This document shows, piece after piece, positions 1 through 64,000 of a stretch of DNA of 64,000 nt (positions within the stretch are counted from its first letter, which is position 1; every line of letters begins with the position of its first letter). The notes under the pieces were generated by a model that was given only the letters and a program-made list of their open reading frames with translations, was not told the origin of the DNA and ran no database searches. The stretch is from Patescibacteria group bacterium. Its GTDB lineage: Bacteria; Patescibacteriota; Minisyncoccia; Minisyncoccales; GWA2-38-27. Made by a program: the position numbers and the translations under genes. The stretch is from positions 9,909-73,908 of the forward strand of contig JAHCRG010000006.1 of assembly GCA_020148045.1 (NCBI GenBank), written 5' to 3'.

Positions 1-2523
1 AAAAATCTAAAATCAGAGTTAGTGATATTCCCAGGCGTAGAAGTAATTTCTACAGAAGGAATTCATATGTTAGTGGTTTTTGATAAGGATAAGTATATTA
101 AAAAAGATCAGATTAAAAACTGGAGTGATTATATTTCAGACTTTCTTGCTAGAATTAAAGTTCCGATAAAAAGATTTAAAAATAAGCAACCTCAAAAATC
201 TGACATGAAAGCGATTGAAATATTAGAAGAAACGAATAAATATTTTGGGTTGGTAATTTTTCCCCATGCGTTGAGCGATCAAGGAGTTGTGAATGAGTTA
301 CGAAAAGATACCCTTTTAGGGTATGCAACCGCTCAAACAAAACAACAAATTTATACCCATCGCTTAGCGGGAGTTTTAGAAATACCAGATAAAATCGAGA
401 ATTTACCAAAAGGATATTCAGGAATTGTATCAGGTAAAGATAAAAATTACAAATATAAAAAAGTTGCCTGTATAAATTGCTCCGATGCAAGGAGCTTTTC
501 GAAAGTAGGAATTAGTGGAAGTTATACATGGGTCAAGGCAATACCCACCCTTGAGGGCTTAAAACAGATTATTTATGAACCAGAGGAAAGAGTTCATATA
601 GGATTAAAAGACCCTAGAAAATTTAACTATCCCATTCTGTTTAAACTTAAAATTGATAATTGCTCTAAATCCTTTTTCTTTGGAAAAGGATTGGAAGTAA
701 ATCTTAATCCTCATTTCGTCACTATTATTGGAGGTAGGGGAAGCGGGAAATCTGCGTTTCTGGATACGCTTGTTTTATCATTAAATAGAAGTGAGGTTTT
801 AAATAGAGATAATTACATCAATAATTATTTAAAGAAAAAAGAAAGTCTTATTATTAAAGCGGATATTCTTAGTTCAAGTGATGGGACCGAAAAATCACTT
901 TCTTTCAGGAGCCTTAGTAGTGATGAAATTATTAAAGAGTTCCCTTTTGAATATTATCCCCAAAAAGAGATAGGAAAACTAGCTGATCCAAGAAGTAAAA
1001 CAGATTTAAGCAAGCTTATTTTCCAAAAAATCTTTGAGAAAAAAGCCAAGGAGGAGATAAAATTGATTAGAAAATATAATGACGATACACTTTCAGATTT
1101 AGGAGAGAATCGAGAACAAATTCAGAAAATTGAAAGAATTTTAAAAGATGAAGAGATTCTTAAGAAAAATTTGGAAGAAAGTAAAAAACAAATTGAATTT
1201 CTTCAAGATAAGAAAATCGAAACCCTTCTAGAAAAGAGAAAAAATTTTATTCAGATTCAAAACCAATATAAAGAAATAAAAGAAAAAATTAGTGATGAAA
1301 TTAAAATAATAAAAGAAAATCTAGAAGTATTTCAAAAAAATCATTTTGATTATTTATTTTTTCAAACCGAGGGGAATAAGAATTTTTTACCTAAAAAGTG
1401 GATTCAATTTGAAAAGTCTCGTTTACCTCAATTACTAAAAAATATATTCGATGGAAAAGAAAAATTATTTACCGGTTTGGAGATATTACTTCAGGAGATT
1501 GAAAAATATATTAAATATTTCGACCTAGAAAAAGAAATCAAAGAAATTAGTAGAGAAATCCAGAAAGTAGTCAAAACAAAAAGTCTCTCATATTCTGACA
1601 AAGGAGTAGAAGATTTACAGAAAAAAATCTCTGATGTTGAAACTAAGCTTAAAAAAATTGAAGAATTGAAATCCCGAAAACAAGAACTGATAAAAGAAAG
1701 AAAGAAAATTAGGGAAAATTATTTTTTACACCTTAAGGAGATCAGAAAGAAACTAGAAGATGTTTTCGGTAGTTTCTGTAATAATGAAGGTAAAATTTTA
1801 AATGAGCGCATTCGGATAGGCTTCTTTTTAAGTACAAAAAACAAAGAATGTATAAAAATGATTGAGAAAAATCACATAGTAGAGGATTCATTTCGTGGAT
1901 ATTTTCCACGGGAAATATTATTGTGGGTGATGGAAAATAAGGGATTAAATAAAGTAATTGAAGCATTCCGCGAAGGGAGCTTTGATTCGTGGCGGAAATG
2001 GAAAAAGATAGGACCGCAAAAAGTTAGTTATTTAAATAATATCATAAACAAAGAGGGAATTGCTATGAGATTAGAAGAAATATTACCTACCCTTTCATCT
2101 GGCTTAAAATGGCGAGTTGCTAAAAATTATAAACCATTATCCGAATGCTCGATTGGAGAAAGAAGTACGGCTGTATTAAGTATTATATTAGTATCAGGAG
2201 AAACTCCTCTTATAATTGATCAGCCAGAAGATGATTTAGATCACTCATATATATTTAAACCCCTTGCCGATATTATTAAACATGTAAAAAAGAAGAGGCA
2301 GTTAATTTTTGCTAGTCATAATGCAAACATTGTAATAAATGGAGATGCTGAGCAGATTTTAATTATGGAAGCAGAGGGCGGGAAGCACGGTAAGATTACG
2401 ATTTCCACGATCGAGGATATAGAAAAAAGAAATAAATTACTTTCTATTTTAGAGGGAGGAAGAGACGCTTTTGATAAAAGGGAGAAAAAATATGGCCCCG
2501 CAAACTCTCAATCAAAAAATTAA
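1..2523 (+). CDS. PHP-like phosphoesterase fused to ABC/SMC-RecF-SbcC-like ATPase; 5' end cut by window edge
   Basis: Frame is open from nt 1 (KNLKSEL precedes the tracked GTG at 22). N-terminal GVEVISTEGIHMLVVF looks like a PHP strand-His motif. Walker A GGRGSGKS, a roughly 400-aa K/E-rich coiled coil, signature-like CSIGERS, Walker B PLIIDQPEDDLD and H-loop FASHNAN are present. Confidence 0.7.
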   Translation, partial: KNLKSELVIFPGVEVISTEGIHMLVVFDKDKYIKKDQIKNWSDYISDFLARIKVPIKRFKNKQPQKSDMKAIEILEETNKYFGLVIFPHALSDQGVVNELRKDTLLGYATAQTKQQIYTHRLAGVLEIPDKIENLPKGYSGIVSGKDKNYKYKKVACINCSDARSFSKVGISGSYTWVKAIPTLEGLKQIIYEPEERVHIGLKDPRKFNYPILFKLKIDNCSKSFFFGKGLEVNLNPHFVTIIGGRGSGKSAFLDTLVLSLNRSEVLNRDNYINNYLKKKESLIIKADILSSSDGTEKSLSFRSLSSDEIIKEFPFEYYPQKEIGKLADPRSKTDLSKLIFQKIFEKKAKEEIKLIRKYNDDTLSDLGENREQIQKIERILKDEEILKKNLEESKKQIEFLQDKKIETLLEKRKNFIQIQNQYKEIKEKISDEIKIIKENLEVFQKNHFDYLFFQTEGNKNFLPKKWIQFEKSRLPQLLKNIFDGKEKLFTGLEILLQEIEKYIKYFDLEKEIKEISREIQKVVKTKSLSYSDKGVEDLQKKISDVETKLKKIEELKSRKQELIKERKKIRENYFLHLKEIRKKLEDVFGSFCNNEGKILNERIRIGFFLSTKNKECIKMIEKNHIVEDSFRGYFPREILLWVMENKGLNKVIEAFREGSFDSWRKWKKIGPQKVSYLNNIINKEGIAMRLEEILPTLSSGLKWRVAKNYKPLSECSIGERSTAVLSIILVSGETPLIIDQPEDDLDHSYIFKPLADIIKHVKKKRQLIFASHNANIVINGDAEQILIMEAEGGKHGKITISTIEDIEKRNKLLSILEGGRDAFDKREKKYGPANSQSKN

Positions 2524-2527
2524 TTGA
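2509..2527 (+). repeat. A-rich junction motif, copy A (caatcaaaaaattaattga)
   Basis: Shares the core atcaaaaaatt with copies C, D and E. It supplies the last codons (SKN) and stop of the upstream ORF. Confidence 0.8.
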
Positions 2528-2565
2528 CCCATCACTACCAAAAGTTTTCAACTTTGATGTGAGAG
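2527..2565 (+). repeat. REP-like imperfect palindrome R1
   Basis: Arms are cccatcactacca and gatgtgagag. It belongs to the same arm family as 5838-5879, 7710-7746 and 31997-32025, and is the most degenerate copy. Confidence 0.7.
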
Positions 2566-2579
2566 CAAGGAAATAAAAT

Positions 2580-2954
2580 ATGAATGGATATTTTTGTAAA
2601 GAATGTAATCATAGAAAATGGCTTTATGAATGGTTAAAAATCAATTTTTGTTTCTATTGCAAGAAAAAAACACCAAATAATGTTAATATTACTGTTTCTG
2701 ATAAAGTATCGATTAAAGATAATGTAAGGATAAAAATTAAAAGAAAAGGGTTTAAGAAATTTGTAATAGAAACTATAAGCGGATGGTTTAGCAGTGTGAA
2801 TCCAAGATTAAATAAAGGAGTTAATATCACTCGGACTATCGACAAGGAAAAAAAATGGTATGATCACGTCGTGAAAGATGCAAATACCGGGGAAATTATT
2901 CATGAAGAACATGAACCATTGGATGAACATAAAAGCAAAAAGTCAAAGAATTAA
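2580..2954 (+). CDS. small Zn-ribbon protein, unknown function
   Basis: Two Cys pairs (CKECNH and CFYCKKK) sit at the N-terminus. The protein is basic and ends in KSKKSKN, encoded by junction motif copy B. Confidence 0.5.
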   Translation: MNGYFCKECNHRKWLYEWLKINFCFYCKKKTPNNVNITVSDKVSIKDNVRIKIKRKGFKKFVIETISGWFSSVNPRLNKGVNITRTIDKEKKWYDHVVKDANTGEIIHEEHEPLDEHKSKKSKN

Positions 2955-2958
2955 TTGA
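2935..2958 (+). repeat. A-rich junction motif, copy B (degenerate)
   Basis: The sequence is aaaaagtcaaagaattaattgag. It shares aattaattga with copy A and gaaataaaa with the sequence after copy D. Confidence 0.6.
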
Positions 2959-2969
2959 GAAATAAAATT

Positions 2970-3575
2970 ATGATGAACGACATTTTAGAACAAGTCGTAG
3001 AAGATTATTTTAGAAGCAAGGGATATTTTACTCAACATAATGTTAAATATAGGCCTAATAAAGTGGGTCCACAGTATACGGTTTATTCTGATGTGGATGT
3101 CGTTGGTGTGCATCCTAAAAAGAGAGGTAGGGAAAGAGTCGTTGTAGTGAATTGCAAAAGTTGGCAGGTGGGACTTAATATAGATAAAACTTTAAAAACA
3201 CTCGATAAAAATCCTAATAAAAAAATTGCTGGAAAAGAACAATGGAAAAAATTTAGAGAAATAAGTAATAAAGTTTGGGCAGAAGCCCTTAAGAAGAAAA
3301 TATTTAATATAACTGGCCAAAAGAGCTTTAAATTTTATTTAGCAGTTACTAAATATAAAGGGAATAAAGATAGCTGGGAAAAATTTCCTTTATTTAAAAA
3401 AAATCTGATAGGCTGTGATATTGAAGTTATTGATATAAAAGCCATGCTTTTGGATACTTACAAATCAATAGGACGCACTCCGCTACACAGCGAATTAGGC
3501 CGTTTGTTGCAATTAATAAAGGCTAGTGGTGGTAAAATAGAATATATAGAAAAGAATAAAAAATCAAAAAATTGA
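2970..3575 (+). CDS. PD-(D/E)xK-like (restriction-endonuclease fold) protein, unknown function
   Basis: YSDVDVVGV followed by VVVVNCKSW fits a D...(E/N)xK nuclease-core pattern. ATG at 2970 is preferred over the tracked TTG at 2955. The C-terminus is KNKKSKN. Confidence 0.45.
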   Translation: MMNDILEQVVEDYFRSKGYFTQHNVKYRPNKVGPQYTVYSDVDVVGVHPKKRGRERVVVVNCKSWQVGLNIDKTLKTLDKNPNKKIAGKEQWKKFREISNKVWAEALKKKIFNITGQKSFKFYLAVTKYKGNKDSWEKFPLFKKNLIGCDIEVIDIKAMLLDTYKSIGRTPLHSELGRLLQLIKASGGKIEYIEKNKKSKN

Positions 3576-3578
3576 TTA
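3558..3578 (+). repeat. A-rich junction motif, copy C (aaaaaatcaaaaaattgatta)
   Basis: It is 21/21 identical to copy E and contains the palindrome AATCAA-AAAA-TTGATT. Confidence 0.9.
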
Positions 3579-3580
3579 GG

Positions 3581-4156
3581 ATGAAAATCATATTTATAAC
3601 TACAAATAAACATAAGTTTGAAGAAGTGCAGGGTATTTTAAAAGATTATCCTATTGAGTTGGAACAGTTGTCTATGGAGTACGAAGAAAATCATGATTCT
3701 AGAATGGAAGAGATTGCAACAAGTGCAGCAAGAAAACTTGCAGCAGAACTTAATAAACCACTAATATTAGAAGATACGGGTTTGTTCTTTGAGGCTTATG
3801 AGGGTTTTCCAGGAGCACTTCCTAAATTTGTTTTTAACGCTTTAGGATATAAGGGGATATTTAAGTTACTTCAAGGTGAGTCAAGAAAGGCATATTTTAA
3901 AACAGTAGCTGCTTATTGTGAGCCAAATAAAGAGCCTGTTTTATTTGACGGGATTGTGAGGGGGGATATTACTAATAAAGTATATAATAAAGATAAAGAC
4001 GCAATGCCATATGATAGAATTTTTATTCCACAAGGTGTGTCCAAAACAATTTCTGATATGACGTTAGAAGAAAAGAACGCACTTTCTCAAAGAGCAGAAG
4101 CATTTAAAAAATTCGGGGATTATATTGTAAACAAAAATAAAAAATCAAAAAATTAA
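3581..4156 (+). CDS. rdgB: RdgB/HAM1-family non-canonical purine NTP pyrophosphatase (dITP/XTPase)
   Basis: Motifs FITTNKHKFEE, EDTGLFFEA and MPYDRIFIP (FGYDPIF-like) are present at about 190 aa. ATG at 3581 is preferred. The C-terminus is NKNKKSKN. Confidence 0.85.
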   Translation: MKIIFITTNKHKFEEVQGILKDYPIELEQLSMEYEENHDSRMEEIATSAARKLAAELNKPLILEDTGLFFEAYEGFPGALPKFVFNALGYKGIFKLLQGESRKAYFKTVAAYCEPNKEPVLFDGIVRGDITNKVYNKDKDAMPYDRIFIPQGVSKTISDMTLEEKNALSQRAEAFKKFGDYIVNKNKKSKN

Positions 4157-4159
4157 TTA
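4139..4159 (+). repeat. A-rich junction motif, copy D (aaaaaatcaaaaaattaatta)
   Basis: It matches copies C and E at 20/21 positions. Confidence 0.9.
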
Positions 4160-4209
4160 AGAAATAAAAGGTCGGAAAGGTTAATAATTAATTAAATTAT
4201 TTTAAGAAT

Positions 4210-5010
4210 ATGACAAACACAATCTTAATAATTTTAGGAATAATTATCTTCATTATTTTGATTTCTATCAAGCAAATTAATCAGTATCAAAAAGGAGTAA
4301 AGTTTATGCTGGGTAAGTATATTGGTTTGATGAATCCGGGATGGAGATTGGTTTTCCCTATTATTCAGACCTATAGAAAAGTAGATTTAAGAGTAAAAGC
4401 AGTAGATGTACCAAGTCAGGAAGCAATAACTAAGGATAATATTTCAGTGAGCGTTAATGCTGTTATTTATTATAAGGTTCGAAGTGCTGATAAGGCAGTT
4501 TTAGAGGTAGAAAACTTTAATTATGCTATTTCTCAGTTGGCTCAGACAACAATGCGAAATGCTGTAGGTCAGGTGGATTTAGATGAACTTCTTTCCCAGA
4601 GAGACAGGGTTTCGGAAAACATAAGAACTATTGTAGATAAAGCCACTGATCCATGGGGAATTGAAGTTATCAATGTTGAGTTGAAAGATATAACTTTGCC
4701 GGAAGAAATGAAAAGAGTTATTGGCAAACAGGCAGAGGCAGAAAGAGAAAAAAGAGCAATAATTATTAAAGCTCAAGGAGAGGTGATTGCTGCTGACAAC
4801 ATGGCTAAAGCTGCTCAGATTTTGTCAGAATCAAAAGGAGCCCTGCATTTAAGGACTCTTCAGTCAGTTAATGATATAAGTTCTGACCAGTCAAATACTA
4901 TTGTTTTTGCAGTGCCTCTGGAAGTTTTAAGGGCTTTTGAAGCATTTGGTAAAAAATTACCAAAAGAAAACAAGAATGAGGAAGATAATAGCCCTCAATC
5001 TCAACTTTGA
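4210..5010 (+). CDS. SPFH/Band-7 (stomatin-like) membrane protein
   Basis: An N-terminal TM helix is followed by typical Band-7 sequence (VDLRVKAVDVPSQEAITKDNISV ... AEAEREKRAIIIKAQGE). Confidence 0.9.
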   Translation: MTNTILIILGIIIFIILISIKQINQYQKGVKFMLGKYIGLMNPGWRLVFPIIQTYRKVDLRVKAVDVPSQEAITKDNISVSVNAVIYYKVRSADKAVLEVENFNYAISQLAQTTMRNAVGQVDLDELLSQRDRVSENIRTIVDKATDPWGIEVINVELKDITLPEEMKRVIGKQAEAEREKRAIIIKAQGEVIAADNMAKAAQILSESKGALHLRTLQSVNDISSDQSNTIVFAVPLEVLRAFEAFGKKLPKENKNEEDNSPQSQL

Positions 5011-5030
5011 TTTTTTGGTAGAATGAAATA

Positions 5031-5789
5031 ATGAAAGAAGAAACTAAAAAACAATTAAAAGTTTATACAATTTTAGTTATTATTTTGGCTGCGGCGGCAG
5101 CGTTAAGTGTTTTTTTTCTTGGTTCTATTCAAGTTGGCGGGCAGGAGATTCCGATGGAAATAGAAATACCGCTATATTTAGGTGCTTTGGCTAATTTTGG
5201 AATGATGTTAATAGGTTATGGCTTAGTTGGGTTATTGGGTTATTATTTATCAAAGAAATTAGGATGGCCTGGTATTTTTAATGAAAGAGAAAACTGGAAA
5301 AGGTTATTTTTAAGACCATTATATCTTGGTGTAATAGCAGGGATTATTTTAATTATTGCTCAGAAAGTATTTGTTTTATTTCATAATTTAGGAGAATTGC
5401 CTCATCCAGCTTTTCCTCTTTCTTTTTTTGCTTCTATTACAGCAGGAATAGGAGAGGAATTAATGTTTAGATTATTTTTATTATCTTTTTGGGCTTTTAT
5501 TCTTCATTTGCTATTTAAGAGGTTTAAGAAACAAAACATAACAAACTGGATAGCTGTTATCATTGCTGCTTTAGTTTTTGGGGCTGTACACTTTCCAACT
5601 GCAATGATTCTTTATGGATTTACCTCACTTAGCCAGTTTCCAATTATTTTTATAGTTGAAATATTATTATTAAATGGAATTGTTGGCGTGGTAGCAGGCA
5701 GAGAGTTTATTAAATATGGCTTTATAGCAGCTGTTGGTATTCATTTCTGGGTAGACATTGTTTGGCACGTTATGTATGGATTATTTTAG
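5031..5789 (+). CDS. CPBP (CAAX/Abi) family intramembrane glutamic endopeptidase
   Basis: The protein is polytopic and carries the motifs EELMFRLFLL, FGAVHF and HFWVD. Confidence 0.85.
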   Translation: MKEETKKQLKVYTILVIILAAAAALSVFFLGSIQVGGQEIPMEIEIPLYLGALANFGMMLIGYGLVGLLGYYLSKKLGWPGIFNERENWKRLFLRPLYLGVIAGIILIIAQKVFVLFHNLGELPHPAFPLSFFASITAGIGEELMFRLFLLSFWAFILHLLFKRFKKQNITNWIAVIIAALVFGAVHFPTAMILYGFTSLSQFPIIFIVEILLLNGIVGVVAGREFIKYGFIAAVGIHFWVDIVWHVMYGLF

Positions 5790-5816
5790 AAAAAATAGTG
5801 TCAACTCTATTTTTAT

Positions 5817-5837
5817 AAAAAATCAAAAAATTGATTA
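5817..5837 (+). repeat. A-rich junction motif, copy E (non-coding position)
   Basis: It is identical to copy C. It lies 28 nt after the CPBP stop and directly abuts palindrome R2. Confidence 0.9.
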
Positions 5838-5879
5838 ACCCATCACTACCAGAAATCCTACGGATTTTGGTGTGAGGGT
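5838..5879 (+). repeat. REP-like imperfect palindrome R2
   Basis: The sequence acccatcactaccagaaatcctacggattttggtgtgagggt folds as a long hairpin. It has three single-nt bulges (A, T, G) on the 5' arm and a TAC triloop. Confidence 0.9.
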
Positions 5880-5887
5880 AAAAATTT

Positions 5888-6169
5888 ATGGAGAAGATAA
5901 ATAAAAAACAATTTACAGAGGAAGAGGCGAAGAGGATTGGTGAGGAGTTGGGGATTGATTGGAGCAAGTTTGACGTGGAGCAGTTTCGGATGGGATTAGA
6001 TGTGGAGCTGGAGCATGGAACAGTAGATCCAAAGACAAATGTTACTGACGATGATGAAATAATGACTGGCAAGATTGCTCTTGCTCACTTGAATGAATTT
6101 TCAGATTACTACACACGGCTTGAAAAGATGGAAAAAGAGGCAGAAGAATATTGGGAAGGGCTGAAGTAA
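5888..6169 (+). CDS. small acidic conserved hypothetical protein (possibly DUF5661-like)
   Basis: A 93-aa ORF with the motifs LEHGTVDPKTNVT and KIALAHLNEFSDYY. The family name is from memory and unverified. Confidence 0.45.
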   Translation: MEKINKKQFTEEEAKRIGEELGIDWSKFDVEQFRMGLDVELEHGTVDPKTNVTDDDEIMTGKIALAHLNEFSDYYTRLEKMEKEAEEYWEGLK

Positions 6170-6197
6170 AAAATCGCCCTCCGGGCGATTTTTTTGG
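6168..6197 (+). terminator. intrinsic terminator (AAAATCGCC family)
   Basis: The stem aatcgccc/gggcgatt is followed by a T-run. Confidence 0.8.
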
Positions 6198-6461
6198 TGG
6201 AGCGAAGAACTGATATTTTGCAAATCCGAGCATTTCGCTCGGCTTTTTATAAATTGACCCGGCATTATACCTACAATTCTCTTGACAAAGTCCTATCATG
6301 TTATATAACTTTAAGATAGAGTAAAGATAAGAAGAAATTATCTTAATTCAAAGCAATTTAAAAACTTAAAAGGAGATTATAGTGGATAGAAAAATTTGAT
6401 GTGATGTTAGACAGTTTTTAAGATTAGAGTGTTTTTGGTTTTAGACAGAAAGGAGAAAAGA

Positions 6462-7235
6462 ATGAACACAAAACCCAAAACCCTGTTATTTGTGTTTGTT
6501 GCGGCGGGGATGATTTTGTATGGCGGGTGTGCCGTGAGTGCTCCCCTTGTCGAAAAAGAGCCAAAAGAAGGCGTCTATTCGGCAGTAGAGGCAAGGCTCG
6601 TTATGGATCTCGTCTACTATAAGGCCGACCTGGGAAAGAAGATTACGACCACCCCTGTCCATTCAAGTGATTCCGGTTTTTTGTCAGGCGAAACTACAAC
6701 AAAACCTGGCGGGGGAACCACCTTTGCACCCGGTCTGGGTCTGTTCGGCTCAATCGGGACCGAGAACTTGAGGGTTATTGGCGGTATTTCTAGTAGGTGG
6801 AATACGCTGCACCATGAAGACGGCTACCGGGAAGGATTTCACAGCACAAAGCAGCAGGTTTCCGACATCAGGCCGCCATCCAGGGGCTCTTTCGTCTTTA
6901 CCCAACTGGTGCCTGGTACTTTTACCTTCATTCCTTCTGTGGGTCTTGAAGGTAAAATCAGGGAAAATCTTACGATAGGAGCAACTGTGGGCTTTCCTTA
7001 TATGGAATGGACAGCCCGATCAGGCCATGACAGATGGGGCTCTTGGGAAACCGTCCAGGATGACTCCTGGAAGGGTTTCGGTACAAGGTATACCGGAACT
7101 CTTGGCTGGGACTTGAATGATAGCGACAAGATCTTCCTTGGCGTTTTCTGGGAGGAATACCGGCCCGAGTTTGCCGGCGAGGGGGCCGAGATATCTGGTA
7201 TAGGTGGCTTATTTGGTTTTATTCGTAGATGGTGA
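6462..7235 (+). CDS. GC-rich putative lipoprotein, beta-rich with aromatic C-terminus
   Basis: An RBS (aaaggagaaaag) precedes ATG 6462. The signal peptide has a lipobox-like LYGGC. The protein is G/T/S-rich and ends FGFIRRW. One counted line gave about 50% GC. Confidence 0.5.
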   Translation: MNTKPKTLLFVFVAAGMILYGGCAVSAPLVEKEPKEGVYSAVEARLVMDLVYYKADLGKKITTTPVHSSDSGFLSGETTTKPGGGTTFAPGLGLFGSIGTENLRVIGGISSRWNTLHHEDGYREGFHSTKQQVSDIRPPSRGSFVFTQLVPGTFTFIPSVGLEGKIRENLTIGATVGFPYMEWTARSGHDRWGSWETVQDDSWKGFGTRYTGTLGWDLNDSDKIFLGVFWEEYRPEFAGEGAEISGIGGLFGFIRRW

Positions 7236-7354
7236 AGCTACAATCGTCGCCCAGTATGTTTGGGACACATTTTGCGTAAAAAGGGCTGAAGTTTATTCAG
7301 CCCTCTTTTATTTGGGCGTTTTTTGACAATTACAGGGAGGCGCAGCGTAAGCCC

Positions 7355-7383
7355 TTGACAGGTTATTTTAATTGCGCTATATT
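7355..7383 (+). promoter_or_regulatory. sigma70-type promoter
   Basis: TTGACA (7355-7360), a 17-nt spacer, then TATATT (7378-7383). Confidence 0.6.
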
Positions 7384-7388
7384 GCTCA

Positions 7389-7705
7389 ATGGTAATGGGT
7401 GAGCCAGATGAAGAGAGAAAGGTAAAAATAAGTTCAGTTTACAATAACATAAAAAAAAAAGAGCTTGAACTATTAACCTTTTAGCTCTTCATCATTAGGT
7501 TCTTCCCATTAATCACGGGTGAGAAGAGAGGCTGTTAGCGATCGCACAAAGAGGACATCTAGCTTAACCGACTAAGTTATTAATACAAGCAGAGAGAGTT
7601 AATACCCAAACCGGGTATAGATCGTTGCGTGTCTCTCTTTCTCATCCTATTGCTCTTTTAAAAGGGGCTTTTATCAAGCCCTTTTTTATTTGGGCGTTTT
7701 TTGGC
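7389..7705 (+). ncRNA. candidate ~300-nt transcript: leaderless 31-codon ORF (7389-7484) plus a structured 3' region and terminator
   Basis: ATG lies 5 nt after the -10 box. A long-range helix pairs GGGTGAGAAGAGAG (7517) with CTCTCTTTCTCATCC (7634), and AGCGATC pairs with GATCGTT. A conserved box CTCATCCTATTGCTCTTTTAA sits at 7641-7661. The hairpin GGGCTT/AAGCCC is followed by a T-run. Confidence 0.35.
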
Positions 7706-7709
7706 TTGT

Positions 7710-7746
7710 CCTCACACCAAAATTGGAAGATTTCTGGTAGTGATGG
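7710..7746 (-). repeat. REP-like imperfect palindrome R3 (inverted relative to R2)
   Basis: Its reverse complement is ccatcactaccagaaatcttccaattttggtgtgagg. This matches R2 over 18 nt and then 13-14 nt around a variable loop. Confidence 0.9.
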
Positions 7747-7758
7747 TAAAATGAAGAA

Positions 7759-8346
7759 ATGGAAAAAGCAACGCCTGTGACTTCAGCGGCTCCGGTTCCT
7801 CCTAAAAGCGGTGGCAGATCAGGATACGGGGCTGGTTGCGCAATAGGGTGTTTAATAATAGTGCTGATAACACTGTTAATCTTAGGTGCTTTGATTGGAA
7901 CAGGGTATTATTTCCTTTTTATGAGAGAAAAAGAGCCGGGAAGTTATTTTGATGTTGATAAAAAAGCTGAAAAAACAATTAAATGCGACACTGCTTCCTG
8001 CTTGGAAGAAAATCTTAAGAAATGCGCCCCAGCTAATGGCGGGGCAGAGATAGGAGAGTTTGCCGAGGTTGAATTTGAAATCTTAGGGCAAAGTGGTGAT
8101 TTCTGTGTGGTCTATGCTGAAGTAACTGAATTAAAAGAAATTCCTTCTCAATTGGAAGTAGCCCCTGATTTCATTCTTGAGAAATTGTTGGAAAATCTGA
8201 CACTGGAGTGTTTAATTCCAGAGAGAGTTTATACTCAAGGGATAGAGGAAGTCGGGGATTACATTGGAGAAAATCCCCACGCTGCCTGCAAAGGTCCTTT
8301 ATTTGATTTAATGGACAAATTTGGAATAAAAATAGAAGAATATTAA
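7759..8346 (+). CDS. membrane-anchored Cys-containing hypothetical protein
   Basis: An N-terminal TM helix is followed by a soluble domain with six Cys. An extended -10 box TGGTAAAAT ends 6 nt before the ATG. Confidence 0.5.
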   Translation: MEKATPVTSAAPVPPKSGGRSGYGAGCAIGCLIIVLITLLILGALIGTGYYFLFMREKEPGSYFDVDKKAEKTIKCDTASCLEENLKKCAPANGGAEIGEFAEVEFEILGQSGDFCVVYAEVTELKEIPSQLEVAPDFILEKLLENLTLECLIPERVYTQGIEEVGDYIGENPHAACKGPLFDLMDKFGIKIEEY

Positions 8347-8425
8347 ATTAAGAAAGTGTCCTGGCTGCGGAGCAAAACTTTAATTAGATTTGACAAAGTT
8401 TTAGGGCTGTGTATTATGATACATT

Positions 8426-8731
8426 ATGGTGCTGAGGAGAAATATAATAATTATTTCGCTGATTATCTTGATTTTGGTTATTGGTTTTGTTGTTTTTAAA
8501 GAAGGATTAAAAGAAGAAGAAAAAGAGCAAGAAGCAGAACAAGGAATTTCCCTAGAAGAAAAACAGCAGATTGAGGCCTGGATAGAAGAAAATAATTTAA
8601 ATCAATACGGGGATCCCAAAGATACAGTTTATACTGGAGGGACCCCGCTTTTTAATGAAAAGACCGGCGAGAGAATTGATAAATATGAATATATTTTAAG
8701 AAAACATCCGGATAGACCCTGGTTAAGGTAA
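8426..8731 (+). CDS. small membrane-anchored hypothetical protein
   Basis: An N-terminal TM helix and an E/K-rich linker. The promoter TTGACA-16-TATTAT ends 8 nt before the ATG. Confidence 0.45.
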   Translation: MVLRRNIIIISLIILILVIGFVVFKEGLKEEEKEQEAEQGISLEEKQQIEAWIEENNLNQYGDPKDTVYTGGTPLFNEKTGERIDKYEYILRKHPDRPWLR

Positions 8732-8800
8732 AAATTGGAGGACTGAAAGGTCGACCGAGGTCATAAAGAATAAAAAATTAATTAAGTAGAAAGCAAAAAT

Positions 8801-9145
8801 ATGAAAAAATTAATTCTATTTGGAGCAATAGCAGTATTTCTAATGGCATCGATAGGAACAGTAGTAGCTAAGGGACCATATAATCCAAATGCAATTGACA
8901 AAAATCCAAATCTAAATGATTTTAGTGAGATTTGGCCCACAGCATTAGATTTACAGACGAATCTGGATGGCGACTTTGTTCAGTGGTTTCACAACAGACA
9001 CTACATTTGTCAATGCACAGATGGTATGAATCCAGATGCGATAGCTAGCAAGCTAAGTGAAGGTTGGTTTATATGGCATCCAGCAACAGATGATCCACGC
9101 TACGAATGGTGCAGCAATCATGAATACATCATAAAAATGATTTAA
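8801..9145 (+). CDS. secreted hypothetical protein
   Basis: A signal peptide (MKKLILFGAIAVFLMASIGTVVA), and a W/H/C-containing domain with RYEWCSNH. Confidence 0.5.
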   Translation: MKKLILFGAIAVFLMASIGTVVAKGPYNPNAIDKNPNLNDFSEIWPTALDLQTNLDGDFVQWFHNRHYICQCTDGMNPDAIASKLSEGWFIWHPATDDPRYEWCSNHEYIIKMI

Positions 9146-9267
9146 TTTCGTTCTTTTTCGAGATTCTCAATAGTCCACCCATTACATTAGAAACCCACAT
9201 CTTTGAATAGAGATGTGGCAAAGGTCGACAATAATTAAATAATTAATAAGTAAAAAGAAAGAAAAAA

Positions 9268-9774
9268 ATGAAATCATTAATCGCTTCAATTTTGATTTTA
9301 GGATTAGTTGGAATGGTAGTGGGAGCGGCAGTGAAGGCAGCTACAGAGGGAAGTGTTACTGCTACTGTAACTCCGGGAGTAGTTTCAGTGATAGTATCTC
9401 CAAACAGTTTCGATTATGGTTATATGACATTGAATACATCAAAGACTTCGCATGAGGCAGGCCAGACATCAGGAATAACTGCTACTGTTGGTGGTGTTAA
9501 TACCGACCTCGAGATTAAAGGAGCTGATGCAACCTCTTCTAGTGGGTCATGGACACTTGTTGGTACCCCTGGATCAGATGAATATGTGCATGAATTTGGT
9601 GAAGGCGCTGATCCTAGTTCATACACTACTTTAACTACAACCTATGTTGATCTTGCTAGTGTGTCTGCAAGTGGGAGTTACGTCTTCGGGTTAAGAATTA
9701 CTACACCTACTTCATCAACATATACAGAGGAATACTCTGTGCCTACTATTGTTCTGGCGAGCTGGGGAGGCTAA
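9268..9774 (+). CDS. secreted T/S/G-rich beta-sandwich-like surface protein
   Basis: It has a signal peptide. The domain pattern (VSVIVSPNSFDYGYMTL ... SWTLVG ... FGLRITTP) recurs at the C-terminus of the adjacent S8 protease. Confidence 0.55.
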   Translation: MKSLIASILILGLVGMVVGAAVKAATEGSVTATVTPGVVSVIVSPNSFDYGYMTLNTSKTSHEAGQTSGITATVGGVNTDLEIKGADATSSSGSWTLVGTPGSDEYVHEFGEGADPSSYTTLTTTYVDLASVSASGSYVFGLRITTPTSSTYTEEYSVPTIVLASWGG

Positions 9775-9887
9775 TTACCCTAAATATTCTTAGAAAATGG
9801 TGTCAATTCTATTTTAAACGCTAAAATCCCTGCCCTGCTAAGCAGGGCAAAGCGTAAGTTTATATGATTAAAAAAGGGAATTTTTAT

Positions 9888-11672
9888 ATGTCAAAAATTT
9901 CTAAAATTTTGATATTGGTTTTGATTATTGGTGGGATGGTTTTTGGATTTGGTTTAAATAAAGGCACAGCTCAGTCAGAGCCGCCTTTTCCAATAATAGA
10001 AAAACCCTTCCCAAAAGCACTTTCGTCTCGATACGTTTCTGATGAAATTATCGTTAAGTTTAAACCAGGAGTATCGGCAGAAAGAATTAGTGAGATTTAT
10101 CAGAAAGAAAAAATTCCTGAAGAAAAATATATTAGCCCCTTCGTTGGTTTTCGAGTTCTTAAAATCCCTGCCGGCAAAACCGTCGAAGAAATGGTTAATA
10201 TTTTCCAAAAAAATCCGTTAGTTGAATATACGGAGCCAAATTCGATTTGTTATGCCTTTATGATTCCCGCTGATGAACATTATCCTTGGCAATGGAACTT
10301 TGATGATGATAATACCATTAATACCGGTGGTGCTTCTTCTAATCCCTATGGTGGGGCAAACGGAGGAGGGATTAGAATGGAGGAGGCTTGGGATATTGAT
10401 ACTACAGCTCCTTTATATGGGGGTGATCCTAATGTGGTAGTGGCTGTGTTAGATACCGGGATTGCTTATGAAAATTATAAAGGGTTTTGCCGCTCTCCGG
10501 ATTTTGCTGGTTCATATCCTGGTTTTACTGCTGGTTATGATTTTGCTAATAGTGATATCCATCCTAATGATGATGAGGGTCACGGTACCCATGTAGCTGG
10601 AACAATAACCAGCTCTACTAATAATGACTACGTAGCTGGAATTGCTTTTAATTCGACCTTGATGCCAGTTAAAGTTCTCAACCGAAAAGGAGAAGGAACA
10701 GCCGATTGGGTAGCCGATGGGATTTATTATGCTGTCAATAATGGGGCAGATATTATTAATATGAGTTTAGGTTGGCCACCGGGTTACGATCCAGGAGAAA
10801 CAGTTTATAATGCGATTAAATACGCTTACGATCATGGCGTTGTTCAAATTGCCGCCACTGGCAATGAGAGTGCCAGCCAAATTTCTTACCCGGCTAAATA
10901 TTCAGAAGTTATTGCGGTTGGGGCGACAAGATATGATGAGACGCGAGCTTCTTACTCTAATTACGGAGAAGGAATTGACTTGGTTGCTCCTGGGGGAGAT
11001 TTGGGTGTTGACCAAAATGAAGATGGATATGGTGATGGAGTTTGCCAGATTACATTTTCTGGAGGAGCCTGCAGCTGGTATTACGTTTGGGCGGATGGAA
11101 CCTCAATGTCCACTCCTCATGTTTCAGGGGTTGTTGCTTTGCTTTTGGCTCAAGATTCTAATCGAACCCCTGATGACATAAGAAATATTCTTCAAAGTAC
11201 TGCCGAAGATAAAGGAACAACTGGTTGGGATCAATACTATGGACACGGAATCGTTGATGCCTATGCTGCCTTGACTTACGCACCAGCTGTTTCTATTAGC
11301 TTAACCACTGATGGCTTGGTGGAATTTGGAACTTTACCATTGGAGGCAACAGCAGACAGTTCTGAAGATGTTCAAACTGTCAGTATTAATATAGGACCAG
11401 CTAACTTAGATGTTAGAAGCACGGTTTTTTCCGACAATGGAAACAGTTGGTCTCTGGGAACAACCAATGGTGACAATCAGGTAGTTTGGGAATATTCAGA
11501 GGATGGAAGCATTTGGACTATTTTTGAAGCTCCCGATACCCTGTATGATTTGGCTGATAATGTGGCCCAAGGAAATACTCAAAATCTATATTTACAGATA
11601 ACTATGCCCACTGAAACCTCTTCTTCAAATCAATATAGTTCAGTAGTAACTATTGTTGCAACTGAACCTTAA
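9888..11672 (+). CDS. secreted subtilisin-like serine protease (peptidase S8) with C-terminal surface-protein-like domain
   Basis: Catalytic motifs VAVLDTGI (Asp), HGTHVAGT (His) and GTSMSTPHVSG (Ser) are present. ATG at 9888, which follows aaggga, is preferred over 9864. Confidence 0.9.
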   Translation: MSKISKILILVLIIGGMVFGFGLNKGTAQSEPPFPIIEKPFPKALSSRYVSDEIIVKFKPGVSAERISEIYQKEKIPEEKYISPFVGFRVLKIPAGKTVEEMVNIFQKNPLVEYTEPNSICYAFMIPADEHYPWQWNFDDDNTINTGGASSNPYGGANGGGIRMEEAWDIDTTAPLYGGDPNVVVAVLDTGIAYENYKGFCRSPDFAGSYPGFTAGYDFANSDIHPNDDEGHGTHVAGTITSSTNNDYVAGIAFNSTLMPVKVLNRKGEGTADWVADGIYYAVNNGADIINMSLGWPPGYDPGETVYNAIKYAYDHGVVQIAATGNESASQISYPAKYSEVIAVGATRYDETRASYSNYGEGIDLVAPGGDLGVDQNEDGYGDGVCQITFSGGACSWYYVWADGTSMSTPHVSGVVALLLAQDSNRTPDDIRNILQSTAEDKGTTGWDQYYGHGIVDAYAALTYAPAVSISLTTDGLVEFGTLPLEATADSSEDVQTVSINIGPANLDVRSTVFSDNGNSWSLGTTNGDNQVVWEYSEDGSIWTIFEAPDTLYDLADNVAQGNTQNLYLQITMPTETSSSNQYSSVVTIVATEP

Positions 11673-11708
11673 TGTAATAATTAATTAATAACTAAAATCA
11701 TTAAAAAT

Positions 11709-12299
11709 ATGCAAAAAATTATTATTCTTTTTCTAACAGCTTCTTTAATTCTTCCTTTAATGGTTTTTGCCGGGATTGGTGTTGGGGTAAATCTTGGCAA
11801 AATAGAGATTGATGAGGCCTTGAAACCAGGAGGAATTTATAATTTTCCAAGTATTGGGGTAATCAATACCGGGGATGAACCAGGTGAATATGAATTGGCA
11901 GTTACTTATCATCAAGACCAGCCTCAAATAAGGCCAGCTCAAGAGTGGTTTAGTTTTAGCCCTTCTTCCTTTCATTTAGAGCCGGGTCAATCTCAAAGCG
12001 TGGCAGTAAAATTGGCTTTGCCAGTTAGAGTAAAGCCCGGAGATTATTTTGCCTATTTGGAAGCTCATCCTATTATTGAGGCAGGCCCGGGAACAACGAT
12101 TGGCATAGCAGCTGCAACCAAAACTTATTTTACGATTGCTCCAGCTAATATCTGGCAGGCGATTTATTATAAAATTGCTTCTTTCTTTACGATGTATGCT
12201 CCCTGGACTTATGTAGCTTTAGCAATAGTGATAGGGGCTATAATTATTGTCATTTTTAGAAAGTTTTTTGCTTTGCGAATTGGAATTAAAAGAAAATAG
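11709..12299 (+). CDS. cell-surface protein with signal peptide and C-terminal TM anchor
   Basis: The signal peptide is followed by an Ig-like beta-sandwich-type pattern (LKPGGIYNFPSIGVINTGDEPGEYEL, LEPGQSQSVAVKLALP). A hydrophobic helix plus a basic tail closes the protein. Confidence 0.5.
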   Translation: MQKIIILFLTASLILPLMVFAGIGVGVNLGKIEIDEALKPGGIYNFPSIGVINTGDEPGEYELAVTYHQDQPQIRPAQEWFSFSPSSFHLEPGQSQSVAVKLALPVRVKPGDYFAYLEAHPIIEAGPGTTIGIAAATKTYFTIAPANIWQAIYYKIASFFTMYAPWTYVALAIVIGAIIIVIFRKFFALRIGIKRK

Positions 12300-12347
12300 G
12301 ATGCGAATATTTATATGCGATTTTTGTCAATTGCGGATACTATTTAT

Positions 12348-12878
12348 ATGCCAAAGTATATAAAAAAAATTTTACTTTCAGTTTTTGTAATTTCTGTTTT
12401 GTTCCTCGTCTTTTTAGGAGTAAGCTATACCAAGAACAATTTAGCTTCTCTTTCTGGTATTATTACTGCTTGGGTGACCATCAATCCTTTAGAGGTTAAT
12501 ATTTCTTCTCCTAAGAAGGTGGAAGTAAATAGAGTTTTTTTAGTAAAAGCAGAAATAGAAAATAAAGGAGAGGAAAAAATTGAAAAAATGAAGACCAAGA
12601 TTTTTCTTCCTGATGAGTTAGAATTGATTAAAAAAAACAAGGAACAGAAAACAGGAGTGTTAAATCCTGGGGGCAAAAAACTTATTTCCTGGTCAGTAAA
12701 AGGAAAAGAGATAGGGGAATATATTATTTCAGTTAAAGCTTCCGGAGAATTAAGAGGAGATTTAATTAGCGCTGAAGATAGCGCAATGGTTAAGATAAAA
12801 AAACCATGGAAAGAGGGTTGGCCCCAAAGATGGTTTCAGGGTATTATTGATTTTTTTCGAGTAAAGCCCGGCTATTAA
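12348..12878 (+). CDS. membrane-anchored protein with CARDB/NEW3-like beta-sandwich pattern
   Basis: An N-terminal TM helix, and the motifs FLVKAEIENKGEE and LNPGGKKLISWSVKGKEIGEY. The start could be 12315 or 12348. Confidence 0.4.
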   Translation: MPKYIKKILLSVFVISVLFLVFLGVSYTKNNLASLSGIITAWVTINPLEVNISSPKKVEVNRVFLVKAEIENKGEEKIEKMKTKIFLPDELELIKKNKEQKTGVLNPGGKKLISWSVKGKEIGEYIISVKASGELRGDLISAEDSAMVKIKKPWKEGWPQRWFQGIIDFFRVKPGY

Positions 12879-13041
12879 TTATAAGTTTGCTTGACAAATT
12901 TACCCCTATGATTAAAATGGGAATATCAAGTCCTCTTATTAGGGCAGCTCTTTAAAAAGAAGGCGTCTGATTGAGTAAAAACAGGAAGAAATTACAAAAT
13001 TTTCCTTCTTTTTTTGTAATTACAAAACAGGAGATGGAATA

Positions 13042-13692
13042 ATGGATAAAAAGGAAATTATTCAGGAAGTAAAGGAGCAAATCAAGCTAGAGTATATTAA
13101 ATACCTGGTCTGGTATGGTAATCTGAGGGGGAACGACATTAATGTGATGGCAGTAATAGATAAAAGAGCCAGAGTTCGCCTTTATAAGTTGCCAAAATCA
13201 AAATTAGATATTTTGACGATTGGTAAAGACGAATTTCGAAGGAGATTGAGGATGCTTGACCCTGCAATTACCGAGCCCCTCATAACTGGTTTTCGATTAT
13301 TAGGTGACGAGAGAGAGTTTAGTCTACTAAGAAGCAAAACATTTTTATCTTTACCTCTTTCAAACAAAGCACTTCAGTTTCTTAAAGAGAAAGCCAGGGA
13401 AAGGTTAGGAAATGCCAAAGAGCTGTTACAAGCTTCTGGGCAGGAAGATGAAGATAATTTGCTTCCCTGTTTGGTCAATCTTTCTTGGGCTTGCAGCTAT
13501 TTTGGATTTGCTGAGTATTATGGGGACAGTCCCGAATTCGTTCCTATCACCTTTGCTCACTTATTGGCACAAGATGGAGAATTCGTACTCGGAGAAGTTA
13601 TGGGAGTTTTGAAAGCTGTTAAATCAGGTAGAGAATTTAATAAAGACCAAGCGGTTGATTTGTTCAAAAGAACTCAGAAGATGTTAAGATAA
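13042..13692 (+). CDS. hypothetical protein (degenerate nucleotidyltransferase-like N-terminus plus helical C-terminus)
   Basis: YGNLRGNDINVMAVID weakly resembles the GS..D.D minimal NTase motif. I have no firm assignment. Confidence 0.3.
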   Translation: MDKKEIIQEVKEQIKLEYIKYLVWYGNLRGNDINVMAVIDKRARVRLYKLPKSKLDILTIGKDEFRRRLRMLDPAITEPLITGFRLLGDEREFSLLRSKTFLSLPLSNKALQFLKEKARERLGNAKELLQASGQEDEDNLLPCLVNLSWACSYFGFAEYYGDSPEFVPITFAHLLAQDGEFVLGEVMGVLKAVKSGREFNKDQAVDLFKRTQKMLR

Positions 13693-13704
13693 ATATATCG
13701 TGGC

Positions 13705-13893
13705 CGTTTGTGAGAAAAGGAAGCGTGGTAATGCTCACTTGTTATATTCGTCTGCTTCCTTTCCTCACCCTATTGCTCTTTTAATTTGCTGCGCGCAGGA
13801 ATGGGAGCGCTCTTAATAGTTTAGCACTGAGTTCGCGCTCTCATCCTTGTTTTCAATAAGAGGTCCCAAAAGACCTCTTTTTTTGGTATAGTA
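13705..13893 (+). ncRNA. candidate structured RNA / 3' UTR element
   Basis: One helix pairs GTGAGAAAAGGAAGC with GCTTCCTTTCCTCAC. It is followed by the box CTCACCCTATTGCTCTTTTAA (13764-13784). A second helix pairs GGGAGCGC with GCGCTCTC plus ATCC. The terminator is AGGTC-ccaaaa-GACCT followed by a T-run. Confidence 0.3.
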
Positions 13894-13898
13894 AAAAT

Positions 13899-14384
13899 AT
13901 GAGACAGGCAACACTTTGTTTATTGGTCAAAGAAAATCAAAACAACAAAGAGCTTCTTTTGGCAATGAAAAAGAGAGGGTTTGGAGTTGGAAAATGGAAT
14001 GGAGTTGGGGGGAAGATAGATTCAGAAAAAGGAGATAAAAACATAGCAGACGCAGCTATTCGGGAGACCGAGGAAGAAATTGGAGTGAAGATTAAAGATT
14101 TAGAAAAAGTTGCTGTTTTAAGTTTTTATTTCCCTTATAATCGGGCATGGAATCAAGACGTTCATGTCTTTTTAGTTAAAAATTGGGAAGGAGAGCCAAT
14201 AGAATCTGAAGAAATGCTGCCAAAATGGTTTAAGGTTAAAGACATTCCTTTTAAACAAATGTGGGAGGATGATAGATTTTGGCTTCAGCAGGTTTTGGAA
14301 GGCAAAAAATTAAAAGCTAAATTTATTTTCAAAAAAGGAGAAAAGATTTCTAAAAAAGACGTTAAGGTTATAGAAAATATTTAA
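13899..14384 (+). CDS. NUDIX hydrolase (MutT-like)
   Basis: The Nudix box GGKIDSEKGDKNIADAAIRETEEEIG is present. The extended -10 box TGGTATAGT ends 6 nt before the ATG. Confidence 0.85.
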   Translation: MRQATLCLLVKENQNNKELLLAMKKRGFGVGKWNGVGGKIDSEKGDKNIADAAIRETEEEIGVKIKDLEKVAVLSFYFPYNRAWNQDVHVFLVKNWEGEPIESEEMLPKWFKVKDIPFKQMWEDDRFWLQQVLEGKKLKAKFIFKKGEKISKKDVKVIENI

Positions 14385-14388
14385 AATT

Positions 14389-14907
14389 ATGCCTGTTATT
14401 AAAACAAAAAACTTTATTTTGAGGCCGTTTAAAAAAGGGGATGAAGTATCTTTAGCTAAGAATATAAATCATAAGAAGATTTATCGAAACACTTGGACGG
14501 TTCCTTATCCTTACAATTTAAAACATGGCAAAGAATTTATAAGAAAAGATTTAAAAGAGCAGAGAAAGAAGAAACCAGCAGAGATAAACTTTGCAATTGA
14601 TATTAATAAGGAGGTTATTGGTGGAATTGGATTTAAAGAAATAGAGAGTCATCAAGCAGAAATTCATTATTGGCTTGCTCCGAAATGTCATAATAAAGGC
14701 ATAATGACCCTTGCCCTGAAAAAAATGACAAAGTATGGGTTTGAGAAACTAAAAGTTAGAAGAATTTATGCTTGCGTTTTTCCTTTTAATAAAGCTTCAA
14801 TGAGGATTTTAGAGAAAAACCACTATAAATTGGAGGGAATTTTAAGAAAAGAAGTTAAAAAAGGAAGGAAATTGTTTGACGATCATCTTTTCGCTAAAGT
14901 TAGATAA
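14389..14907 (+). CDS. GNAT family N-acetyltransferase (RimJ/RimL-like)
   Basis: NFILRPFKKGD and HYWLAPKCHNKGIMT match the acetyltransferase pattern. Confidence 0.8.
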   Translation: MPVIKTKNFILRPFKKGDEVSLAKNINHKKIYRNTWTVPYPYNLKHGKEFIRKDLKEQRKKKPAEINFAIDINKEVIGGIGFKEIESHQAEIHYWLAPKCHNKGIMTLALKKMTKYGFEKLKVRRIYACVFPFNKASMRILEKNHYKLEGILRKEVKKGRKLFDDHLFAKVR

Positions 14908-14911
14908 AAAT

Positions 14912-15604
14912 ATGTTTGAGGTTTTTAAAGAGTATGCTAATTTAATTGTTGTTCTTTCTGAAAAAAGTGATGGAGCGATGAAATTTTCACCTGAGAATAA
15001 AGAAAGATTTTTAGGAAAATTGGGGATTAAAGATAAATTGGCAGTGAAAGCAGGTTTGGTTTATGGGAATAATGTAAAGGTTGTTTCTAATGAGGAAGCC
15101 GGGAAGACAATAGAAAAAACCGATGGATTAATAACAGCAGATAAAAATTTATTTTTGACTATTACAATGGCTGATTGCCTGCCGATTTTTATTTTTGACC
15201 CGGAAAAAGAAATTATTGGTTTGGTTCATGGAGGGTGGCGGAATTTGGCTCAAAATATTTTGACTTTGAGTGTTGAGAAAATAGCTGAAAATTTTGGTAG
15301 TTTGCCAAAAGATATTTTAGTTGGAATAGGGCCAGGGATTTCCCAATGCCATTTTGAAGTGAAAGAAGATTTGTTAGTAGAATTTAAACCTTATTTGGGA
15401 AACGCTTTATTAAATAAAAACGGGAAATTATTTTTAGACCTAAAAAAAATAGCTAAAATTCAATTAATTAATTTAGGAATAAAAGAAGAAAACATTGAAA
15501 TCAGTCCGGAATGCACTTTCTGTCTTTCCGATAAATATTTTTCTTATAGAAGGGATAGATTTAAAGAAATCAAAACAATGATGGCAGTTATTGGAAGGAA
15601 ATAA
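14912..15604 (+). CDS. YfiH/PgeF (DUF152) laccase-domain purine nucleoside/peptidoglycan-editing enzyme family
   Basis: The motifs DGLIT, MADCLPIFIFDP and GLVHGGWRNL are present. ATG at 14912 is preferred. Confidence 0.8.
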   Translation: MFEVFKEYANLIVVLSEKSDGAMKFSPENKERFLGKLGIKDKLAVKAGLVYGNNVKVVSNEEAGKTIEKTDGLITADKNLFLTITMADCLPIFIFDPEKEIIGLVHGGWRNLAQNILTLSVEKIAENFGSLPKDILVGIGPGISQCHFEVKEDLLVEFKPYLGNALLNKNGKLFLDLKKIAKIQLINLGIKEENIEISPECTFCLSDKYFSYRRDRFKEIKTMMAVIGRK

Positions 15605-15628
15605 AAAATCGCCCAAAAGGCGATTTTC
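15603..15628 (+). terminator. intrinsic terminator (AAAATCGCC family)
   Basis: The sequence is aaaaaatcgccc-aaaa-ggcgatttt. Confidence 0.8.
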
Positions 15629-15639
15629 TGGTAGAATGA

Positions 15640-16161
15640 ATGTATGGAATAGAATTAGAAAGAACTTTTTTACTAAAAGAAATACCAAAAAATTTAAAAA
15701 ACTGTAAATCTATTGAGATTCTCGATATTTATATTCCTCAGTCAGTAGAACATCCAATTTTGAGAATTCGAAAAAGGGGAGATGTTTTTGAGATGACTAA
15801 AAAATCACCAGTGGAAAACGATTCTTCAGAACAGGGAGAGCAAACCATTTCTTTGTCAGAGAAAGAATTCTATGAATTATCGGTAATGGAGGGAAAGAGA
15901 TTAAGAAAAATTCGTTATTTTTACCCTGTAAATAATAAAATAGCAGAAATAGATTTTTACTTAGATGATTTAGAAGGGCTGGTAACTGCAGATTTTGAAT
16001 TTGATTCGGTTGGAGAGAAGGCAAGCTTTGTAATGCCGGATTTCTGTTTAGCAGACGTTACCCAAGAGAAAGGGGCTGCTGGAGGTATTCTTGCTGGAAA
16101 AAAATACTCTGATGTCCAGTCCACTTTGGACAAATATAATTACCAAAAAATTAAATTATAG
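15640..16161 (+). CDS. CYTH-domain (triphosphate tunnel metalloenzyme) protein
   Basis: The N-terminal IELERTFLL resembles the EIERKFLV signature, and the size fits. Confidence 0.7.
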   Translation: MYGIELERTFLLKEIPKNLKNCKSIEILDIYIPQSVEHPILRIRKRGDVFEMTKKSPVENDSSEQGEQTISLSEKEFYELSVMEGKRLRKIRYFYPVNNKIAEIDFYLDDLEGLVTADFEFDSVGEKASFVMPDFCLADVTQEKGAAGGILAGKKYSDVQSTLDKYNYQKIKL

Positions 16162-16169
16162 TAAATTAT

Positions 16170-16481
16170 ATGGATTTTGTTTTTGTTTATATAACTAATC
16201 CGACAAAGAGGGAGGCGAGAAAGATAGCTAAGCATTTACTTAAAAAGAAATTAATTGCTTGTGCGAATATTTTTCCAATAAATAGTTTATATTGGTGGGA
16301 AGGGAAGATTATTGATGATAATGAATTTGTTTTGATTGCCAAGACAACCAAGGCAAATTTTAAAAAAGTTAAAAAAGAAGTTGAAAAAGTTCATTCATAT
16401 AAAATTCCCTGCATCGTCAAAATTCCCGTAAGTTCAAATAAAAAATATTTCAATTGGCTAAAAAGAGAAATTAAAAAATAA
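16170..16481 (+). CDS. cutA: divalent-cation tolerance protein CutA
   Basis: The CutA1 pattern LIACANIFPINSLYWWEGKI is present at 103 aa. Confidence 0.85.
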   Translation: MDFVFVYITNPTKREARKIAKHLLKKKLIACANIFPINSLYWWEGKIIDDNEFVLIAKTTKANFKKVKKEVEKVHSYKIPCIVKIPVSSNKKYFNWLKREIKK

Positions 16482-16482
16482 T

Positions 16483-16806
16483 ATGGAATACACAGATTTT
16501 AGGGAGATTTTAGAAATTATTGCCAAAGCTGCCGGGAAAATAGAGACAGTGGAGATTTATTATCCTAAAACTGAAAATACTCCTGAGGGATGGAGAGAAG
16601 TTGAGCCATATAGTTTAACTACTGATATAGGTGACGAAGGGGAACATTTAGTTTATGGAAAAGATCGTTTAAGCCCAGGTCATATTTTTAATGGATACAC
16701 TGTGGGGAGTAATGATAAGCACTGTGACTCTTTTATAATTGGGAAAATTAAAGCAGCTAAACTTACTAATAAAAGATTTAAGCCAAAATGGCCAGTAGAA
16801 TTTTAA
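16483..16806 (+). CDS. small hypothetical protein (WYL-like pattern)
   Basis: VEIYYPK ... WREVEPYSL and a C-terminal FIIGKIKAAKLTNKRF weakly resemble WYL domains. Confidence 0.3.
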   Translation: MEYTDFREILEIIAKAAGKIETVEIYYPKTENTPEGWREVEPYSLTTDIGDEGEHLVYGKDRLSPGHIFNGYTVGSNDKHCDSFIIGKIKAAKLTNKRFKPKWPVEF

Positions 16807-16809
16807 ATT

Positions 16810-17601
16810 ATGAGCAAGGTTTCGCGAGTCAAAGTTGATAAAAATTTAAAAAGGACAATTTTGGAGGCAGTGGATGGGGTAAGTGGGTTTAAGAAATTTA
16901 TCAAGAAAGGAGATGTGGTTTTGCTAAAGCCGAACTTTAATACTGCTGACCCTTTTCCAGGTTCCACTGATTTTAAGTTTTTGAAAACTGTAGTTGAATT
17001 GGTTTACGAATACAAGCCTAAGATGGTGCTGCTTGGCGATTCTTCTACAATGAGTTTGAACACACGGAGAGTAATGAAGAAATTAAGAATCTTTGATTTG
17101 GAGAAGATGAAGAGGCCTCCCCGGGTTTATGTTTTTGATGAGAGACCCTGGGTAAAAAAAGAGATACCAAATGGTAAATATCTAAAAAGAGTTTATATTA
17201 CTCATTATTTAGATAGAGCTGATAAATTGATTCTTCTTCCTTGTTTGAAAACTCACTTTTTGTCTCAGTTTACCGGGAGCTTGAAGCTTTCCATGGGCTT
17301 TATAAAACCTTTTCACCGGGTTCACTTTCATATAAAACATCTTCAAGAGAAAATAGCAGAATTAAACAAAATTATTCATCCTGATTTGGTTATTATGGAT
17401 GCTCGGAAGTGTTTTGTTAATAAAGGACCGGGACAAGGCAAGCTTGCTGAGCCGAATTTAATTTTAGCTTCAACAAGCAGGATTGCTATTGATGTTGAAG
17501 GGATAAAAATAATTCAGAGCTTTAGAGGAAATTCCCTTAAAGGTATTGACCCTTGGGAATTACCCCAAATTAAAAAAGCAAAAGAATTCGGAATTAAATA
17601 A
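16810..17601 (+). CDS. DUF362 domain protein
   Basis: GDVVLLKPNFNTADPFPGSTD is typical of DUF362. Confidence 0.65.
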   Translation: MSKVSRVKVDKNLKRTILEAVDGVSGFKKFIKKGDVVLLKPNFNTADPFPGSTDFKFLKTVVELVYEYKPKMVLLGDSSTMSLNTRRVMKKLRIFDLEKMKRPPRVYVFDERPWVKKEIPNGKYLKRVYITHYLDRADKLILLPCLKTHFLSQFTGSLKLSMGFIKPFHRVHFHIKHLQEKIAELNKIIHPDLVIMDARKCFVNKGPGQGKLAEPNLILASTSRIAIDVEGIKIIQSFRGNSLKGIDPWELPQIKKAKEFGIK

Positions 17602-17605
17602 AATT

Positions 17606-17800
17606 ATGGAATGTAAAAAGGAAGAAAATTTAAAAGATTGTCCTTGTACTTATCCCAATTGTCCCAGAAAAGGGACTTGTTGCGATTGTATAAAATATCA
17701 TTGGCAGACGGGTGAACTCCCAGCTTGTTTTTTCTCTTCAGAAGCAGAGAAAACTTTTGACCGCTCAATTGAAAAATTTATTGAAGACCAAAAGAAATAG
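17606..17800 (+). CDS. small Cys-rich protein (CPCTYPNCPRKGTCCDC)
   Basis: A 64-aa ORF starting at ATG 17606 just after the DUF362 stop, with eight Cys. Confidence 0.55.
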   Translation: MECKKEENLKDCPCTYPNCPRKGTCCDCIKYHWQTGELPACFFSSEAEKTFDRSIEKFIEDQKK

Positions 17801-17809
17801 CTATTGGGC

Positions 17810-17837
17810 TTGACAAAGGTTTTTGATGGACTAATAT
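17810..17837 (+). promoter_or_regulatory. sigma70-type promoter
   Basis: TTGACA (17810-17815), a 16-nt spacer, then TAATAT (17832-17837). Confidence 0.6.
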
Positions 17838-17850
17838 AGAAAAAAGAAAA

Positions 17851-17961
17851 ATGTTTGGAGATATAACTAATAAATTGAATAATCATAACCTCTTAATCGG
17901 TTTACTTGGCTTGCTTCTTTTGCTGGAGAAGCCGATTGGGAGGTTTAACAAAAATTTCTAA
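17851..17961 (+). CDS. candidate Leu-rich leader peptide (36 aa)
   Basis: My translation is MFGDITNKLNNHNLLIGLLGLLLLLEKPIGRFNKNF. Nine Leu fall within residues 14-25. The ORF overlaps attenuator segments 1 and 2 and is below the ORF-track size cut-off. Confidence 0.45.
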   Translation: MFGDITNKLNNHNLLIGLLGLLLLLEKPIGRFNKNF

Positions 17962-18019
17962 TTTCTAATTACTAATTTCTAAACATTGAACCTCCCAACC
18001 AGGAGGTTCTTTCGTTTTT
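17887..18019 (+). promoter_or_regulatory. four-segment terminator/antiterminator (attenuator-like) leader
   Basis: Segment 1 (aacctcttaatcgg) pairs with segment 2 (ccgattgggaggtt). GGGAGGTT (17938-45) pairs with AACCTCCC (17989-96). GAACCTCC (17988-95) pairs with GGAGGTTC (18002-09), which is followed by tttcgttttt. Confidence 0.6.
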
Positions 18020-18072
18020 GTACCTTGAAAAGTAAATAAGAAAAGGAATCTTTTTAAAGAAAGGAGCGAAAA

Positions 18073-18645
18073 ATGAGTAGCGAAGCACAAACAGCTGTTT
18101 TGAAGGGAAGATTAGAGGGCATTGGTTATGAGTTGTCAGAGGACGAATTGATATTAGTTTGTAGAGGATTCGATAGCCTGGTTCAAGTAAAAGCTCCTCT
18201 TAATAATGGCGATCTCTATATGCTTGTCCAGGAAGTTCTTGTTCAAGAAGAGACAACAGCGGAGGGCTTGATTACAGTAAAAAGGGTTGATTATCGCCGT
18301 GAGCATGATGTTTTATCTGCTACAGTAGTTCTTTCCCAAAACGAAGTTGAATTTGAAGCCACTGGAAGTGGAGGTGGGCCAATTGCCTCGGTTTGGACGG
18401 CTATTACGGGGGCTGTTTTCGAGAAAGGAATTCTTTTAGGAGAAGTAAAGCTTAAAGATTTTAAGATTTTTGCAGAGCCAGGGGGAGTTGAGGCTAAGGG
18501 ATTATCTACTATTTGTATGGAGAATGACGGTAAGATAGGTTATGCTAGAGGAGTTGACCAAGATATTATTTTAGCTTCTGCCAAGGCCATAGTCTCAGCC
18601 ATTAACCATCTCCTGTATGTTCCTGTAGAATCTGCGCTCGTTTAG
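18073..18645 (+). CDS. stand-alone LeuA allosteric (dimerisation/regulatory) domain protein
   Basis: ATGSGGGPIASVWTAI and GYARGVDQDIILASAKAIVSAINHLL match the C-terminal regulatory domain of 2-isopropylmalate synthase. The catalytic TIM-barrel part is absent. The RBS is aaaggagcg. Confidence 0.65.
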   Translation: MSSEAQTAVLKGRLEGIGYELSEDELILVCRGFDSLVQVKAPLNNGDLYMLVQEVLVQEETTAEGLITVKRVDYRREHDVLSATVVLSQNEVEFEATGSGGGPIASVWTAITGAVFEKGILLGEVKLKDFKIFAEPGGVEAKGLSTICMENDGKIGYARGVDQDIILASAKAIVSAINHLLYVPVESALV

Positions 18646-18656
18646 CACCAACAAGC

Positions 18657-18695
18657 AAAGGCTCAAGTGAAATTCTTGGGCCTTTTTATTTTTGA
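18657..18695 (+). terminator. intrinsic terminator
   Basis: The stem aaaggctcaag/cttgggccttt is followed by a T-run. Confidence 0.75.
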
Positions 18696-18772
18696 GTTTT
18701 CTATTTTAGGAGAATAAGGTAGAATAAGAATTAGAAAACGGTCGGAGTAATAAATAGTAACTAAATAAAAAT

Positions 18773-18847
18773 ATGTGTGAGACTTGTGGTTGTACCCCAG
18801 CAGAACCAGAAAAAGAAGGAGAAGCAGAGGAAGAAAAAGAAGAATAA
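18773..18847 (+). CDS. candidate 24-aa Cys-rich/acidic micro-ORF
   Basis: My translation is MCETCGCTPAEPEKEGEAEEEKEE. It is preceded by a TAGAAT -10 box (18720-18725) and an AAACGGTCGG motif (18736-18745). Confidence 0.3.
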   Translation: MCETCGCTPAEPEKEGEAEEEKEE

Positions 18848-18996
18848 AATATGGCTTTGTGTTGTAGAAGATAATTCCTCGAGAACTGTTCTCGGGAAGT
18901 TTGTTTTGTGTTAAACCCCGTAGAAGAATTTTGAATTGAGCTTTGCTCAATCAATACTATTGTTCAAAATTTCTCTACGGGGTAAAATAATTTAAT

Positions 18997-19665
18997 ATGA
19001 TTACTTTAGCCCAAGTAAAAAAGAATCCTCAGATTTTAGAGTTTATTAAAGGGACAGAAAATGTTCTGGCTGCTCTTTCTTATACTGATCATGGTTTTAG
19101 GCATGCCGATTTAGTAGCTGATAGGGCAAGGACAATTGCTAAAGAAATTGGTTTGAGTGGAGAAGAAGGAGAGTTGGCGGCAATTGCCGGTTTTTGTCAT
19201 GATATGGGAAATTTCTTGAGCCGTACTTACCATAACTATTTTGGTGCTTTACTTTTTTCACAAGTTTTTAAAGATAAATTTGAGCCAAAAGAATTAGTAA
19301 CTATTATGCAGGCCATTGCCAATCATGATAAGAAGATAGAAGATGTGAGTTTTGCAAGTCCAATTTCTGCTATTGTTGTTTTAGCCGATAAATCCGATGT
19401 TCATCGCTCAAGAGTGAGTGCCAGGGTTATGGAGGAAATAAAATCTGATATTCACGACAGAGTTAACTATGCCACCAAGCTGAGTCGTCTAAAAATTGAT
19501 AAAAACAAAAAAAGGATTACTTTGACATTAAGAATTGATACTAATTTTGTTCCGATAGTGGAATATTTTGAAATTTTTACTGACAGAATGGTTTTTTGCC
19601 GAAAAGCAGCAGAGTATTTGGGTTATGATTTCGGTCTGATAATTAATAAATTTAGGTTACTTTAG
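18997..19665 (+). CDS. HD-domain phosphohydrolase
   Basis: The motifs HGFRHAD, FCHDMGN and ANHD are present. Confidence 0.75.
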   Translation: MITLAQVKKNPQILEFIKGTENVLAALSYTDHGFRHADLVADRARTIAKEIGLSGEEGELAAIAGFCHDMGNFLSRTYHNYFGALLFSQVFKDKFEPKELVTIMQAIANHDKKIEDVSFASPISAIVVLADKSDVHRSRVSARVMEEIKSDIHDRVNYATKLSRLKIDKNKKRITLTLRIDTNFVPIVEYFEIFTDRMVFCRKAAEYLGYDFGLIINKFRLL

Positions 19666-19709
19666 CACTAAAGGTCAGATAATTATTGTTAAAAAATTAA
19701 ATAGAAACT

Positions 19710-19907
19710 ATGGAAGAATTTATATTAGGAAACTCATGGGTTCTTTTATTAATAGCTCTCTGGACTCTCCCCTGGAAGGGAGTGGCTTTATGGAAATCAG
19801 CCCGCAACAAACAAATGGGCTGGTTCATCATCCTCTTGATTTTGAATACCCTGGCCATCCTGGAAATCATTTATATTTTCTACTTCAGCAAAAAGAAAAC
19901 CCGGTGA
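19710..19907 (+). CDS. small two-TM membrane protein (DUF5652-like)
   Basis: The pattern LPWKGVALWKSARNKQMGWFIILLILNTLAILEIIY is present. The family name is from memory. Confidence 0.55.
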   Translation: MEEFILGNSWVLLLIALWTLPWKGVALWKSARNKQMGWFIILLILNTLAILEIIYIFYFSKKKTR

Positions 19908-19930
19908 GCAATAAACAGTAAACAAAAGAA

Positions 19931-19955
19931 ACAGAGGCCCGTCCTCTGTTTTTTA
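19931..19955 (+). terminator. intrinsic terminator containing AGAGGCCCGTCCTCT
   Basis: CAGAGG-cccgt-CCTCTG is followed by a T-run. The same 15-mer recurs inside rplW at 53818-53832. Confidence 0.8.
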
Positions 19956-19963
19956 TTGCGCTA

Positions 19964-19992
19964 TTGACAAAAAATAACAATAATGCTATAAT
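19964..19992 (+). promoter_or_regulatory. sigma70-type promoter
   Basis: TTGACA, a 17-nt spacer, then TATAAT. Confidence 0.65.
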
Positions 19993-20055
19993 TTTGGATA
20001 ATTGTGGTCTTTGAAAAGTTAATTTGGAACTGAATATACAGAAAGGAAATAAACG

Positions 20056-21270
20056 ATGAAAAAGATAGAACATATTCTCAGAAGATACGATACGATGTTA
20101 AAGATAGTTTTGCTTGCGCTGTGGTTGTTATGGGCGCTTCCGTTATTCTCTCCTCTGAAAGAATTTCTTGCGAGAGAAGCAGAATCTCTGGTAAGCCGCG
20201 ATACCAAGAAGATAAAACAAGAAAGTTTAGAGTTGTTAGAGTTTGCTGGAGAGGAAGTAAAAAGAGCAAAGGTAGAAGGAATTTCCTACAGCCCTCAAAA
20301 ATATTTTGAAGATTTGAAAGAAATCGAAGAAAAGAGGGACTCTAGTGAAACCTTCTATCCTCAATATGAAGTGGATCAATTGAGAGGGCTCGCTTCGGAT
20401 AACCTTAAAAAAGGATATTATAAATGGCACAAATGGGAGAAGGCTTGTTCCATTTATAACAACTGGCGTAAAGAAAATACGCCTGAGGAGAACTTCTTTC
20501 CGATTGAAAAAGTTAGCTTGCGAGGGGTACTGTCTCGGTCAACAATCTTCTACCTGCGTTCGATGCTTTTAGTCCTTTTCTTTTATCTGATAAGGATGGC
20601 CCAGAGATACAAAAGCATTCTTGGAACCATCCTTGCTGATAAAAAGAAGTTCATTTTGGCAATTCTAGGATGGTTCTTCTACATCTATGAGTATCCCTAC
20701 AATGTTGTCCGTGAGATAAGAGTAGAAGCAGAACTCCGTAGATTAAAGGGGCTATTCCGAGTTTTCAGTGCTAAAGAGTCAAAATTAGTCAGAGAAGTTG
20801 CTAATAGTAGTTATTACAAGCAATGGATTGCTGAATACCGTCAGCAAAACAGAGGTAGTTTTAGACGAGGACTATTCTTGGCTCTAATGGCAACTTTGTT
20901 CCTTCATCTATTGCTTTCCTCTAGTCTCAGAGCTTCGGAAAAGAGAATAAGAAGTCCAGGATTAATACTTTGTCGGGCAGAGAATCAGATTGAGACAGAA
21001 CAGAATCTAAACGATGATACCAGTGAAGACACTCATCAAGTTGAAAGGTGGGGAATACCCCCAGAGATTGGATTACCTGAACCTCCATTACTGGTAATGA
21101 TTGTAAGATTTCTAAAAGAGATTTGGCGCAGCAGACAACCAGATAGTATTGATCGTGTCCCTCGTTCCTCTCTGTTTGGTGTAATTAACGTCAACATTAA
21201 CCAAACAATGAAAGGAAAAAGAAATGAATACGGTCAAAAAGATAATTTGGTTGGTTGTCTTATTAACTAG
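20056..21270 (+). CDS. hypothetical membrane protein
   Basis: A 404-aa ORF with several hydrophobic helices and no motif I recognise. Its 3' end overlaps the next ORF by 47 nt. Confidence 0.4.
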   Translation: MKKIEHILRRYDTMLKIVLLALWLLWALPLFSPLKEFLAREAESLVSRDTKKIKQESLELLEFAGEEVKRAKVEGISYSPQKYFEDLKEIEEKRDSSETFYPQYEVDQLRGLASDNLKKGYYKWHKWEKACSIYNNWRKENTPEENFFPIEKVSLRGVLSRSTIFYLRSMLLVLFFYLIRMAQRYKSILGTILADKKKFILAILGWFFYIYEYPYNVVREIRVEAELRRLKGLFRVFSAKESKLVREVANSSYYKQWIAEYRQQNRGSFRRGLFLALMATLFLHLLLSSSLRASEKRIRSPGLILCRAENQIETEQNLNDDTSEDTHQVERWGIPPEIGLPEPPLLVMIVRFLKEIWRSRQPDSIDRVPRSSLFGVINVNINQTMKGKRNEYGQKDNLVGCLIN

Positions 21271-21988
21271 GGTAACAGGAGTTGTATTTGCTGGTGATGA
21301 GAGTCAAGATATTTCTGTAACCCTATCGTCGAAGATTTACTCAAAGTATCTTAATGAGGGCGGTGGTAACATTTTGCATGACAAGCCAGTTATTCAAACT
21401 GATTTGTTTGCTTCACTGCCAAAAGGATTTTATCTGGGTATTTGGCATTCTGCCGGGCTTGATGGAACGGGTTTGTCCTCTGACAATGGCGACGAAATTG
21501 ATTATATTGTCGGTTGGAGCGGAAAAGTAGGAAAGGTTAATTTAGATATCGGCGCATACTACTTTGACTTGGTTGATATTTTTAAATCACCCCACGGTGA
21601 TATAATCGAGCCTTATTTTGAAATAAGTAAAGGCTTTGATATCTCTGACAAACATTGCTTAACGCCCTATGTATGGTTTGGATTCCCTTATTCAGCAAAA
21701 GGTGATGAATTTGGGCATGGGTTTTACGTCCGTCCCGGCGTTAAACATGCTTGGCAGATAACTCCGAAACTCACGCTTAATCAGAAAGCTAATTTATTCT
21801 TTGACGATGGTGCTTGCGGTTTCGATAGCGGTCTATTTGGAGAATACCGCTGCAGTTTCAGTTGGCAGATATCTAAATCAACTACAATTGACTTGATATC
21901 TGTAAAAGGTATTACCCCTTTTACTTCGCTATCCGACAATCGCAAGACCGAAATTGTATATGGAGCGGGCATAACATACCGTTTCTAA
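21224..21988 (+). CDS. putative outer-membrane-type beta-barrel protein
   Basis: The RBS is aaaggaaaaag and a signal peptide is present. Alternating beta-strand pattern, repeated G-W/Y motifs and a terminal ITYRF (C-terminal Phe signature). It resembles the proteobacterial Gcw_chp/TIGR02001-type family, from memory and unverified. Confidence 0.5.
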   Translation: MNTVKKIIWLVVLLTRVTGVVFAGDESQDISVTLSSKIYSKYLNEGGGNILHDKPVIQTDLFASLPKGFYLGIWHSAGLDGTGLSSDNGDEIDYIVGWSGKVGKVNLDIGAYYFDLVDIFKSPHGDIIEPYFEISKGFDISDKHCLTPYVWFGFPYSAKGDEFGHGFYVRPGVKHAWQITPKLTLNQKANLFFDDGACGFDSGLFGEYRCSFSWQISKSTTIDLISVKGITPFTSLSDNRKTEIVYGAGITYRF

Positions 21989-22081
21989 AAAGTAAGGCCC
22001 TTTGAGGTTTGTAAATCTCAAGGGGCTTTTTCTTTAAAAATTATTGAAACCTGTTATAATATATAATCAAATATTATATTT

Positions 22082-23221
22082 ATGAAAAAATATATTTTCG
22101 CTATTTTTGTTTTAGGGTTGTTATTTGGTGTTTTTGATTTTGTCTTAGCTCAAGAGAATCTACTTGAGATTAATTTTTTTTATACCAGGGGCTGCCATTA
22201 TTGTGCTGAAGAAAAAAAGTTCTTGAATGAGTTGGAGCAGCAATACCCCCAAATAGAGATAAAAAGATTTGATATTTCCAAAAGGGAAAGCATTGAGTTA
22301 TTAAAGAAATTTTATCAGGAATATGAGGTAGCAAAAGAAGAGTGGGGCTTATTCCCAATTACTTTTACTAGTGAGCGTTATTTCTTGGGCTTTGATAATA
22401 TAATTAGCCAAGAAATAGAATCTTGTATTGAAAAGTGTGTTACTGGTAGAGAACAAGAAATTAAAGAAAAAATTACTCTCCCAATTATTGGTGAAATAGA
22501 TGTCAGGAAGTATTCTTTACCTACACTAGCTGTTATTTTAGGAACTTTGGATGGTTTTAATATTTGTTCTTTAGGGGCTTTGATTTTGATTTTAGGCCTG
22601 GTCTTAGCTCTTCGTTCAAGAAAGAAAACTTTGCTTTTCGGTGGGCTTTTTATCCTGACAACAGCTATTGTCTATGGATTTTTAATAGTTCTTTGGTATC
22701 AAATTTTCTCTTTTCTTGTTCCTTATATGAGAACTATGGAAATTTTAATAGGTCTTTTAGGAATAGGAGCAGGGATTTATTTTTTAAGACAATTTATCAG
22801 ATTTAGGAAATACGGCCCAACTTGTGAAGTAGGTTTAGGAAAAGAAATAATATCAAAATTTTCTTTAAGATTTCAAAAATTTCTTAAAGAACCAGGAAGT
22901 ATTTTATTACTCTTAGGAAGTGTACTTTTATTTGCCGGAATAATTACCATTGTAGAATTTCCTTGTTCAGCTGCGGTTCCCGTTGTTTTTGCTGGTATTT
23001 TATCCCAGTCTCAGCTTCCTGGACTTTTTTATCTTTTATACATTGCTCTTTTTCTCCTCTTTTACATGCTAGATGAAATTATTGTTTTTCTGGTTGCTTT
23101 CTTGACAATGAAAGTTTGGCTTGCTTCAAGCAAAGCAATAACTTGGATTACCTTAACTGAAGCAATAATTCTTTTCCTACTTGGATTTTATTATCTTTTT
23201 GGATTTGGTGCTTTGTTATGA
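22082..23221 (+). CDS. thioredoxin/glutaredoxin-like domain fused to DsbD/CcdA-like thiol-disulfide membrane transporter
   Basis: The N-terminal domain has CHYC. The polytopic part has membrane-embedded Cys residues (FNICSL, EFPCSAAVP). Confidence 0.55.
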   Translation: MKKYIFAIFVLGLLFGVFDFVLAQENLLEINFFYTRGCHYCAEEKKFLNELEQQYPQIEIKRFDISKRESIELLKKFYQEYEVAKEEWGLFPITFTSERYFLGFDNIISQEIESCIEKCVTGREQEIKEKITLPIIGEIDVRKYSLPTLAVILGTLDGFNICSLGALILILGLVLALRSRKKTLLFGGLFILTTAIVYGFLIVLWYQIFSFLVPYMRTMEILIGLLGIGAGIYFLRQFIRFRKYGPTCEVGLGKEIISKFSLRFQKFLKEPGSILLLLGSVLLFAGIITIVEFPCSAAVPVVFAGILSQSQLPGLFYLLYIALFLLFYMLDEIIVFLVAFLTMKVWLASSKAITWITLTEAIILFLLGFYYLFGFGALL

Positions 23222-23793
23222 AAAACATAAACCAAGAACTAAAAGAAATTAAAGAGGAGGTTATAAATTGTAGAAAATGTCCTTTATATAAAACAAGAAC
23301 TTATCCAGTAATCGGAGAAGGAAACCATCAGGCAAAAATAATGTTTGTTGGGGAAGCACCCGGGGTTCAGGAGGATAAAACCGGTCATCCCTTTTGTGGA
23401 GCAGCAGGAAGGATTTTGGATGAGCTTTTAGAATCGGTAGGGATAAAAAGAGAAGATGTTTACGTTACGAATTTGTTAAAGGACAGACCGCCAGGTAATC
23501 GTGATCCTCAAAAAGAAGAAATTGAAGCCTGTGTTCCTTATTTGGAGAGACAAATTGAAATTATCAAGCCAGAAATCATTTGTCCTTTGGGTAGGTATTC
23601 AATGAAATTTTTAATGGAGAAGTTTGACTTAAAAGACGAGATTCAACCAATTAGCAGAATTCATGGGAGAGTTTTTAAAATAAAGGAAGGATTGTCCCTA
23701 ATCCCTCTTTATCATCCAGCAGTAGCAACTTACAACCCAAATATGAAAGAAATTCTAAAAAAAGATTTTAAGATTTTAGAAAAATTTAATTAA
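23218..23793 (+). CDS. udg: uracil-DNA glycosylase, family 4
   Basis: CRKCPLY and GEAPGVQEDKTGHPFCGAAGRIL are present. Confidence 0.85.
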   Translation: MKNINQELKEIKEEVINCRKCPLYKTRTYPVIGEGNHQAKIMFVGEAPGVQEDKTGHPFCGAAGRILDELLESVGIKREDVYVTNLLKDRPPGNRDPQKEEIEACVPYLERQIEIIKPEIICPLGRYSMKFLMEKFDLKDEIQPISRIHGRVFKIKEGLSLIPLYHPAVATYNPNMKEILKKDFKILEKFN

Positions 23794-23794
23794 A

Positions 23795-24547
23795 ATGAAT
23801 GTTTTATTTTATATCTTAATTAGTACATTTTTAATCAGTATCATTGCTTTTATTGGAGCTGTAACTTTATTTTTAAAAGAAAAACTTTTGAATAAAATCC
23901 TTTTAATCTTAGTTGCTTTCTCTGCCGGTGCTTTAATTGGGGGAGCATTTTTACATTTAATTCCAGAGGCAATTGAAAAGGTTGGCTTGGAAGAAAACTC
24001 ACTTTTAAAAATATTCTTATATCTAATTTTTGGTTTCTGTATCTTTTTTATCTTAGAACAGTTTATCAGATGGCATCATCACCACGCAACCCAGCATCCA
24101 GAAATAGCTCCTTTTTCTTATCTAATTTTGATCTCGGATGCTGTCCATAATTTTATTGATGGCTTGATTATTGCAGCTTCCTTTGTTGTGGCCTTACCAA
24201 TTGGAGTAGTTACTGCCTTGGCAGTAGCTCTCCATGAAATTCCTCAAGAAATCGGGGACTATGGAGTTTTGGTCTACGGCGGATTTAAAAGAGTTAAGGC
24301 CTTGTTTTTAAACTTTTTCTCAGCAAGTGCTGTAATTTTTGGAGGAATTGTTGGCTTTTTGCTTTCAGAGAAAATCGGTCAGTCAATTATTTTCCTTTTA
24401 CCTTTTGCAGCTGGCAACTTTATTTACATTGCTTCTTCAGACCTAATTCCTGAAATTAAGCATAAAGAAAGTTTTAAAAAATCAATAATTTATTTTCTTG
24501 TATTTCTGCTTGGGATAGCTTTAATGTTATTGATAAGAATTATATAA
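23795..24547 (+). CDS. zupT: ZIP family metal (Zn/Fe) transporter
   Basis: A His-rich loop (WHHHH), HNFIDGL and HEIPQEIGDYG are present. Confidence 0.85.
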   Translation: MNVLFYILISTFLISIIAFIGAVTLFLKEKLLNKILLILVAFSAGALIGGAFLHLIPEAIEKVGLEENSLLKIFLYLIFGFCIFFILEQFIRWHHHHATQHPEIAPFSYLILISDAVHNFIDGLIIAASFVVALPIGVVTALAVALHEIPQEIGDYGVLVYGGFKRVKALFLNFFSASAVIFGGIVGFLLSEKIGQSIIFLLPFAAGNFIYIASSDLIPEIKHKESFKKSIIYFLVFLLGIALMLLIRII

Positions 24548-24570
24548 AAATGTTTTATAAAATTATAGAC

Positions 24571-24598
24571 AGCCGAGAGTTATTCTCTCGGCTTTTTA
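24571..24598 (+). terminator. intrinsic terminator
   Basis: AGCCGAGAG-ttatt-CTCTCGGCT is followed by TTTTT. Confidence 0.85.
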
Positions 24599-24618
24599 GT
24601 TATTAACAGGTTAGGGTC

Positions 24619-24647
24619 TTGACAGGGTATTATTATGGGTATATACT
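24619..24647 (+). promoter_or_regulatory. sigma70-type promoter
   Basis: TTGACA, a 17-nt spacer, then TATACT. The AAAGGTCGG motif starts 9 nt after the -10 box. Confidence 0.65.
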
Positions 24648-24697
24648 CATAATAGAAAGGTCGGAATTATGATTACAAAATTAAGTAGAACAAAAAC

Positions 24698-24934
24698 ATG
24701 CCAAGATTTGACCAAACTGGTCCTTTGGGTCAAGGTCCTATGACTGGAAGAGGTTTAGGCCCTTGCGGAGGCGGAATGGGCTATGGCAGAGGCTATGGCC
24801 GTGGCTTTGGCTGGAGAAGATTCTATACCAGAAGAGAGGAAGCGGAAATTTTGAAAGAAGAAACAGAAGTTTTAGAAGAAGAATTAAGAGCAGTTAAAGA
24901 ACGTTTGACTGAACTAAAGGGTCAAAAAAAATAA
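24698..24934 (+). CDS. DUF5320-like Gly/Arg-rich protein with C-terminal coiled coil
   Basis: The N-terminus is MPRFDQTGPLGQGPMTGRGLGPCGGG. Confidence 0.65.
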   Translation: MPRFDQTGPLGQGPMTGRGLGPCGGGMGYGRGYGRGFGWRRFYTRREEAEILKEETEVLEEELRAVKERLTELKGQKK

Positions 24935-25014
24935 AAGAAGGCCGTAAACCTGGCTCCTCCTAAGGGGGGGCCAGGGTAGCCTTCTTATTTAAACAATAAC
25001 ATTAAATTTTGATT

Positions 25015-25290
25015 ATGCCAAGACCAAGACTTTGTAGAAGAATTAGATTTCATCCAAATATAACCTATTTTAAACCTCGAGGTGTACCAATGAGACATTT
25101 GGAGATTGTTGAATTAACTACTGAAGAAGTAGAGGCTTTGAGATTAAAAAATATAAAAGATTTAGATCAGGTTGATTGTGCCAAGCAAATGAAAACATCG
25201 CAGAGTACTTTCCAGAGGATTTTATCATCTGCTTACAAAAAAATTACAGAGGCCTTAATAAAAGGCAAGGCAATTCAGATAAAAAAGTAG
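25015..25290 (+). CDS. DUF134 (UPF0251) putative DNA-binding protein
   Basis: PRPRLCRRIRFHPNITYFKPRGVP is present, with a sigma-70 region-4-like HTH at the C-terminus. Confidence 0.75.
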   Translation: MPRPRLCRRIRFHPNITYFKPRGVPMRHLEIVELTTEEVEALRLKNIKDLDQVDCAKQMKTSQSTFQRILSSAYKKITEALIKGKAIQIKK

Positions 25291-25310
25291 AGACCGGGTC
25301 TCTACTTTTT
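25287..25310 (+). terminator. intrinsic terminator TAGAGACCGGGTCTCTA (stop codon in stem)
   Basis: An identical 17-nt hairpin recurs at 63082-63098. Confidence 0.85.
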
Positions 25311-25358
25311 GATTAGTAGGTGAAAACTACTTTTTTGTTTTTGGAGCGAGTTTTTTGA

Positions 25359-26489
25359 TTAATCTCCAGGAGGAGGTAAAGTAATATCCTCGGGTTCGAA
25401 GATAACTTTTCTCTCACCTTCTTCCACTATACCAAGATCAATTAAATGGTAATTAGATTTTTCGCCAGTATTAATAGTCCTCTCTACAGCAGATGGGGGC
25501 ACGAACATGTAGTAACCAATTCCCCAGTTAAAAGTTGTAAGACAATCTTCCAGCCCTACCCCAAGTTCTCGCATAAACAGAAATAAAGGAGGTATTTCTT
25601 TTACCCAAGTATGGATACGGTAAGTGAGCCGCCGTTTATCAAAGGCTATCTTGCTTACACCACTACCAGTACCTGGCAAAAGAGCATGGATTTCTATCTC
25701 GTTTTCTAATAGCGCTTCAACCAGAGCTACATATGACCTGGTAGGAATAAGGGCTTCTTCTCCAAGCGTCCTACCAGTGGCAGGTAATTTGGTAAGAAAT
25801 TTTTCTGGAAGCATTAGAGCACGTTTGATAACAAGCGAAATCCCGTTGGCGTGTAAGCCCGAAGACGTAACACCGATTATATGATCACCCGGTTGCAATT
25901 TTTCTCCAGTGATAAGTCGATGGGATGGAGCAATAATCCCGGTAACGCAACCACTCAAAGAGGGAGCACTTTTTACGGGTCGCTTAGATTTGATTAAATA
26001 ACGGAGAGAAGGAGACTCGCCTGCGGGTAGGGCCATACCAACCATTTTGCATACTTTTAAAAAACCATTAGCTAAATCTTCGCTCCTTTTTTCATCTTGA
26101 AACCACTCGCTATCACCGGCAGCGACTTCGTCAGTGTAGACAACCGGCATTGCCCCTTGAGCAATTACATCATTCACCGCCATCAGGGCAGTATCCACGC
26201 CGATGTCATTATAGAAAGTTTTACCTGTGCCAGAAAACTGATACATCCATTCAGAAATCCAATTCTTATTTCCAAGACCTTCCTGAGTGTTGCACCAGAG
26301 GTGAGGATGGTTGCCCCGGTATTCATAGACAGCTCCATGGGGGTCTATTAAATCCATACGAATAAAGACCTTCCGTCGATTGGGAAAACTTAATGTTTGC
26401 TTTCCTGTTCTTATCATTGCTCGTTTAAAAGCTTCGATTTTACTGTAATCTACGCCAGCTTGAGCATAAGCACTTTTTTTCTTTGCCAT
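25359..26489 (-). CDS. AIR synthase-related (PurM-like) protein, divergent
   Basis: GVDTALMAVNDVIAQGAMPVVYTDEVA and LPAGESPSL match the PurM/AIRS fold. The canonical DGVGTK motif is replaced by QEGLGNK. ATG at 26489 follows aaaggg. Confidence 0.65.
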   Translation of the reverse strand: MAKKKSAYAQAGVDYSKIEAFKRAMIRTGKQTLSFPNRRKVFIRMDLIDPHGAVYEYRGNHPHLWCNTQEGLGNKNWISEWMYQFSGTGKTFYNDIGVDTALMAVNDVIAQGAMPVVYTDEVAAGDSEWFQDEKRSEDLANGFLKVCKMVGMALPAGESPSLRYLIKSKRPVKSAPSLSGCVTGIIAPSHRLITGEKLQPGDHIIGVTSSGLHANGISLVIKRALMLPEKFLTKLPATGRTLGEEALIPTRSYVALVEALLENEIEIHALLPGTGSGVSKIAFDKRRLTYRIHTWVKEIPPLFLFMRELGVGLEDCLTTFNWGIGYYMFVPPSAVERTINTGEKSNYHLIDLGIVEEGERKVIFEPEDITLPPPGD

Positions 26490-26500
26490 TTTTATCCCTT

Positions 26501-26743
26501 TCAATGATACCGTATTGTCATACTTGTAATTCCCCTTGATCCTTTTCGAGGTGTAAAGCCAAAATATTTTTTGAATTCATAAATGGCCATCTCGTCTATT
26601 TTACGTACTCCATTTGAAGAATACCACCGGCCCTCAGTTTTTTTTAATTCTGCTTTTATAGGCCAACGGCGAATCCAAGATTCAGAAGAAGACTCGCTTG
26701 GATTGTCTCTTGTTACAATAAATTCCTTTGTGATTATCTTCAT
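26501..26743 (-). CDS. hypothetical 80-aa protein, tightly coupled upstream of the PurM-like gene
   Basis: The RBS is aaagggg. Its stop lies 11 nt before the PurM-like ATG. I recognise no motif. Confidence 0.4.
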   Translation of the reverse strand: MKIITKEFIVTRDNPSESSSESWIRRWPIKAELKKTEGRWYSSNGVRKIDEMAIYEFKKYFGFTPRKGSRGITSMTIRYH

Positions 26744-26791
26744 TTTCTACCCCTTTCAATTATAAATGAACAGTTTTCTTTTTCCAATGCT

Positions 26792-26819
26792 ATTTTAATT
26801 ATTATGATAAATTTGTCAA
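26792..26819 (-). promoter_or_regulatory. sigma70-type promoter (minus strand)
   Basis: The minus strand reads TTGACA, a 16-nt spacer, then TAAAAT. Confidence 0.6.
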
Positions 26820-26832
26820 CTGAAATTTAAAG

Positions 26833-26861
26833 AAAGCCCGTTTTATAAAACGGGCTTTTTT
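26833..26861. terminator. bidirectional intrinsic terminator after purL
   Basis: The sequence is AAAGCCCG-ttttataaaa-CGGGCTTTTTT. Confidence 0.8.
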
Positions 26862-26890
26862 ATCAACAAGATTGTGTTTCGTTGATACTA

Positions 26891-29800
26891 TTAATGTTCT
26901 TCACACCATTTTCTGGCGTTTTGGAAAAGTTTTAGCCAGGGGGAAACTTTGAGCTTTGGCCATTTTCTTGACCAATAAAACCATTGCCAGAAAGTGAATA
27001 ATCTTTCAGGGTGAGGCATCATTGCCAAGTGCCTACCATCAGGTGAACACAAAGCAGTAATACCCAGGATTGAACCATTGGGATTGTAAGGATATCTCAT
27101 TGTGGGAACTCCGTCATCATCAACGAAGCGAAGGGGAGCCAAGTTTTTCTCCAGGACCTCCTTAAGAATCGAGTCGCTAGGGAAGAAACAACGACCCTCG
27201 CTGTGAGCTACCCAGATACCGAGAACTGAGCCCTCCATATCCTGGAGCATTAACGCTGGGCTGGGCATGACTTTAACTGCTATAGGTCGCGATTCGAAGA
27301 TTCTTGATTCATTCCGGACAAAACGCGGCTGTTTTATTAGCTCAATGCCTGGCCGAGGTATCCAACCGAGAAAAGGCATAACCTGAGAGCCATTACAGAC
27401 ACCCAGAGAAAAAGTGTCTGGCCGAGAGTAGAAGTTTTCAAACTCTTTTTGGACTCGCTCGTTGGTCTTAATTACCCAAGCCCAACCTTTGCCTGCATCC
27501 AAAACATCTGCGTAACTGAAGCCACCTGAGAAAGCAATGCCTCGAAAATCATTCAAGCTAATTCTTCCTTCAACCAAATCAGTCATGGTAACATCCCAGG
27601 CCTCAAAACCGGCAGCATCGAAAGCTCCAGCCATTTCCTTATCTCCGTTAGTGCCTACTTCACGGAGAATAGCCACCTTTGCTTGCTTAACTTTCATCTT
27701 TATCTCCGGGGTTGCTTCGGGCTTAAAGCGAAGCTCTAGAGGAAGGCCTTTCCGGTCATAAGTATTTTTCCTTTCAGCTTCTACACAGGCCGGATTGGCT
27801 TGGAGTTTATCCAGCCGATAGGAAGTTTCTTGCCATATGTTTCGAAGTTTTCTCATATCTTCAGACAAGACAGGCTGACCTTTGTGATGAATCTTTATCT
27901 GATAATCATTAGTGGTACGTCCGAGTATATGGCAGCAACCCTCTAGTCCTTGGCCTAGCAAGAATCTCAGGATTCTCCTTTCATCTTTGGGCAGATATTC
28001 AATGACTAGGCCTAACTCTTCTGAGAAAAGTATAGGTAGGATGTTTGTTTTCCAAATAGGCCTGCGAAAGCTAATATACAAACCACAGTTTCCCGCAAAA
28101 GCCATCTCTAAGAGGCAGGTTATTAAACCACCATCAGAACGGTCATGGCCAGCTAAGATTAAATCCCTCCTGATTAGCTCTTGAATCGCTTCAAATCCCT
28201 GACGCAAAATTTGGGGATTTTCAACATCAGGGGCTTGATTACCAATCTGATTGTGAACCTGAGCTAAGGCTGAGCCCCCGAGTCGCTGCTTGTCCCTGGA
28301 AAGGTCAATTAACATCAATTTGCTTTGACCCGGCATTTTAATATCTGGGGTGACAACTCTAGTAATATCTGGGCAGGGGGCAAAACTAATCATTTGGACA
28401 GTGCCTGGTGACTTAACAGGATGTTTCTGGTCATTTTTGGTAGTCCAGGCAGTCATTGAGACGGAATCCTTGCCAACTGGAATTCGCAGTCCCAACTTAC
28501 GGCAGAGACCGCTAGTTGCTTTAACTGCTTCATAAAGCCGGGCATCTTCACCTGGCTGCTTGCAAGGCCATTGCCAGGTAGCTGAAAAGTTAATTGACTC
28601 AAAGCTTTCAACCAGTGCCCAGACCAGATTGGTTAAAGATTCACCTAGGCTCATTCTTCCTCCGGCTTTTGGATTAACCAGACCTTTAATTGGCTGTTCA
28701 CCAATAGCCATTGCTGTACCAGTAGTTACAAAGAAGCTATCAGCAGTTACAGCACAGTCAGCCAAGGTAAGTTGGCAGGGCCCAACTGTTTGTTGCTGAG
28801 CAACCAAACCACCTACTGAACGGTCAACCTTGCGAGTTAGGAATTGTTTTGAAGCAACCTTTGGCAAACGAAGAACTCGCTCTAAGGCCTTCATAACTGT
28901 TAATCCTTCTGGTAGTTGAAGTGGTTTAAGTTGGCGGAGTATCTTTTGGCACTTGATAGTCATCTGAGGTAAATTAGCCAGCAGGAAATTCATATCAACA
29001 TCAATGGGTATTTTTTGCTCCCGAGGTGCGTCATCGGGGGCTGAGCGGTCAGTGACCACCAATTTCCCATCACCAGTAATTTCTCCAACCACATACATTG
29101 GGCAACGATTTCGCTGACAGATTTTTCGCAATGTTTCTAATCTCTCTGGCCAGACAATCATTACCATACTCTCTTGGGACTCATTGCACCAGAAGACATA
29201 GACAGGCATGGTTTTATCTCCGCAGGGAATCTCCCGGAGTTCATAGCGGGCTCCAGCAGGAAAACTAATTTCAGGTAGGGCTACACTTTCACCACCAGCT
29301 CCTAAGTCAGTAGTGCTGACAATAGGATTTTCGTCTCCTAATTCTGAGCAGGCCTGAAAGACATCATTCATTCGATTTTCCATTTCCGGATTAGCCCGCT
29401 GGACTGAATTCCAGTCAAGTTCTTCCTCTTGAGCACCAGCATCTTTGCTTGAACCAGAACCTCCACCCAAACCAATCCAATATCTGTCTCCACCCAACTG
29501 AACAACTGGATACCCCTTTTCGGGCTTCATTTTATAGGCATGTTTCTCGTCAATATAGCCAAAGTTCCCAGCCACCATACAAGTTTTTCTCCAGCCATGG
29601 TGTTCTTTGCCAATCATTTGTTCAAACGAAGTAAAAGAGCCCAAGATTACTGGCTGTCCGAACATGTTGCCATAGTAACTGGCTCCATTGGAAGCTTGGA
29701 TGATAATCTCTAAAGGTGTTTGGAAACGCTTGGGATGGGACGCATACTCTTTTTCCCAAAGTAAAATATAATCTGGGATAAAGAGATTGGCTACATAATA

Positions 29801-30826
29801 ACAAGCTAAACCAACAGTCACGATGCCTCCTCTGCCAGTACCCATTGGATCGCGGATAACACCCCCGAGACCGGTTGCTGAACCATCATAGGCGTCGATA
29901 GCTGTTGGATGGTTATGGGTCTCGACCTTGGCAAGAATGCAGGAGCTTATGGGTCGGCAGGCAAAAGGCGAGGGCCTGGTAGGGTCTGATGTCACAAGTG
30001 CTGTTACCGGCCTCCCGGAAAGCACAGCAGCATTATCAGTATAGGCAACCAGGACATTAGCTTGATTTGCTTCGGTCGTTGCCTTAATCATGCCAAAAAG
30101 AGTGTCGGGCATTTCTTGGCCGTCAATAATATATTTTCCGTTGAAACGGTGATGCCGGCAGTGCTCAGAATTAAGCTGGCCAAACATGAACAATTCAGCA
30201 TCAGTAGGATTACGCCCTATCTTTTTGCAGTACTGATGGATATACTCTGCCATTTGTTCATCTATTGCTAAGCCTAACTGCTCATTAGCTTGTTTAATAG
30301 CCTTGACTCCTTTTTCCAGAAGAGGAATTAGCTGAACTGGTGCTGGTTTTACATCTATCTCAAAGCTGGTTACTGGCTCTGGATAAACTTGTTCTGTCAT
30401 TCGGTCATGAATCAAGGCATAAATTTGCTTCCGTTGGGCAGAAGTAAGAAGAGAATTCCCTCTGGTTGTAATCTGAAAACGTCGGTTAGTTTCTATTCTG
30501 GTAACTAAGTCTAATTCACAAGCATGGCAGATAGAAACTGCGCTGGTGCTTTGGGGAGAAACCCAGGCTAAACGAGGACCAGCCTCGAATACTGGTTCAG
30601 CTAATCTGGTCTGACTTCCGAATTTTTCTGGTTCAAAAGTCTCACGCAGTAGCCCTTCCAAGCGCTCTAATTCTCCGGACCTAAAGGGCCTCTTAGAATC
30701 AACATAGAATCTTCGTTCAATCTTAACCCCTTCAATTAATGGCGAAACTTCTTTCTTAAGATCTTTTAACCATAACTGTTCTTCAATCTCCCAAAGTTTT
30801 GAAGTTCGAAAACGTGAAACAATCAT
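26891..30826 (-). CDS. purL: phosphoribosylformylglycinamidine synthase, single-chain large form
   Basis: A 1311-aa protein with FGAM synthase core motifs and a C-terminal amidotransferase (GVCNGSQ nucleophile, MMPHPER). Confidence 0.95.
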   Translation of the reverse strand: MIVSRFRTSKLWEIEEQLWLKDLKKEVSPLIEGVKIERRFYVDSKRPFRSGELERLEGLLRETFEPEKFGSQTRLAEPVFEAGPRLAWVSPQSTSAVSICHACELDLVTRIETNRRFQITTRGNSLLTSAQRKQIYALIHDRMTEQVYPEPVTSFEIDVKPAPVQLIPLLEKGVKAIKQANEQLGLAIDEQMAEYIHQYCKKIGRNPTDAELFMFGQLNSEHCRHHRFNGKYIIDGQEMPDTLFGMIKATTEANQANVLVAYTDNAAVLSGRPVTALVTSDPTRPSPFACRPISSCILAKVETHNHPTAIDAYDGSATGLGGVIRDPMGTGRGGIVTVGLACYYVANLFIPDYILLWEKEYASHPKRFQTPLEIIIQASNGASYYGNMFGQPVILGSFTSFEQMIGKEHHGWRKTCMVAGNFGYIDEKHAYKMKPEKGYPVVQLGGDRYWIGLGGGSGSSKDAGAQEEELDWNSVQRANPEMENRMNDVFQACSELGDENPIVSTTDLGAGGESVALPEISFPAGARYELREIPCGDKTMPVYVFWCNESQESMVMIVWPERLETLRKICQRNRCPMYVVGEITGDGKLVVTDRSAPDDAPREQKIPIDVDMNFLLANLPQMTIKCQKILRQLKPLQLPEGLTVMKALERVLRLPKVASKQFLTRKVDRSVGGLVAQQQTVGPCQLTLADCAVTADSFFVTTGTAMAIGEQPIKGLVNPKAGGRMSLGESLTNLVWALVESFESINFSATWQWPCKQPGEDARLYEAVKATSGLCRKLGLRIPVGKDSVSMTAWTTKNDQKHPVKSPGTVQMISFAPCPDITRVVTPDIKMPGQSKLMLIDLSRDKQRLGGSALAQVHNQIGNQAPDVENPQILRQGFEAIQELIRRDLILAGHDRSDGGLITCLLEMAFAGNCGLYISFRRPIWKTNILPILFSEELGLVIEYLPKDERRILRFLLGQGLEGCCHILGRTTNDYQIKIHHKGQPVLSEDMRKLRNIWQETSYRLDKLQANPACVEAERKNTYDRKGLPLELRFKPEATPEIKMKVKQAKVAILREVGTNGDKEMAGAFDAAGFEAWDVTMTDLVEGRISLNDFRGIAFSGGFSYADVLDAGKGWAWVIKTNERVQKEFENFYSRPDTFSLGVCNGSQVMPFLGWIPRPGIELIKQPRFVRNESRIFESRPIAVKVMPSPALMLQDMEGSVLGIWVAHSEGRCFFPSDSILKEVLEKNLAPLRFVDDDGVPTMRYPYNPNGSILGITALCSPDGRHLAMMPHPERLFTFWQWFYWSRKWPKLKVSPWLKLFQNARKWCEEH

Positions 30827-30841
30827 ATCTTTTCTCCTTTC

Positions 30842-30871
30842 CCAACCTATGGTTGGTCAGCCGTAGGCTGA
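30842..30871 (-). repeat. double-hairpin 30-mer, copy 1 (5' UTR of purL)
   Basis: The plus strand reads ccaacctatggttggtcagccgtaggctga. The minus strand reads TCAGCC-TAC-GGCTGA-CCAACC-ATA-GGTTGG. It is identical to 46006-46035. Confidence 0.95.
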
Positions 30872-30949
30872 TTTTCCAAAAAATATTGTCAATGAGCTAC
30901 TTGCCCCGCACCGAAGTTGTTCTGGTGCGGAGTTCGCATACGATACTCA

Positions 30950-31011
30950 ACCATAGAAAATTTTATATTGTTTGTCAAATTTTTTGACAAAGTTTGGAAA
31001 TTTGCTAAGAT
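30950..31011. promoter_or_regulatory. divergent purL/purC promoters sharing a 21-bp palindrome
   Basis: The plus strand has TTGACA (30984-89), a 16-nt spacer, then TAAGAT. The minus strand has TTGACA (30978-73), a 17-nt spacer, then TATGGT. The palindrome is tttgtcaaa-ttt-tttgacaaa (30971-30991). Confidence 0.55.
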
Positions 31012-31069
31012 AATTCATTAACTAATAGTTCTTTGAGTTTTTAATAATTGAATTAGAAAGGAGATAGAG

Positions 31070-31978
31070 ATGAAGCAGACGATAATAATAAGAACAATGG
31101 TTTCAGGACACAAACGCAGACAGGGTAAGGTTAGAGATATTTATAATCTCGGAGATGGCAGATTAGTTATTATTGCCACTGACCGGATTTCGGCTTTTGA
31201 TGTGGTTATGGAAAATGGTATTCCTGATAAAGGAAAAGTACTGACTGCACTTACTAAGTTCTGGCTGCAAAAACTTCAGTCTGTGGCTTCGCCGCACCAT
31301 CTTGTGAGTACAGAGCTTGATCGTCTTCCAGAGGAGTTTCAAAGAGAATGTTTTGAAGGCAGAGTTATGGTTTGTCGAGAAGCAGAGCCCTTACCTGTTG
31401 AGTGTGTGGTCCGAGGATACTTAGCTGGTAGTGGTTGGAAAGAGTATCAAAAGACAGGTCAGATTTGTGGCATTAAGCTTCCTTCAGGATTAAAGCAATG
31501 TGACAAATTGCCAGAACCAATTTTTACTCCAGCAACTAAAGCTCAAGCTGGCCATGATGAGAATATTACATTTGAAGATGTTTGTAAGTTATTAGCTAAT
31601 CGATCCCTAGCAGAAAGCTTGAGAGATAGAAGCATAAATCTATACCGAAAGGCGCATGATTTTGCGTTGAAGCGGGGTGTTATCATTGCTGATACCAAGT
31701 TTGAGTTTGGTAGAGTTGATGGTACAATTCTCCTTATTGACGAGGTATTGACTCCAGATTCCAGTAGGTTTTGGCCTGTTGATGAATATGAACCAGGTCA
31801 TGACCAGGTAAGCTTTGACAAACAGTTTGTCCGTAACTATTTAGAGACGCTCTGCGAGAATGGCAAATGGGATAAAACTCCTCCTGGGCCAAGATTGCCT
31901 GACACTATTGTTGCAGGAACATGGAACAGATATCGAGAACTTTACAGACGTTTAACGAGAAAAGATTTAAAGCCCTGA
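31070..31978 (+). CDS. purC: phosphoribosylaminoimidazole-succinocarboxamide (SAICAR) synthase
   Basis: GKVRDIY and ATDRISAFD are present. It is the long form of about 300 aa. The RBS is aaaggagat. Confidence 0.9.
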   Translation: MKQTIIIRTMVSGHKRRQGKVRDIYNLGDGRLVIIATDRISAFDVVMENGIPDKGKVLTALTKFWLQKLQSVASPHHLVSTELDRLPEEFQRECFEGRVMVCREAEPLPVECVVRGYLAGSGWKEYQKTGQICGIKLPSGLKQCDKLPEPIFTPATKAQAGHDENITFEDVCKLLANRSLAESLRDRSINLYRKAHDFALKRGVIIADTKFEFGRVDGTILLIDEVLTPDSSRFWPVDEYEPGHDQVSFDKQFVRNYLETLCENGKWDKTPPGPRLPDTIVAGTWNRYRELYRRLTRKDLKP

Positions 31979-31996
31979 TTATAAAATTGGGGTTTG

Positions 31997-32036
31997 CCCT
32001 CACACCAAAATTTTGGTAGTGAGGGCTTGTTTTTTT
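31997..32036 (-). repeat. REP-like palindrome R4 acting as the purC terminator
   Basis: ccctcacaccaaaattttggtagtgaggg is followed by a T-run. The arms match R2/R3 with the inner hairpin absent. Confidence 0.85.
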
Positions 32037-32084
32037 ATTTTGAAAATTATAAAATAGAATATTACAAGTAATTTTAATAAAACT

Positions 32085-33578
32085 ATGAGTAAAAAAATAA
32101 TTTTAATAATTGTTATCGTCGTTGTTTTAGGTGTTATTATTTACCAGTTTTTCATTAAAGACGAAGAGCCAGAATTTGCTTTGGAAAAAGTAGTTATAGG
32201 TATGGTCTTAAAAGAAGTTTCAGAAACTGGAACAGTTAAAATTTCAGAAGAGATAAATCTTAGTTTTAAGAATTCAGGAAGAATTGATGAGATATATGTT
32301 AAAGTTGGAGATAATGTTGAAGCTGGCCAGAAGCTGGCTAAACTTGATACGAGTCAGTTATATATTGAACTAACTGAAGCTCAGGCTGCTCTTGAAGTAG
32401 CCCGGGCAAAAAAAACAGATACCGAGATTTCTCTTAAAAATGCTGAACAGAATTTAAAAGATGTAAAAGCTGATGCTGAGGAAGATTTAAATAGCGCTTG
32501 TGAGGATGCTCTTAATGTTTTAGATGATTCTTATTTGAAAACTTACGATGCCTATAATGCAGTTTATGAAATTCAGCGAGATTATTTTACTTCCTTTGAT
32601 GAAAAATCAACAGAAGTAATAGAAGAAAAGTATAAAATTAAGAGTGATTTAGAGAGGATTGAAGCTTATGTTAATGATGCTAAAAACAACCCCCAAGAGG
32701 AGAATATTGATTTAATCCTTTCTAAAGTAAAAGAGCAATTAGAGGCGGTGAGTAATTCCTTAGAAATAGTTCGAGATATTACAGAAAGCGAAGCTTACCG
32801 CAGTTCTGTTTCAACCACTGACAAAACATCTTTAGATACTCAAAGAACAAACATAATTAATGTTATCGCTGATATTGTTAATGCCCAGCAAACTATTTCA
32901 ACAACTAAAATTGTTAACGAGACCAATATTAATAATGCTGAAGCGGAAAGTTCTTTAATTAAAAACAAGTTACAAGAAGGCGGTTTATATCAAGCGCAAA
33001 TAAGCCAAGCTCAAGCTAAAGTTTCTCTTTTGCAGAATAAAATTCAAGAAGCTGTTCTAAAAAGTTTTAATGGGGGGCAAATAATAAAAATTAATAAAAG
33101 AGAAGGAGAAGTAGTTCAGCCAACCGATTCTGTAATTTCTTTTCTCTCGGTCGGCCCTTTTCAAATAGAAGTAGATATTTATGAAGAAGATATTGTTGAC
33201 GTTAAAGTTAATAATCCGGTAGAGATTACTTTGGCTGCTTTTTCCGATGAGATTTTAAAAGGCAGAGTAATTTCAATTGACCCGGCAGAAAAGTTGATTG
33301 GAGGAATAGTTTATTATGGAATAACTATTGACTTTGAGGAAACCAAGGAGGGGATTAAACCGGGCATGACAGCTGACATTATTATTGAAAGTGATAAAAA
33401 GGAAAATGTATTAGTTATTCCAAAAAGGGCAGTAAAGAAAATGGATGGCAAAAAAATAGTTCAGGTTTTTAAGGACGGCGAGGTTAAAGAACGAGAAATA
33501 GAAATCGGCTTGGAAGGAGACGAGTTTTTTGAAATTATTTCTGGATTAAGCGAAGGAGAGGAAGTTGTTATTGAATAA
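32085..33578 (+). CDS. HlyD/MacA-type periplasmic adaptor (membrane fusion) protein
   Basis: An N-terminal TM helix, a lipoyl-like motif GRIDEIYVKVGDNVEAGQKLAKLD and a long coiled coil. Confidence 0.75.
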   Translation: MSKKIILIIVIVVVLGVIIYQFFIKDEEPEFALEKVVIGMVLKEVSETGTVKISEEINLSFKNSGRIDEIYVKVGDNVEAGQKLAKLDTSQLYIELTEAQAALEVARAKKTDTEISLKNAEQNLKDVKADAEEDLNSACEDALNVLDDSYLKTYDAYNAVYEIQRDYFTSFDEKSTEVIEEKYKIKSDLERIEAYVNDAKNNPQEENIDLILSKVKEQLEAVSNSLEIVRDITESEAYRSSVSTTDKTSLDTQRTNIINVIADIVNAQQTISTTKIVNETNINNAEAESSLIKNKLQEGGLYQAQISQAQAKVSLLQNKIQEAVLKSFNGGQIIKINKREGEVVQPTDSVISFLSVGPFQIEVDIYEEDIVDVKVNNPVEITLAAFSDEILKGRVISIDPAEKLIGGIVYYGITIDFEETKEGIKPGMTADIIIESDKKENVLVIPKRAVKKMDGKKIVQVFKDGEVKEREIEIGLEGDEFFEIISGLSEGEEVVIE

Positions 33579-33585
33579 AAAATCT

Positions 33586-34302
33586 ATGGCAGAGCCATTG
33601 ATAAAATTAGAGAATGTCTGGAAAATTTACCAGTTAGGAGAGGTAGAACTTACTGTTTTAAGGGGAATAAGCCTGGAAGTATTTCCAGGTGCTTTTGTTA
33701 CAATAATGGGACCATCTGGTTCTGGGAAATCAACCCTTATGCATATTATCGGTTGTTTAGATGTTCCCACTAAAGGTGAGGTTTTTTTGGAAGGACAGGA
33801 TGTTGCAGAACTTTCTGAAGATGAGCTTGCCCAGATTAGAGGACAAAGAGTTGGTTTTGTTTTTCAGCAATTTAATTTGCTTCATAATCTTAATGCTCTT
33901 GAAAATGTAATGCTTCCAATGATTTTTCAAGGCGTCCCTGAAAATAAGAGAGTAGAGAGAGCAAAGAAATTACTCGCCTCTATAAATTTAGGAAAAAGAA
34001 TTTTCCATAGGCCTGGCGAGCTTTCTGGTGGAGAACGGCAAAGAGTTGCTATTGCCAGAGCTCTATCCAATGACCCTGAGATTATAGTTGCTGATGAGCC
34101 TACTGGGAACTTAGATTCTACTACTGGAAAGATGATTATGGAGATTTTAATTGACCTTCATAAAAAAGAAAAAAAGACCATTGTTGTTGTAACTCACGAT
34201 CCTCATATCGCAGGATACACTGAAGAGGTAATTAATATTAAGGATGGACAAATAGTTGCTAATCATAAAACAGCTGGAAAAGTTCTATGGGAAAAGCAAT
34301 AA
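33586..34302 (+). CDS. ABC transporter ATP-binding protein (MacB/LolD-like)
   Basis: The motifs GPSGSGKST, LSGGERQR and IIVADEPTGNLD are present. Confidence 0.9.
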   Translation: MAEPLIKLENVWKIYQLGEVELTVLRGISLEVFPGAFVTIMGPSGSGKSTLMHIIGCLDVPTKGEVFLEGQDVAELSEDELAQIRGQRVGFVFQQFNLLHNLNALENVMLPMIFQGVPENKRVERAKKLLASINLGKRIFHRPGELSGGERQRVAIARALSNDPEIIVADEPTGNLDSTTGKMIMEILIDLHKKEKKTIVVVTHDPHIAGYTEEVINIKDGQIVANHKTAGKVLWEKQ

Positions 34303-35507
34303 AAGAATATATCAAAATTGCTATAAGGAGTTTAAGAAAAAGGCGTTTAAGGAGCTGGTTAACTATGATTGGTGTTGTTATTGGTGTTTTTCTGATAATG
34401 TCGTTACTTTCTTTAAGTGAAGGAATAAAAACAGCAGTTATGACCCAGTTAAGGATGATGGGCAAGGATTTAATTATGATAATGCCTGGAGAGATTACTG
34501 ATATAGTAAGCATGATGGTCGGAGGATTAGAATTAACTGATGATGATATTAAAGCGATAGAAAAAGCGGAAGGAGTAGATATTGTTGTTCCTATGACCTA
34601 TAGGGGGGAGGCAATGAGATATCAAGGAGAAAAAAGAACAGTTTTATTATGCGGAATTCCCTTGGGAGAAAGCTTGGATATATTTAAAACTGATATGGGC
34701 TTTGAATTAGTAGAAGGACGTTGGCCAACTCCTGGAAAAAGAGAAATTTTCGTTGGTTTTTTAGTGCCCGAAGAAATTTTTCCCGGAATGAAAACAGGAA
34801 CTCAGATTACTCTCAAAGGAAAGCAGTTTGAAGTTGTCGGAGTATTAAAATCTGTAGGGAGCAAGCAAGACGACTCTCAGGTTTATATAGATTTAGATAT
34901 TTACCGAGAAATTACCGGAGAGAGAACAGGGGCTAAAATGGCTATGGCTAAAATTAAACCCGGTTATTCAGCCGACGAGGTAGTGGAAAACATAAAAGAA
35001 AATCTTGAAGAAAGCAGAAAGAGGAAACGGGGAGAAGACTTGCCATCTTATACAGTTATTAGCAGCGAGAAAATGACTGATATAGTTGGCAATGTAATGG
35101 GTTTGATACAAGTAGCAATTTTTGGGTTTGCCTCAATAGCCATTGTTGTTGGAGGAATAGGAATAATGAATACTATGTATACTTCAGTTCACGAAAGGAT
35201 TCGGGAAATTGGAATTATGAAAGCAGTTGGGGCGAGAAGGAAAACTATAATTGCTATCTTTTTAATTGAATCTGGTATGTTTGGTTTGGTTGGCGGATTG
35301 GGAGGGATAGTTTTAGGATTGGGATTGGCTAAAATGGTGGAAATTTATTGCCAAACCCAAAATCTCTTTCTATTAAAGGCTTCAATTAGTCCCCAACTTG
35401 TTCTTTTTGGCTTAACATTTTCTTTCTTAATTGGCTGTATCGCAGGATATTTACCAGCTCGTTCTGCTTCAAAGCTCAACCCGGTCGATGCCCTCCGTTA
35501 CGAGTAG
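34287..35507 (+). CDS. ABC transporter permease, FtsX/MacB-like
   Basis: A MacB periplasmic-domain architecture with a C-terminal FtsX-type four-TM region. Confidence 0.85.
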   Translation: MGKAIKEYIKIAIRSLRKRRLRSWLTMIGVVIGVFLIMSLLSLSEGIKTAVMTQLRMMGKDLIMIMPGEITDIVSMMVGGLELTDDDIKAIEKAEGVDIVVPMTYRGEAMRYQGEKRTVLLCGIPLGESLDIFKTDMGFELVEGRWPTPGKREIFVGFLVPEEIFPGMKTGTQITLKGKQFEVVGVLKSVGSKQDDSQVYIDLDIYREITGERTGAKMAMAKIKPGYSADEVVENIKENLEESRKRKRGEDLPSYTVISSEKMTDIVGNVMGLIQVAIFGFASIAIVVGGIGIMNTMYTSVHERIREIGIMKAVGARRKTIIAIFLIESGMFGLVGGLGGIVLGLGLAKMVEIYCQTQNLFLLKASISPQLVLFGLTFSFLIGCIAGYLPARSASKLNPVDALRYE

Positions 35508-35509
35508 GA

Positions 35510-35563
35510 GTTCGAGTCCTGTCCCCGGAGCAGGCTAGTGAGGCGTTCGGGAGACCGAGACGC
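35510..35563 (+). repeat. tRNA-3'-end-like repeat, copy A
   Basis: The sequence is ggagttcgagtcctgtccccggagcaggctagtgaggcgttcgggagaccgagacgc. GTTCGAGTCC...CCCCG resembles the T-loop/acceptor end of tRNA-Pro at 46053-46126. Confidence 0.8.
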
Positions 35564-35566
35564 GTC

Positions 35567-35592
35567 AAAAATCGCCACAATGGCGATTTTTT
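35567..35592 (+). terminator. intrinsic terminator (AAAATCGCC family)
   Basis: The sequence is aaaaatcgcc-acaat-ggcgatttttt. Confidence 0.8.
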
Positions 35593-35629
35593 GGTAGGAT
35601 GAAAGAAGATATTAATTATTATTAATATT

Positions 35630-36496
35630 ATGAAAGCAATCAATACAGCTATGGGTGTTGCTTATGTAAGAGCTACAGGAATGTTGTATCCGAAAGAAAA
35701 ACGACTTTTTGAAGATCCATTTTCTGAAAAATTATTGTCGCCTTTTTACAAATTTTTTATATTTCTCCAGCATTCATCTAAAATAAATGATGCCATTGTA
35801 AAATTGAAAGAAATGGGTTGGTTTTTTTGCCGCTTTCGTTATATAGATGACGTATTAAAAAATAGTATTGCAAAAAAGGATCTTGAATCAGTTGTCAACC
35901 TTGGTGCTGGAATGGACTGCCGGGCTTATTATGTTCCCGGTATAGAAAATATACGTTACTTTGAAGTGGATTATCCATCTATAATAAAAAAGAAAAAAGA
36001 AAAAATAAAGAAAATATTAGGAAAACTTCCAGATCACGTTGTTTATGTTCCTGTTGATTTTGAGAAGCAAAGTCTTGATACTGAATTAAAAAAAGCAGGA
36101 TACAATTTAATCTCTAAAACGCTTTTTATCTCGGAAGGAGTTACGCAATATATTTTAAAAGAAGCCAATGATAGTATATTAAAATATGTAGCACAGGCTG
36201 CTCCTGGCAGTAAAATTGTCTTTACCTATATTCTAAAAAGTTTCATTGAGGGTAAAAACCTCAGGGGGGCTACAGAAAAGAGCATGTATAAATGGCTGGT
36301 TAAAGGATTTAAGATGTTTATTTATGGCCTGGACCCAGCTGAAATGCGCGATTATCTTTCAAAATATAATCTTTCTCTTATTGAAGATATTGGAAGAGAG
36401 GAGGTTCAGGAACGTTATATGAAATTAGTAGACCTTGATTTAAAAGTATTTGAAATTGAAAGGATTGCTCTTGCTAGGGTTGTGAAAACGGATTAG
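35630..36496 (+). CDS. class I SAM-dependent methyltransferase (Leu carboxyl/O-methyltransferase-like)
   Basis: AYVRATG, FEDPFSEKLL and VVNLGAGMDCRAY are present. Confidence 0.7.
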   Translation: MKAINTAMGVAYVRATGMLYPKEKRLFEDPFSEKLLSPFYKFFIFLQHSSKINDAIVKLKEMGWFFCRFRYIDDVLKNSIAKKDLESVVNLGAGMDCRAYYVPGIENIRYFEVDYPSIIKKKKEKIKKILGKLPDHVVYVPVDFEKQSLDTELKKAGYNLISKTLFISEGVTQYILKEANDSILKYVAQAAPGSKIVFTYILKSFIEGKNLRGATEKSMYKWLVKGFKMFIYGLDPAEMRDYLSKYNLSLIEDIGREEVQERYMKLVDLDLKVFEIERIALARVVKTD

Positions 36497-36543
36497 AGTT
36501 TTTCAGAATAATTAATTCGACAACAGGAAACCCCTCCATAAAC

Positions 36544-36605
36544 CAAGTTCTAATATTGTACCATCCCCGGAGCAGGCTAGTGCTCGGTTCGAGAGACCGA
36601 GAGGC
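36544..36605 (+). repeat. tRNA-3'-end-like repeat, copy B
   Basis: The sequence is caagttctaatattgtaccatccccggagcaggctagtgctcggttcgagagaccgagaggc. The 3' part matches copy A and the 5' part matches copy C. Confidence 0.85.
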
Positions 36606-36609
36606 ATAG

Positions 36610-36634
36610 AAAATCGCCAATAAGGCGATTTTTT
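36610..36634 (+). terminator. intrinsic terminator (AAAATCGCC family)
   Basis: The sequence is aaaatcgcc-aataa-ggcgatttttt. Confidence 0.8.
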
Positions 36635-36648
36635 GATACAATTGATGT

Positions 36649-37509
36649 ATGGGTATTTTATCAGGATTATTAAGTATGTTTGGTTGGGGGACGTCAGATT
36701 TTTTAGCTGCTAAGTCCTCGCGAAAAGTTGGCTATCTCATAACTTACTTTTGGACACAACTTTTTGCTTTCTCTATTGCTTTTGTTTACCTTTTAATAAA
36801 ACTCCCAACACTTAATATAAATAATGTATTTCAGTTCCTCGTTTTTATTTTGCCTGCTGGATTTTTGTATATGGTGGGTACCTTATTTTTTTACAAGGGG
36901 TTTACAAAAGGACAGGTTTCGCTTGTTAGTCCGATAGGAGCTTCGTGGGCGATGATTACTGTCATTTTAAGTTTTGTATTTTTAAAAGAAGTTTTAAAAA
37001 CGAACCAAATAGCAGCTATTATTTTAATGATCATTGGTGTTGTGTTAGTTTCCATAAACTTAAAAGAATTGCTGAAAGTAAGAAAACTTGCTCTTCTTGG
37101 TGGGATAAAGGAAGGACTTATTGCTATGTTGGCTTGGGGATTTTCCTTATTCTTAATAGTTATTCCCAGTAAGACCTTTGGCTGGTTTCTTCCGGTATTC
37201 GGGTTAAAGTTATTTGGAATAATGTTCATAGTCATTTATGCAATGCTTATCAAGCAATCTCTTAAGGTAAAGCTTCAGTTGTCTCTTCTTGCTTTATTCT
37301 TCTTAGTTGGTTTTTCAGATATGGTAGCTTTCTTTGGCTACAGTTTTGGAGTAGAAGGGGAATATGCTTCAATCATTGCTCCTGTTGCTGCTTCCTTCCC
37401 ATTAGTGACCATCATATTAGCAAGGATATTCTTAAAAGAGAGAATAGTTTTAAATCAAGCTTTTGGAATAGTTGGAATCATAGCAGGACTAATTCTAATT
37501 TCTCTATAA
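36649..37509 (+). CDS. EamA/DMT family transporter
   Basis: Ten predicted TM helices in two EamA-like halves. The -10 box TGATACAAT ends 6 nt before the ATG. Confidence 0.8.
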   Translation: MGILSGLLSMFGWGTSDFLAAKSSRKVGYLITYFWTQLFAFSIAFVYLLIKLPTLNINNVFQFLVFILPAGFLYMVGTLFFYKGFTKGQVSLVSPIGASWAMITVILSFVFLKEVLKTNQIAAIILMIIGVVLVSINLKELLKVRKLALLGGIKEGLIAMLAWGFSLFLIVIPSKTFGWFLPVFGLKLFGIMFIVIYAMLIKQSLKVKLQLSLLALFFLVGFSDMVAFFGYSFGVEGEYASIIAPVAASFPLVTIILARIFLKERIVLNQAFGIVGIIAGLILISL

Positions 37510-37511
37510 GA

Positions 37512-37541
37512 CAGGTTCTAACATCGTCCATCCCCCGGAGC
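37512..37541 (+). repeat. tRNA-3'-end-like repeat, copy C (partial)
   Basis: The sequence is caggttctaacatcgtccatcccccggagc. Confidence 0.75.
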
Positions 37542-37719
37542 CATTTAGGGCTCATTATAACTTTTCAGGTTTTGTTTTTAGGATTTTTTTAGTATAATAA
37601 TAGAATATATTAATAAATTAGTTTTTACTTAATCAGGAGAAGGCCGGAATAGAATTTTAAACGAGGATAAAATAATTATTTCAAAAAAGGTCGACACTTT
37701 TTATTAAATAAATTATTCT

Positions 37720-38409
37720 ATGATAAAAAAATACCCATTTCTTATATTCGGTTTGCTAGTCGCTGTTTTATTAGTTAACCTTGTGGTGCTATTTAATGAG
37801 TTTTTGACACGAGATATGCTAGCTAAGATATTACCAGGGAAGCTAGGCAAAGGGAGTGTCTGTGCCACTATACAAGATGGTTTAATTTATACCCCTGATG
37901 GGGAGTTGATAAACACCGGCTACAGTGAGTGGGGGTATAACTACCAGGCGCATATGTTTAACGGCATGTATTGTGATTACCACCCAATGTACCGCCCCGG
38001 AGGTGCTTACTACGAGTGGTGTCAAGAGCATTATGGAGATGATAGATTGATGATGAAATGGAATGATCCCTGGTTGGCGAAAAAAGATTGTGACAGTGAT
38101 GATCTTTTAGACCGTCATTATGGATATGATAGTTATATTGGCTCTGGCGCCTGGTTGACAAACCATACAAGCGGTTTATATCAAGAGGGTGAGCAGTCCT
38201 GTTCCTGGAACTATTTTGTCAAGATTTTAGCCGTGCCCAGCGATGCCGAAAAGATAGATAATGTTTGGTATTTAGCTGATGGTACAGAATTAGGAGAGGT
38301 TATCTGGGGATCATTTGCTATAGTTGAAAGTATATACAACGATACCTGCACAGGCGAACACGGAGTTGAGTATCTAAGTCCGGCAGGTCCTGGTTTTGGC
38401 AAGTTTTGA
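37720..38409 (+). CDS. secreted/anchored hypothetical protein, W/Y/D-rich
   Basis: An N-terminal hydrophobic segment. The YYEWCQEH motif resembles RYEWCSNH in the 8801 protein. Confidence 0.5.
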   Translation: MIKKYPFLIFGLLVAVLLVNLVVLFNEFLTRDMLAKILPGKLGKGSVCATIQDGLIYTPDGELINTGYSEWGYNYQAHMFNGMYCDYHPMYRPGGAYYEWCQEHYGDDRLMMKWNDPWLAKKDCDSDDLLDRHYGYDSYIGSGAWLTNHTSGLYQEGEQSCSWNYFVKILAVPSDAEKIDNVWYLADGTELGEVIWGSFAIVESIYNDTCTGEHGVEYLSPAGPGFGKF

Positions 38410-38547
38410 TCTGCCTCCAATCTACTAATCTGAAATTATCTAATGTGGTTAGCAGCGAGAACCTCTTAAGTGTCCTGTTTTTTTAAATCAACCGCCAAGG
38501 CAGGATATTTAGCTAGTAGCTATTTGTTTTTTGCTGTTAGCTGAATT

Positions 38548-38569
38548 GTCGCCAAAAAGGCGGTTTTTT
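38548..38569 (+). terminator. intrinsic terminator (AAAATCGCC-related)
   Basis: The sequence is gtcgcc-aaaaa-ggcggtttttt. Confidence 0.7.
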
Positions 38570-38585
38570 GATATAATGAGATAAT

Positions 38586-38996
38586 ATGAGAAAGAAAAAA
38601 CTCATAAAAGTTATAGAACCGAATCCTAAACCTGTCCGTTTGTTCTTCTTTTGGGCAGGCATAACCGCTACTATCGCATACAGGATAATTATTATATTAA
38701 ACTGGTATAGTCCTTTATGGGTAAAAGTTGCTTGGTATATTGGTACTGTTGGCTTTGTTCTTTATTTTGGTCATCGTTTTAATATTGCCAGAAAAAGAGC
38801 AAACTTAGTTAAAGATTATAAATTGATTGAGACTGTAGATAAGGCTGATTGTATTAGTTCCCAAAAGAAGTTGGCTCTTCATTATTTGGTTAAAACTAGT
38901 TTGACCTCAAAATCGAGATGGAATTCAGCAGTTATTTTTATTCTTTCCGTTATAGCGCTGCTTGTAGGTATCTTCATAGATATTTATAGTGTTTGA
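38586..38996 (+). CDS. hypothetical membrane protein
   Basis: A 136-aa ORF with three hydrophobic helices. The -10 box TGATATAAT ends 8 nt before the ATG. Confidence 0.5.
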   Translation: MRKKKLIKVIEPNPKPVRLFFFWAGITATIAYRIIIILNWYSPLWVKVAWYIGTVGFVLYFGHRFNIARKRANLVKDYKLIETVDKADCISSQKKLALHYLVKTSLTSKSRWNSAVIFILSVIALLVGIFIDIYSV

Positions 38997-39065
38997 GTAA
39001 AACAGGTTGACATAGTATCTTGCTATTTGTTATACTAAAACCGACGAAATTAGTCGGTTTTTATT

Positions 39066-39470
39066 ATGAAAATCTCAAAGAAATCACAATATGGAGTTCG
39101 GGCAATGGTTTATTTGGCAAAGAATGCTCTGAAAGATAAAGTTTGTCCAATAAAAGAAATCTCTGAAAAAGAAGAGATTCCTTTTGATTTTTTAGAGAAG
39201 ATAATTTCAGAGTTAGAAAAAGCAGGTTTGGTAAAAGCTAAGAAAGGTGTTCAAGGGGGATATTTTTTGGCTAAAGAGCCAAAAAATATTACAGCAGGGG
39301 AGATTGTTAGGGTTTTGGAGAGCACGGTGCCAGTTAGTTGCGCAGGATGCCAAATGGCAAGAATATGTTCAGCGAAAAGTGTTTGGGAGAAAGTCCAGGA
39401 TTCTTTAGAATCCACTTTAGATTCTGTAACTTTAGCAGATTTAATTAAAAAAAATGGCAAGAAAAAATAA
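39066..39470 (+). CDS. Rrf2 family transcriptional regulator (IscR-like)
   Basis: The Rrf2 winged-helix N-terminus (KKSQYGVRAMVYLA) and a Cys cluster (VSCAGCQMARIC) are present. Confidence 0.85.
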   Translation: MKISKKSQYGVRAMVYLAKNALKDKVCPIKEISEKEEIPFDFLEKIISELEKAGLVKAKKGVQGGYFLAKEPKNITAGEIVRVLESTVPVSCAGCQMARICSAKSVWEKVQDSLESTLDSVTLADLIKKNGKKK

Positions 39471-40617
39471 AAAAATCTATTTTGATTACGCAGCTACAAC
39501 TCCAGTAGATCCTCGCGTGAAAAAAGTGGTGGAACCTTTTTTTATTGAAAAGTTTGGTAACACAATGTCTCTTCATAGCTTTGGCCAGGATGCTAAAATT
39601 GCTTTGGAAAAAAGCAGAGAAGCAGTGGCAAATCTAATAGGTGCTAAACCAAATGAAATAATTTTTACTGGTTCTGCAACTGAAAGTAATAATCTTGTTT
39701 TAAAGGGAATAGTTTTTGCGAATCGTAATAAAGGCCGCCACATCATTATTTCCCAAATTGAGCATCCTTGTATTATGGAAACAGCAAATTGGTTGGAGAA
39801 ACAAGGATTTAAAATAACCAGATTACCGGTTGATAAATATAGTTTAGTTAATCCTTTGGATGTTAAAAAGGCAATAAGAAAAGATACGATTTTAGTTTCA
39901 ATAATTCATGGTTCAAATGAGATTGGTACTATTCAGCCAATTGAGAAAATTGGAAAAATCTGCAAAGAAAAAGGAGTTTATTTCCACACTGATGCTGTCC
40001 AGAGTTTTGGAAAAATTCCTATTGATGTAATGAACATTGATTTATTGACAGCCAGCTCTCATAAAATGTATGGGCCAAAAGGAGCAGCTTGCTTATTTGT
40101 TAGGGAGGGAACTAAAATTGAGCCTCTTTTACACGGTGGGGGCCAAGAAATGGGTTTGAGGGGTTCAACAGTAAATGTGCCGGCAATTGTTGGTTTTGCT
40201 AAGGCCTGTGAGATTTGTAAAAAAGAAATGAAAAAAGAAAGCCAGAGATTAACTAAGTTAAGAGATAAATTGATAAAAAATGTTCTTAAAATAGAAAACT
40301 CTCATTTAAACGGTCACCCTACCAGAAGATTGCCAAATAATGCTAATTTCTGGTTTTCTTTTATTGAAGGGGAATCTTTAGTTACCCAACTTGATCTTTT
40401 AGGAGCTGCTGTTTCAACCGGCTCTGCCTGTTCTTCTGCAAAATTAGAACCAAGCCATATTCTTTTGGCAATCGGCTTAAAACCCCAGGAAGCTCACGGC
40501 TCTTTAAGGATTTCTTTGGGCAGATGGACAAAAGAAAAAGATATTGATTATTTAATCAAGGTATTGCCTGGGATAGTTAAGAAATTAAGAAAAATCTCAC
40601 CATTTAAACATGAATAA
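39454..40617 (+). CDS. nifS: cysteine desulfurase (NifS/IscS class)
   Basis: The PLP-Lys motif SSHKMYGPKG and the active-site motif GSACSS are present. Confidence 0.9.
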   Translation: MARKNKKIYFDYAATTPVDPRVKKVVEPFFIEKFGNTMSLHSFGQDAKIALEKSREAVANLIGAKPNEIIFTGSATESNNLVLKGIVFANRNKGRHIIISQIEHPCIMETANWLEKQGFKITRLPVDKYSLVNPLDVKKAIRKDTILVSIIHGSNEIGTIQPIEKIGKICKEKGVYFHTDAVQSFGKIPIDVMNIDLLTASSHKMYGPKGAACLFVREGTKIEPLLHGGGQEMGLRGSTVNVPAIVGFAKACEICKKEMKKESQRLTKLRDKLIKNVLKIENSHLNGHPTRRLPNNANFWFSFIEGESLVTQLDLLGAAVSTGSACSSAKLEPSHILLAIGLKPQEAHGSLRISLGRWTKEKDIDYLIKVLPGIVKKLRKISPFKHE

Positions 40618-41083
40618 ATCTGGTCCCTATTCAAAAAAAGTTATTGAGCATTTTTCAAGTCCTCATAATTACGGAAAAATAAAAAATCCTTCTGGCATTG
40701 GAAAAGTGGGGAACATCGTTTGCGGCGATGTCCTCTGGCTTTATATTAAAGTAGAGAAAGATAGAATTAAGGATATAAAGTATGAGACTTTTGGCTGCGT
40801 GGCTGCAATTAGCACCAGTAGTGTTGTTACTGATTTGGCGAAAGGAAAAATCCTGGAAGAGGCACTAAAGATTGACAGTAACAAAGTTGTAAAGTCATTA
40901 GGAGGATTGCCCTCTCTAAAATATCATTGTTCATTACTTGGTGTTGATGCTTTGTCTGAAGCAATTTATGATTATTTATTAAAGAATAAAAAAGAAATTC
41001 CAGAAGAACTTCAGAAAAGACACCAGAAAATAGAAAAAGAGAGAAAAGAAATAGAGAAAAGATATAAAAAATGGATGAAATAA
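40610..41083 (+). CDS. nifU: Fe-S cluster assembly scaffold (IscU/NifU N-terminal type)
   Basis: The three conserved Cys contexts VCGD, FGCVAAI and YHCSLL are present. Confidence 0.85.
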   Translation: MNKSGPYSKKVIEHFSSPHNYGKIKNPSGIGKVGNIVCGDVLWLYIKVEKDRIKDIKYETFGCVAAISTSSVVTDLAKGKILEEALKIDSNKVVKSLGGLPSLKYHCSLLGVDALSEAIYDYLLKNKKEIPEELQKRHQKIEKERKEIEKRYKKWMK

Positions 41084-41643
41084 AAAAATTAACCAGAAGT
41101 TTTTACGTAAGGCCAACTTTAGAGGTAGCCAAAGAACTTTTGGGTAAGTATATTGTTAGGAAAATTGGCAGAGAAAAACTGGTTGGGAAAATTATAGAAA
41201 CCGAAGCTTATATTGGTCCCCAAGATAAGGCCTCTCATGCTTTTGGAGGGAAAATAACGCCAAGAAACAGGGCTGAATATTTTGTCGGCGGCCATATTTA
41301 TATTTATTTGGTCTATGGAATGTACTGGCAAATGAATATTTCCACCAGCAAAAAGGAAAAGCCAGAGTGTGTGCTTATTCGTGCCATAGAACCTGAAGAA
41401 GGTGAAATTTCTTCAGCTAATGGACCAGGCAAGCTTTGCCGTTATTTAAAATTAGATAAGTCGTTTTATGGAGAGGATTTAACGAAAAGCAAAAGAATTT
41501 GGTTGGAAGATCGCGGCGAGAAAATTAAACCATCTCAAATCTTAGCAACAAAAAGAATTGGCATTGATTACGCCGGTTCCTACTGGTCCCACCGCAAATT
41601 GCGATTTTTAATAAAGGATTTTAAAAAATATTTAGTGAAATGA
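41071..41643 (+). CDS. mpg: DNA-3-methyladenine glycosylase (Mpg/AAG family)
   Basis: The motifs VAKELLGK, IIETEAYIGPQDKASHAF and YIYLVYGMYWQMN are present. Confidence 0.85.
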   Translation: MDEIKKLTRSFYVRPTLEVAKELLGKYIVRKIGREKLVGKIIETEAYIGPQDKASHAFGGKITPRNRAEYFVGGHIYIYLVYGMYWQMNISTSKKEKPECVLIRAIEPEEGEISSANGPGKLCRYLKLDKSFYGEDLTKSKRIWLEDRGEKIKPSQILATKRIGIDYAGSYWSHRKLRFLIKDFKKYLVK

Positions 41644-42686
41644 GAAAAAAAACTAAAAAAGTAATAATTGCTATATCTGGGGGTATTGATTCAAGTGTGG
41701 CAGCGGCTCTATTAAAAAGAGATGGTTTTGATGTTGTTGGAGTTTTTATGAAGTTATGGCCAAGTTTTGATGAAAAAAGAGCCAAAAGAGTAGCTAAGAA
41801 GTTAGGTATTCCTTTTTATGTCTTTAATTTTGAAAAAGAATTTAAAAAAAGAATTGTGGATTATTTTTTAAAAGAATATAAAAAAGGAAGAACTCCTAAT
41901 CCTTGCGTGGTTTGTAATAAAGAAATTAAGTTCGGCATTTTGCTAAACAAGGCATTATCTCTGGAAGCTGATTACGTTGCAACTGGGCACTACGTTAGAA
42001 GAAAGGGAAACAAACTATTAAAAGGCAAAGATAAAGAAAAGGATCAGTCATATTTTTTATGGCAATTGGACCAAAAAATATTGGGGAAAATTTTATTCCC
42101 AATTGGAGATTATACAAAGACTGAAGTTAGGGAATTAGCAAAGAAATTTAAATTGCCTGTTTTAGATATTCCAGAGTCCCAGGAAATTTGCTTTATTCAG
42201 ACGACTACAGTAGATTTTCTAAAAAAGCATCTTAAGCTGGAACCAGGCAAGATTATTGATAACAAAGGCAAGGTAATTGGACAACATCGAGGTTTGTGGT
42301 TTTATACTATTGGCCAGAGAAAGGGAATAGAACTTCCTAAGGGTCCTTTTTATGTATTAGATAAAGATTTAAAAAAGAATGTTTTAATCATCACTAAAAA
42401 CAAAAAGGACTTGTATAAAAAAGAACTAATTGCTAAAAATGTTAATTGGGTTTCAGACAAAGAGCCAAAAATGCCCTTGAAGGTGAAAGCAAGGATTCGT
42501 TATCGTCATAGCGAGGTTTCAGCTACTATTAAAAAACAAAAGAATGGTAGAATAAAAGTAGTTTTTTCCAGAGGCCAGAGAGCAGTCACCCCTGGCCAGT
42601 CAGTAGTTTTTTATAAAGGCCAGGAATTATTAGGCGGCGGCATTATTTCAAATTACCCTCAGACCAAATCGGTATTAAGGGCTTGA
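41640..42686 (+). CDS. mnmA: tRNA 2-thiouridine(34) synthase
   Basis: The PP-loop AISGGIDSS, NPCVVCN and the ATGHY pattern are present. Confidence 0.9.
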   Translation: MRKKTKKVIIAISGGIDSSVAAALLKRDGFDVVGVFMKLWPSFDEKRAKRVAKKLGIPFYVFNFEKEFKKRIVDYFLKEYKKGRTPNPCVVCNKEIKFGILLNKALSLEADYVATGHYVRRKGNKLLKGKDKEKDQSYFLWQLDQKILGKILFPIGDYTKTEVRELAKKFKLPVLDIPESQEICFIQTTTVDFLKKHLKLEPGKIIDNKGKVIGQHRGLWFYTIGQRKGIELPKGPFYVLDKDLKKNVLIITKNKKDLYKKELIAKNVNWVSDKEPKMPLKVKARIRYRHSEVSATIKKQKNGRIKVVFSRGQRAVTPGQSVVFYKGQELLGGGIISNYPQTKSVLRA

Positions 42687-42794
42687 CTATTGTTTTTGCT
42701 TAAATTAAGGTAAAATATATATAATAAAGGTGTGAATAACTTTATTAAACTCTTAAAGGTCGGTTTTAAAAATTGCTAACCAAAATATATTACT

Positions 42795-42953
42795 ATGCAA
42801 GGATATTGCGTTAAATGTAAAGCAAAAAGAGAAATACAAAATGAAAGAGAAGTAGCAATGAAAGGAAAAGGTAAGGTAAAAAGGAGAGCTCTCACCGGCA
42901 CTTGTCCAAATTGCGGCACCAAGATGTTCCGAATTTTAGGAAAGAAGGATTAG
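42795..42953 (+). CDS. 52-aa Zn-ribbon protein (DUF5679-like)
   Basis: My translation is MQGYCVKCKAKREIQNEREVAMKGKGKVKRRALTGTCPNCGTKMFRILGKKD. It is below the track cut-off. AAAGGTCGG lies 40 nt upstream, and a hairpin follows at 42973-42996. Confidence 0.55.
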   Translation: MQGYCVKCKAKREIQNEREVAMKGKGKVKRRALTGTCPNCGTKMFRILGKKD

Positions 42954-43011
42954 GGAGTTTCGTTTCGAACCACAGCCCCGTCTGCCGGGGCTGTTTAGTT
43001 AAAGAAGGTAG

Positions 43012-43854
43012 ATGTTTAGACAAAAAAAATTAGTTTGGGTTGTTTTAGGGATTTTGGTTTGTTTGAATGTTGTTGCTTGGATTGTTGTTTGGGATTTGAG
43101 TCAACCGAGGTTTCTTGAAGTAGTGTTTTTTGATGTTGGCCAAGGAGATGCCATTTTTGTTGAAACGCCTGATAGGCATCAGGTTTTGATTGACGGAGGA
43201 CCTGATTTAACTGTTTTAGAGAAGTTGGCAAAAGAAATGCCTTTTTATGATAGAAGTATAGATTTGATAATTTTAACTCATCCGGAGCATGATCATTTCT
43301 TTGGCTTGCTTGAAGTTTTAAAAAGATATGAAGTAAAAAATATTTTATGGACAGGAATTATTAGGGATACTGCTGAGTGGGAAGAGTGGGAGAAATTGAT
43401 TAGAAAAGAGGGGGCTGATATAATAATAGCTGAGGCTGATCAGAAAATAGATTTATCTGAAAATATATATCTTTCCATTCTTTATCCGTTTGAGAATTTA
43501 GAAGGTCAGGAATTTAAAAACAGCAATGATACCTCTATTGTTGCTGAATTAGTTTTTAATAATGTTTCTTTTCTATTTACTGGAGACATTTCAAAGAAAA
43601 TAGAAAAGCAATTAATTGTTGATTCAGATATATTGAAAGTAGCCCATCATGGAAGCAAGACATCAAGTTGTTTAGAGTTTTTAGAAGCAGTTTCTCCTGA
43701 GGTTGCTGTTATCAGTGTTGGAGAGAATAATTGGAATCATCCACACCCTGAGGTCTTGGCAAATCTTAATCAATTTGGTATACAAGTATTAATAACCAAA
43801 GAATTAGGAGATATAAAAATTGTTTCTGATGGAAACAATTTTAAAATCCAATGA
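43012..43854 (+). CDS. ComEC/Rec2-related metallo-beta-lactamase-fold protein
   Basis: An N-terminal TM helix, plus FFDVGQGDAIFVE and HPEHDHFFG. Confidence 0.75.
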   Translation: MFRQKKLVWVVLGILVCLNVVAWIVVWDLSQPRFLEVVFFDVGQGDAIFVETPDRHQVLIDGGPDLTVLEKLAKEMPFYDRSIDLIILTHPEHDHFFGLLEVLKRYEVKNILWTGIIRDTAEWEEWEKLIRKEGADIIIAEADQKIDLSENIYLSILYPFENLEGQEFKNSNDTSIVAELVFNNVSFLFTGDISKKIEKQLIVDSDILKVAHHGSKTSSCLEFLEAVSPEVAVISVGENNWNHPHPEVLANLNQFGIQVLITKELGDIKIVSDGNNFKIQ

Positions 43855-44924
43855 GAAATTTAGAGTTTCCAATTTTTAAAACTAAAGTTAATAATTCTTC
43901 AAAGAAGTTTGACCTGACTGATTTTAAGCAACGTCAGGCCTATTTTGATTTCAAAGCTGGAGAAGAAATTAAAAAACTTAGAGAATACTTAAAAGAGAAT
44001 ACTTTTATTGCTTATCTCTTGGGCAAAAAGAATTCTGGCAAAGGAACTTATGCCAAAATGTTTAAAGAAGTGGTTGATAAAGATAGGGTAGAGCACTTCT
44101 CTATTGGGGATATGGTTCGCAAGTTTGATGAAGTTGTACAAGATAAAAAGAAAAGGAAAGAGTTAATTTCTTTTTTGGAGAAAAATTATCGGGGATTTAT
44201 ACCTTTAGAAGAAATAATTAAGTCATTAGAGAAAAGAAGCACCAAAACCCTTTTGCCCTCTGAGCTAATTTTGGCTTTGGTAAAAAAAGAAATAGCAAAA
44301 AGAGGAAGAAAAGTTCTTTTTATTGACGGCTTTCCCAGAGATTTAGGTCAGGTTGCTTATTCATTATTTTTTAGAGATTTAATTGATTATCGGGAAGACC
44401 CCGATATTTTTGTGCTTATTGATGTTCCGGAAGCAGTAATTGATGAAAGAATAAAGTATAGAGTGGTTTGTCCTCTTTGCCAAACTTCAAGGAATTTAAA
44501 ACTTCTTCCGACAAAGAAAGTTGAATATGATAAAAAAGAAAAAAAGTTTCATCTTATCTGCGATGATTCTGATTGTCAAGGAGCAAGAATGGTTCAAAAA
44601 GAAGGTGACGCATTAGGGATAGAGCCGATTAAGGAAAGATTAAAGACAGATGAAAAACTAATAAAACAGGCTTTTTCGCTCTATGGAATTCCCAAAGTTC
44701 TTTTAAGAAACTCTGTTCCAAAGGACAAAGCTAAAAAATTTGTTGATGATTATGAAATTACTCCAGAATATAGTTATCAATGGGATGAGAAAAAGGGAAG
44801 GGTAAAGATAACTGAAAAGCCCTGGCAGGTCTTGGATGATAACGGAGTTCCTTGTTATAGCTTGATGCCTCCACCAGTAGTAGTTTCTTTAATCAAACAG
44901 ATAACGGAAGCCCTCGGGGGTTGA
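43851..44924 (+). CDS. adenylate kinase-family nucleoside monophosphate kinase paralog (long, Zn-lid)
   Basis: A degenerate P-loop GKKNSGKGT, IDGFPRDLGQ and lid cysteines CPLCQ/CDDSDCQ. It is distinct from the canonical adk at 62389. Confidence 0.55.
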   Translation: MRNLEFPIFKTKVNNSSKKFDLTDFKQRQAYFDFKAGEEIKKLREYLKENTFIAYLLGKKNSGKGTYAKMFKEVVDKDRVEHFSIGDMVRKFDEVVQDKKKRKELISFLEKNYRGFIPLEEIIKSLEKRSTKTLLPSELILALVKKEIAKRGRKVLFIDGFPRDLGQVAYSLFFRDLIDYREDPDIFVLIDVPEAVIDERIKYRVVCPLCQTSRNLKLLPTKKVEYDKKEKKFHLICDDSDCQGARMVQKEGDALGIEPIKERLKTDEKLIKQAFSLYGIPKVLLRNSVPKDKAKKFVDDYEITPEYSYQWDEKKGRVKITEKPWQVLDDNGVPCYSLMPPPVVVSLIKQITEALGG

Positions 44925-44950
44925 CTTATTATTTTGCTATATGGTATAAT
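44921..44950 (+). promoter_or_regulatory. strong sigma70-type promoter with extended -10
   Basis: TTGACT, an 18-nt spacer, then TGGTATAAT. No plus-strand ORF lies downstream. Confidence 0.6.
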
Positions 44951-44956
44951 AAAATA

Positions 44957-45131
44957 GCCCTGTGATTATCTGGTTAGATCTTGGACTATACTTGTTTTTT
45001 GGGTAAATCCTATATCTGTACTCGCCGTGGCGGGTATGTGCGGACAACCACTTGGAAGTTTTTCCTAAAGATTCTTTCTAGATGTTGCGGGGCTTTAAAT
45101 ATAGAAATAGCCGGGACTAACGGCTATTTTT
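44957..45131 (+). ncRNA. candidate ~175-nt small RNA
   Basis: It runs from the promoter at 44921-44950 to the terminator AAATAGCCG-ggactaa-CGGCTATTTTT (45105-45131). No ORF is present. A closing helix pairs AGCCCTG with GCGGGGCT, with internal hairpins CTCGCC/GGCGGG and GGAA/TTCC. Confidence 0.4.
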
Positions 45132-45151
45132 GATTCCAAAAACTTCCTTTC

Positions 45152-45976
45152 TTATTTTGAGTTTATCTTAAATTGATCTATGAGATTTAAGTCAGCATCA
45201 AATACATCTACAACCAATTGATTATCAGTAATAGACAATCTGCAGAAATGATGAACTTTTATAAATAATTGGCTGTAAGGACTTGTTCGTGCTTGGTCAT
45301 AAAGAGGGGCTCCTCCTCCACCGGTAATAATATAATAAATATCATTATATAATAATTTTTCATAAGCATGGGTATGTCCATTGAAAACTATATCTACACC
45401 ATATTGTTCAAATAAAGGCACAATCGTCTGTCTAAGTCCTTTTTCATCTTCAGGGTGTGGGCCAGTGCTTAAAGGTGGATGGTGAAAGATTACTATGGTA
45501 AATTTGATTTTGTCGCTAATATTTCTTAAATCAGATTCAAGCCATTTATATTGTTCTGAATCCTTGCTGTTATCAGAATTGCTATCCAATACAATAAAAT
45601 GGATATCATTTTTTTCTACAGAGTACCATTGTTCATTGTTTGGTAAATCAAATTTATCAAAAAACAATTGAGAATTACCTTCGTGGTTTCCTAAAGCAGG
45701 ATAAAACTCCGCAGTTTTAGTTAATTCGGAAGTTATCGCATTAAAGATTGCCCACTGGTCGGGATCTGCGCCGTCTTCTACAAGATCGCCTGCGTGGAAG
45801 ACAACCGTGGGTTTTATTCCTGCAATGGCATTTACAATTTTTTGGTGAGCAGCGTGACCAGTTCGACTATCTCCGTAAATAACAAAGGTTTCTAAGGAAG
45901 GTTGGTATAGAAACCAAAATAATACAGCGGCAATTAAAATTACAATTGCTGCTAATAATAATTTTTTGAGTTTCAT
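45152..45976 (-). CDS. calcineurin-like metallophosphoesterase, membrane-anchored
   Basis: The motifs GDSRTG, GDLVEDG, GNHE, HHPP and GHTHAYE are present. Confidence 0.85.
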   Translation of the reverse strand: MKLKKLLLAAIVILIAAVLFWFLYQPSLETFVIYGDSRTGHAAHQKIVNAIAGIKPTVVFHAGDLVEDGADPDQWAIFNAITSELTKTAEFYPALGNHEGNSQLFFDKFDLPNNEQWYSVEKNDIHFIVLDSNSDNSKDSEQYKWLESDLRNISDKIKFTIVIFHHPPLSTGPHPEDEKGLRQTIVPLFEQYGVDIVFNGHTHAYEKLLYNDIYYIITGGGGAPLYDQARTSPYSQLFIKVHHFCRLSITDNQLVVDVFDADLNLIDQFKINSK

Positions 45977-46005
45977 ATGATATTGTTGTCGGGGTGCCGA
46001 GAATT

Positions 46006-46035
46006 GCCAACCTATGGTTGGTCAGCCGTAGGCTG
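46006..46035 (-). repeat. double-hairpin 30-mer, copy 2
   Basis: It is 30/30 identical to 30842-30871. It lies between tRNA-Pro and the phosphoesterase start. Confidence 0.95.
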
Positions 46036-46052
46036 AAACTCTTAATATTATA

Positions 46053-46126
46053 GTCGGGGCACCCGGACTTGAACCGGGAATCACGCGCACCCCATGCGCG
46101 TATGTTATCCAATTACACCATGCCCC
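46053..46126 (-). tRNA. tRNA-Pro (anticodon GGG)
   Basis: A manual cloverleaf fits. Acceptor CGGGGCA/TGCCCCG, D-arm GTGT/ACAT, anticodon stem CGCGC/GCGCG with loop AT-GGG-GT, T-arm CCCGG-TTCAAGT-CCGGG and discriminator A. It is 74 nt with no encoded CCA. Confidence 0.85.
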
Positions 46127-46128
46127 GA

Positions 46129-46350
46129 TTATTTCCTTTTTCCTATTGCTTTGATACACTTCGTGCAAGCCAAAACTCGCTTACCAGCAAACTTTCGATA
46201 AGCTCTCTTTTTTACATCAATAGGAATACGTACCCATTGTAAATTGGGATATTTTCTTTTCTTGACGGTTGGATTGTATTTCCCTCTGAGTTTTTTTAAC
46301 CTCCAAACCATTATTGATTTTTTCCCACAAATCGTGCATTCTTTTGCCAT
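46129..46350 (-). CDS. rpmB: 50S ribosomal protein L28 (Cys-containing form)
   Basis: CTICGKK and YPNLQ match the L28 pattern, and a second Cys pair CTKC is present. Confidence 0.7.
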   Translation of the reverse strand: MAKECTICGKKSIMVWRLKKLRGKYNPTVKKRKYPNLQWVRIPIDVKKRAYRKFAGKRVLACTKCIKAIGKRK

Positions 46351-46413
46351 AGTGGTTTTATTTTACCAGAATATTTTAATCTTAGCAAGATTTATGTTAT
46401 TATTGTTAATAAT

Positions 46414-47037
46414 ATGGAAATTTTATTTCAGATTATTGTTTTAGTTTTCTCTATTGTTATTCATGAAGTTTCTCATGGGACAGTAGCAAATTATTTAGGC
46501 GACCCTACGGCAAAATATGCTGGCAGGTTGACTTTAAATCCTCTAAAACACTTAGATCCAATTGGCTCGGTGATTGTACCAGTTTTTTTAATTCTTATGA
46601 CAGGTACAGGTGTTGGCTGGGCGAAGCCAGTGCCAATTAATCCTCGTAATTTTCGCGACCAAAAATATGGTTCTCTTAAAGTAGCTTTAGCTGGACCAGG
46701 AGCAAATTTAGGCATAGCTTTAATTTTTGGCTTGATTCTTCGTCTTGGTTTCTTTTTAGATTTAATTCCTATTAATCTCTATGCAGCTTTTTCTTTTATT
46801 GTGATTATAAATATACTTTTAGCTATATTCAACTTGATTCCTATTCCTCCTTTGGATGGTTCCCACGTTCTTTTCGCTTTCTTGCCTTATTCAATGCAAA
46901 AAATAAAAATATTTCTAAGTCAGTTTGGTATTTTTATTTTAATTTTTCTTATTTTCTTTTTTCCGTGGTTTTTCTCATTTTTGTTTTATATTGTTAATTG
47001 GATTTCCGCCTTAATTGTTGGTGTTCCGTTCCCTTAA
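46414..47037 (+). CDS. site-2 protease (M50) family metalloprotease
   Basis: The HExxH motif (HEVSHG), NLIPIPPLDG and a polytopic topology are present. Confidence 0.8.
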   Translation: MEILFQIIVLVFSIVIHEVSHGTVANYLGDPTAKYAGRLTLNPLKHLDPIGSVIVPVFLILMTGTGVGWAKPVPINPRNFRDQKYGSLKVALAGPGANLGIALIFGLILRLGFFLDLIPINLYAAFSFIVIINILLAIFNLIPIPPLDGSHVLFAFLPYSMQKIKIFLSQFGIFILIFLIFFFPWFFSFLFYIVNWISALIVGVPFP

Positions 47038-47080
47038 AAAATATTGACACCATTAAGTTTATTTGTTAACTTTAAAAATT

Positions 47081-47494
47081 ATGCCTACAATTCATCAACT
47101 AATCAAAAAGGGCAGAAAAAAAGAAAAAAAGCGTTCAAAGACGCCTGCTTTAGCATTTAGTTTCAACATTCTCAAAAATAGACCAAAAGGATATCCTTCA
47201 CCGTATAAAAGAGGAGTTTGCCTTAAAGTTTTTACTGCTACTCCCAAAAAACCCAATTCAGCTCTAAGAAAGGTGGCTAGAGTTCGTTTGACTAATGGAA
47301 TGGAAGTTACCGCTTACATTCCTGGAGAAGGGCACAATATTCAAGAGCACTCAATTGTCCTGATTCGGGGAGGAAGGGTTAAAGATTTGCCCGGGGTAAG
47401 ATATCATATAGTTAGAGGAGTTTTAGATACAGAAGGAGTGGAAGGAAAAAAACAAGGGAGGAGTAGGTACGGAACGAAGAAAGAGAAAAAATAA
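47081..47494 (+). CDS. rpsL: 30S ribosomal protein S12
   Basis: [11 protein letters not shown] and [11 protein letters not shown] are present. ATG at 47081 is preferred over the tracked TTG. Confidence 0.95.
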
Positions 47495-47507
47495 GACCTT
47501 TTGTAAC

Positions 47508-47978
47508 ATGGCTAAAGGGAAAAAGATAAAAAAACATCCAATAATGCCTGACCCTGTCTATAACAATGTTATTGTTGCTAAGTTTATTAACCAAATTATG
47601 AGGCGGGGAAAAAAGACGATAGCTAGGAAGGTTGTTTATCGGGCTTTTGATATTATAAAAGAAAAAACTAAAAAAGAACCTTTAGAAGTTTTTGAGGTAG
47701 CTCTTGAAAATGCTTCTCCCTTACTTGAAGTAAAATCAAAAAGAGTTGGTGGAGCAACTTATCAAGTTCCGGTAGAAGTGAAAGGGGATAGAAGATTAAC
47801 CTTAGCTATGCGTTGGATAATTTTAGGAGCTAAATCAAAAAAAGGAAAACCAATGAGAGAGAAATTAGCTGCTGAATTAATGGATGCGGCAAATAACACT
47901 GGCTGGGCGATAAAAAAGAAAACCGACACCCACCGGATGGCCGAAGCCAACCGCGCCTTTGCCCACTTCGCCTGGTAA
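47508..47978 (+). CDS. rpsG: 30S ribosomal protein S7
   Basis: [15 protein letters not shown] and the C-terminal [13 protein letters not shown] are present. Confidence 0.95.
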
Positions 47979-47980
47979 AT

Positions 47981-48036
47981 AAAAGAGCACCTACTGATCC
48001 TCGGTGTTTCCACCTACCGATCTTCGGTGCTTTTGT
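47981..48036. terminator. bidirectional terminator with internal direct repeat CACCTAC(T/C)GATC(C/T)TCGGTG
   Basis: The outer stem pairs aaaagagcacc with ggtgctttt. It lies between convergent rpsG and the 48063-48269 gene. Confidence 0.65.
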
Positions 48037-48062
48037 AAAAAAGAACTGAGGAGACCCCATTT

Positions 48063-48269
48063 TTAGATATCTGAATGGCCGTAAGGTGATCCAGGGGCTC
48101 CGTAATGATAATCGTCGTCATACTTCGGTTTGTCTTTACGGGAACACCAGGCATCGGCAAGAATCCCTATAGCGACTATAATCATAAAAGCAAGAAAGCA
48201 AATCGCCAAATTGGTAAATGCTCCAGCTAAAACTCTACCACCTGAAAATTCGATAACACTCGTAAACAT
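48063..48269 (-). CDS. 68-aa single-TM membrane protein, own promoter, antisense insert between rpsG and fusA
   Basis: The RBS is aaaggataaac. A hydrophobic helix (VLAGAFTNLAICFLAFMIIVAIGILADAW) is followed by a D/Y/P-rich tail. Confidence 0.55.
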   Translation of the reverse strand: MFTSVIEFSGGRVLAGAFTNLAICFLAFMIIVAIGILADAWCSRKDKPKYDDDYHYGAPGSPYGHSDI

Positions 48270-48320
48270 CTTGTTTATCCTTTCAAAAGAATAATTTATT
48301 TCGTTTTCGATACTAATATA

Positions 48321-48349
48321 ATATTAACAGATTAAATTATGAATGTCAA
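48321..48349 (-). promoter_or_regulatory. sigma70-type promoter (minus strand)
   Basis: The minus strand reads TTGACA, a 17-nt spacer, then TAATAT. Confidence 0.65.
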
Positions 48350-48378
48350 GGTTTGAAAATTAAATTATTAAAAATTCA

Positions 48379-48413
48379 TTCATAATTCATAATTCTTAAT
48401 TCATAATTCAAAT
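48379..48413 (+). repeat. tandem heptamers (TTCATAA x5, two imperfect) abutting the fusA start
   Basis: The units are ttcataa ttcataa ttcttaa ttcataa ttcaaat, followed by tt and the ATG. Confidence 0.9.
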
Positions 48414-48415
48414 TT

Positions 48416-50521
48416 ATGCCGAGAGAATATCCAATTGAAAAAGTTAGAGATATAGGAATTATTGCTCATATTGATGCTGGAAAGACAACCGTTACTGAAC
48501 GGGTGCTTTTCTATACTGGAATTTCTCATAAAATAGGCGAGGTTCATGATGGTCAGGCAATTATGGATTGGATGGAGCAGGAAAGAGAAAGAGGAATTAC
48601 CATTACTTCAGCTGCTACCACTTGTTTTTGGGTACCCGGAGGCCAAGAGAGAAAAAAAGAAAATGAATACAGGATAAATATTATTGATACTCCTGGCCAT
48701 ATTGATTTTACTGCTGAAGTTCAAAGATCATTAAGAGTTTTGGATGGGGCAGTGGTGGTTTTTGATGGAGTGGCTGGAGTTGAGCCACAGTCAGAAACTG
48801 TCTGGCATCAGGCAGATAAATTTAAAGTGCCAAGAATTTGTTTCATTAATAAGTTAGATAGAACAGGAGCTGATTTTAAAAAGAGCTTAGGGTCTATTTT
48901 AGAGAAGTTAACTCCAAATGCAGTAGCTTTGCAAATACCAATTGGGGAGGAAGATAAGCATGAAGGAATAATTGATCTTTTAGAAATGAAGACCTTAAAA
49001 TTTGAGGGTGATTTTGGTCAGATAGTAAAAGAAGAGGAGATTCCAAAAGATTTATCAAAAGAGGCGAAGAAATGGCAAGAGAAAATGGTTGAGAAGATTG
49101 CTGCTGAAGATGAGAAGCTTTTAGAGAAATATTTAAGTGGCAAGGAAATTCCAATAGAAGACCTTAGAAAGACCCTACGGAAGGCTACTTTAGAATATAA
49201 ACTTATTCCGGTATTTTGCGGAGCTGCTCTAAAAAATAAAGGAATTCAACCCCTGCTTGATGCTATTTGTTATTATTTCCCAAGTCCAAAAGATATGCCA
49301 CCGGTTAAAGGAATTGACCCTAAAACTGACAAAGAGATAAAGAGAGAGCCGGATGATTCAGAAAAATTTTCAGCCCTCGCTTTTAAAATCGCAGCTGACC
49401 CTTATGTTGGTACGCTTACTTATTTTAGGGTCTATTCCGGTTCCTTGACAGCCGGCTCTTATTTGTTAAACTCAACCACAAGTGAAAAAGAAAGAATCGG
49501 CCGAATTTTAAGAATGCATGCTGCTGAGAGAGAAGAAGTAAAAGAAATTTTTACTGGGGATATTGCCGCTACGGTCGGCCTTAGAAATACCAGGACAGGT
49601 CATACCCTTTGTGATGAGACCGCTCCAATTGTTCTTGAGAAAATTGTCTTTCCAGAACCAGTTATTTCTATAAGAATTGAGCCAAAAACAAAGGCAGACC
49701 AAGAAAAAATGAGTTTAGCTCTTAAAAGATTATCAGAAGAGGACCCAACCTTTAAGATGAAAAGCGATTTGGAAACCGGGGAGACCATTATTTCGGGAAT
49801 GGGTGAGCTGCATCTTGAAATTATTGTTGAGCGAATGAAAAGAGAATTTAAGGTTGAGGGTTCAGTTGGAAAACCCCAGGTTGCTTATAAAGAGACAATT
49901 AAACAAGAAGCTGAAGCAGAAGGAAAGTATATTAGACAGTCAGGAGGCAGAGGTCAGTATGGACATGTTTGGTTGCGGCTCAAGCCGAAAAAGCGAGGTG
50001 AGGGATTTGAGTTTATAGACAAGATTAAAGGAGGTATTATCCCCCAAGAATTTATTCCGGCAGTGAAGAAGGGAGTAAAAGAAGCAATGGATAAAGGGAT
50101 TTTAGCAGGCTATCCAATGGTAGATTTAGAGGCCACTTTATATGACGGGTCTTTTCATGAAGTGGATTCTTCAGAGAATGCTTTTAAAATTGCCGCTTCG
50201 GCTGCTCTTCAGGAAGCAGCAAAGAGAGCAAATCTAGTTTTGCTGGAGCCGATTATGAGATTAGAAGTCATTGTTCCTTCAGAGTTTTTTGGAGATGCGA
50301 TAGGGGATTTGTCTGCTAGGCGTGGAAAAGTTGAAGAAACTAAAGACCGGCTAAATCTAAAAGTTATTGATGCTAAGGTTCCTTTAGCTGAAATGTTTGG
50401 ATATGCTACCGCTTTAAGGTCTCTAACTGAAGGAAGGGGAAATTTCACAATGGAATTTGACCATTATGAAGAAGTGCCTTCAAATATTACCCAGGAGATT
50501 ATTGAAGGAAAAAGACGGTAA
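48416..50521 (+). CDS. fusA: elongation factor G
   Basis: The G-domain motifs [14 protein letters not shown] and NKLD are present at 701 aa. Confidence 0.97.
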
Positions 50522-50527
50522 TTAACA

Positions 50528-50555
50528 TTGACAAATTTTTTAAAAATAATAAGAT
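50528..50555 (+). promoter_or_regulatory. sigma70-type promoter upstream of tuf
   Basis: TTGACA, a 16-nt spacer, then TAAGAT. Confidence 0.55.
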
Positions 50556-50610
50556 AATAATATAACCTTAAAATCATGAAACCTGGGGCCTGAAACCCGA
50601 AACATTTAGA

Positions 50611-50645
50611 AGTTTCAAGTTTCAAGTTTCAAGTTTCAAGTTTAA
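50611..50645 (+). repeat. tandem heptamers (AGTTTCA x4 plus AGTTTAA) abutting the tuf start
   Basis: Three inverted GAAAC copies lie upstream at 50578-50605. The array ends 1 nt before the ATG. Confidence 0.95.
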
Positions 50646-50646
50646 C

Positions 50647-51846
50647 ATGGCGGAAAAAGAAAAATTTGAGAGGGCAAAACTCCATATTAATGTTGGCACC
50701 ATTGGTCATGTTGACCATGGGAAGACTACTTTGGTTGCTGCAATTTTAAAGGTTTTAGGCCTAAAAGGTTTGAAAGCCCAAACAAAAACAGTTGAGCAAA
50801 TTGACGCAGCTCCAGAGGAAAAAGCCAGAGGTCTTACAATCTCTGTTTCTCACCTTGAATATGAATCAGAGAAAAGACACTACGCTCACATTGATTGTCC
50901 TGGTCACGCAGATTATATCAAGAATATGATTACTGGAGCAGCCCAGATGGATGGGGCAGTTTTAGTTGTTTCAGCTTCTGATGGCCCGATGCCTCAAACC
51001 AGAGAGCATATTTTGCTTGCTCGCCAAGTAGGGATACCTTCAATAGTTGTCTTCTTAAATAAATGTGATCAGGTTGATGACAAAGAAATTATTGATTTGG
51101 TTGAGTCTGAGATTCGAGAGCTTTTGAAAAAATATGAATTTCCTGGAGACAAAATTCCAATAATCCGGGGTTCTGCCTTAAAAGCTTTGGAAGTTAAGTC
51201 AGCAGACGATGAGGCAGCTAAACCGATTTTAGATTTAGTCAAAGCTTTAGATGAGCATATTCCAGAACCCACCCGAGAGATTGATAAGCCCTTTTTAATG
51301 GCTATTGAAGATGTTTTCTCTATTGAGGGTCGAGGTACTGTTGCTACTGGAAGAGTTGAAAGAGGAATAATTAAACCCAATGAAGAAGTGGAGTTAGTTG
51401 GTATAAAGCCCACCACAAAAACAGTGGCAGTAAGCATTGAAATGTTTAACAAGATTCTTGACGAAGGAAGGGCAGGAGATAACGTCGGTGTTTTGCTTAG
51501 AGGTCTTAAAAAAGAGGAGGTTGAAAGAGGACAGGTTTTAGCAAAACCAGGAACAGTTACTCCTCACACTGAGTTTGAAGGTGAAATTTATATCTTAACT
51601 AAGGAAGAAGGTGGACGACACACCCCTTTCTTTAAAGGATATAAGCCCCAGTTTTATATCCGAACCACTGATGTTACAGGAGATGTAACCTTGCCAGAAG
51701 GAACAGAAATGGTTATGCCTGGTGATACCGTTAATTTGGCAGTTAAATTGATTGCTCCGGTTGCCCTTGAAGAAAAACAAAGATTTGCAATTAGGGAAGG
51801 AGGAAAGACAGTGGGAGCTGGAGTAGTGGTAAAAATCATTAAATAG
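50647..51846 (+). CDS. tuf: elongation factor Tu
   Basis: The motifs [14 protein letters not shown] and NKCD are present at 399 aa. Confidence 0.97.
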
Positions 51847-51881
51847 ATATTCGCTCATTCGGTAACCGAATGGGCGAATAT
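51847..51881 (+). other. 16-bp stem-loop (TAA triloop) between tuf and rpsJ
   Basis: The sequence is atattcgctcattcgg-taa-ccgaatgggcgaatat. It has no clear T-run. Confidence 0.7.
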
Positions 51882-51912
51882 TGTTAAATATCCATAAAAG
51901 TGTTCCTTTAAG

Positions 51913-52260
51913 ATGCCAGCCAAGGCCAAAAAGAAAGCAGTTGAAGAAGAAGAAATAAAACCAAAGCTTAGGATAAAGCTGAAAGCTTATGATTATAAAG
52001 TGATTGATAATAGCACTCGACAGATTGTTGAAACAGCTTTGAGACATGGAGCTGAGGTTTCCGGACCTGTCCCTTTACCAACCGAAATTCACAAGTATAC
52101 AGTGAATCGCTCTTCTTTTATTCATAAAGATAGCCGTGAGCAGTTTGAAATGCGAGTCCATAAACGTTTAGTTGATATTTTGAACCCTAATCCCAATGTG
52201 ATTGACGCTTTGATGGGTTTAACTCTGCCCGCCGGAGTTGACATTGAAATAAAAATATAA
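51913..52260 (+). CDS. rpsJ: 30S ribosomal protein S10 (short K/E-rich N-terminal extension)
   Basis: LRIKLKAYD and PLPT are present, and the position is right. Confidence 0.95.
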
Positions 52261-52318
52261 TATGTTTAATATTTTTAAAACCTGAAAATTTTGTTAAAAT
52301 AAATTAACATTGCCTTTT

Positions 52319-52348
52319 AAAAAAACTGGGCGATGGCCCAGTTTTTTT
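52319..52348 (+). terminator. terminator-like hairpin between rpsJ and rplC
   Basis: AAAAAACTGGGC-gatg-GCCCAGTTTTTTT lies 13 nt before the rplC ATG. Confidence 0.7.
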
Positions 52349-52360
52349 ATTCCCATTGTT

Positions 52361-52933
52361 ATGAAATTCATCCTTGGTAAAAAATTAGAAATGAGTCAAA
52401 TTTTTGATGATAAAGGAAATGTTATTCCAGTGACTTTAATTGGAGCTGGCCCTTGTTATGTTACTCAAATAAAAAAAGAATCAGTTCAAATTGGATTTGA
52501 AAAATTAAAAGAGAAAAAAATTAAAAAACCCCAGAAAGATAGACCCTATCGATATCTTAAAGAGTTCAAAAATGATGTCTCAAAATATAAAGTCAAAGAT
52601 AAGATTGATGTGTCAATTTTTAAACAAGGTGATAAAGTAAAAATTTCTAGTGTTTCTAAAGGAAAGGGATTTGCTGGTGCAGTTAAAAGATGGGGATTTC
52701 ACGGCAGACCGGCTACTCACGGAACAAAACATGAAGAAAGGACACTGGGTTCAATTGGCTCATCTTTCCCTCAAAGAGTTATCAAAGGAAAGAAAATGCC
52801 TGGCAGAATGGGAGCCGAAAGAGTCACAGTTAAAAATTTAAAAGTAGTAAAAATTGACCCAGAGAATAATTTATTAGCAGTAAAAGGAGCTGTCCCCGGC
52901 AGAAGAGGAACATTATTGGAGATTAGAGGGTAG
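52361..52933 (+). CDS. rplC: 50S ribosomal protein L3
   Basis: MKFILGKKLEMSQIFD and FAGAVKRWGFHG are present. ATG at 52361 is preferred because the tracked TTG start would read through the hairpin. Confidence 0.9.
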   Translation: MKFILGKKLEMSQIFDDKGNVIPVTLIGAGPCYVTQIKKESVQIGFEKLKEKKIKKPQKDRPYRYLKEFKNDVSKYKVKDKIDVSIFKQGDKVKISSVSKGKGFAGAVKRWGFHGRPATHGTKHEERTLGSIGSSFPQRVIKGKKMPGRMGAERVTVKNLKVVKIDPENNLLAVKGAVPGRRGTLLEIRG

Positions 52934-53029
52934 TGTTTAAAGTGATACTTTAAACATTTCCGCAAACCTAAGAACGTTGTCAAGAGCAAATAAAAAAGCA
53001 CTCCGTAATCGAGGCGCTTGCGAAAAACT

Positions 53030-53659
53030 ATGATTGTAAAAGTATATGATCAAAAAGGTAAAGAGGTTGGAGAGGCAAGATTACCGAAAGAGATATTTAA
53101 GGTAAAAATGAACCCTGATTTGGTGCATCAGGTTGCTTTGGTCCAGACTGCAAATCGGAGAAGAAAGATAGCTAAAACAAAAGGCAGGGCAGAGGTCCGT
53201 GGTGGGGGAAGAAAGCCCTGGCGGCAAAAAGGAACAGGAAGGGCAAGAGCAGGTTCAATTCGTTCTCCAATCTGGAGAGGAGGAGGAGTAACTTTTGGGC
53301 CTACAACTGTGAAAGTTTTTAAAAAGAAAATTCCCAAAAAAATGAGAAGAAAAGCTTTATTTATGGTTTTGTCAGCCAAAGCAAAAGAAAATTTACTTTT
53401 GGTTTTAGATAAGTTAGAAATTGAAAAAGCAAAAACGAAAGCAATGGCAGAGATTTTAAATAAATTATTTTTGAAAAAAGGTTCTGGCTTGGTGGTTTTG
53501 CTCCGGAAAGATAAGAATATAATTAAAGCAACAAGAAATATTCCAAAAACTGCTACAATGCAGGCAAAAGATTTAAATGTCTTGGATTTGCTTTCATATA
53601 AATATTTAGTAATGCCAAAAGAGGCAATAAAAATAATTAAAGACACATTCTTGAAATAA
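53030..53659 (+). CDS. rplD: 50S ribosomal protein L4
   Basis: GGGRKPWRQKGTGRARAGSIRSPIW is present. Confidence 0.95.
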   Translation: MIVKVYDQKGKEVGEARLPKEIFKVKMNPDLVHQVALVQTANRRRKIAKTKGRAEVRGGGRKPWRQKGTGRARAGSIRSPIWRGGGVTFGPTTVKVFKKKIPKKMRRKALFMVLSAKAKENLLLVLDKLEIEKAKTKAMAEILNKLFLKKGSGLVVLLRKDKNIIKATRNIPKTATMQAKDLNVLDLLSYKYLVMPKEAIKIIKDTFLK

Positions 53660-53674
53660 TTAATTCAAATTTTT

Positions 53675-53697
53675 TTAGAAATTAGAAATTTTAGAAC
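53675..53697 (+). repeat. heptamer repeats TTAGAAA x2(+1) abutting the rplW start
   Basis: The sequence is ttagaaa ttagaaa tt ttagaac. The unit is the reverse complement of the ATTTCTA array at 17954-17981. Confidence 0.8.
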
Positions 53698-53698
53698 C

Positions 53699-54160
53699 AT
53701 GGGTTTATTTGATTTTTTCAAAAAAAAGAAAAAAATAGAAAAGAAAAAAGTTGAGAAAAAACCAGAGAAGAAGATAGACCAACCTACGGTTGGCCAGCCG
53801 AAGGATGGGAAGAAAGTAGAGGCCCGTCCTCTACCCGAAGTTAAACCAGCAGTTAAGAGGCCAAAGAAGAGAATTTTAGGCAAGTCATCTCAAATTTTAT
53901 ATTCTCCTCATGTAACAGAGAAGACAACTGCGATAGAGGGAGAAAATAAATATGTTTTTAAAGTTTCGCCAAGAACTAATAAAAATGAAATAAAAAAAGC
54001 AATTGAGGGTTTATACGGAGTAAGTATAATTAGTGTTAAAATTATTAATATTCCTAAAAGAAAAAGGAGATTAGGAAAGCAGAAGGGATGGAGAAAGGGA
54101 TACAAAAAAGCAATTGTAAAGATAAAGAAGGGGCAGAAGATTGAGATTTTGCCTCGTTAA
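53699..54160 (+). CDS. rplW: 50S ribosomal protein L23 with ~60-aa N-terminal extension
   Basis: The core starts near ILYSPHVTEKT. No in-frame ATG, GTG or TTG lies between 53699 and the core. Confidence 0.85.
   Translation: MGLFDFFKKKKKIEKKKVEKKPEKKIDQPTVGQPKDGKKVEARPLPEVKPAVKRPKKRILGKSSQILYSPHVTEKTTAIEGENKYVFKVSPRTNKNEIKKAIEGLYGVSIISVKIINIPKRKRRLGKQKGWRKGYKKAIVKIKKGQKIEILPR
53779..53834 (+). repeat. GC-rich palindromic elements embedded in frame in the rplW extension
   Basis: 53779-53808 (ccaacctacggttggccagccgaaggatgg) matches the 30-mer at about 25/30 positions. 53816-53834 (gtagaggcccgtcctctac) shares a 15-mer with the terminator at 19931. Confidence 0.85.
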
Positions 54161-54163
54161 AAC

Positions 54164-54964
54164 ATGAAAAAAAAGAAATTATCACAGAAGAAAATATTAA
54201 CCAAAAAGAGGCCTGAGAAGAGGTTGCTTTTGAGTTTGAAAGAGAGAGCAGGGAGGGGAAGGTCTGGACGGATAACTGTTCGTCATCGAGGAGGTGGGGC
54301 AAAAAGGCGATATCGGCTGGTTGATTTTGGCCAGGAGAAGATTGATATCCCTGCCAAAGTTATTGCCTTAGAATATGACCCTTACCGAACTGCTTTTCTT
54401 GTTCTTTTGGAGTATAATGATGGAGAAAAGCGTTATCGGTTAGCTCCCAGTGATATAAAAGTTGGAGATGAGATAATTTGTGCTGAAAAAGCCGAAGTTA
54501 AAATAGGAAACAGAATTAAAGTTAAAAACATTCCGGTAGGAACTATGGTTTATAACATTGAACTTGTGCCTGGAAAGGGAGGAAGAATGGTTAGAGCAGC
54601 AGGTAATGCTGCAAAAGTTTTGGCCCACGAGGGGAAATATACGAATTTGGAAATGCCTTCGGGAGAAATTAGAAAAGTGTTTCAGGATTGTTTCGCTACC
54701 GTAGGGACAGTTTCCCATTCAGAGTGGCGATACCATACCATAGGAAAAGCTGGAAGGAGTCGTTTAAGAGGAAGAAGGCCAACCGTCCGTGGGACAGCAA
54801 TGGTTCCAGCAGACCATCCTCATGGAGGAGGGGAAGGAAGGTCACCCATTGGTTTAAAGTATCCGAAAACACCTTGGGGAAAACCTGCTTTGGGAGTAAA
54901 GACAAGAAAGAAGAAAAAGTGGACAAATAAATATATTATTAAGAGAAGAGAAAAGAAGAAATGA
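54164..54964 (+). CDS. rplB: 50S ribosomal protein L2
   Basis: RHRGGGAKRRYRLVDF and HPHGGGEGRSP are present. Confidence 0.95.
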   Translation: MKKKKLSQKKILTKKRPEKRLLLSLKERAGRGRSGRITVRHRGGGAKRRYRLVDFGQEKIDIPAKVIALEYDPYRTAFLVLLEYNDGEKRYRLAPSDIKVGDEIICAEKAEVKIGNRIKVKNIPVGTMVYNIELVPGKGGRMVRAAGNAAKVLAHEGKYTNLEMPSGEIRKVFQDCFATVGTVSHSEWRYHTIGKAGRSRLRGRRPTVRGTAMVPADHPHGGGEGRSPIGLKYPKTPWGKPALGVKTRKKKKWTNKYIIKRREKKK

Positions 54965-54988
54965 AGATAATAAACTATTTACATAATT

Positions 54989-55303
54989 ATGGCTAGATCG
55001 CTCAAAAAAGGTCCATACGTAGACGAGAAATTATTAAAGAAGGTTAAGAAATTAAAGCCAGGCGATGAGACAGTGATTAAAACCTGGGCAAGGTTTTGCA
55101 CTATTACTCCTGAAATGGTTGGTTTTACTTTTGGAGTTCATAATGGCAAGGAACACATTCCAGTTCAGGTAACTGAAGATATGGTTGGTCATAAACTGGG
55201 AGAATTCGCTCCAACTACGAAGTTTATGAGACACGGTGGAAAAATGCAGCGAGGATTGGAACAAAAAGTAGCCCAGAGAGAAGCGGAAAAACTAAAAGAA
55301 TAA
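54989..55303 (+). CDS. rpsS: 30S ribosomal protein S19
   Basis: [14 protein letters not shown] and HNGKEHIPV are present. Confidence 0.95.
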
Positions 55304-55306
55304 ATT

Positions 55307-55876
55307 ATGGCAGTGACAGTTAAATTAAAATATCTTCGGATAGCGCCCAGAAAAGTTAGATTAGTAGCTGATATGATTCGGAAAAAGAAAATTGAGGAAG
55401 CTCAGAATTTTTTAAATTTTACTACAAAAAAAGCAGCAAAACCCTTGCTCAAACTTTTAAAAACAGCTGTTGCCGATGCCCGTCACAATTTTCAACTTGA
55501 CCCAGATAATTTATATATCTCAAAAATTACTGTTAATGAAGGGCCTAAGCTTAAGAGATGGAGGCCGAGATCAAGAGGTATGGCTCATGAAATCCAGAAA
55601 AAAACTTCCCATCTGACTTTAGTTTTAGACGAGATTACCCCTGGCAAGAAAGTTAAAAAAGCGAAGAAGGTCAAAAAAGAAAAAGTTAAAAAGAAACCCG
55701 CCCTCGTTAGGCCTGCCCGTCCGGTAGGCAGGGCCCCGGCAGGCAAAGGAAAGAGGGAAGAAGAGACCAAAGAAATTCCGGAGATTGAAAAACCGAAGTT
55801 AAGACCGGAAACAGAGGCTCCGAAACCTAAAATTACGAGAGGAATAAAACGTATTTTCAGGCGAAAGGCCTTCTAA
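55307..55876 (+). CDS. rplV: 50S ribosomal protein L22 with long basic C-terminal extension
   Basis: LRIAPRKVRLVADMIR is present. The protein is 189 aa and holds a GC-rich patch at 55696-55746. Confidence 0.9.
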   Translation: MAVTVKLKYLRIAPRKVRLVADMIRKKKIEEAQNFLNFTTKKAAKPLLKLLKTAVADARHNFQLDPDNLYISKITVNEGPKLKRWRPRSRGMAHEIQKKTSHLTLVLDEITPGKKVKKAKKVKKEKVKKKPALVRPARPVGRAPAGKGKREEETKEIPEIEKPKLRPETEAPKPKITRGIKRIFRRKAF

Positions 55877-55879
55877 ATT

Positions 55880-56626
55880 ATGTCTCACAAAGTTCATCCA
55901 AAAGCATATCGAGTAAAAGAAATAACTGATTGGGATTCACGAGGATTTTATAGAAAACCTGCAGAATGCTTGGAGGAGGATTTTAGAATTAGAGAATTTT
56001 TAAAAAAGAAATTAAGCAGGGTTGGAGTAGAAAAGATTGAAATTGAAAGGTTTCCCAACAAGCTAAATATTATTATTTCTAGTGCTAGGCCAGGTCTTAT
56101 TATTGGTCGAGGAGGAGAAGGAATTGAGGAGTTAAAAAAAGAGCTGGAGCAGAAAATTTTAAAGAAATCTCTTGCCAAGAAAACGGATAAAGAAGAAAAG
56201 AAGACAAAGAAACAAAGAGGACTCGCCTCCGCCCGCCTTGGGCGGGCTTCGGCCTATGGCCAGACGAAGTCGGCGGGCAAAGAAAAAGAACTAAGAATTG
56301 AAATCAGGGAAATTAAAGATCCTTGGACTTCTGCCAGCTTGAGTGCCCAGTGGATTGCTCAACAAATTGAAAAAAGAGTTCATTACAGACGAGTTCTAAA
56401 ACGAGCACTAAGTAAGATTACTGGTCACAAAGAAATTCAGGGAGCAAGAATAGAAGTATCGGGCCGGCTCAATGGAGTAGAAATTGCCAGAAGAGAGTGG
56501 TTAGGAACAGGTCAACTTCCTCGTCAGACCATTAGGGCTGATATTGATTATGCAAAAGCTGAGGCACATTGTAGTTACGGAGTAATTGGAGTGAAGGTCT
56601 GGATATATAAAGGAGAAAAATTCTAA
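55880..56626 (+). CDS. rpsC: 30S ribosomal protein S3 with internal insertion
   Basis: HKVHPKAYRV and the KH motif LIIGRGGEGIEELK are present. A GC-rich patch at 56219-56278 encodes GLASARLGRASAYGQTKSAG. Confidence 0.92.
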   Translation: MSHKVHPKAYRVKEITDWDSRGFYRKPAECLEEDFRIREFLKKKLSRVGVEKIEIERFPNKLNIIISSARPGLIIGRGGEGIEELKKELEQKILKKSLAKKTDKEEKKTKKQRGLASARLGRASAYGQTKSAGKEKELRIEIREIKDPWTSASLSAQWIAQQIEKRVHYRRVLKRALSKITGHKEIQGARIEVSGRLNGVEIARREWLGTGQLPRQTIRADIDYAKAEAHCSYGVIGVKVWIYKGEKF

Positions 56627-56627
56627 T

Positions 56628-57038
56628 ATGGCTATATTAATGCCTAAAAAAGTTAAACATAGGAAATGGAGAAAGGGAAGGTCTAAAGGCATTGAAGCCA
56701 GATCAACTGAGCTGGCTTTTGGTAGTTATGGGTTGAAGTCAATGGGCACAAAGTGGATAACATCACGTCAGATTGAAGCAGCCAGAAGGGCTATTATTAG
56801 ATATCTAAGAAAAGGAGGAAAGCTTTGGATTAGGATTTTTCCAGATAAACCAGTAACTAAAAAAGGAACTGAGGTGCCGATGGGCGGTGGAAAGGGCTCG
56901 GTTGACCATTATGTTTTTCCTATAAGGCCGGGTAGGATTATCTTTGAACTTGAGGGAATACCTGAGGAAAAAGCCAGAGAGGCATTTAGAAAAGCAGGTG
57001 ATAAACTGCCAGTAAAGACAAAGTTTATTAAAAGATAA
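56628..57038 (+). CDS. rplP: 50S ribosomal protein L16
   Basis: LMPKKVKHRKWRKGR is present and gene order fits. Confidence 0.95.
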   Translation: MAILMPKKVKHRKWRKGRSKGIEARSTELAFGSYGLKSMGTKWITSRQIEAARRAIIRYLRKGGKLWIRIFPDKPVTKKGTEVPMGGGKGSVDHYVFPIRPGRIIFELEGIPEEKAREAFRKAGDKLPVKTKFIKR

Positions 57039-57040
57039 TT

Positions 57041-57229
57041 ATGAAGGCAAAAGAATTAAAACAAAAATCCCGAAAAGAATTGCAAAAACTTTTACAGAAT
57101 AATCAAGAGAAATTAAGACAGTTTCGTTTTGATTTAACATCGGGTAAGGTAAAAAATGTGAGAGAAATTAGACAAACTAAAAAGGATATAGCTCGTATCC
57201 TTACAAGATTATGCCAAAAAAAAGATTAA
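57041..57229 (+). CDS. rpmC: 50S ribosomal protein L29
   Basis: A 62-aa helical protein in the position between rplP and rpsQ. Confidence 0.85.
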   Translation: MKAKELKQKSRKELQKLLQNNQEKLRQFRFDLTSGKVKNVREIRQTKKDIARILTRLCQKKD

Positions 57230-57438
57230 AAGGAACCATAGTATCAAATAAAATGCAAAAAACAGTAGTTGTTAAAGTGGAGAGAGTAAAAAAACATCCT
57301 AGATATAAAAGAAGATATAAGGTTCATAAGAAATATAAAGCCCATTATGACAAAGGAGAGTATAAAGTAGGAGATAAAGTTACTATTGAAGAGTGTCGTC
57401 CAATAAGTAAAGATAAAAAGTGGAGAATAGTGTCATGA
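57211..57438 (+). CDS. rpsQ: 30S ribosomal protein S17
   Basis: [27 protein letters not shown] is present. Confidence 0.92.
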
Positions 57439-57803
57439 TACAGCCGCAATCAATGTTAAAAGTTGCAGACAATAGCGGAGCAAAGATAATTCAATGCATC
57501 CGGGTTTTAGGCGGTACGCGTCGAAGATATGCTCAAATCGGTGATATTATTGTAGGAGCAGTTAAAGTAGCTGAGCCAAGAAGACCAGTTAAAAAACACG
57601 ATGTGGTAAAAGCAGTTATCGTTAGGCAGAAAAAAGCCTTAAGAAGGTCTGATGGTTCCTATATTCGCTTTGATGACAATGCAGTAGTAATTTTAGAGAC
57701 AGGGAATAATCCAAAAGGGGGAAGAATTTTTGGCCCAGTAGCCCGGGAATTAAGGGAAAAAGGATTTGAAAAAATAATCAATTTAGCCAAAGATATTGTA
57801 TAA
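57435..57803 (+). CDS. rplN: 50S ribosomal protein L14
   Basis: [17 protein letters not shown] is present. ATG at 57435 is preferred. Confidence 0.95.
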
Positions 57804-57824
57804 ATTATAGAAATGTTTTAAATT

Positions 57825-58130
57825 ATGAAAATTAAAAAAGGTGATACAGTATTAATAATTTCTGGGAAAGACCGTGCTCGAAAAAGTAAGGTTATAGAAG
57901 CTTTCCCTAAACAAGGGAAAGTTGTTGTTGAGGGAATTAATTTGAGAAAAAAACATATGAGACCGAAAAAGTCTGGCGAGAAAGGCCAGATTGTTGAGAC
58001 ACCTGCCCCTCTTAATGTTTCCGATGTTAAACTTATTTGCTCAAAGTGTGGGAAACCGACCCGAGTAGGATATAAAATGGAGGGAAAAAGAAAATGTCGC
58101 ATTTGTAAAAAATGTAAACAAGAGATATGA
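57825..58130 (+). CDS. rplX: 50S ribosomal protein L24 with four-Cys C-terminal ribbon
   Basis: The KOW motif IKKGDTVLIISGKDRARK is present. The C-terminus reads CSKCGKPTRVGYKMEGKRKCRICKKC. Confidence 0.9.
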   Translation: MKIKKGDTVLIISGKDRARKSKVIEAFPKQGKVVVEGINLRKKHMRPKKSGEKGQIVETPAPLNVSDVKLICSKCGKPTRVGYKMEGKRKCRICKKCKQEI

Positions 58131-58684
58131 TGCGCTTAAAAGAGAAATATAAAAAGGAAGTAATACCAGCAATGATGGAGAAATTCGGCTATAAGAATTC
58201 TATGGCTGTTCCTAAAATTGAAAAGGTTGTGGTAAATACTGGATTTGGTAGGTTGATTGTTGGTAAAACCTCAGAAGAACAGAAAAAGATTTATAGCCTT
58301 ATTTTAGACGATTTAGCTCTAATTTGCGCTCAGAGACCGGTTTTAACCAAGGCAAAGAAATCAATCGCAGGATTTAAAATAAGAGAGGGGATGCCAATTG
58401 GGGCTGTGAATACTTTACGAGGTAGAAAAATGTACGATTTTTTAGAAAGAGTAATTCATGTCGCTCTTCCTCGCCTTCGTGACTTTCGGGGAATTGACAT
58501 GAAATCTTTTGATAAAGAAGCAAATCTTACCATCGCTATTAGAGAACATATTGTTTTTCCCGAGGTTTCACCGGAAAAAGCTAAAACAATTTTTGGATTT
58601 GAGATAACCGTAGTTACAACAGCAAAAACTCGTGAAGAGGGAATTGCATTGTTGAGGTTGTTGGGATTTCCTATTAAGAAATAA
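58127..58684 (+). CDS. rplE: 50S ribosomal protein L5
   Basis: [21 protein letters not shown] and gene order fit. Confidence 0.95.
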
Positions 58685-58685
58685 A

Positions 58686-58871
58686 ATGGCCAAGAAATCA
58701 CAAATTGCAAAATCTAAGAAAAAACCTAAGTTTAGCACAAGGGTTGTTCGTCGCTGTTTTAGATGTGGGAGAAAAAGAGGATATATGAGAGAATTTGGCT
58801 TGTGCAGAATATGCTTTAGGGAATTAGCTAATAAAGGGGAAATCCCTGGAATAAAAAAATCATCATGGTAG
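58686..58871 (+). CDS. rpsN: 30S ribosomal protein S14, type Z (Zn-binding, 61 aa)
   Basis: [23 protein letters not shown] is present. Confidence 0.95.
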
Positions 58872-59278
58872 ATCCAATCGCAGATATGCTCAATAGAATA
58901 CGGAATGCTCTAATGGTTTTACACTTAACGGTTTCTATTCCTTTTTCTAAGTTAAAATATGAAATCGCCAAGATTTTAGAAAAAGAAGGATTTATTGAAA
59001 AGGTGGAGAAAAAAGGAAGAAAAGAAAAAAAAGTTATTGAAATTACTTTGAAGAAGGAAGAAATTTCTGAAGAAAGCGGGGAAAAAATAAAACCGGCAAT
59101 TTCTGGCTTAAAAAGGATTTCAAAACCAGGACAAAGAATTTATGCTGGAGCTAAAGAGATTAAGCGAGTTCGAGGAGGTTATGGGACAGCGATAATCTCT
59201 ACTCCAAAAGGAATAATGACAGACAAGGAAGCGAGAAAAAAGAAATTAGGAGGAGAAATTATTTGTGAAATTTGGTAA
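58865..59278 (+). CDS. rpsH: 30S ribosomal protein S8
   Basis: [13 protein letters not shown] is present. Confidence 0.95.
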
Positions 59279-59285
59279 AAAAACT

Positions 59286-59834
59286 ATGTCAAGAATAGGT
59301 AAAAAACCAATTCCAATACCAGAGGGTGTGGAAGTTAAAATAGAAGGTCAGAATGTTATTGTTAAGGGTCCAAAAGGGGAGCTTCAAAAAGAGGTTCGTC
59401 CTGAGATTAAAGTTGAGATAAAAGAAAATGAGATTTTAGTTAGTCCTGAAAAGGAAACCAAAAAAACTAATGCTTTTTGGGGGCTAACTAGGACCTTGAT
59501 TTCTAATATAATAAAAGGAGTTACCGAAGGTTATGAAAAGAAATTGGAGATACAGGGTGTTGGTTATAGGGCGAATTTAGAGGGAGAAGATTTGGTTTTG
59601 CAGGTTGGGTTTTCCCATCCAGTTAAAATAGATAAAGTTGAAGGTATAAAGTTTGAAGTTGAGAAGAATATTATAACTATTTCAGGTATTGATAAAGAAT
59701 TAGTTGGCCAAATTGCCGCTAAAATTAGAAAAGTCAGAAAGCCTGAACCCTACAAGGGAAAGGGTATTAGATATTTAGGCGAAGAAGTCCGTCGCAAACC
59801 CGGCAAGAAAGTGGTTACTGCCGAAGAGCAATAA
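59286..59834 (+). CDS. rplF: 50S ribosomal protein L6
   Basis: MSRIGKKPIPIPEGV is present. ATG at 59286 is preferred. Confidence 0.95.
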   Translation: MSRIGKKPIPIPEGVEVKIEGQNVIVKGPKGELQKEVRPEIKVEIKENEILVSPEKETKKTNAFWGLTRTLISNIIKGVTEGYEKKLEIQGVGYRANLEGEDLVLQVGFSHPVKIDKVEGIKFEVEKNIITISGIDKELVGQIAAKIRKVRKPEPYKGKGIRYLGEEVRRKPGKKVVTAEEQ

Positions 59835-59843
59835 TGATTAATC

Positions 59844-60191
59844 ATGTTAGAGAAGCAGCAAAAAAGAAAAAGGCGTCATAAGAGAGTCAGGGCTAAAATA
59901 TTTGGCACATCAAAAGTTCCTCGGCTTTGCGTTTTTAGATCAGCCGGCCATATTTATGTTCAATTGATTGATGATGAGAAAGGGAAAACATTAGCTTCAG
60001 CCAGCGATTTAGAGATTAAGAAAAAAAAGGATAAAAAAGCAGCTCTTGCCACAAAGGTTGGAAACTTGATTGCCAAAAAGGCAATTGAGAAAAAGATAAA
60101 TAAAGTTGTCTTTGATAGAGGAGGATACAAGTATCACGGCCGAGTTAAGGCGCTTGCAGAAGGGGCACGAGAAGGAGGACTAAAATTTTAA
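59844..60191 (+). CDS. rplR: 50S ribosomal protein L18
   Basis: [18 protein letters not shown] and [24 protein letters not shown] are present. Confidence 0.95.
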
Positions 60192-60195
60192 AATT

Positions 60196-60702
60196 ATGTT
60201 TATAAAAAAAGGACAATCAAGAAGAAGAATATTTGAGAAAAAACAAGAAGAGTTTGAGTCCAAACTTTTGGATTTGGCAAGAGTTACCCGGGTGACGGTC
60301 GGGGGTCGGCGTTTTCGGTTTCGGGCAGGAGTAGTGATTGGAGATAAAAAAGGAAGAGTTGGTTTTGGGGTAGCTAAAGGAAAAGATGTTGCCCAAGCAG
60401 TAGAAAAGGCGACAAGAGTAGCTAAGAAGAATTTAATCAGAGTTCCAACCACAGAAGAGACTATCCCTTATCCTGTTGAGGCAAAATTTGGAGCAGCCAG
60501 AGTTATATTAAAACCCCAAAGAAAGGGAAGGGGCTTGGTGGCAGGAGGAACAGTTCGGGTTATTTGTACTTTAGCCGGGATAAGAAATATTTCTTCAAAA
60601 ATTATTGGAAAAACAGGAAACAAAATTAACAACGCCAAAGCCACAATTGAAGCGTTAAAAAAATTAAAGTATGCAACTACATCAGCTAAAACCAAAACAT
60701 AA
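60196..60702 (+). CDS. rpsE: 30S ribosomal protein S5
   Basis: RVTRVTVGGRRFRFRAGVVIGD is present. Confidence 0.95.
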   Translation: MFIKKGQSRRRIFEKKQEEFESKLLDLARVTRVTVGGRRFRFRAGVVIGDKKGRVGFGVAKGKDVAQAVEKATRVAKKNLIRVPTTEETIPYPVEAKFGAARVILKPQRKGRGLVAGGTVRVICTLAGIRNISSKIIGKTGNKINNAKATIEALKKLKYATTSAKTKT

Positions 60703-61102
60703 ACTAAAGAAGAAGAAACGGATTGGCCGCGGGGGTAAAAGGGGTACTTATTCCGGCAAAGGAATCAAGGGCCAGAAATCCCGAGCTGGCAGAAAATTCG
60801 CCCCAGTTATTCGAGAATTGATAAAAAGATATCCAAAATTAAGGGGCTATAGATTCAAAAGGCACGAGGGAGATCTTGTGGTTGTCAATGTCGGAATTTT
60901 AGAAGAAAGGTTTAGAAGTTCAGAGATTGTTACTCCTAAGCTCTTGCTTGAAAGAAAAATAATTCGTAGAATAAAAGGAAAGGTGCCCAAAGTAAAAATT
61001 TTAGGCAGAGGAGAGATAACTAAGAAACTAATCATTGAGAATTGCGAGATTTCAAAAGTTGCAAAAGAGAAGATAGAGAAAGCCGGCGGCGAAATAAAAT
61101 AA
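60671..61102 (+). CDS. rplO: 50S ribosomal protein L15
   Basis: LHQLKP and KKKKRIGRGGKRG are present. It overlaps rpsE by 32 nt, leaving no room for an L30 gene. Confidence 0.93.
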   Translation: MQLHQLKPKHKLKKKKRIGRGGKRGTYSGKGIKGQKSRAGRKFAPVIRELIKRYPKLRGYRFKRHEGDLVVVNVGILEERFRSSEIVTPKLLLERKIIRRIKGKVPKVKILGRGEITKKLIIENCEISKVAKEKIEKAGGEIK

Positions 61103-61106
61103 AAAT

Positions 61107-62402
61107 ATGTGGTATCACAAAATCATCCAAGTTTTCAAAATACGTGATTTACGCAAAAAGATTATTTTTGTCTTGCTAATTTTCGTTGTTTTTAGATTGA
61201 TGGCAAACATTCCAATGCCGGGAATTGACGCTGATAATTTACAGAAATTTTTTGAACGATTTAAAATGATGGGTTTTTTAAGTATTCTTACCGGTGGAGC
61301 TCTGAGCAGATTTTCTATTATTATGTTGGGATTGGGCCCTTATATTACCTCAGTCATCATTCTCCAACTTTTAACAATGATTTTTCCTCAATTGGAGAGA
61401 ATGTACAAAGAAGAGGGAGAAGCTGGACGTCAGAAATTTAACCAATATGGAAGATTACTAACTATTCCCTTAGCTATGCTTCAGGGGTATGCAATGCTGA
61501 GCTGGTTACAGCGGCCGCCAGATGCAGTAATTTCTCCTCCTCTTACTCCCTTTCAAACTTTAACTTCAATTTTAACTATTACTGCCGGAACTATATTTTT
61601 AATGTGGTTAGGAGAGTTAATTTCAGAAAAAGGGATTGGCAATGGGGTTTCCCTTTTAATTTTTGCTGGAATTATTGCCAGTTTTCCAATGAGCGTTTTC
61701 CAGGCCTATTCCGATATTAGTGTTGACCCAGCTAAAATTCCAAATTATCTATTCTTTGCTGCTATAGCTTTGTTTATTATTGCCGGGGTAATTTTAATTA
61801 CTGAAGGAAGACGCAATATCCCGGTTTCTTATGCCAAAAGAGTTAGGGGAACGAAAATGTACGGAGGAGTTTCTACTTATTTACCTATGAATATTAATCC
61901 GGCTGGAGTAATCCCTATAATTTTTGCTATGTCAATTTTACTTTTCCCTGAAATGATTGCCAATTTTTTTACTGGAACTGGGGGAATGATGGGTAATATC
62001 GCTGGAAGTATAGCTGCTTTTTTGGCAAACCCGTGGGTTCGGGGAATTTTGTATTTTCTATTAGTTATTCTTTTTACCTTTTTTTACACCGCTGTTACCT
62101 TTGACCCAAAAGCGATTTCTACAAATCTTCAGAAAATGGGTGGATTTATTCCAGGAATTAGACCAGGAGGGTCAACTGCTAAATTTATCCATTATATTTT
62201 AAATCGGGTTTTGCTTATTGGAGCTTTATTCTTAGGCACAATCGCGGTAATGCCATCTATTGTTGGAGGAATTACCGGAGTTCAGAATGTTTTTGGTTTT
62301 TTAATAGGAGGAACTTCTGTGTTGATTGTTGTTTCAGTTGTTTTGGAAACAATGAAGCAGATTAATTCTCAGCTTCAAATGCGCGAATATGAAACTTTCT
62401 AA
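61107..62402 (+). CDS. secY: preprotein translocase subunit SecY
   Basis: A 431-aa protein with ten TM helices, the motif GISIIIFAGI-like LLIFAGIIASFP, and the right position. Confidence 0.95.
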   Translation: MWYHKIIQVFKIRDLRKKIIFVLLIFVVFRLMANIPMPGIDADNLQKFFERFKMMGFLSILTGGALSRFSIIMLGLGPYITSVIILQLLTMIFPQLERMYKEEGEAGRQKFNQYGRLLTIPLAMLQGYAMLSWLQRPPDAVISPPLTPFQTLTSILTITAGTIFLMWLGELISEKGIGNGVSLLIFAGIIASFPMSVFQAYSDISVDPAKIPNYLFFAAIALFIIAGVILITEGRRNIPVSYAKRVRGTKMYGGVSTYLPMNINPAGVIPIIFAMSILLFPEMIANFFTGTGGMMGNIAGSIAAFLANPWVRGILYFLLVILFTFFYTAVTFDPKAISTNLQKMGGFIPGIRPGGSTAKFIHYILNRVLLIGALFLGTIAVMPSIVGGITGVQNVFGFLIGGTSVLIVVSVVLETMKQINSQLQMREYETF

Positions 62403-63084
62403 ACAAATTATAATTCTTCTTGGGCCGCCAGGAGCAGGGAAAGGAACCCAGGCTGAACTTTTAGCTGATAAGCTTGATTTTTATTATTTAGAAACAAGCA
62501 AAATTTTAGAACAGAAGTTTAAGGAACCTGATAAAGAATCTATTAATATCAAAGGGAAGAAATACAATGTTTTAAAAGAAAAGAAATTATGGGAAGATGG
62601 GATTCTTTGTAGCCCATCTTTTGTTTCTTATTTGGTCAAAGAAAAAATAAAAGAGCTATTTAAATTGGGTGAAAATTTGGTTTTAGGAGGTTCCCCCAGA
62701 ACTCTTTATGAAGGAAAAGAGGTAACGCCTTTGCTAAAAAAACTTTATGGGCCAGAAAACATTAAAGTATTTTTAATTGAAATAAGCCCAAAAGAAACAA
62801 TTTTTCGAAATTCTCATCGACGGATTTGCGAATTGATACGTCACCCCGTTTTATATAATAAAGAAACTGTAAAACTAACAATGTGTCCTTTGGATGGCTC
62901 GAAGTTAATAAGAAGAAAAGGTTTAGATGACCCCGAAACTATTAAAGTTAGATTGAAAGAATACAAAGAAAGAACATTTCCTTTGATTGAACTTTTTGAA
63001 AAGCAGGGAATAAAGGTTAAAAAGATTAATGGAGAACAATCAGTAGCCAATGTCCACAAAGACATTTTAAAAACAATAAAATAG
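62389..63084 (+). CDS. adk: adenylate kinase
   Basis: The P-loop LLGPPGAGKGTQ is present, and the gene sits after secY. Confidence 0.9.
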   Translation: MKLSKQIIILLGPPGAGKGTQAELLADKLDFYYLETSKILEQKFKEPDKESINIKGKKYNVLKEKKLWEDGILCSPSFVSYLVKEKIKELFKLGENLVLGGSPRTLYEGKEVTPLLKKLYGPENIKVFLIEISPKETIFRNSHRRICELIRHPVLYNKETVKLTMCPLDGSKLIRRKGLDDPETIKVRLKEYKERTFPLIELFEKQGIKVKKINGEQSVANVHKDILKTIK

Positions 63085-63106
63085 AGACCGGGTCTCTACC
63101 TTTTTT
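63082..63106 (+). terminator. intrinsic terminator TAGAGACCGGGTCTCTA (stop codon in stem)
   Basis: Its 17-nt hairpin is identical to the one at 25288-25304. Confidence 0.85.
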
Positions 63107-63108
63107 GA

Positions 63109-63861
63109 ATGATAACTATAAAAACAGAAAAAGAGATTCAGGTGATGAGAGAAGGTGGTAAGATTTTGGCAGAGATTATGGCAGAGCTGGAAAACAAGGT
63201 TGAGCCAGGCATTACCACTAAGCATTTAGACAAGGTCGCAAGCGGCCTTGTTTTAAAATATGGAGCAAAGCCATCTTTTAAAAACTATCAGGGTTTTCCA
63301 GATACTCTTTGTACTTCAGTAAACGAGGAACTTGTCCATTGCCTCCCTTCTAACAGAAAATTACAACAAGGGGATATAGTTTCTCTTGATTTGGGAATCC
63401 GTTATAAAGGTTTTCATACCGATATGGCAATTACAATTCCAGTGGGGAAAATTTCGCCAGAAGCCCAAAGATTAATTAGAATAACAAAGAAAGCTTTAAA
63501 AAGAGGGCTAAGAAAAGTTCGGCCTGGCAATACTTTTGGTGATATTGGCAATACTGTTCAGAGATATGTTGAGGACCAGGGATATAATGTGGTCAGAGAG
63601 CTTTGCGGTCATGGAATTGGAAAAGAAGTTCATCAAGAACCGCAAGTTCCGAATTATGGTAAAAGAAAGTCAGGCCCTAAGCTTGCTGAAGGAATGACTT
63701 TTTGCATAGAACCAATGGTAACAGCAGGAGATTGGCATTTAAAAAAAGCCGAAGATGGCTATGGTTTCCAAACAAGAGACAATTCTCTCTGCGCTCATTT
63801 TGAGCACACCCTCGCTGTCACCCAAAACGGTTGTAAGATTTTAACTGGCAAGGTAAAATAG
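63109..63861 (+). CDS. map: type I methionine aminopeptidase
   Basis: The metal-ligand contexts DIVSLDLG, FHTDMAIT, CGHGIG and FCIEP...EHT are present. Confidence 0.93.
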   Translation: MITIKTEKEIQVMREGGKILAEIMAELENKVEPGITTKHLDKVASGLVLKYGAKPSFKNYQGFPDTLCTSVNEELVHCLPSNRKLQQGDIVSLDLGIRYKGFHTDMAITIPVGKISPEAQRLIRITKKALKRGLRKVRPGNTFGDIGNTVQRYVEDQGYNVVRELCGHGIGKEVHQEPQVPNYGKRKSGPKLAEGMTFCIEPMVTAGDWHLKKAEDGYGFQTRDNSLCAHFEHTLAVTQNGCKILTGKVK

Positions 63862-63865
63862 AATA

Positions 63866-64000
63866 ATGGCTAAAAAATCAAAAAAATTGAGGTTTCCTTC
63901 GGAGTTGAGGATGGATTTGGTTAGTCAGGATTGGGTTGTCATTGCCACAGGCAGGGCAAGGAGGCCGGAAACATTTAGGAAAGAGAAAAGGGCTGCTGAA
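63866..64000 (+). CDS. galactose-1-phosphate uridylyltransferase-like protein, 3' end cut by window edge
   Basis: The N-terminus SELRMDLVSQDWVVIATGRARRPETF fits the GalT (HIT superfamily) start pattern. Only 45 codons are visible. Confidence 0.5.
   Translation, partial: MAKKSKKLRFPSELRMDLVSQDWVVIATGRARRPETFRKEKRAAE

Follow-up and report, generated by a model that had tools for sequence, protein, structure and literature searches.

Why do four consecutive and apparently unrelated genes of a Patescibacteria contig end in the same few codons, and what is the short repeated sequence that supplies them? The question arises within the first 6 kb of the stretch of DNA analysed here (64,000 nucleotides, denoted the window), where a motif of about 21 nt recurs at successive gene boundaries and had been proposed to act as a cassette-junction site, a palindromic operator or a peptide tag. 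Patescibacteria (CPR), most of which have never been cultured, have very small genomes, and little is understood of how they take up accessory and anti-phage genes and bring them to expression. No description of the motif element was found in the searchable literature. The array is composed of the following features, with protein tails given up to the stop codon.

1–2523, plus strand: 3' part of the gene of a 921-aa PHP and SMC-like ATPase (TrlF/Ppl-like defence protein)
2507–2527, plus strand: motif copy A, CTCAATCAAAAAATTAATTGA, giving the last codons of the ATPase and its TAA stop (2521–2523)
2528–2566, plus strand: GC hairpin R1 (CCCATCACTACC...GATGTGAGAGC), in the slot immediately 3' of copy A
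2580–2954, plus strand: 124-aa Zn-ribbon-like ORF, tail KSKKSKN
2938–2972, plus strand: copy B, AAAAGTCAAAGAATTAATTGA plus GAAATAAAATT-ATG
2970–3575 (alternative start 2955), plus strand: 201-aa NERD-like nuclease-related ORF, tail KNKKSKN
3558–3578, plus strand: copy C, perfect, with the TGA stop at 3573–3575 and the HAM1 ATG at 3581
3581–4156 (alternative start 3572), plus strand: HAM1/RdgB NTP pyrophosphatase, tail NKNKKSKN
4139–4159, plus strand: copy D, with the TAA stop at 4154–4156
4210–5010, plus strand: Band_7/SPFH gene, assigned by Pfam
5031–5789, plus strand: CPBP/Rce1-like protease gene, assigned by Pfam
5790–5814, plus strand: upstream extension element AAAAAATAGTGTCAACTCTATTTTT with the conserved loop GUGUCAAC
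5817–5837, plus strand: copy E, perfect and wholly non-coding
5839–5878, plus strand: GC hairpin R2 (CCCATCACTACC...GGTGTGAGGG), -23 kcal/mol, z=-4.6
5888–6169, plus strand: DUF5661 gene, preceded by R2 and then AAAAATTT-ATG

The full-length ATPase gene reaches upstream on the same contig (ORF in the window 22–2523, C-terminus GPANSQSKN), and the protein is assigned to SMC_N/AAA_21 by Pfam and to Ppl by PADLOC (E=2e-42). Neither the 124-aa ORF (2580–2954) nor the nuclease-like ORF (2970–3575) has a Pfam match, while the Ham1 domain of the pyrophosphatase stops at residue 180 of 191, ahead of its tail. An SMC/AAA ATPase, two proteins lacking a match and Ham1 agree with the original prediction of four unrelated proteins sharing -KSKN. 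Their endings, SQSKN, KSKKSKN, KNKKSKN and NKNKKSKN, are all read in one frame of the motif, and such endings are found in none of the approximately 85 other window ORFs of at least 90 aa.

Scanning of the 64 kb for position, strand and mismatches confirms the motif at the five sites first described. The 21-mer AAAAAATCAAAAAATTGATTA is matched in 21 of 21 positions at 3558–3578 and 5817–5837 on the plus strand and with a single mismatch at 4139–4159, three matches compared with 0.08 expected, a number reached by no shuffle. Its 16-nt core AATCAAAAAATTRATT recurs without mismatch at 2510–2525 and with two mismatches at 2941–2956. All five copies (A–E) thus lie on the plus strand inside 3.3 kb; just three other core matches are found in the 64 kb, each with two mismatches and two of them outside the array, and the remaining 58 kb contain no exact motif copy. 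A DNA uptake sequence or genome-wide repeat was rejected on account of this clustering and the strand specificity. The palindrome AATCAA-N4-TTGATT that had been ascribed to the motif is intact in copies C and E only, the right half being TTAATT in A, B and D. In copy B, TAA, TGA and TAA shut all three frames ahead of the ATG at 2970. As originally described, the fifth copy is non-coding and lies beside R2, and copy A beside R1; both adjoin a common hairpin, together with which they form a 34-nt direct repeat of 91% identity. A programmed -1 frameshift site was considered as well, with A_AAA_AAT in frame, and was rejected: only at copy C would a fusion to the next ORF result, and no stimulatory structure follows there, while the shifted frame at copy A runs into a stop at 2574, the ORFs at copy B are in the same frame and copy D stops at once.

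Homologues of three of the proteins show whether the repeat belongs to the peptide or to the DNA. The -KSKN ending occurs in 1 of 119 other nuclease-like homologues (P0008), whose gene context differs at each locus examined, in 1 of 119 other HAM1 homologues (P0242) and in none of 119 ATPase homologues. Both tailed homologues carry the DNA motif too, which upholds the supposition of a likeness at the nucleotide level, and a tail independent of nucleotide identity was not seen in the three families. The motif is a DNA-level element and no protein tag; the -KSKN tail is a by-product, because ORFs that lack their own stop codon are read on into the element. The opposite reading, a functional tag of the module or else chance low complexity in AT-rich DNA, could draw on the single frame shared by all four window tails, on the A-rich 3' ends frequent in AT-rich genomes and on the chance occurrence of the 21-mer beyond the clade, but homologues almost all lack the tail, copy E and most related copies are untranslated, other frames are used elsewhere, and the window matches far exceed expectation. 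It is already contradicted by the data, and its probability is negligible. One observation at copy A counts against a junction role: in the closest ATPase homologue (60% identity), which has another gene context, the C-terminus is GPTNSRSED and its codons read TCTCGATCAGAAGATTAA where the window has TCTCAATCAAAAAATTAA, so that a diverged counterpart of the tail exists in a motif-free context. The 5' part of copy A may in part be ancestral coding sequence.

A search for the 21-mer in a genome collection returned 85 single matches over many phyla, only 8 of them at an ORF end; outside the clade, the 21-mer is a chance AT-rich word. Inside the clade, the motif is tied to gene boundaries and strand, which supports the original prediction. 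In related Patescibacteria contigs the consensus core is AAAA-R-TC-AAAAAA-TT-R-ATT-R-A, located at gene junctions. Among the matches listed for 29 loci, 89 core copies run with and 11 against the gene strand, where it has to be considered that the loci were picked from the scan listing, partly by eye, and that some motif statistics are therefore circular. On the gene strand, 60 of 349 AAAAATT words are followed by RATTRA; on the opposite strand, 0 of 140 are. In the array of locus L172 all nine core copies lie on the gene strand, and L141, L207 and L214 are alike in this respect. Among 34 copies not used as search seeds, the two R positions are purines in 31 and 30, respectively, by which TAA/TGA is kept in two frames.

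Translation of the motif is the exception. Three frames are seen, giving -KSKN, -SQKIN/D or -KKLIK, yet the copies are mostly non-coding. Unrelated genes of L005 end at motif copies in KSQKIN, QKSKN and KSQKID, and the same motif is found at unrelated genes in L040, L172, L141, L207, L214, L183 and L146. Junctions resembling copy B, TTAATTGA-R-AAATAAA-T/A-TTATG, are present in L005, L040, L119 and L173. Of 55 copies, 22 lie beyond the stop of the upstream ORF; that stop falls in motif frame 1 in 10 copies, in frame 2 in 4 and past the motif in 2. An ATG lies 5–14 nt beyond the motif in 22 of 41. The motif stops are hence unused by the upstream gene in 22 of the 38 copies with a nearby ORF, which counts against a stop role, as do the almost invariant TC and both A-runs, a sequence specificity beyond what stop and restart need.

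A palindrome-binding operator, as originally envisaged, is not supported, since the palindrome is not conserved, covariation is lacking (the right half TTAATT is most often paired with the left half ATCAA) and the element is strongly strand-specific. An asymmetric, stoperator-like site at which a repressor, e.g. a nearby LexA-like protein, blocks transcription of the array is decidedly improbable as well. Short intergenic sites oriented along transcription are indeed known from L5 stoperators (PMC9283540), and several arrays have LexA-like genes near. The LexA-like domain of the present locus, however, forms one protein with a type II methyltransferase that is paired with a restriction enzyme, L010 possesses a LexA-like gene and no motif, and the setting is chromosomal, with no prophage; moreover, the purine-only change at stop-defining positions and the fixed ATG distance point to translation.

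The position upstream of start codons in the same orientation would equally suit a promoter of non-canonical type, or a component of such a promoter, giving one transcript per cassette. A degenerate copy with extension element in the divergent intergenic region before the 241-aa gene (L003, 6296–6349) is in line with this, as is the fact that the PeSL modules of phages are built on promoters. Nevertheless, no copy matches -35/-10 elements: the consensus scan detects no sigma-70 promoter at motif copies, its total count equalling the shuffle expectation, and the sole -10-like hexamer TAAAAT is too near the ATG. Host promoters take the form TTGACA-N17-TAAAAT or TGnTAnAAT-N6-ATG, neither of which the motif fits, and we consider a promoter function doubtful in the extreme. 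The host has few Shine-Dalgarno (SD) sites and several leaderless-type starts of the form TGnTAnAAT-N6-ATG; the CPBP/Rce1-like gene has its own promoter of this type, TGGTAGAAT-N6-ATG, at 5016. At the junctions, GGAGG is not found ahead of the downstream starts.

Two kinds of hairpin are attached to the motif. Seven of the eight members found of the R1/R2 family directly follow TTRATTRA. These GC hairpins lack a U-tract, and no intrinsic terminator (GC stem plus U-tract) is predicted at the motif, R1 or R2; canonical terminators are present elsewhere in the window, e.g. at 6226 and 7282. The extension element forms a weak A/U hairpin of -3 to -7 kcal/mol and goes with non-coding motif copies at many related loci. 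This hairpin and its conserved loop are left unexplained by a junction role. Across the window no Rfam family reaches the gathering score.

In a comparison of related genomes, gene gain, loss and replacement are shown to break at the motif. In this chromosome the array is flanked by a Lactamase_B gene and the DUF5661 gene. In L194 Lactamase_B is joined straight to motif-Band_7 and a 7.5-kb island is absent, the right boundary of which is copy D; its left boundary in the window has no motif copy, which counts against a junction role. The HAM1 gene recurs in L228 (protein 88% identical) between different neighbours, and the homology block extends from copy C at its left edge to a point inside copy D, just past TTRA. 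In L172 the 241-aa gene lies between two copies of a variant junction that form direct repeats of 35 nt. Between motif and NUDIX, a DUF1653 gene is present in L172 and absent in L159, with the break at TAAAATTTATGGA, off the motif. The arrays combine unrelated defence and nucleotide-sanitising genes. The coincidence of synteny breaks with the motif supports the proposed cassette junction.

A dedicated site-specific recombination site, perhaps including the extension hairpin, at which a recombinase builds an integron-like cassette array would account for co-oriented, apparently promoterless cassettes with a repeated site between them, for breaks on or within the motif and for identical copies in diverged genomes. 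Against this, attC architecture is absent, the palindrome is not conserved and the DUF1653 break fits homology-driven exchange better than fixed cleavage. Furthermore, no integrase or recombinase gene is present in the window, 10 kb upstream or the examined arrays; the search for Phage_integrase-type matches covered the island, the 10 kb upstream and the large window ORFs, within about 74 kb of this genome, and the arrays L172, L207 and L214. We regard such a site as unlikely.

Altogether, the motif is probably a strand-specific, mainly non-coding junction element of a hypervariable accessory and defence array, from whose anatomy and breakpoints we infer stop-restart and cassette exchange. It separates the co-oriented genes of the array, with similar arrays in related genomes, and offers stops in two frames, the third usually being shut just downstream, and the next ATG 5–14 nt on. 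A GC hairpin occupies an optional slot, with the weak A/U hairpin often upstream of non-coding copies. An ORF devoid of its own stop enters the element and acquires a frame-dependent tail. By analogy with PeSL, exchange may proceed through recombination of motif copies over short homology; selection would preserve the element as an adaptor that stops any reading frame and restarts translation, and the promoterless cassettes may be translated via termination-reinitiation in a host in which SD sites are rarely used and leaderless mRNAs are frequent. Extended further, the 21-nt stop-restart junction with its hairpins might represent an integrase-independent or as yet unrecognised CPR gene capture, expression adaptor and recombination site at once, by which defence and nucleotide-sanitising genes are shuffled into promoterless arrays; this is a tentative and rather unlikely proposal. 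Should it be true, CPR would possess a functional analogue of integrons. A standard junction (stop in any frame, SD-free restart, crossover) would explain the building and expression of hypervariable defence arrays. For annotation, junction stops would explain spurious identical C-terminal tails on unrelated proteins, a pitfall, and the motif could be used as a metagenome search handle for cassette arrays.

Among known systems, integrons are one comparison; to our knowledge none is known in the CPR lineage. Their attC sites are structured palindromes of 57–141 bp with RYYYAAC/GTTRRRY cores, recombined by IntI, and CALINs are attC clusters without integrase. Both share with the present arrays co-oriented, promoterless and unrelated cassettes, a repeated site at gene 3' ends and variable content between conserved flanks, and CALINs also the missing adjacent integrase. 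Contrary to attC, the motif measures only about 21 nt, is devoid of such cores (GTTRRRY is not found at the junctions read) and has no conserved palindrome, and IntI was not found. REP/BIME elements resemble the R1/R2 hairpins, which are dispersed and imperfect, lie outside genes or between cistrons, and have upper stems varying by compensating changes; in contrast to REP/BIME, the 21-nt motif itself is no palindromic repeat and the hairpins are bound to one slot (7 of 8). In the vicinity of the array, a transposase of the RAYT type was not seen. L5-type stoperators, prophage sites defined through binding of the phage repressor (PMC9283540), are likewise short, asymmetric, often at stops in short intergenic spaces and of one orientation, but a cognate binder is known for stoperators only, and the arrays reported here are chromosomal and accessory. 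The promoter-early stem-loop (PeSL) cassettes of T4-type phages contain a strong sigma-70 promoter, a Shine-Dalgarno site and a proven terminator stem-loop, and copy-to-copy recombination has been proposed as the driver of their exchange (PMC2839356, PMC4122927). Unlike PeSLs, the motif lies on a Patescibacteria chromosome, scans of viral contigs yielding nothing relevant, has no recognisable promoter or SD and possesses a two-frame stop block as core. Like them, it is a short composite intergenic module, an AT-rich stretch with upstream stop, stem-loop and next start, clustered in hyperplastic regions among small variable genes where indels and replacements break at the element; the junction element would be a chromosomal counterpart of the phage PeSL mechanism.

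Five copies (A to E) of an A-rich 21-nt motif, all on the plus strand and spanning 3.3 kb, are located at gene junctions of the window. The 21-mer AAAAAATCAAAAAATTGATTA occurs exactly at 3558-3578 and 5817-5837 and with one mismatch at 4139-4159, i.e. three matches versus 0.08 expected; its 16-nt core AATCAAAAAATTRATT is exact also at 2510-2525 and is found with two mismatches at 2941-2956. Only three further two-mismatch matches are present in the rest of the 64-kb window. Four consecutive ORFs encoding mutually unrelated proteins end in SQSKN, KSKKSKN, KNKKSKN and NKNKKSKN, and none of the ~85 other window ORFs carries a -KSKN-type tail. The five copies and four common tails of the original prediction are confirmed by this motif scan and by the ORF C-termini. 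Copies A and E run on into a common hairpin, giving a 34-nt direct repeat of 91% identity. Upstream of the gene at 8801, positions 8765-8785 hold a weak copy of the motif, AAAGAATAAAAAATTAATTAA.

Motif copies and tailed proteins (window coordinates)
1-2523, PHP/SMC-type ATPase, Ppl/TrlF-like (PADLOC Ppl, E=2e-42)
2507-2527, plus strand, copy A
2528-2566, GC hairpin R1, directly 3' of copy A
2938-2972, plus strand, copy B
3558-3578, plus strand, copy C
4139-4159, plus strand, copy D
5817-5837, plus strand, copy E
5839-5878, GC hairpin R2, 3' of copy E
Second of the four tailed proteins, small Zn-ribbon-like ORF
Third of the four, NERD-like nuclease-related protein
Fourth of the four, HAM1

Fusion of neighboring ORFs by -1 frameshifting or stop read-through was rejected, as ORFs would be joined at two copies only, by frameshift at C and in the same frame at B, which is compatible with chance. 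At copy C a -1 slip on A_AAA_AAT (3558-3581) would join the nuclease-like ORF to HAM1, and at 2952-2972 the Zn-ribbon and nuclease-like ORFs share one frame with a single TAA between them; both are probably coincidence.

The shared basic tail had also been proposed to be a functional tag, which is not supported. Among 119 other homologues each, a -KSKN end is found once for the nuclease-like protein (P0008, 67% identity), once for HAM1 (P0242, 88%) and never for the ATPase; the tail is generally missing from homologues. HAM1 relatives at 83-84% identity end in NKN*, NKNK* or KKIKETKD*. The closest ATPase homologue ends in GPTNSRSED with an alignable coding sequence, and copy A may for this reason be partly ancestral. 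On L005, the contig encoding P0008, the motif AAAAGTCAAAAAATT(A/G)ATTAA terminates three different genes and is read in two frames, yielding KSQKIN*, QKSKN* and KSQKID*. In 55 good copies the upstream ORF stops before the motif in 22 cases, at the first TRA (-KSKN) in 10, at the second TRA (-SQKIN/D) in four and after the motif (-KKLIK and similar) in two. A protein-level tag was rejected on homologue C-termini and the use of several frames; judged by these sequences, the motif is a DNA-level element and not a protein tail. Another conserved junction motif, AAAATTTAGCCCGAAGTTGA(G)G, separates genes in other Patescibacteria-like defence islands (L099 7832-7862, after 8966 and after 9759; L101 after 1266; L097 after 7847); in L099 it lets a DUF4268 protein end in QNLARS* and behaves like the 21-nt motif.

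The best-conserved part of the motif is AAAATT-R-ATT-R-A. In copies not used as search seeds its two variable R positions are purines in 31/34 and 30/34 cases, A and G being about equally frequent at the second, whereby TAA or TGA is kept in two frames; the third frame is usually closed by (G)AAATAAAAT after the motif. Since the left half varies (ATC, GTC, CCC, GTCG) and on the right TTAATT outnumbers TTGATT, the palindrome of copies C and E is not conserved. The 6-4-6 stem is missing in three of the five copies, the halves do not covary, and folding is weak, at -3.4 kcal/mol for 41 nt including a second small hairpin. Both an RNA hairpin and the palindrome-binding operator envisaged originally were therefore rejected. 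Rfam gave no match for the element, and its identity as attC was rejected by a membership test. An 8-bp palindrome, TTAATTAA, is present in about a third of motif copies.

The distance from the motif to the next ATG is 5-14 nt in 22 of 41 cases. At longer distances the fixed slot immediately 3' of TTRATTRA is often filled by a GC hairpin; seven of the eight members of the CCCRTCACTACC...GGTGTGAGGG hairpin family sit there, their upper stems diverging with pairing retained. Non-coding copies are often preceded by an extension, AAAAAT-R-G-K-GTCA-R-Y-TCT-R-ATTTTT, which folds into a weak A/U hairpin whose loop is conserved. A second extension copy in the window, AAAATGGTGTCAATTCTATTTT at 9794-9817, lies downstream of the gene at 9268-9774; behind it comes a GC hairpin, CCCTGCCCTGCTAAGCAGGGCAAAG (~9826-9850), the 21-nt motif being absent.

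Extension examples
Window 5790-5814
L003 (same contig, reaching upstream of the window) 6296-6320

Breakpoints among related genomes fall on the motif, which supports the predicted cassette junction. In L194, from a related organism, Lactamase_B (78% nt identity) is joined to motif-Band_7 (88%) across 38 nt including extension and motif; L194 thus lacks the 7.5 kb ending at copy D in the window, and homology picks up again at the motif's 5' edge. A deletion in the other lineage would explain this 'empty site' equally well. There is no motif copy at the left boundary of the window's island. In L228 the HAM1 gene, whose protein is 88% identical, is preceded by a HAD gene and followed by a terminator and a different gene; its nucleotide homology to the window starts exactly at copy C and ends just past the TTRA of copy D. 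L172 shares Lactamase_B (85% identity), but the array behind it is another one and holds nine motif copies; the L172 241-aa gene, common to the window's genome, is flanked on both sides by 35-nt direct repeats of the variant junction AAAATTTATCCAAAAATTGAGAAAAATTTAATTA, after which the two genomes part ways. A DUF1653 gene flanked by TAAAATTTATGGA stands between motif and NUDIX gene in L172, and in L159 NUDIX follows the motif directly without it. In L124 the DUF5661 gene (87% nt identity) follows other genes, and here too motif copies stand in between. The neighbors of the nuclease-like gene differ in 6/6 contexts examined.

Island start and variant junction
L003 4218-6265, type II restriction enzyme (His-Me finger; PADLOC REase_II, 2e-46) and the methyltransferase fusion after it
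L003 7075-7110, AAAATTTATCCAAAAATTGAGAAAAATTTAATTA, just upstream of the window
L172 7915-7950 and 8720-8755, AAAATTTATCCAAAAATTGAGAAAAATTTAATTA
L173 ~790-830, AAAATTTATCCAAAAATTGAGAAAAATTTAATTA

Upstream of the window the restriction enzyme is followed by a methyltransferase carrying a fused LexA-like HTH and S24 peptidase domain, the 241-aa gene and the Ppl-like PHP-ATPase defence gene, which places the motif copies within a low-GC defence/accessory island. A non-coding, apparently structured stretch at L003 960-1200 lies between a promoter-like TTGACA-N17-TAAAAT and an R1/R2-type hairpin, CCCCCACACCAAAGTTCGGTAGTGGGGG. Array genes in related loci comprise restriction-modification, Abi, Mrr, HEPN, NUDIX, MazG, UDG, HD, SET and similar genes; the arrays examined yielded no integrase. 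The same architecture recurs in at least 25 Patescibacteria-like loci from a genome scan and a metagenome scan listing at least 120 loci, seeded with the motif itself and partly selected by eye; several hold 5-9 copies each. In 29 related loci 89 copies lie on the gene strand versus 11 on the opposite one. About 74 kb of the window's own genome were covered. A universal motif was rejected, the genome collection giving only single, mostly non-junction matches in many phyla, as was a phage origin, IMG/VR containing no junction match and only three chance-level matches to the motif itself. Raw match counts are inflated by an unrelated repeat family with the same 21-mer, GGTGAGTAAAAAAATCAAAAAATTRATTAAACCGAGAAAA..., on very AT-rich metagenome contigs (L186, L203, L206, L129, L150, L169; Ga0307xxx and Ga0325xxx samples), which may be eukaryotic or organellar.

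The motif has neither a predicted sigma-70 promoter nor a predicted intrinsic terminator. An ECF-like promoter (AACT-N15-TCAAA, via the extension) was rejected, since it suits copy E but fails at the alternative upstream hairpin GTCGTTGACGACAGTCGTCAAC and at copies without extension. Shine-Dalgarno sites are few in the host, with EF-G and EF-Tu among the many core genes having none, and 16S rRNA without an anti-SD motif is reported for part of one Parcubacteria subgroup (PMC9297842). Several window genes have leaderless-type starts with an extended -10-like TGnTAnAAT 6-8 nt before them, often directly 3' of a conserved terminator; the junction does not match this host type (TGnTAnAAT-N6-ATG), and array genes have neither promoter nor SD.

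Leaderless-type starts and terminators (window coordinates)
5016, 7744, 13884, 36634, TGnTAnAAT, spacing 6 nt
38569, TGnTAnAAT, spacing 8 nt
6166, 15601, 35564, 36606, 38541, terminator AAAAATCGCC...GGCGATTTTTT

Two direct repeat pairs of 83% identity were also observed, one of 75 nt (TCCCCGGAGCAGGCTAGTG..., 35522-35596 and 36564-36638) with terminator hairpins at its end and one of 52 nt (TTSCCAACCTATGGTTGGTCAGCCGTAGGCTGA, 30839-30890 and 46004-46055), a copy of which adjoins tRNA-Pro (46053-46127).

The needs of termination-reinitiation would be met by a block in an unstructured A-rich spacer that closes every incoming frame a few bases ahead of the following AUG. The strict TC and two A-runs of the motif go beyond this stop-restart reading and would be compatible with a bound, stoperator-like protein (cf. 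PMC9283540), with a dedicated recombinase acting at the motif or with an unusual promoter; the same holds for the extension hairpin, and for the many copies whose stops the upstream gene does not use.

As for motif-to-motif exchange, the repeated 21-35-nt copies would supply the homology. For PeSL (promoter-early stem-loop) elements, the regulatory cassettes of T4-type phages, exchange between copies through homology has been demonstrated experimentally (PMC2839356, PMC4122927). The motif belongs with PeSL-like or integron-like junction repeats, of which no description was found for this lineage in the literature on Patescibacteria cassettes and intergenic repeats. Combining a stop-before-AUG block that has neither promoter nor SD with repeat homology as in PeSL, it is probably a PeSL-like junction cassette: in PeSL the promoter is part of the cassette, whereas the Patescibacteria motif has none.

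Follow-up and report, generated by a model that had tools for sequence, protein, structure and literature searches.

Short bulged hairpins as a candidate family of insertion-type repeats between and inside genes of Nealsonbacteria-like Patescibacteria

Four imperfect palindromes occur in the window, by which we mean the whole 64-kb stretch of DNA analysed here. We consider, with a probability of roughly three in four, that they belong to a family of short palindromic insertion elements found throughout a lineage of Nealsonbacteria-like Patescibacteria. The best-supported description is a REP/RPE-like insertion-type repeat, similar to REPs in size and hairpin form but colonising genes in frame as RPE do. 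The original prediction had taken the four copies for dispersed REP-like imperfect palindromes and not ordinary terminators, and more than 100 distinct copies with paired arms and covarying stems bear this out. It missed that the family is lineage-wide and that many copies are in-frame insertions in protein-coding genes. The family is apparently undescribed so far; a search of the searchable literature for the arm sequences, for palindromic elements of the CPR and for Nealsonbacteria repeats returned no description of it.

Four copies in the window and the anatomy of the repeat

The four copies, named R1 to R4 and read directly from the window (Table 1), follow a common plan, CCC(N)-TCAC-T-ACCA-(loop or inner stem)-TGGT-GTGA-GGG. 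A covariance model made from related copies was run over the whole window with no filters and found exactly these four, at 38.8–46.6 bits (E 1.7e-10 to 3.8e-13), in agreement with the predicted number, positions and two orientations. The best further match in the window is a possible, uncertain relic of a decayed hairpin in mnmA. Arm searches that allowed mismatches gave seven matches per arm in the window, against 2.4 and 0.7 expected, and this count was reached in none of 100 shuffles of the window. Chance resemblance is excluded by the covariance-model E-values together with identical arms of 9–11 nt at more than 100 loci.

Table 1 Hairpin copies, occupied and unoccupied sites, host genes and neighbouring features. 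Positions given without a locus name are those of the window; a slash marks the insertion point and parentheses enclose the inserted element.
Feature	Location	Strand	Sequence	Observation
R1	2527–2566	+	CCCATCACTACCAAAAGTTTTCAACTTTGATGTGAGAG	38.8 bits (E 1.7e-10); ssDNA fold z -1.2 (weak)
R2	5838–5879	+	CCCATCACTACCAGAAATCCTACGGATTTTGGTGTGAGGG	45.2 bits; ssDNA fold -12.2 kcal/mol, z -5.25
R3	7708–7748	-	CCATCACTACCAGAAATCTTCCAATTTTGGTGTGAGG	44.5 bits; ssDNA fold z about -2.1 (weaker)
R4	31996–32027	-	CCCTCACTACCAAAATTTTGGTGTGAGGG	46.6 bits; ssDNA fold -13.2 kcal/mol, z -5.8
Possible decayed relic	42655–42683	-	CCCTCAGACCAAATCGGTATTAAGGGC	last codons of mnmA; 3 mismatches; 12.8 bits, E 0.12
Unoccupied version of R1 junction	2942–2972	+	GTCAAAGAATTAATTGA/GAAATAAAATTATG	defines insertion boundaries
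Window junction, empty	2942		AATTAATTGA/GAAATAAAATTATG	
Window junction, filled	R1		AATTAATTGA(CCCATCAC...GTGAGAGCAAG)GAAATAAAATATG	
miaA site, empty			AAAAGC/AAAATC	
miaA site, filled			AAAAGC(TTGCCCTCACACCA...TGGTAGTGATGGG)AAAATT	
dnaE site, empty			GAGAAT/AAGATA	
dnaE site, filled			GAGAAC(ATACCCTCACACCAAAAATTTGGTAGTGAGGGT)AAGATA	
Gene-end motif	2509–2527, 2940–2958, 3561–3577, 4142–4160, 5820–5838		AAAAA(A/G)TCAAA(A/G)AATT(A/G)ATT(G/A)A	
MiaA	L005, L162, L200, L225			in-frame hairpin
DnaE	L134			in-frame hairpin; Pfam HHH_6 alignment spans insert
LigA	L144			two tandem copies just before KxDG motif; adenylation domain match in two stretches
GlyRS	L193, L239			Pfam-confirmed gene; best matched stretch does not span insert
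Prepilin peptidase PilD	L168, L138 (two copies in L138)			A24_N alignment spans insert
Pol III delta' (holB-like)	L141			Pfam alignment spans insert
PilB-type ATPase	L113			Pfam-confirmed; best matched stretch does not span insert
EF-P (efp)	L165, L199			Pfam-confirmed; best matched stretch does not span insert
DegT aminotransferase	L171			Pfam alignment spans insert
Small different hairpin in pilD	L244 ~6590–6640		GCCCTGCCAAAAGGCAGG	encodes ALPKGR
Inteins	L134 dnaE residues 378–796; L190 residues 1112–1310			Intein_splicing, LAGLIDADG_3
Copy with very long loop	L254 10887–10992			loop ~75 nt, spans miaA stop
Seemingly lone 3' arms	L177 8745; L203 6229; L206 4813/7771; L210 2247			
Other conserved hairpin	L039 ~1775–1820; L108 ~4990–5050; also L198		TCCCCGCCAAAnTTTnCTTCGnAAAnnTTAGGCGGGGA	just downstream of family copies
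Y1_Tnp gene	L138 4731–5387			Pfam PF01797, E 1e-12
Y1 locus after type IV pilus cluster	L138 4686–5412; L244 ~9950–10690; L245 ~1060–1850			

Extra nucleotides in the 5' arm, which had been claimed for every copy, are indeed present throughout: a T after TCAC in all four, an A after CCC in R1–R3 and a G after ACCA in R2 and R3. R2 is intact, with three single-base bulges (A, T and G) in its 5' arm and the inner stem GAAATCC/GGATTT. R3 is an inverted copy of R2's subfamily, 1.8 kb away, and the two have 18 + 14 nt in common around a differing inner hairpin, in line with the 18 + 13–14 nt predicted. R4 is a short-loop copy with the T bulge only and, as predicted, without an inner hairpin; the identical copy is found in an ENA scaffold (L121) and a Logan contig (L122) of the same organism as the window. 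R1, of the inner-stem subfamily AAAGTTTTCAACTTT, has decayed: it shows a C.A mismatch, and its foot reads GAGAG.

The stretches between the four copies hold 2–5 ordinary genes each. R1 starts 4 nt past the stop of the open reading frame at 22–2523 and 15 nt ahead of the ATG at 2580, flanked by AATTAATTGA on one side and GAAATAAAATATG on the other. The ATG (5888) of a DUF5661 gene follows 9 nt past the end of R2; at three related loci (L140, L163 and L216) a copy is placed 10–11 nt upstream of short ORFs with similar N-termini, which may or may not be DUF5661 genes. The plus-strand end of R3 is 12 nt before the ATG at 7759, and on its minus-strand side come GACAAGCC and a bidirectional terminator-like hairpin. 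R4 is positioned 19 nt past the stop of purC (31978) and ahead of the gene starting at 32085, followed on the plus strand by CTTGTTTTTTTATTTT.

Several features of these surroundings were also recorded. The segment 5880–7710, bracketed by the inverted pair R2/R3, has a G+C content of 0.43 vs 0.33–0.37 in its flanks. The purL–purC block (within 26000–32000) has a G+C content of 0.41–0.46, and R4 falls exactly at the G+C drop. The best non-self matches of PurC are 60–65% identical, and the few named ones come from Acidobacteria, Phycisphaerae, Actinobacteria and Planctomycetota; together, G+C content and PurC matches suggest that the purine genes were acquired. The open reading frame at 22–2523 (833 aa), in the low-G+C start of the window (0.30), matches SMC_N and AAA_21 (AbiEii-like ATPase) and is followed downstream by small genes without Pfam matches. 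The region at the window start, adjoining R1, may be a defence or accessory island.

Family members conform to 5'-CCC(N)TCAC-Y-ACCA-(G + variable inner stem-loop)-TGGT-GTGA-GGG with a tail of 3 nt, usually CAA, and measure 30–49 nt. Past GTGA the 3' flank reads G G G C A A G at 100, 100, 80, 70, 70, 69 and 55%, and conservation of the 5' flank stops at (A/G)CCC. In copies with a long loop, a G after ACCA forms a third bulge, so that single-base bulges fall at every fifth position of one arm (CCC-N-TCAC-T-ACCA-G-inner stem). GTAG is present only in the reverse-strand 3' arm (TGGTAGTGA), across the bulge. Five inner-stem subfamilies were distinguished, namely copies with no inner stem and a short AAATTT-type loop (R4), GAAGTTTTCAACTTT (R1), GAAATTYCTTYGRAATTT (R2 and R3), GTYCCGCC..GGCGGRAT and AATTTYATT, and the same subfamilies recur at unrelated sites in different contigs. 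Direct tandem copies 3–7 nt apart were seen at four loci (L133, L138, L144 and L206), some of them in frame.

Nearly every arm has its partner (144 of the 146 5' arms, 149 of the 159 3' arms). In the covariance analysis proposed along with the original prediction, on an alignment of 58 sequences, 90% of cells are paired vs 37–54% with the partner slid, and 10 of 17 pairs vary on both sides, values reached in none of 500 shuffles. Covariation lies mostly in the inner stem, the part that the search patterns left free, and the outer stem contributes the compensated double changes ACTA/TAGT, CCAC/GTGG and ACCC/GGGT. Nearly all related loci were fetched by an exact-stem pattern, and the conservation of the outer stem and the bulge is therefore inflated by ascertainment. 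Two miaA orthologues (L253 and L254), the only unbiased ones, were fetched via the MiaA protein instead; their stems are still paired, and in one of them the stem is compensated as ACCC/GGGT and the bulge has changed to a purine. The predicted conserved asymmetry also holds: between CAC and ACC, 110 copies have a bulged T, 7 have a C, 3 have no base and none has a purine, a count biased because index copies were chosen with T and informative in only about 25 extra copies.

Larger forms were noticed as well. Some copies, such as that of L254, have very long loops, and several of the seemingly lone 3' arms follow a conserved AAC(A/G)AAGTTAGTCCTTGTT(A/T)TGG, which suggests nested loop insertions or a larger structured variant. 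In addition to the other conserved hairpin of Table 1, GC-rich hairpins ending in ...GGGCAAG are found ahead of AATTAATTGA junctions in L152, L231 and L237.

Distribution, genic copies and empty sites

The census of the arms beyond the window, another proposed check, retrieved at least 120 metagenome loci in relatives of the window organism with the exact-stem pattern, comprising at least 108 distinct hairpin sequences. The same pattern found no match in viral contigs. Among the matches listed for a looser pattern in genome contigs, 9 loci (10 copies) have the full CCC...GGG hairpin and none of the 9 has a non-CPR label; about 110 other matches of this pattern were set aside as chance, in unrelated phyla. 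The density is modest, with 4 copies per 64 kb in the window; the fetched loci hold about one further copy in every 27 kb. No gathering-level match to Rfam 15 was found in the window, and permissive thresholds gave no sub-threshold match on any copy in 2400–8000.

Besides a ribosomal-protein operon, the window contains secY, whose product is 83% identical to that of Candidatus Nealsonbacteria RBG_13_37_56 and 79% to that of RIFOXYB1_FULL_40; the window is accordingly assigned to a Nealsonbacteria-like member of the Patescibacteria. Two contigs, presumed to be hairpin-bearing, encode SecY 80–86% identical to the window's. The closest named homologues of the MiaA from L005 belong to Nealsonbacteria, Staskawiczbacteria and "Patescibacteria group". 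As far as these sequences place it, the family is lineage-wide in Nealsonbacteria-like Patescibacteria (CPR), a one-clade placement that uses SecY and MiaA similarity and a few NCBI names, with no phylogeny behind it. Four MAGs titled "uncultured Candidatus Saccharibacteria" (binchicken; L005, L008, L021 and L029) also carry the hairpin; these titles look unreliable in view of the named MiaA homologues (L005) and the SecY similarity.

An open frame of at least 30 codons on each side runs through the hairpin in 32 of 119 distinct copies. After removal of likely spurious ORFs and chance matches, about 22 of the 119, or one in five, remain as in-frame copies, in at least 13 gene families and with 9–15 residues added each (Table 1). 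Pfam confirmed 9 of the 10 host genes tested, and in several hosts the domain alignment across the insert is about 11–12 residues longer than the profile. All usable frames and both orientations are seen inside genes; the commoner orientation (about 3 to 1) is sense and encodes P/A-S/L-H/T-Q/P...G-S-D/E-G. An identical hairpin sequence occurs in three reading frames within unrelated essential genes. The intact reading frames indicate that in-gene copies are probably translated. Inteins were also present in two hairpin-bearing genes.

Close orthologues have empty sites, identifying the in-gene copies as insertions. Ten of the best 120 MiaA homologues (65–100% identical) have ...KK-S-(L(P/S)SHQ....GSDG)-KIPFLVGG, with the insert in parentheses, and most others of the best 120 have a single residue at this position. 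Comparison of empty and filled DNA at the miaA site, the dnaE site and the window junction (Table 1) revealed no target-site duplication. Orthologous miaA copies differ in the inner stem at four base pairs, all compensated (AAATTCCGAAGGAATTT vs ATCCGCCAAAGGCGGAT), and the DNA flanking them is about 85–90% identical by eye. We infer from these sequences that the miaA inner stem was probably replaced from another copy and not changed by stepwise mutation.

Other elements were seen at or near the same sites. Six MiaA homologues (P0154, P0185, P0192, P0228, P0194 and P0215) have unrelated extra segments, such as TIHPPRPPAKRAP and GKKGKIGTVPKGG, at the position of the hairpin insert, which may be a hotspot for other inserted elements. 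The small hairpin in pilD of L244, located where L168 and L138 have the family element, may be a deleted remnant or another element. In the window, the gene-end motif of Table 1 ends four consecutive genes and precedes R1 and R2; it gives these genes their stop codon, so that unrelated proteins end in ...(K)KSKN*. The junction ...GTCGAAAAATTAATTGA/GAAATAAAATTATG is found again at many related loci, some of which have a hairpin there and others none.

Between co-directional genes, the two orientations are about equally frequent (about 28 forward vs 22 reverse), and the hairpin end is often 10–17 nt upstream of the next start codon in either orientation. A T-tract after the hairpin is not enriched across the family, and most copies are thus not canonical terminators. 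As to the claim that R4 doubles as the purC terminator, a T-run begins 4 nt past the stem on the plus strand, but a simple terminator scan made no call there. Termination of purC transcription by R4 is plausible. Both arms end in GAGG(G), which is the sole purine-rich stretch before the ATG for R2 and R3, so an effect on translation initiation is possible; the ribosome-binding site of these two genes may be formed, or else masked, by the 3' arm through its GAGG(G) end. Among other candidate signals, a sigma-70 promoter (TTGAC just upstream) was rejected because hairpins differ in length and no -10 element keeps a constant distance, and a CRP-like operator as the half-sites face outwards at spacings from 6 to more than 30 nt. 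K-turn and bulge-helix-bulge motifs were rejected by hand, with no tandem G.A pairs and all bulges on one strand.

Candidate enzymes and competing explanations

Conserved extrahelical bases had led to the prediction that HUH-type enzymes (RAYT/IS200-IS605 TnpA) or integron integrases recognise the hairpin. For the former, every ORF in the window and in some 1 Mb of family loci was searched with E. coli RayT and then with an HMM of 129 homologues. The search yielded one match, a Y1_Tnp gene in L138, and no Y1, HUH or RAYT gene in the window. Pfam likewise detected no transposase, recombinase, integrase or HUH protein among window ORFs from about 1 to 46 kb; the ribosomal-protein operon at 46–64 kb was covered by the RAYT HMM and not by Pfam. 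The L138 gene belongs to a very large family and has close homologues (more than 90% identical) in L244–L246, where it is syntenic and single-copy. A perfect inverted repeat of 18–19 bp, GGGGACACACTACTTAATT...AATTAAGTAGTGTGTCCCC, encloses the gene and extends over its stop codon. This flanking palindrome, GGGGACACACTAC...GTAGTGTGTCCCC, differs from the family hairpin, with which it has only CACTAC/GTAGTG in common, and has the opposite foot, GGGGACAC...GTGTCCCC. In the approximately 1 Mb of family loci, the GGGACAC...GTGTCCC palindrome occurs only at the Y1 locus itself and is not dispersed. Across these loci and the window, which sample partial genomes, no mobilising enzyme for the hairpin was found.

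In a strict REP/RAYT system, a domesticated, once-per-genome HUH (Y1) transposase would recognise the bulged single-stranded hairpin and spread it. We regard this as unlikely, although it has the best claim among the alternatives: size, hairpin form, conserved asymmetry and dispersal resemble REPs, the clade has a single-copy syntenic Y1_Tnp gene whose frequency (one per ~1 Mb sampled) fits one copy per ~1 Mb genome, and the Y1-flanking repeat and the hairpin arms share the hexamer named above. Against it, that repeat has a different foot and is confined to its locus, and distant Y1 homologues from other organisms (about 48–50% identical) have their own GACAC/GTGTC-type flanks. The related genome GCA_030617105.1 has the gene, yet 39 kb of it contain no hairpin and its miaA and dnaE sites are empty. 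Moreover, the window encodes no such protein, GTAG is within the stem and not at the 5' end, doublets are direct and not inverted REPINs, and many copies are intragenic. The different flanking palindrome, the pattern in GCA_030617105.1 and the lack of such a gene in the window leave a RAYT link unsupported in the partial genomes sampled. There is a somewhat slimmer chance that the hairpin is the substrate of a non-RAYT system, either a new ssDNA-hairpin insertion and replacement machinery, which would place units of 30–45 nt with no target duplication and swap whole inner stems at fixed sites, or a host-selected structural signal kept in essential genes such as dnaE, ligA, glyRS and efp (for instance for replication, translation pausing or DNA uptake in epibiotic Patescibacteria). 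Slimmer again is the chance of a host cis-acting RNA signal (terminator, mRNA stabiliser, processing site or RBS mask) kept by selection and not by mobility. The placement of intergenic copies upstream of starts in both orientations, the GAGG(G) arm ends, the T-runs after R4 and some other copies and the conserved, compensated stems would all suit such a signal. However, orientations are about equal between co-directional genes, there is no general T-tract, no Rfam family matches, and the same sequence sits in three frames of unrelated essential genes whose close orthologues lack it.

A DNA uptake or genome-marking motif, built up by biased uptake and recombination as for Neisseria DUS and Haemophilus USS, is very improbable. 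Intergenic DUS and USS are often inverted pairs and Patescibacteria rely on imported nucleic acids; both facts speak for such a motif, as does a lineage-wide, sequence-conserved repeat in coding and intergenic DNA. Yet single arms almost never occur alone, copies are insertions of 30–45 nt and not substitutions, the density is 10–20 times below that of DUS/USS, and variable inner stems with compensatory changes point to the folded form. We give hardly any credence to unrelated intrinsic terminators alike by accident, or to integron attC sites. R4 is terminator-like and attC sites are bulged hairpins with variable loops, but most copies have no T-run and some are inside genes. The copies have neither RYYYAAC/GTTRRRY cores nor the arrangement of a cassette array, and the window ORFs scanned (about 1–46 kb) yielded no integrase, leaving the predicted recognition by an integron integrase without backing as well.

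For the REP/RPE-like insertion-type repeat, the sequences show that copies arise by insertion with no target duplication and persist where they are harmless: at stop/RBS junctions, often upstream of starts, and at places in proteins where an in-frame insert is tolerated. The stems stay paired through evolution, arms are seldom alone, and the pyrimidine bulge is nearly always kept on one arm. Beyond this, we propose that the element would be read strand-specifically as a folded single strand (ssDNA or RNA), that a trans-acting enzyme would copy or move the hairpin, and that copies would swap whole inner stems, whether through re-insertion or through gene conversion. The intact stems retained for long at orthologous coding sites could instead reflect a host function and not selfish persistence.

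Relation to known repeats and significance

The closest parallels are two families of bacterial palindromes. Rickettsia palindromic elements (RPE), reportedly described by Ogata et al. in 2000, are about 100–150 bp long, occur between genes and in frame inside essential genes, and are translated into an extra peptide. We know of no enzyme that mobilises them. Like RPE (mentioned in PMC1779305), the hairpin is a palindromic repeat confined to a reduced-genome, host-dependent lineage, is both intergenic and in frame in essential genes, and differs in presence or absence between related genomes. Unlike RPE, its units are only 30–49 nt, its host phylum is unrelated, its inner stem is hypervariable, and single bases bulge at regular intervals from one of its arms.

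REPs are by definition extragenic, have a 5' GTAG or CGTC tag, form inverted doublets and flank their own RAYT gene. Similar to the REPs and REPINs of E. coli and Pseudomonas, the present hairpins are imperfect palindromes (20–45 nt in those systems) at tens per Mb, in both orientations, sometimes clustered and conserved at about family level, with some copies plausibly co-opted as terminators. They depart from REPs in that about 22 of 119 copies are in frame inside genes, so the family is not purely extragenic. No GTAG or CGTC is at the 5' end, GTAG being internal; doublets are direct tandems and not the inverted ones of REPINs and BIMEs; and the sole Y1 lineage found in these partial genomes (L138, L244–L246) is flanked by a different palindrome. 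The GTAG and CGTC superfamilies of REPs are treated in PMC3733652.

The extrahelical bases recall the subterminal hairpins of IS200/IS605 and integron attC sites, in which such bases mark one strand for an ssDNA-acting enzyme. Insertion with no target duplication is a further likeness to IS200/IS605, but here no tnpA or tnpB is adjacent and the copies are autonomous units of 30–49 nt. In contrast to attC, the foot is CCC...GGG, with no core sites, cassette array or adjacent intI. TIGR arrays differ, by their description, in their unit, and the present copies are scattered, forming doublets at most.

The genomes of Patescibacteria (CPR) are tiny and streamlined, and they are thought to be poor in repetitive DNA. 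If our reading is right, the hairpin would rank with the shortest palindromic elements known to enter essential proteins in frame, and the "selfish DNA in genes" of Rickettsia would extend to a second, unrelated lineage of reduced-genome symbionts. The hairpin would then serve as a marker for strain and lineage history, its genic copies would map, by natural experiment, the loops of core enzymes that tolerate insertions, and its defined, strand-asymmetric structure would offer a bait for the enzyme that moves it. For annotation, the family explains the inserts of 9–15 residues (Pro/Ser/His...Gly-Ser-Asp-Gly) and the conserved hairpins by start codons in these MAGs.

What the first reader, a model, noticed from the sequence alone, without database searches (positions are those of the whole stretch)
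17810..18072. Leu-rich leader peptide and four-segment attenuator upstream of an orphan LeuA regulatory-domain gene
A 36-codon ORF (17851-17961) lies downstream of a TTGACA-16-TAATAT promoter. Residues 14-25 read LLIGLLGLLLLL, 9 Leu in 12.

The ORF spans segment 1 (17887-17900), which pairs over 14 bp with segment 2 (17932-17945). Segment 2 can instead pair with segment 3 (17938-45 with 17989-96). Segment 3 can instead form a terminator with segment 4 (17988-95 with 18002-09, then TTTCGTTTTT).

This is the architecture of ribosome-mediated amino-acid attenuators such as leuL and trpL. The regulated gene encodes only the leucine-binding allosteric domain of 2-isopropylmalate synthase, without the catalytic barrel. 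No leu biosynthesis genes are visible here. That points to a leucine-sensing function decoupled from biosynthesis. I am not aware of such attenuators being described for CPR-type genomes.
Basis: partly seen in the sequence, partly recalled or inferred. Interest (0 to 1): 0.75.

Follow-up and report, generated by a model that had tools for sequence, protein, structure and literature searches.

The report
Leucine attenuator before truncated LeuA gene
A small-genome (Patescibacteria/CPR) bacterium has kept a classical leucine-sensing leader-peptide transcription switch in front of a gene that is only the leucine-binding tail of the enzyme LeuA, so the control circuit and sensor domain of a lost biosynthetic gene appear to have been kept for another use.

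Summary
Window 17810-18019 has a promoter and a 36-codon ORF with 9 Leu in 12 codons. It also has three mutually exclusive helices: 1:2 of 17 bp, 2:3 of 13 bp (not 8), and a 3:4 terminator followed by a U-tract. The fold z-score is -5.96.

The same four-segment design, with Leu/Ile/Val-rich ORFs, occurs in three other lineages:
- GC-rich contigs L012 and L013. In L012 the next gene starts like ilvD.
- Upstream of P0048 (L016/L017), the closest full-length leuA whose upstream DNA could be read. Its peptide is MKSPIFHTSLLLGLLLLLRNGGRFTRA.
- Close relatives of the window.

Base pairing is kept through two-sided changes. No Rfam family matches.

The downstream 190-aa protein corresponds to LeuA residues ~337 to the end: three linker helices plus the regulatory domain. 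There is no catalytic barrel anywhere in the 64 kb. Seven alleles are intact, with dN/dS 0.2-0.8, so the gene is maintained. NCBI names the organism a Patescibacteria group bacterium.

Most likely this is a leuA leader-gene unit that lost its catalytic part and now expresses a leucine-binding domain under leucine starvation. Its partner and role are unknown, and nothing here is experimentally tested.

The parts
17810..17837 (+). Sigma-70-type promoter, TTGACA (17810-17815), 16-nt spacer, TAATAT (17832-17837). The predicted transcription start is about 17843-17846, which leaves only about 5-8 nt before the leader ATG.
   Evidence: 10 of 12 consensus matches. TTGACAAA is invariant in the window, L004, L012 and L013 alignment, and a TTGACA is also present in L014 and L016. 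The start site is inferred from the -10 position.
17851..17961 (+). Leader ORF of 36 codons, MFGDITNKLNNHNLLIGLLGLLLLLEKPIGRFNKNF. It has no Shine-Dalgarno sequence.
   Evidence: The ORF is kept in frame in L004 (MPKDMVNKLNNYNLLIDLLGLLLLLGKPIGRSNENF) and in L014. Analogous ORFs occur in L012, L013 and L016.
17890..17925 (+). Regulatory codon run, codons 14-25, with 9 Leu codons (CTC TTA . . TTA CTT . TTG CTT CTT TTG CTG). It lies in segment 1 and in the apical loop between segments 1 and 2.
   Evidence: densest Leu run among 234 small ORFs.
17887..17903 (+). Segment 1, the 5' arm of the 17-bp 1:2 hairpin that acts as anti-antiterminator and likely pause hairpin.
17929..17948 (+). Segment 2. 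Positions 17929-17945 pair with segment 1. Positions 17936-17948 (UUGGGAGGUUUAA) pair alternatively with segment 3. It encodes KPIGRF.
   Evidence: The core UUGGGAGG is invariant in window, L004, L012 and L013.
17955..17982 (+). Spacer made of four 7-nt tandem units (TTTCTAA TTTCTAA TTACTAA TTTCTAA). It carries the leader stop codon (17959-17961) and forms the loop of the antiterminator.
   Evidence: It is present in L002, L003, L004 and L014, reverse-complemented in L005, and absent from L012, L013 and L016.
17986..18009 (+). Segments 3 and 4. Positions 17986-17998 pair with segment 2 to form the antiterminator. Positions 17988-17995 x 18002-18009 form the 8-bp terminator stem.
18010..18019 (+). 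U-tract of the attenuator terminator (TTTCGTTTTT).
18060..18066 (+). Shine-Dalgarno sequence AAAGGAG of the regulated gene.
   Evidence: Read directly from the sequence.
18073..18645 (+). Regulated gene: a 190-aa protein equal to LeuA residues ~337 to the C-terminus. It comprises three linker-subdomain helices plus the beta-beta-beta-alpha x2 allosteric/dimerisation domain, with no catalytic TIM barrel.
   Evidence: Seven intact alleles with dN/dS 0.18-0.80.
18657..18695 (+). Intrinsic terminator ending the monocistronic unit.

Best explanation
This is a working ribosome-mediated (leader-peptide) transcription attenuator that responds to leucyl-tRNA supply.

Proposed mechanism (inferred, not shown):
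1. Transcription starts a few bases before the 36-codon leader ORF.
2. With leucine plentiful, the ribosome runs through the nine Leu codons to the UAA at 17959. There it covers segment 2, or it leaves and the 17-bp 1:2 hairpin reforms. Segment 3 then pairs with segment 4, and RNA polymerase terminates at 18010-18019.
3. With charged tRNA-Leu scarce, the ribosome stalls within 17890-17925. It holds segment 1, and free segment 2 pairs over 13 bp with segment 3 and the terminator loop. The terminator cannot form, and the 190-aa gene is transcribed.

The unit most likely descends from a leader-leuA operon head whose first ~340 codons (the catalytic barrel) were lost. The retained product is the leucine-binding regulatory and dimerisation domain with its helical linker. 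It is kept by selection, presumably as a free-standing leucine sensor with an unknown partner.

Shown here: the sequence anatomy, the alternative pairings, their conservation and covariation, the domain content of the protein, and selection on it. Inferred: stalling, read-through, leucine binding and the evolutionary route.
For: Anatomy and stability:
- Searches show the elements and a fold z-score of -5.96.

Ribosome-mask folding of the transcript ending before segment 4:
- With no ribosome, P(2:3) = 0.00.
- With the A site at codons 10-21, P(2:3) is 0.77-0.99.
- With the A site at codons 26 to the stop, P(2:3) is 0.00-0.02.
- L012 and L013 show the same pattern.

Independent occurrences of the same design:
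- L012 (MQTLSLLPIAIIVLVLVVLLIKEPLAVGRDTG) and L013 (MQTLSLLLVAIIILVLIELLSIKEPLAVGRKPG) were found with the terminator pattern.
- L016/L017, upstream of the full-length LeuA P0048, carry the peptide MKSPIFHTSLLLGLLLLLRNGGRFTRA.
- All six full leaders have 1:2 (-12 to -25 kcal/mol), 2:3 (-15 to -23) and 3:4 (-10 to -17.5) helices, with the Leu/Ile/Val codons between segments 1 and 2.

Covariation in a hand-made structural alignment:
- 97-98% of cells are canonical pairs.
- Columns changed on both sides: 4 in 1:2, 1 in 2:3 and 1 in 3:4. With L016 included the counts are 7, 5 and 4.
- A covariance model built from the window group alone finds L013 (E 2.5e-4) and L012 (E 0.04).

The protein:
- Pfam reports LeuA_dimer only.
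- NCBIfam leuA_bact matches positions 331-494 only.
- It is 40-51% identical to the last ~180 residues of full-length LeuAs.
- The AF2 model has pLDDT 90.8, and its best structural matches are M. tuberculosis LeuA (1sr9, leucine-bound 3fig) and the LiCMS regulatory domain 3f6g.
- All columns invariant among 41 LeuA regulatory domains are kept: A83, G102, P103, G138 and N178.
- Seven alleles lack stops or frameshifts even at dS > 1.3, and dN/dS is 0.18-0.80.

Conserved context:
- The order DUF362-(DUF6485)-leader-gene-HD recurs in related contigs.
Against: - There is no expression, termination or binding data.
- The leader ORF has no Shine-Dalgarno sequence and a predicted 5' UTR of only about 5-8 nt, so its translation is assumed.
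- At equilibrium on the full transcript the terminator wins at every ribosome position in the window (P >= 0.96), so antitermination depends on co-transcriptional kinetics. This is usual for attenuators, but it is a model.
- In L014 the predicted 2:3 probability during stalls is only 0.1-0.4. In L004 the 2:3 helix forms even without a ribosome.
- There are only about four independent lineages. The structural alignment was fitted by hand. Homology between the window leader and the L016 leader is plausible but not proven, and the L016 fold z-score is only -1.95.
- The ilvD identity of the L012 downstream gene rests on 17 residues and my recollection of the IlvD N-terminal motif. Tool checks gave nothing.
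- Another full-length LeuA relative (P0049, L018) has no leader.
- Whether the genome lacks leuBCD or a separate catalytic LeuA was not checked.
Confidence: 0.75

Rival explanations
1. Decaying relic. The leader and the truncated leuA fragment are non-functional leftovers of a leu operon being lost from a reduced genome. The hairpins persist only because the deletion is recent.
For: The protein is exactly a C-terminal piece of LeuA. Patescibacteria generally lack amino-acid biosynthesis (general knowledge). No BCAA genes are seen in the window. dN/dS among the closest alleles is fairly high, up to 0.80.
Against: All seven alleles are intact, including L005 at dS > 1.3 with dN/dS 0.25-0.33. The gene has its own strong Shine-Dalgarno sequence and its own terminator. 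Family-invariant residues are retained. The terminator is still conserved in the most diverged allele, L005. The gene order is conserved across several contigs.
Confidence: 0.1
2. The small ORF encodes a hydrophobic membrane micro-protein. The downstream hairpin is simply the terminator of that gene or of the upstream DUF362-DUF6485 operon, with no amino-acid sensing.
For: The peptides are hydrophobic, and the L012 and L013 versions have about 18 consecutive hydrophobic residues. No terminator lies between the DUF6485 stop (17800) and the leader, so the 3:4 hairpin may also end upstream transcripts.
Against: The hydrophobic stretch in the window peptide is only 12-13 residues, short for a membrane span. 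What is conserved across lineages is the Leu/Ile/Val composition and the segment-2 sequence, not the peptide sequence. Three mutually exclusive helices co-vary. The element sits in front of a full-length leuA (L016/L017), of the leuA-derived gene studied here, and of a gene in L012 whose first 17 residues resemble IlvD, which is the signature of attenuators. A protein search with the peptides found no family.
Confidence: 0.05
3. The switch is operated by a trans factor rather than by the ribosome. Candidates are a T-box/tRNA, a metabolite riboswitch, or an RNA-binding protein that recognises the 7-nt repeats (HutP- or TRAP-like), possibly the LeuA-domain protein itself acting in autoregulation.
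For: The spacer has four 7-nt repeats with the period of HutP sites (the comparison is from memory). The regulatory-domain fold gives weak Foldseek hits to dsRNA-binding domains and uS5, and a weak Pfam hit to Ribosomal_S5, E 0.0075.
Against: No T-box or riboswitch family matches, even at E <= 10. The repeats are absent from L012, L013 and L016 and are reverse-complemented in L005, so they behave as an orientation-independent spacer. The conserved ORF with cognate codons is explained only by ribosome sensing.
Confidence: 0.05

Closest known systems
leu operon leader (leuL) of Escherichia coli / Salmonella and the trpL class of ribosome-mediated attenuators
   Same: A short ORF with a run of cognate codons, four segments with 1:2 / 2:3 / 3:4 alternatives, an intrinsic terminator before the structural gene, and a first structural gene in the relatives that is leuA (L016).
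   Different: There is no sequence or covariance-model similarity: Rfam Leu_leader is not among the hits even at E <= 10. The run has nine Leu codons of five different kinds instead of four consecutive identical ones (the latter from memory). The 5' UTR is nearly absent. The regulated product has no catalytic domain.
Leucine-rich attenuator peptide of the Staphylococcus aureus ilv-leu operon (PMC5794164) and the ilvB / ilvBNC leaders of Actinobacteria (PMC1262725, PMC11857589)
   Same: Leader peptides rich in Leu/Ile/Val that control branched-chain amino-acid genes by terminator/antiterminator choice. L012 and L013 are of this mixed Ile/Leu/Val type.
   Different: Different phyla and unrelated sequences. 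Those leaders control complete biosynthetic operons.
Attenuators upstream of leuS and trpS in Streptomyces (PMC1262725)
   Same: A precedent for classical leader-peptide attenuators that control a gene which is not a biosynthetic enzyme of the sensed amino acid.
   Different: Their targets are aminoacyl-tRNA synthetases with an obvious link to tRNA charging. Here the target is an isolated allosteric domain.
Regulatory (allosteric/dimerisation) domain of 2-isopropylmalate synthase LeuA (M. tuberculosis 1SR9, leucine-bound 3FIG) and of Leptospira citramalate synthase (3F6G)
   Same: The same fold by Foldseek (E 1e-8 to 1e-6), the same Pfam family, and the same family-invariant residues.
   Different: It is encoded as a free-standing 190-aa protein, with only the three-helix linker in front and no HMGL-like barrel.

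Membership tests
Ribosome-mediated leader-peptide transcription attenuators (trpL/leuL/ilvL class) | A short translatable ORF with a cluster of codons for the sensed amino acid | tested here: met
   9 Leu in 12 codons, the top of 234 small ORFs. Relatives have Leu- or Ile/Leu/Val-rich ORFs. Translation itself was not tested, and there is no Shine-Dalgarno sequence.
Ribosome-mediated leader-peptide transcription attenuators (trpL/leuL/ilvL class) | Mutually exclusive helices 1:2, 2:3 (antiterminator) and 3:4 (terminator) | tested here: met
   Helices of 17, 13 and 8 bp in the window. The same three helices are present in six leaders.
Ribosome-mediated leader-peptide transcription attenuators (trpL/leuL/ilvL class) | 3:4 is an intrinsic terminator (G+C-rich stem followed by a U-tract) upstream of the regulated gene | tested here: met
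   GAACCTCC-CAACCA-GGAGGTTC followed by TTTCGTTTTT, 54 nt before the start codon.
Ribosome-mediated leader-peptide transcription attenuators (trpL/leuL/ilvL class) | Regulatory codons placed so that a stalled ribosome frees segment 2, while a ribosome at the stop codon masks it | tested here: met
   In-silico ribosome masking gives P(2:3) of 0.93-0.99 for A-site codons 11-21 and 0.00-0.02 from codon 26 to the stop. This is a model, not an experiment.
Ribosome-mediated leader-peptide transcription attenuators (trpL/leuL/ilvL class) | Conservation of the ORF and compensatory changes in the helices among relatives | tested here: met
   97-98% of cells are canonical pairs. Two-sided changes occur in 4, 1 and 1 columns, or 7, 5 and 4 with L016. 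There are only about four lineages, and the alignment was made by hand.
Ribosome-mediated leader-peptide transcription attenuators (trpL/leuL/ilvL class) | Read-through increases when the cognate amino acid or charged tRNA is limiting | not testable with these tools
   This needs Term-seq, reporter assays or in-vitro coupled transcription-translation.
Rfam leader families (Leu_leader RF00512, Phe_leader RF01859, others) and T-box | Covariance-model score at or above the family gathering threshold | tested here: not met
   There are no gathering-level hits in 64 kb. The best hit is Phe_leader at 23.2 bits against a threshold of 55, and it covers the terminator only. Leu_leader and T-box are absent even at E <= 10.
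2-isopropylmalate synthase LeuA | N-terminal HMGL-like catalytic TIM barrel | tested here: not met
   Pfam finds LeuA_dimer only. tblastn with LeuA sequences (P0048, P0049, P0050 and the fragment P0047) hits only 18061-18630. NCBIfam leuA_bact scores 71 bits against a cut-off of 599.
2-isopropylmalate synthase LeuA | C-terminal allosteric/dimerisation domain (beta-beta-beta-alpha x2) with family-invariant residues | tested here: met
   Pfam E 6e-20. The AF2 model (pLDDT 90.8) matches 1sr9, 3fig and 3f6g. A83, G102, P103, G138 and N178 are invariant.
2-isopropylmalate synthase LeuA | Leucine binding by the regulatory domain | not testable with these tools
   It scores better against LeuA models than against the citramalate synthase model, which is only a hint. 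This needs ITC or DSF with the purified protein.

The most novel reading that the evidence does not exclude
The free-standing LeuA regulatory domain is a new kind of amino-acid signalling protein in an auxotrophic CPR symbiont. It would be produced only when tRNA-Leu charging drops (via the attenuator), and its leucine-free or leucine-bound dimer would act in trans on a partner. Candidate partners are the conserved neighbouring HD-domain hydrolase, an uptake or proteolysis system, or even a host LeuA. This would give a two-layer leucine sensor built entirely from the salvaged control parts of a lost enzyme. The fast-evolving, recombining N-terminal helical part (L004/L005-type against window-type) would be the partner interface.
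Probability: 0.3. Interest if true: 0.75.

Novelty: new variant of a known kind. Interest (0 to 1): 0.55.

Why it matters
Leader-peptide attenuation is textbook biology. My literature search found nothing on it for Patescibacteria/CPR. Here it controls an enzyme's allosteric domain that has been separated from the enzyme.

If the attenuator works, three things follow:
- These reduced, probably auxotrophic organisms couple transcription and translation.
- They use intrinsic terminators.
- They monitor leucyl-tRNA supply.

That gives a concrete and testable handle on how CPR bacteria sense nutrient supply from their hosts. It would also be a clear case of the regulatory parts of a pathway, both the cis RNA switch and the ligand-binding domain, being kept and possibly re-used after the catalytic part was lost. 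The leader is not in Rfam, and together with the L012, L013 and L016 examples it could seed a new family.

Tried and rejected
1. Known RNA families. Rfam at gathering level on the whole window, and at E <= 10 on 17600-18300 and on L004, L012 and L013, gave only sub-threshold hits to the terminator.

2. The 7-nt repeats as a protein-binding array (HutP- or TRAP-like). Rejected: the repeats are absent from L012, L013 and L016 and are reverse-complemented in L005. A second TTTCTAATTTCTAA at 53675-53688 (-) lies just before the ORF after the L4-like gene (presumed rplW) and looks like chance in AT-rich DNA.

3. A protein search with the concatenated leader peptides found nothing.

4. Other 'stand-alone' LeuA_dimer proteins. 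P0011 is a frameshifted full leuA. P0007 is the end of a full-length LeuA on a short contig, with the upstream in-frame HQHGVL motif. P0024 and P0042 begin inside the LeuA 'YEIMRPEDVGF' region and look like split genes. Many other short hits are contig fragments. Whether genuine stand-alone relatives exist outside this clade is unresolved.

5. The genome-contig scan found only distant LeuAs.

6. P0049/L018 has no leader.

7. Leader conservation against gene divergence in L004 is uninformative, because L004 is a recombinant.

8. Equilibrium folding of the complete transcript does not show the switch. The truncated-transcript analysis does.

9. A PDB sequence search gave no hit. The fold search was needed instead.

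10. Confirmation of ilvD in L012 by tools failed, because only 17 residues are on the contig.

11. The afdb50 fold library was unavailable.

12. P0220, a full-length LeuA in the cluster of P0047 (the best-scoring relative in the profile search; by BLASTP P0220 is 45% identical, P0048 41%), could not be fetched because the look-ups were exhausted.
Full report
**1. What is in the sequence**

The region 17806-18072 lies between a DUF6485 gene (17606-17800) and a 190-codon gene (18073-18645).

- Promoter: TTGACA-16-TAATAT at 17810-17837.
- Leader ORF: 36 codons at 17851-17961, encoding MFGDITNKLNNHNLLIGLLGLLLLLEKPIGRFNKNF.
- Terminator: GAACCTCC/GGAGGTTC followed by TTTCGTTTTT at 17988-18019.
- Fold: RNA 17840-18025 folds at -54.1 kcal/mol against -31.0 +/- 3.9 for dinucleotide shuffles, z = -5.96.
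- Leu density: the ORF is the most Leu-dense of the 234 small ATG ORFs of the window. It has 9 of 12 and the next best has 7 of 12, with a proteome Leu frequency of 9.5%.

- Helix 1:2 is 17 bp, 17887-17903 x 17929-17945, -24.7 kcal/mol.
- Helix 2:3 is 13 bp, UUGGGAGGUUUAA 17936-17948 x UUGAACCUCCCAA 17986-17998, -20.0 kcal/mol. It reaches into the terminator loop.
- Helix 3:4 is 8 bp, -13.4 kcal/mol.

**2. Behaviour in a simple ribosome-mask model**

I folded the transcript that ends just before segment 4 and masked a footprint from A site -15 to A site +13.

- With no ribosome, the 1:2 helix forms and P(2:3) = 0.00.
- With the A site at codons 10-21, P(2:3) is 0.77-0.99. This range includes the first six Leu codons.
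- With the A site from codon 26 to the stop codon, P(2:3) is 0.00-0.02.
- L012 and L013 behave the same way.

On the complete transcript the terminator is favoured at equilibrium at every ribosome position. The switch therefore has to be kinetic, as in the classical systems.

There are caveats. L014 gives only 0.1-0.4 during stalls. L004 forms 2:3 even without a ribosome. The leader ORF has no Shine-Dalgarno sequence, and the predicted 5' UTR is only about 5-8 nt.

**3. Relatives of the locus**

The window is part of a MAG that NCBI names 'Patescibacteria group bacterium'. The 190-aa protein is MBZ9577709.1, annotated as hypothetical, on a 207.5-kb contig.

Close relatives carry the same locus.

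- L014 has DUF362-DUF6485-leader-gene.
- L004 has DUF362-leader-gene.
- L002, L003 and L015 begin inside the spacer repeats. This is probably because a 28-nt tandem repeat breaks k = 31 assemblies.
- In L004 and L014 the ORF stays in frame. Replacements fall outside the Leu run, apart from one Leu-to-Phe change (codon 19) in L014.
- L005 (52% protein identity) still has the terminator, with an A-U to G-U change.

**4. Independent occurrences of the design**

A scan of JGI metagenomes with the terminator pattern returned two contigs of 49-58% G+C. Each has these features:

- a TTGACA...TGGTATAA promoter;
- an ORF rich in Leu, Ile and Val (L012 MQTLSLLPIAIIVLVLVVLLIKEPLAVGRDTG; L013 MQTLSLLLVAIIILVLIELLSIKEPLAVGRKPG);
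- the same UUGGGAGG / CCUCCCAA / GGGAGG triple.

In L012 the next gene begins MKSDVIKRGVERAPHRS, which I recognise as the N-terminus of dihydroxy-acid dehydratase (IlvD). That identification is from memory, and the tools could not confirm it on 17 residues.

P0048 (527 aa) is the closest full-length LeuA whose upstream DNA could be fetched. In both contigs that carry it, it is preceded by three elements:

- a TTGACA-17-CATAAT promoter;
- the ORF MKSPIFHTSLLLGLLLLLRNGGRFTRA;
- segments AAUCUUUCAC / GGUGGAAGAUU / CUUCCACC / GGAAG followed by a U-tract.

The core of this set has changed coordinately from GGAGG/CCUCC to GGAAG/CUUCC in segments 2, 3 and 4.

In a hand-made structural alignment of the six full leaders, plus L005 for the terminator, 97-98% of cells are canonical pairs.

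| Helix | Columns changed on both sides | Same, with L016 included |
|---|---|---|
| 1:2 | 4 | 7 |
| 2:3 | 1 | 5 |
| 3:4 | 1 | 4 |

A covariance model built only from the window group detects L013 (E 2.5e-4), L012 (E 0.04) and L016/L017 (E 0.4). It finds no second copy in the window.

Rfam has no matching family.

**5. The regulated gene**

- Pfam finds only LeuA_dimer, residues 45-181.
- NCBIfam aligns the protein to positions about 331-494 of leuA_bact, at 71 bits against a cut-off of 599. It scores better against the LeuA models than against the citramalate synthase model.
- BLASTP gives 40-51% identity to the last ~180 residues of full-length LeuAs, starting at their residue about 337-343.
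- tblastn with LeuA sequences (three full-length, plus the fragment P0047) finds no catalytic part anywhere in the 64 kb.
- The AF2 model (pLDDT 90.8) shows three helices followed by two beta-beta-beta-alpha units.
- Its best PDB matches are M. tuberculosis LeuA, including the leucine-bound 3FIG, and the isoleucine-bound regulatory domain of Leptospira citramalate synthase.
- All columns invariant across 41 LeuA regulatory domains are retained.
- Seven alleles are intact. Pairwise dN/dS is 0.18-0.80, and it is 0.25-0.33 against L005, where dS exceeds 1.3.

The gene is therefore maintained by selection and is not a fresh pseudogene. A strong Shine-Dalgarno sequence (AAAGGAG) and its own terminator (18657-18695) make it a monocistronic unit.

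**6. Context**

No branched-chain amino-acid gene was found among the scanned ORFs of at least 110 aa from 1 to 47 kb. Two ORFs in that span were not scanned: 8801-9145 and the nested 10810-11181. The scanned ORFs include SMC-like, Ham1, subtilase, NUDIX, GNAT, CutA, DUF362, HD, UDG, ZIP, purL/purC/purM-like, an ABC exporter, an Rrf2-IscS-IscU set and MnmA.

The remaining 17 kb was not scanned with Pfam. NCBI names EF-G, EF-Tu and L2 there, and the translations look like further ribosomal proteins, so it appears to be the elongation-factor and ribosomal-protein cluster. The whole genome was not available to me.

**7. Interpretation**

The simplest account is a leader-leuA operon head whose catalytic two-thirds were deleted. 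The ancestor could be an ancestral gene or an acquired one. The deletion left the Leu attenuator driving the linker and regulatory domain.

The attenuator would turn the gene on when charged tRNA-Leu is scarce. What the free domain then does is unknown. A leucine-sensing dimer with an unidentified partner is my best guess.

Attenuators in front of non-biosynthetic genes have precedents (leuS and trpS in Streptomyces, PMC1262725). Leu-rich leaders of ilv-leu operons are known in several phyla (PMC5794164, PMC1262725). I found no paper linking Patescibacteria with leader-peptide attenuation.

**8. Rivals**

- A decaying relic is contradicted by the intact, selected alleles.
- A membrane micro-protein with an ordinary terminator does not explain the three co-varying alternative helices or the association with leuA and ilvD.
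- A trans factor that binds the 7-nt repeats is contradicted by the loss of the repeats in other lineages and their inversion in L005.

**9. Verdict**

The mechanism is a known kind. The sequence family is new to Rfam. The regulated product, an orphan allosteric domain in a CPR genome, is an unusual variant worth experimental follow-up.

Noticed in passing
L014 1104-1190 and 1212-1240 (relative of window 17806-17850): Relative to the window, L014 has an insertion of about 75 nt with ~20-nt terminal inverted repeats (CCCCGTAGAGAAAATTTGAC...GTCAAATTTCTTCTACGGGG). It is flanked by a duplicated TTGAC and sits right at the -35 box, which looks like a miniature transposable element. A second 24-nt insertion lies between the -10 box and the leader ATG and adds a GAGG upstream of the ATG.
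   Followed up: partly
L004 whole contig, compared with window 17514-18686: L004 is a mosaic. The DUF362 end, the leader and the last ~250 nt of the gene are 90-100% identical to the window. Window 18050-18350, the N-terminal helical half of the protein, is only ~50% identical and resembles L005. The DUF6485 gene is missing. This points to recombination that swaps the N-terminal module of the LeuA-domain protein.
   Followed up: partly
L005 1-40: The spacer between segments 2 and 3 is present as the reverse complement of the window's spacer (TAGAAAT units instead of ATTTCTA). It looks as if it was inverted between the inverted repeats formed by segments 2 and 3. An assembly artefact at the contig end cannot be excluded.
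   Followed up: partly
window 18773-18847 (+): A small ORF, MCETCGCTPAEPEKEGEAEEEKEE, has a Cys-rich head and an acidic tail. It lies between the regulated gene and the HD-domain gene and is followed by a terminator-like hairpin at 18878-18896. The spacing in L002 and L003 is far shorter there (73-107 nt between the two genes against 351 nt in the window), so the region appears to be absent; their sequence at that point was not read.
   Followed up: no
L012 60-300 (-) and L013 30-245 (-): Between the attenuator terminator and the downstream gene, both GC-rich contigs carry a second conserved terminator-like hairpin (GCCUUUCCCCAAUGG...GGGGAAAGGCUUUUUCUU). L012 also has a long G/C-rich hairpin. 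This may be a second regulatory element in tandem with the leader.
   Followed up: no
window 53675-53688 (-) and 53699-54160 (+): The only other TTTCTAATTTCTAA in the window lies, as its reverse complement, immediately upstream of the ORF that follows the L4-like gene (presumed rplW/L23; neither gene was confirmed by a tool). That 153-aa product has a long Lys-rich N-terminal extension.
   Followed up: partly
window 25359-31978: De novo purine biosynthesis genes are present in this Patescibacteria contig: a large single-chain FGAM synthase (1311 aa, 26891-30826, - strand), an AIRS-like protein (25359-26504, - strand) and SAICAR synthetase (31070-31978). This is notable for a lineage usually described as lacking most biosynthesis.
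   Followed up: no
window 18073-18645 (model m3940dc8e8649): The beta-beta-beta-alpha repeats of the regulatory domain give weak structural hits to dsRNA-binding domains (TRBP, Staufen, Dicer partners) and to ribosomal protein uS5. There is also a weak Pfam Ribosomal_S5 hit (E 0.0075). This is probably only fold-level resemblance.
   Followed up: no
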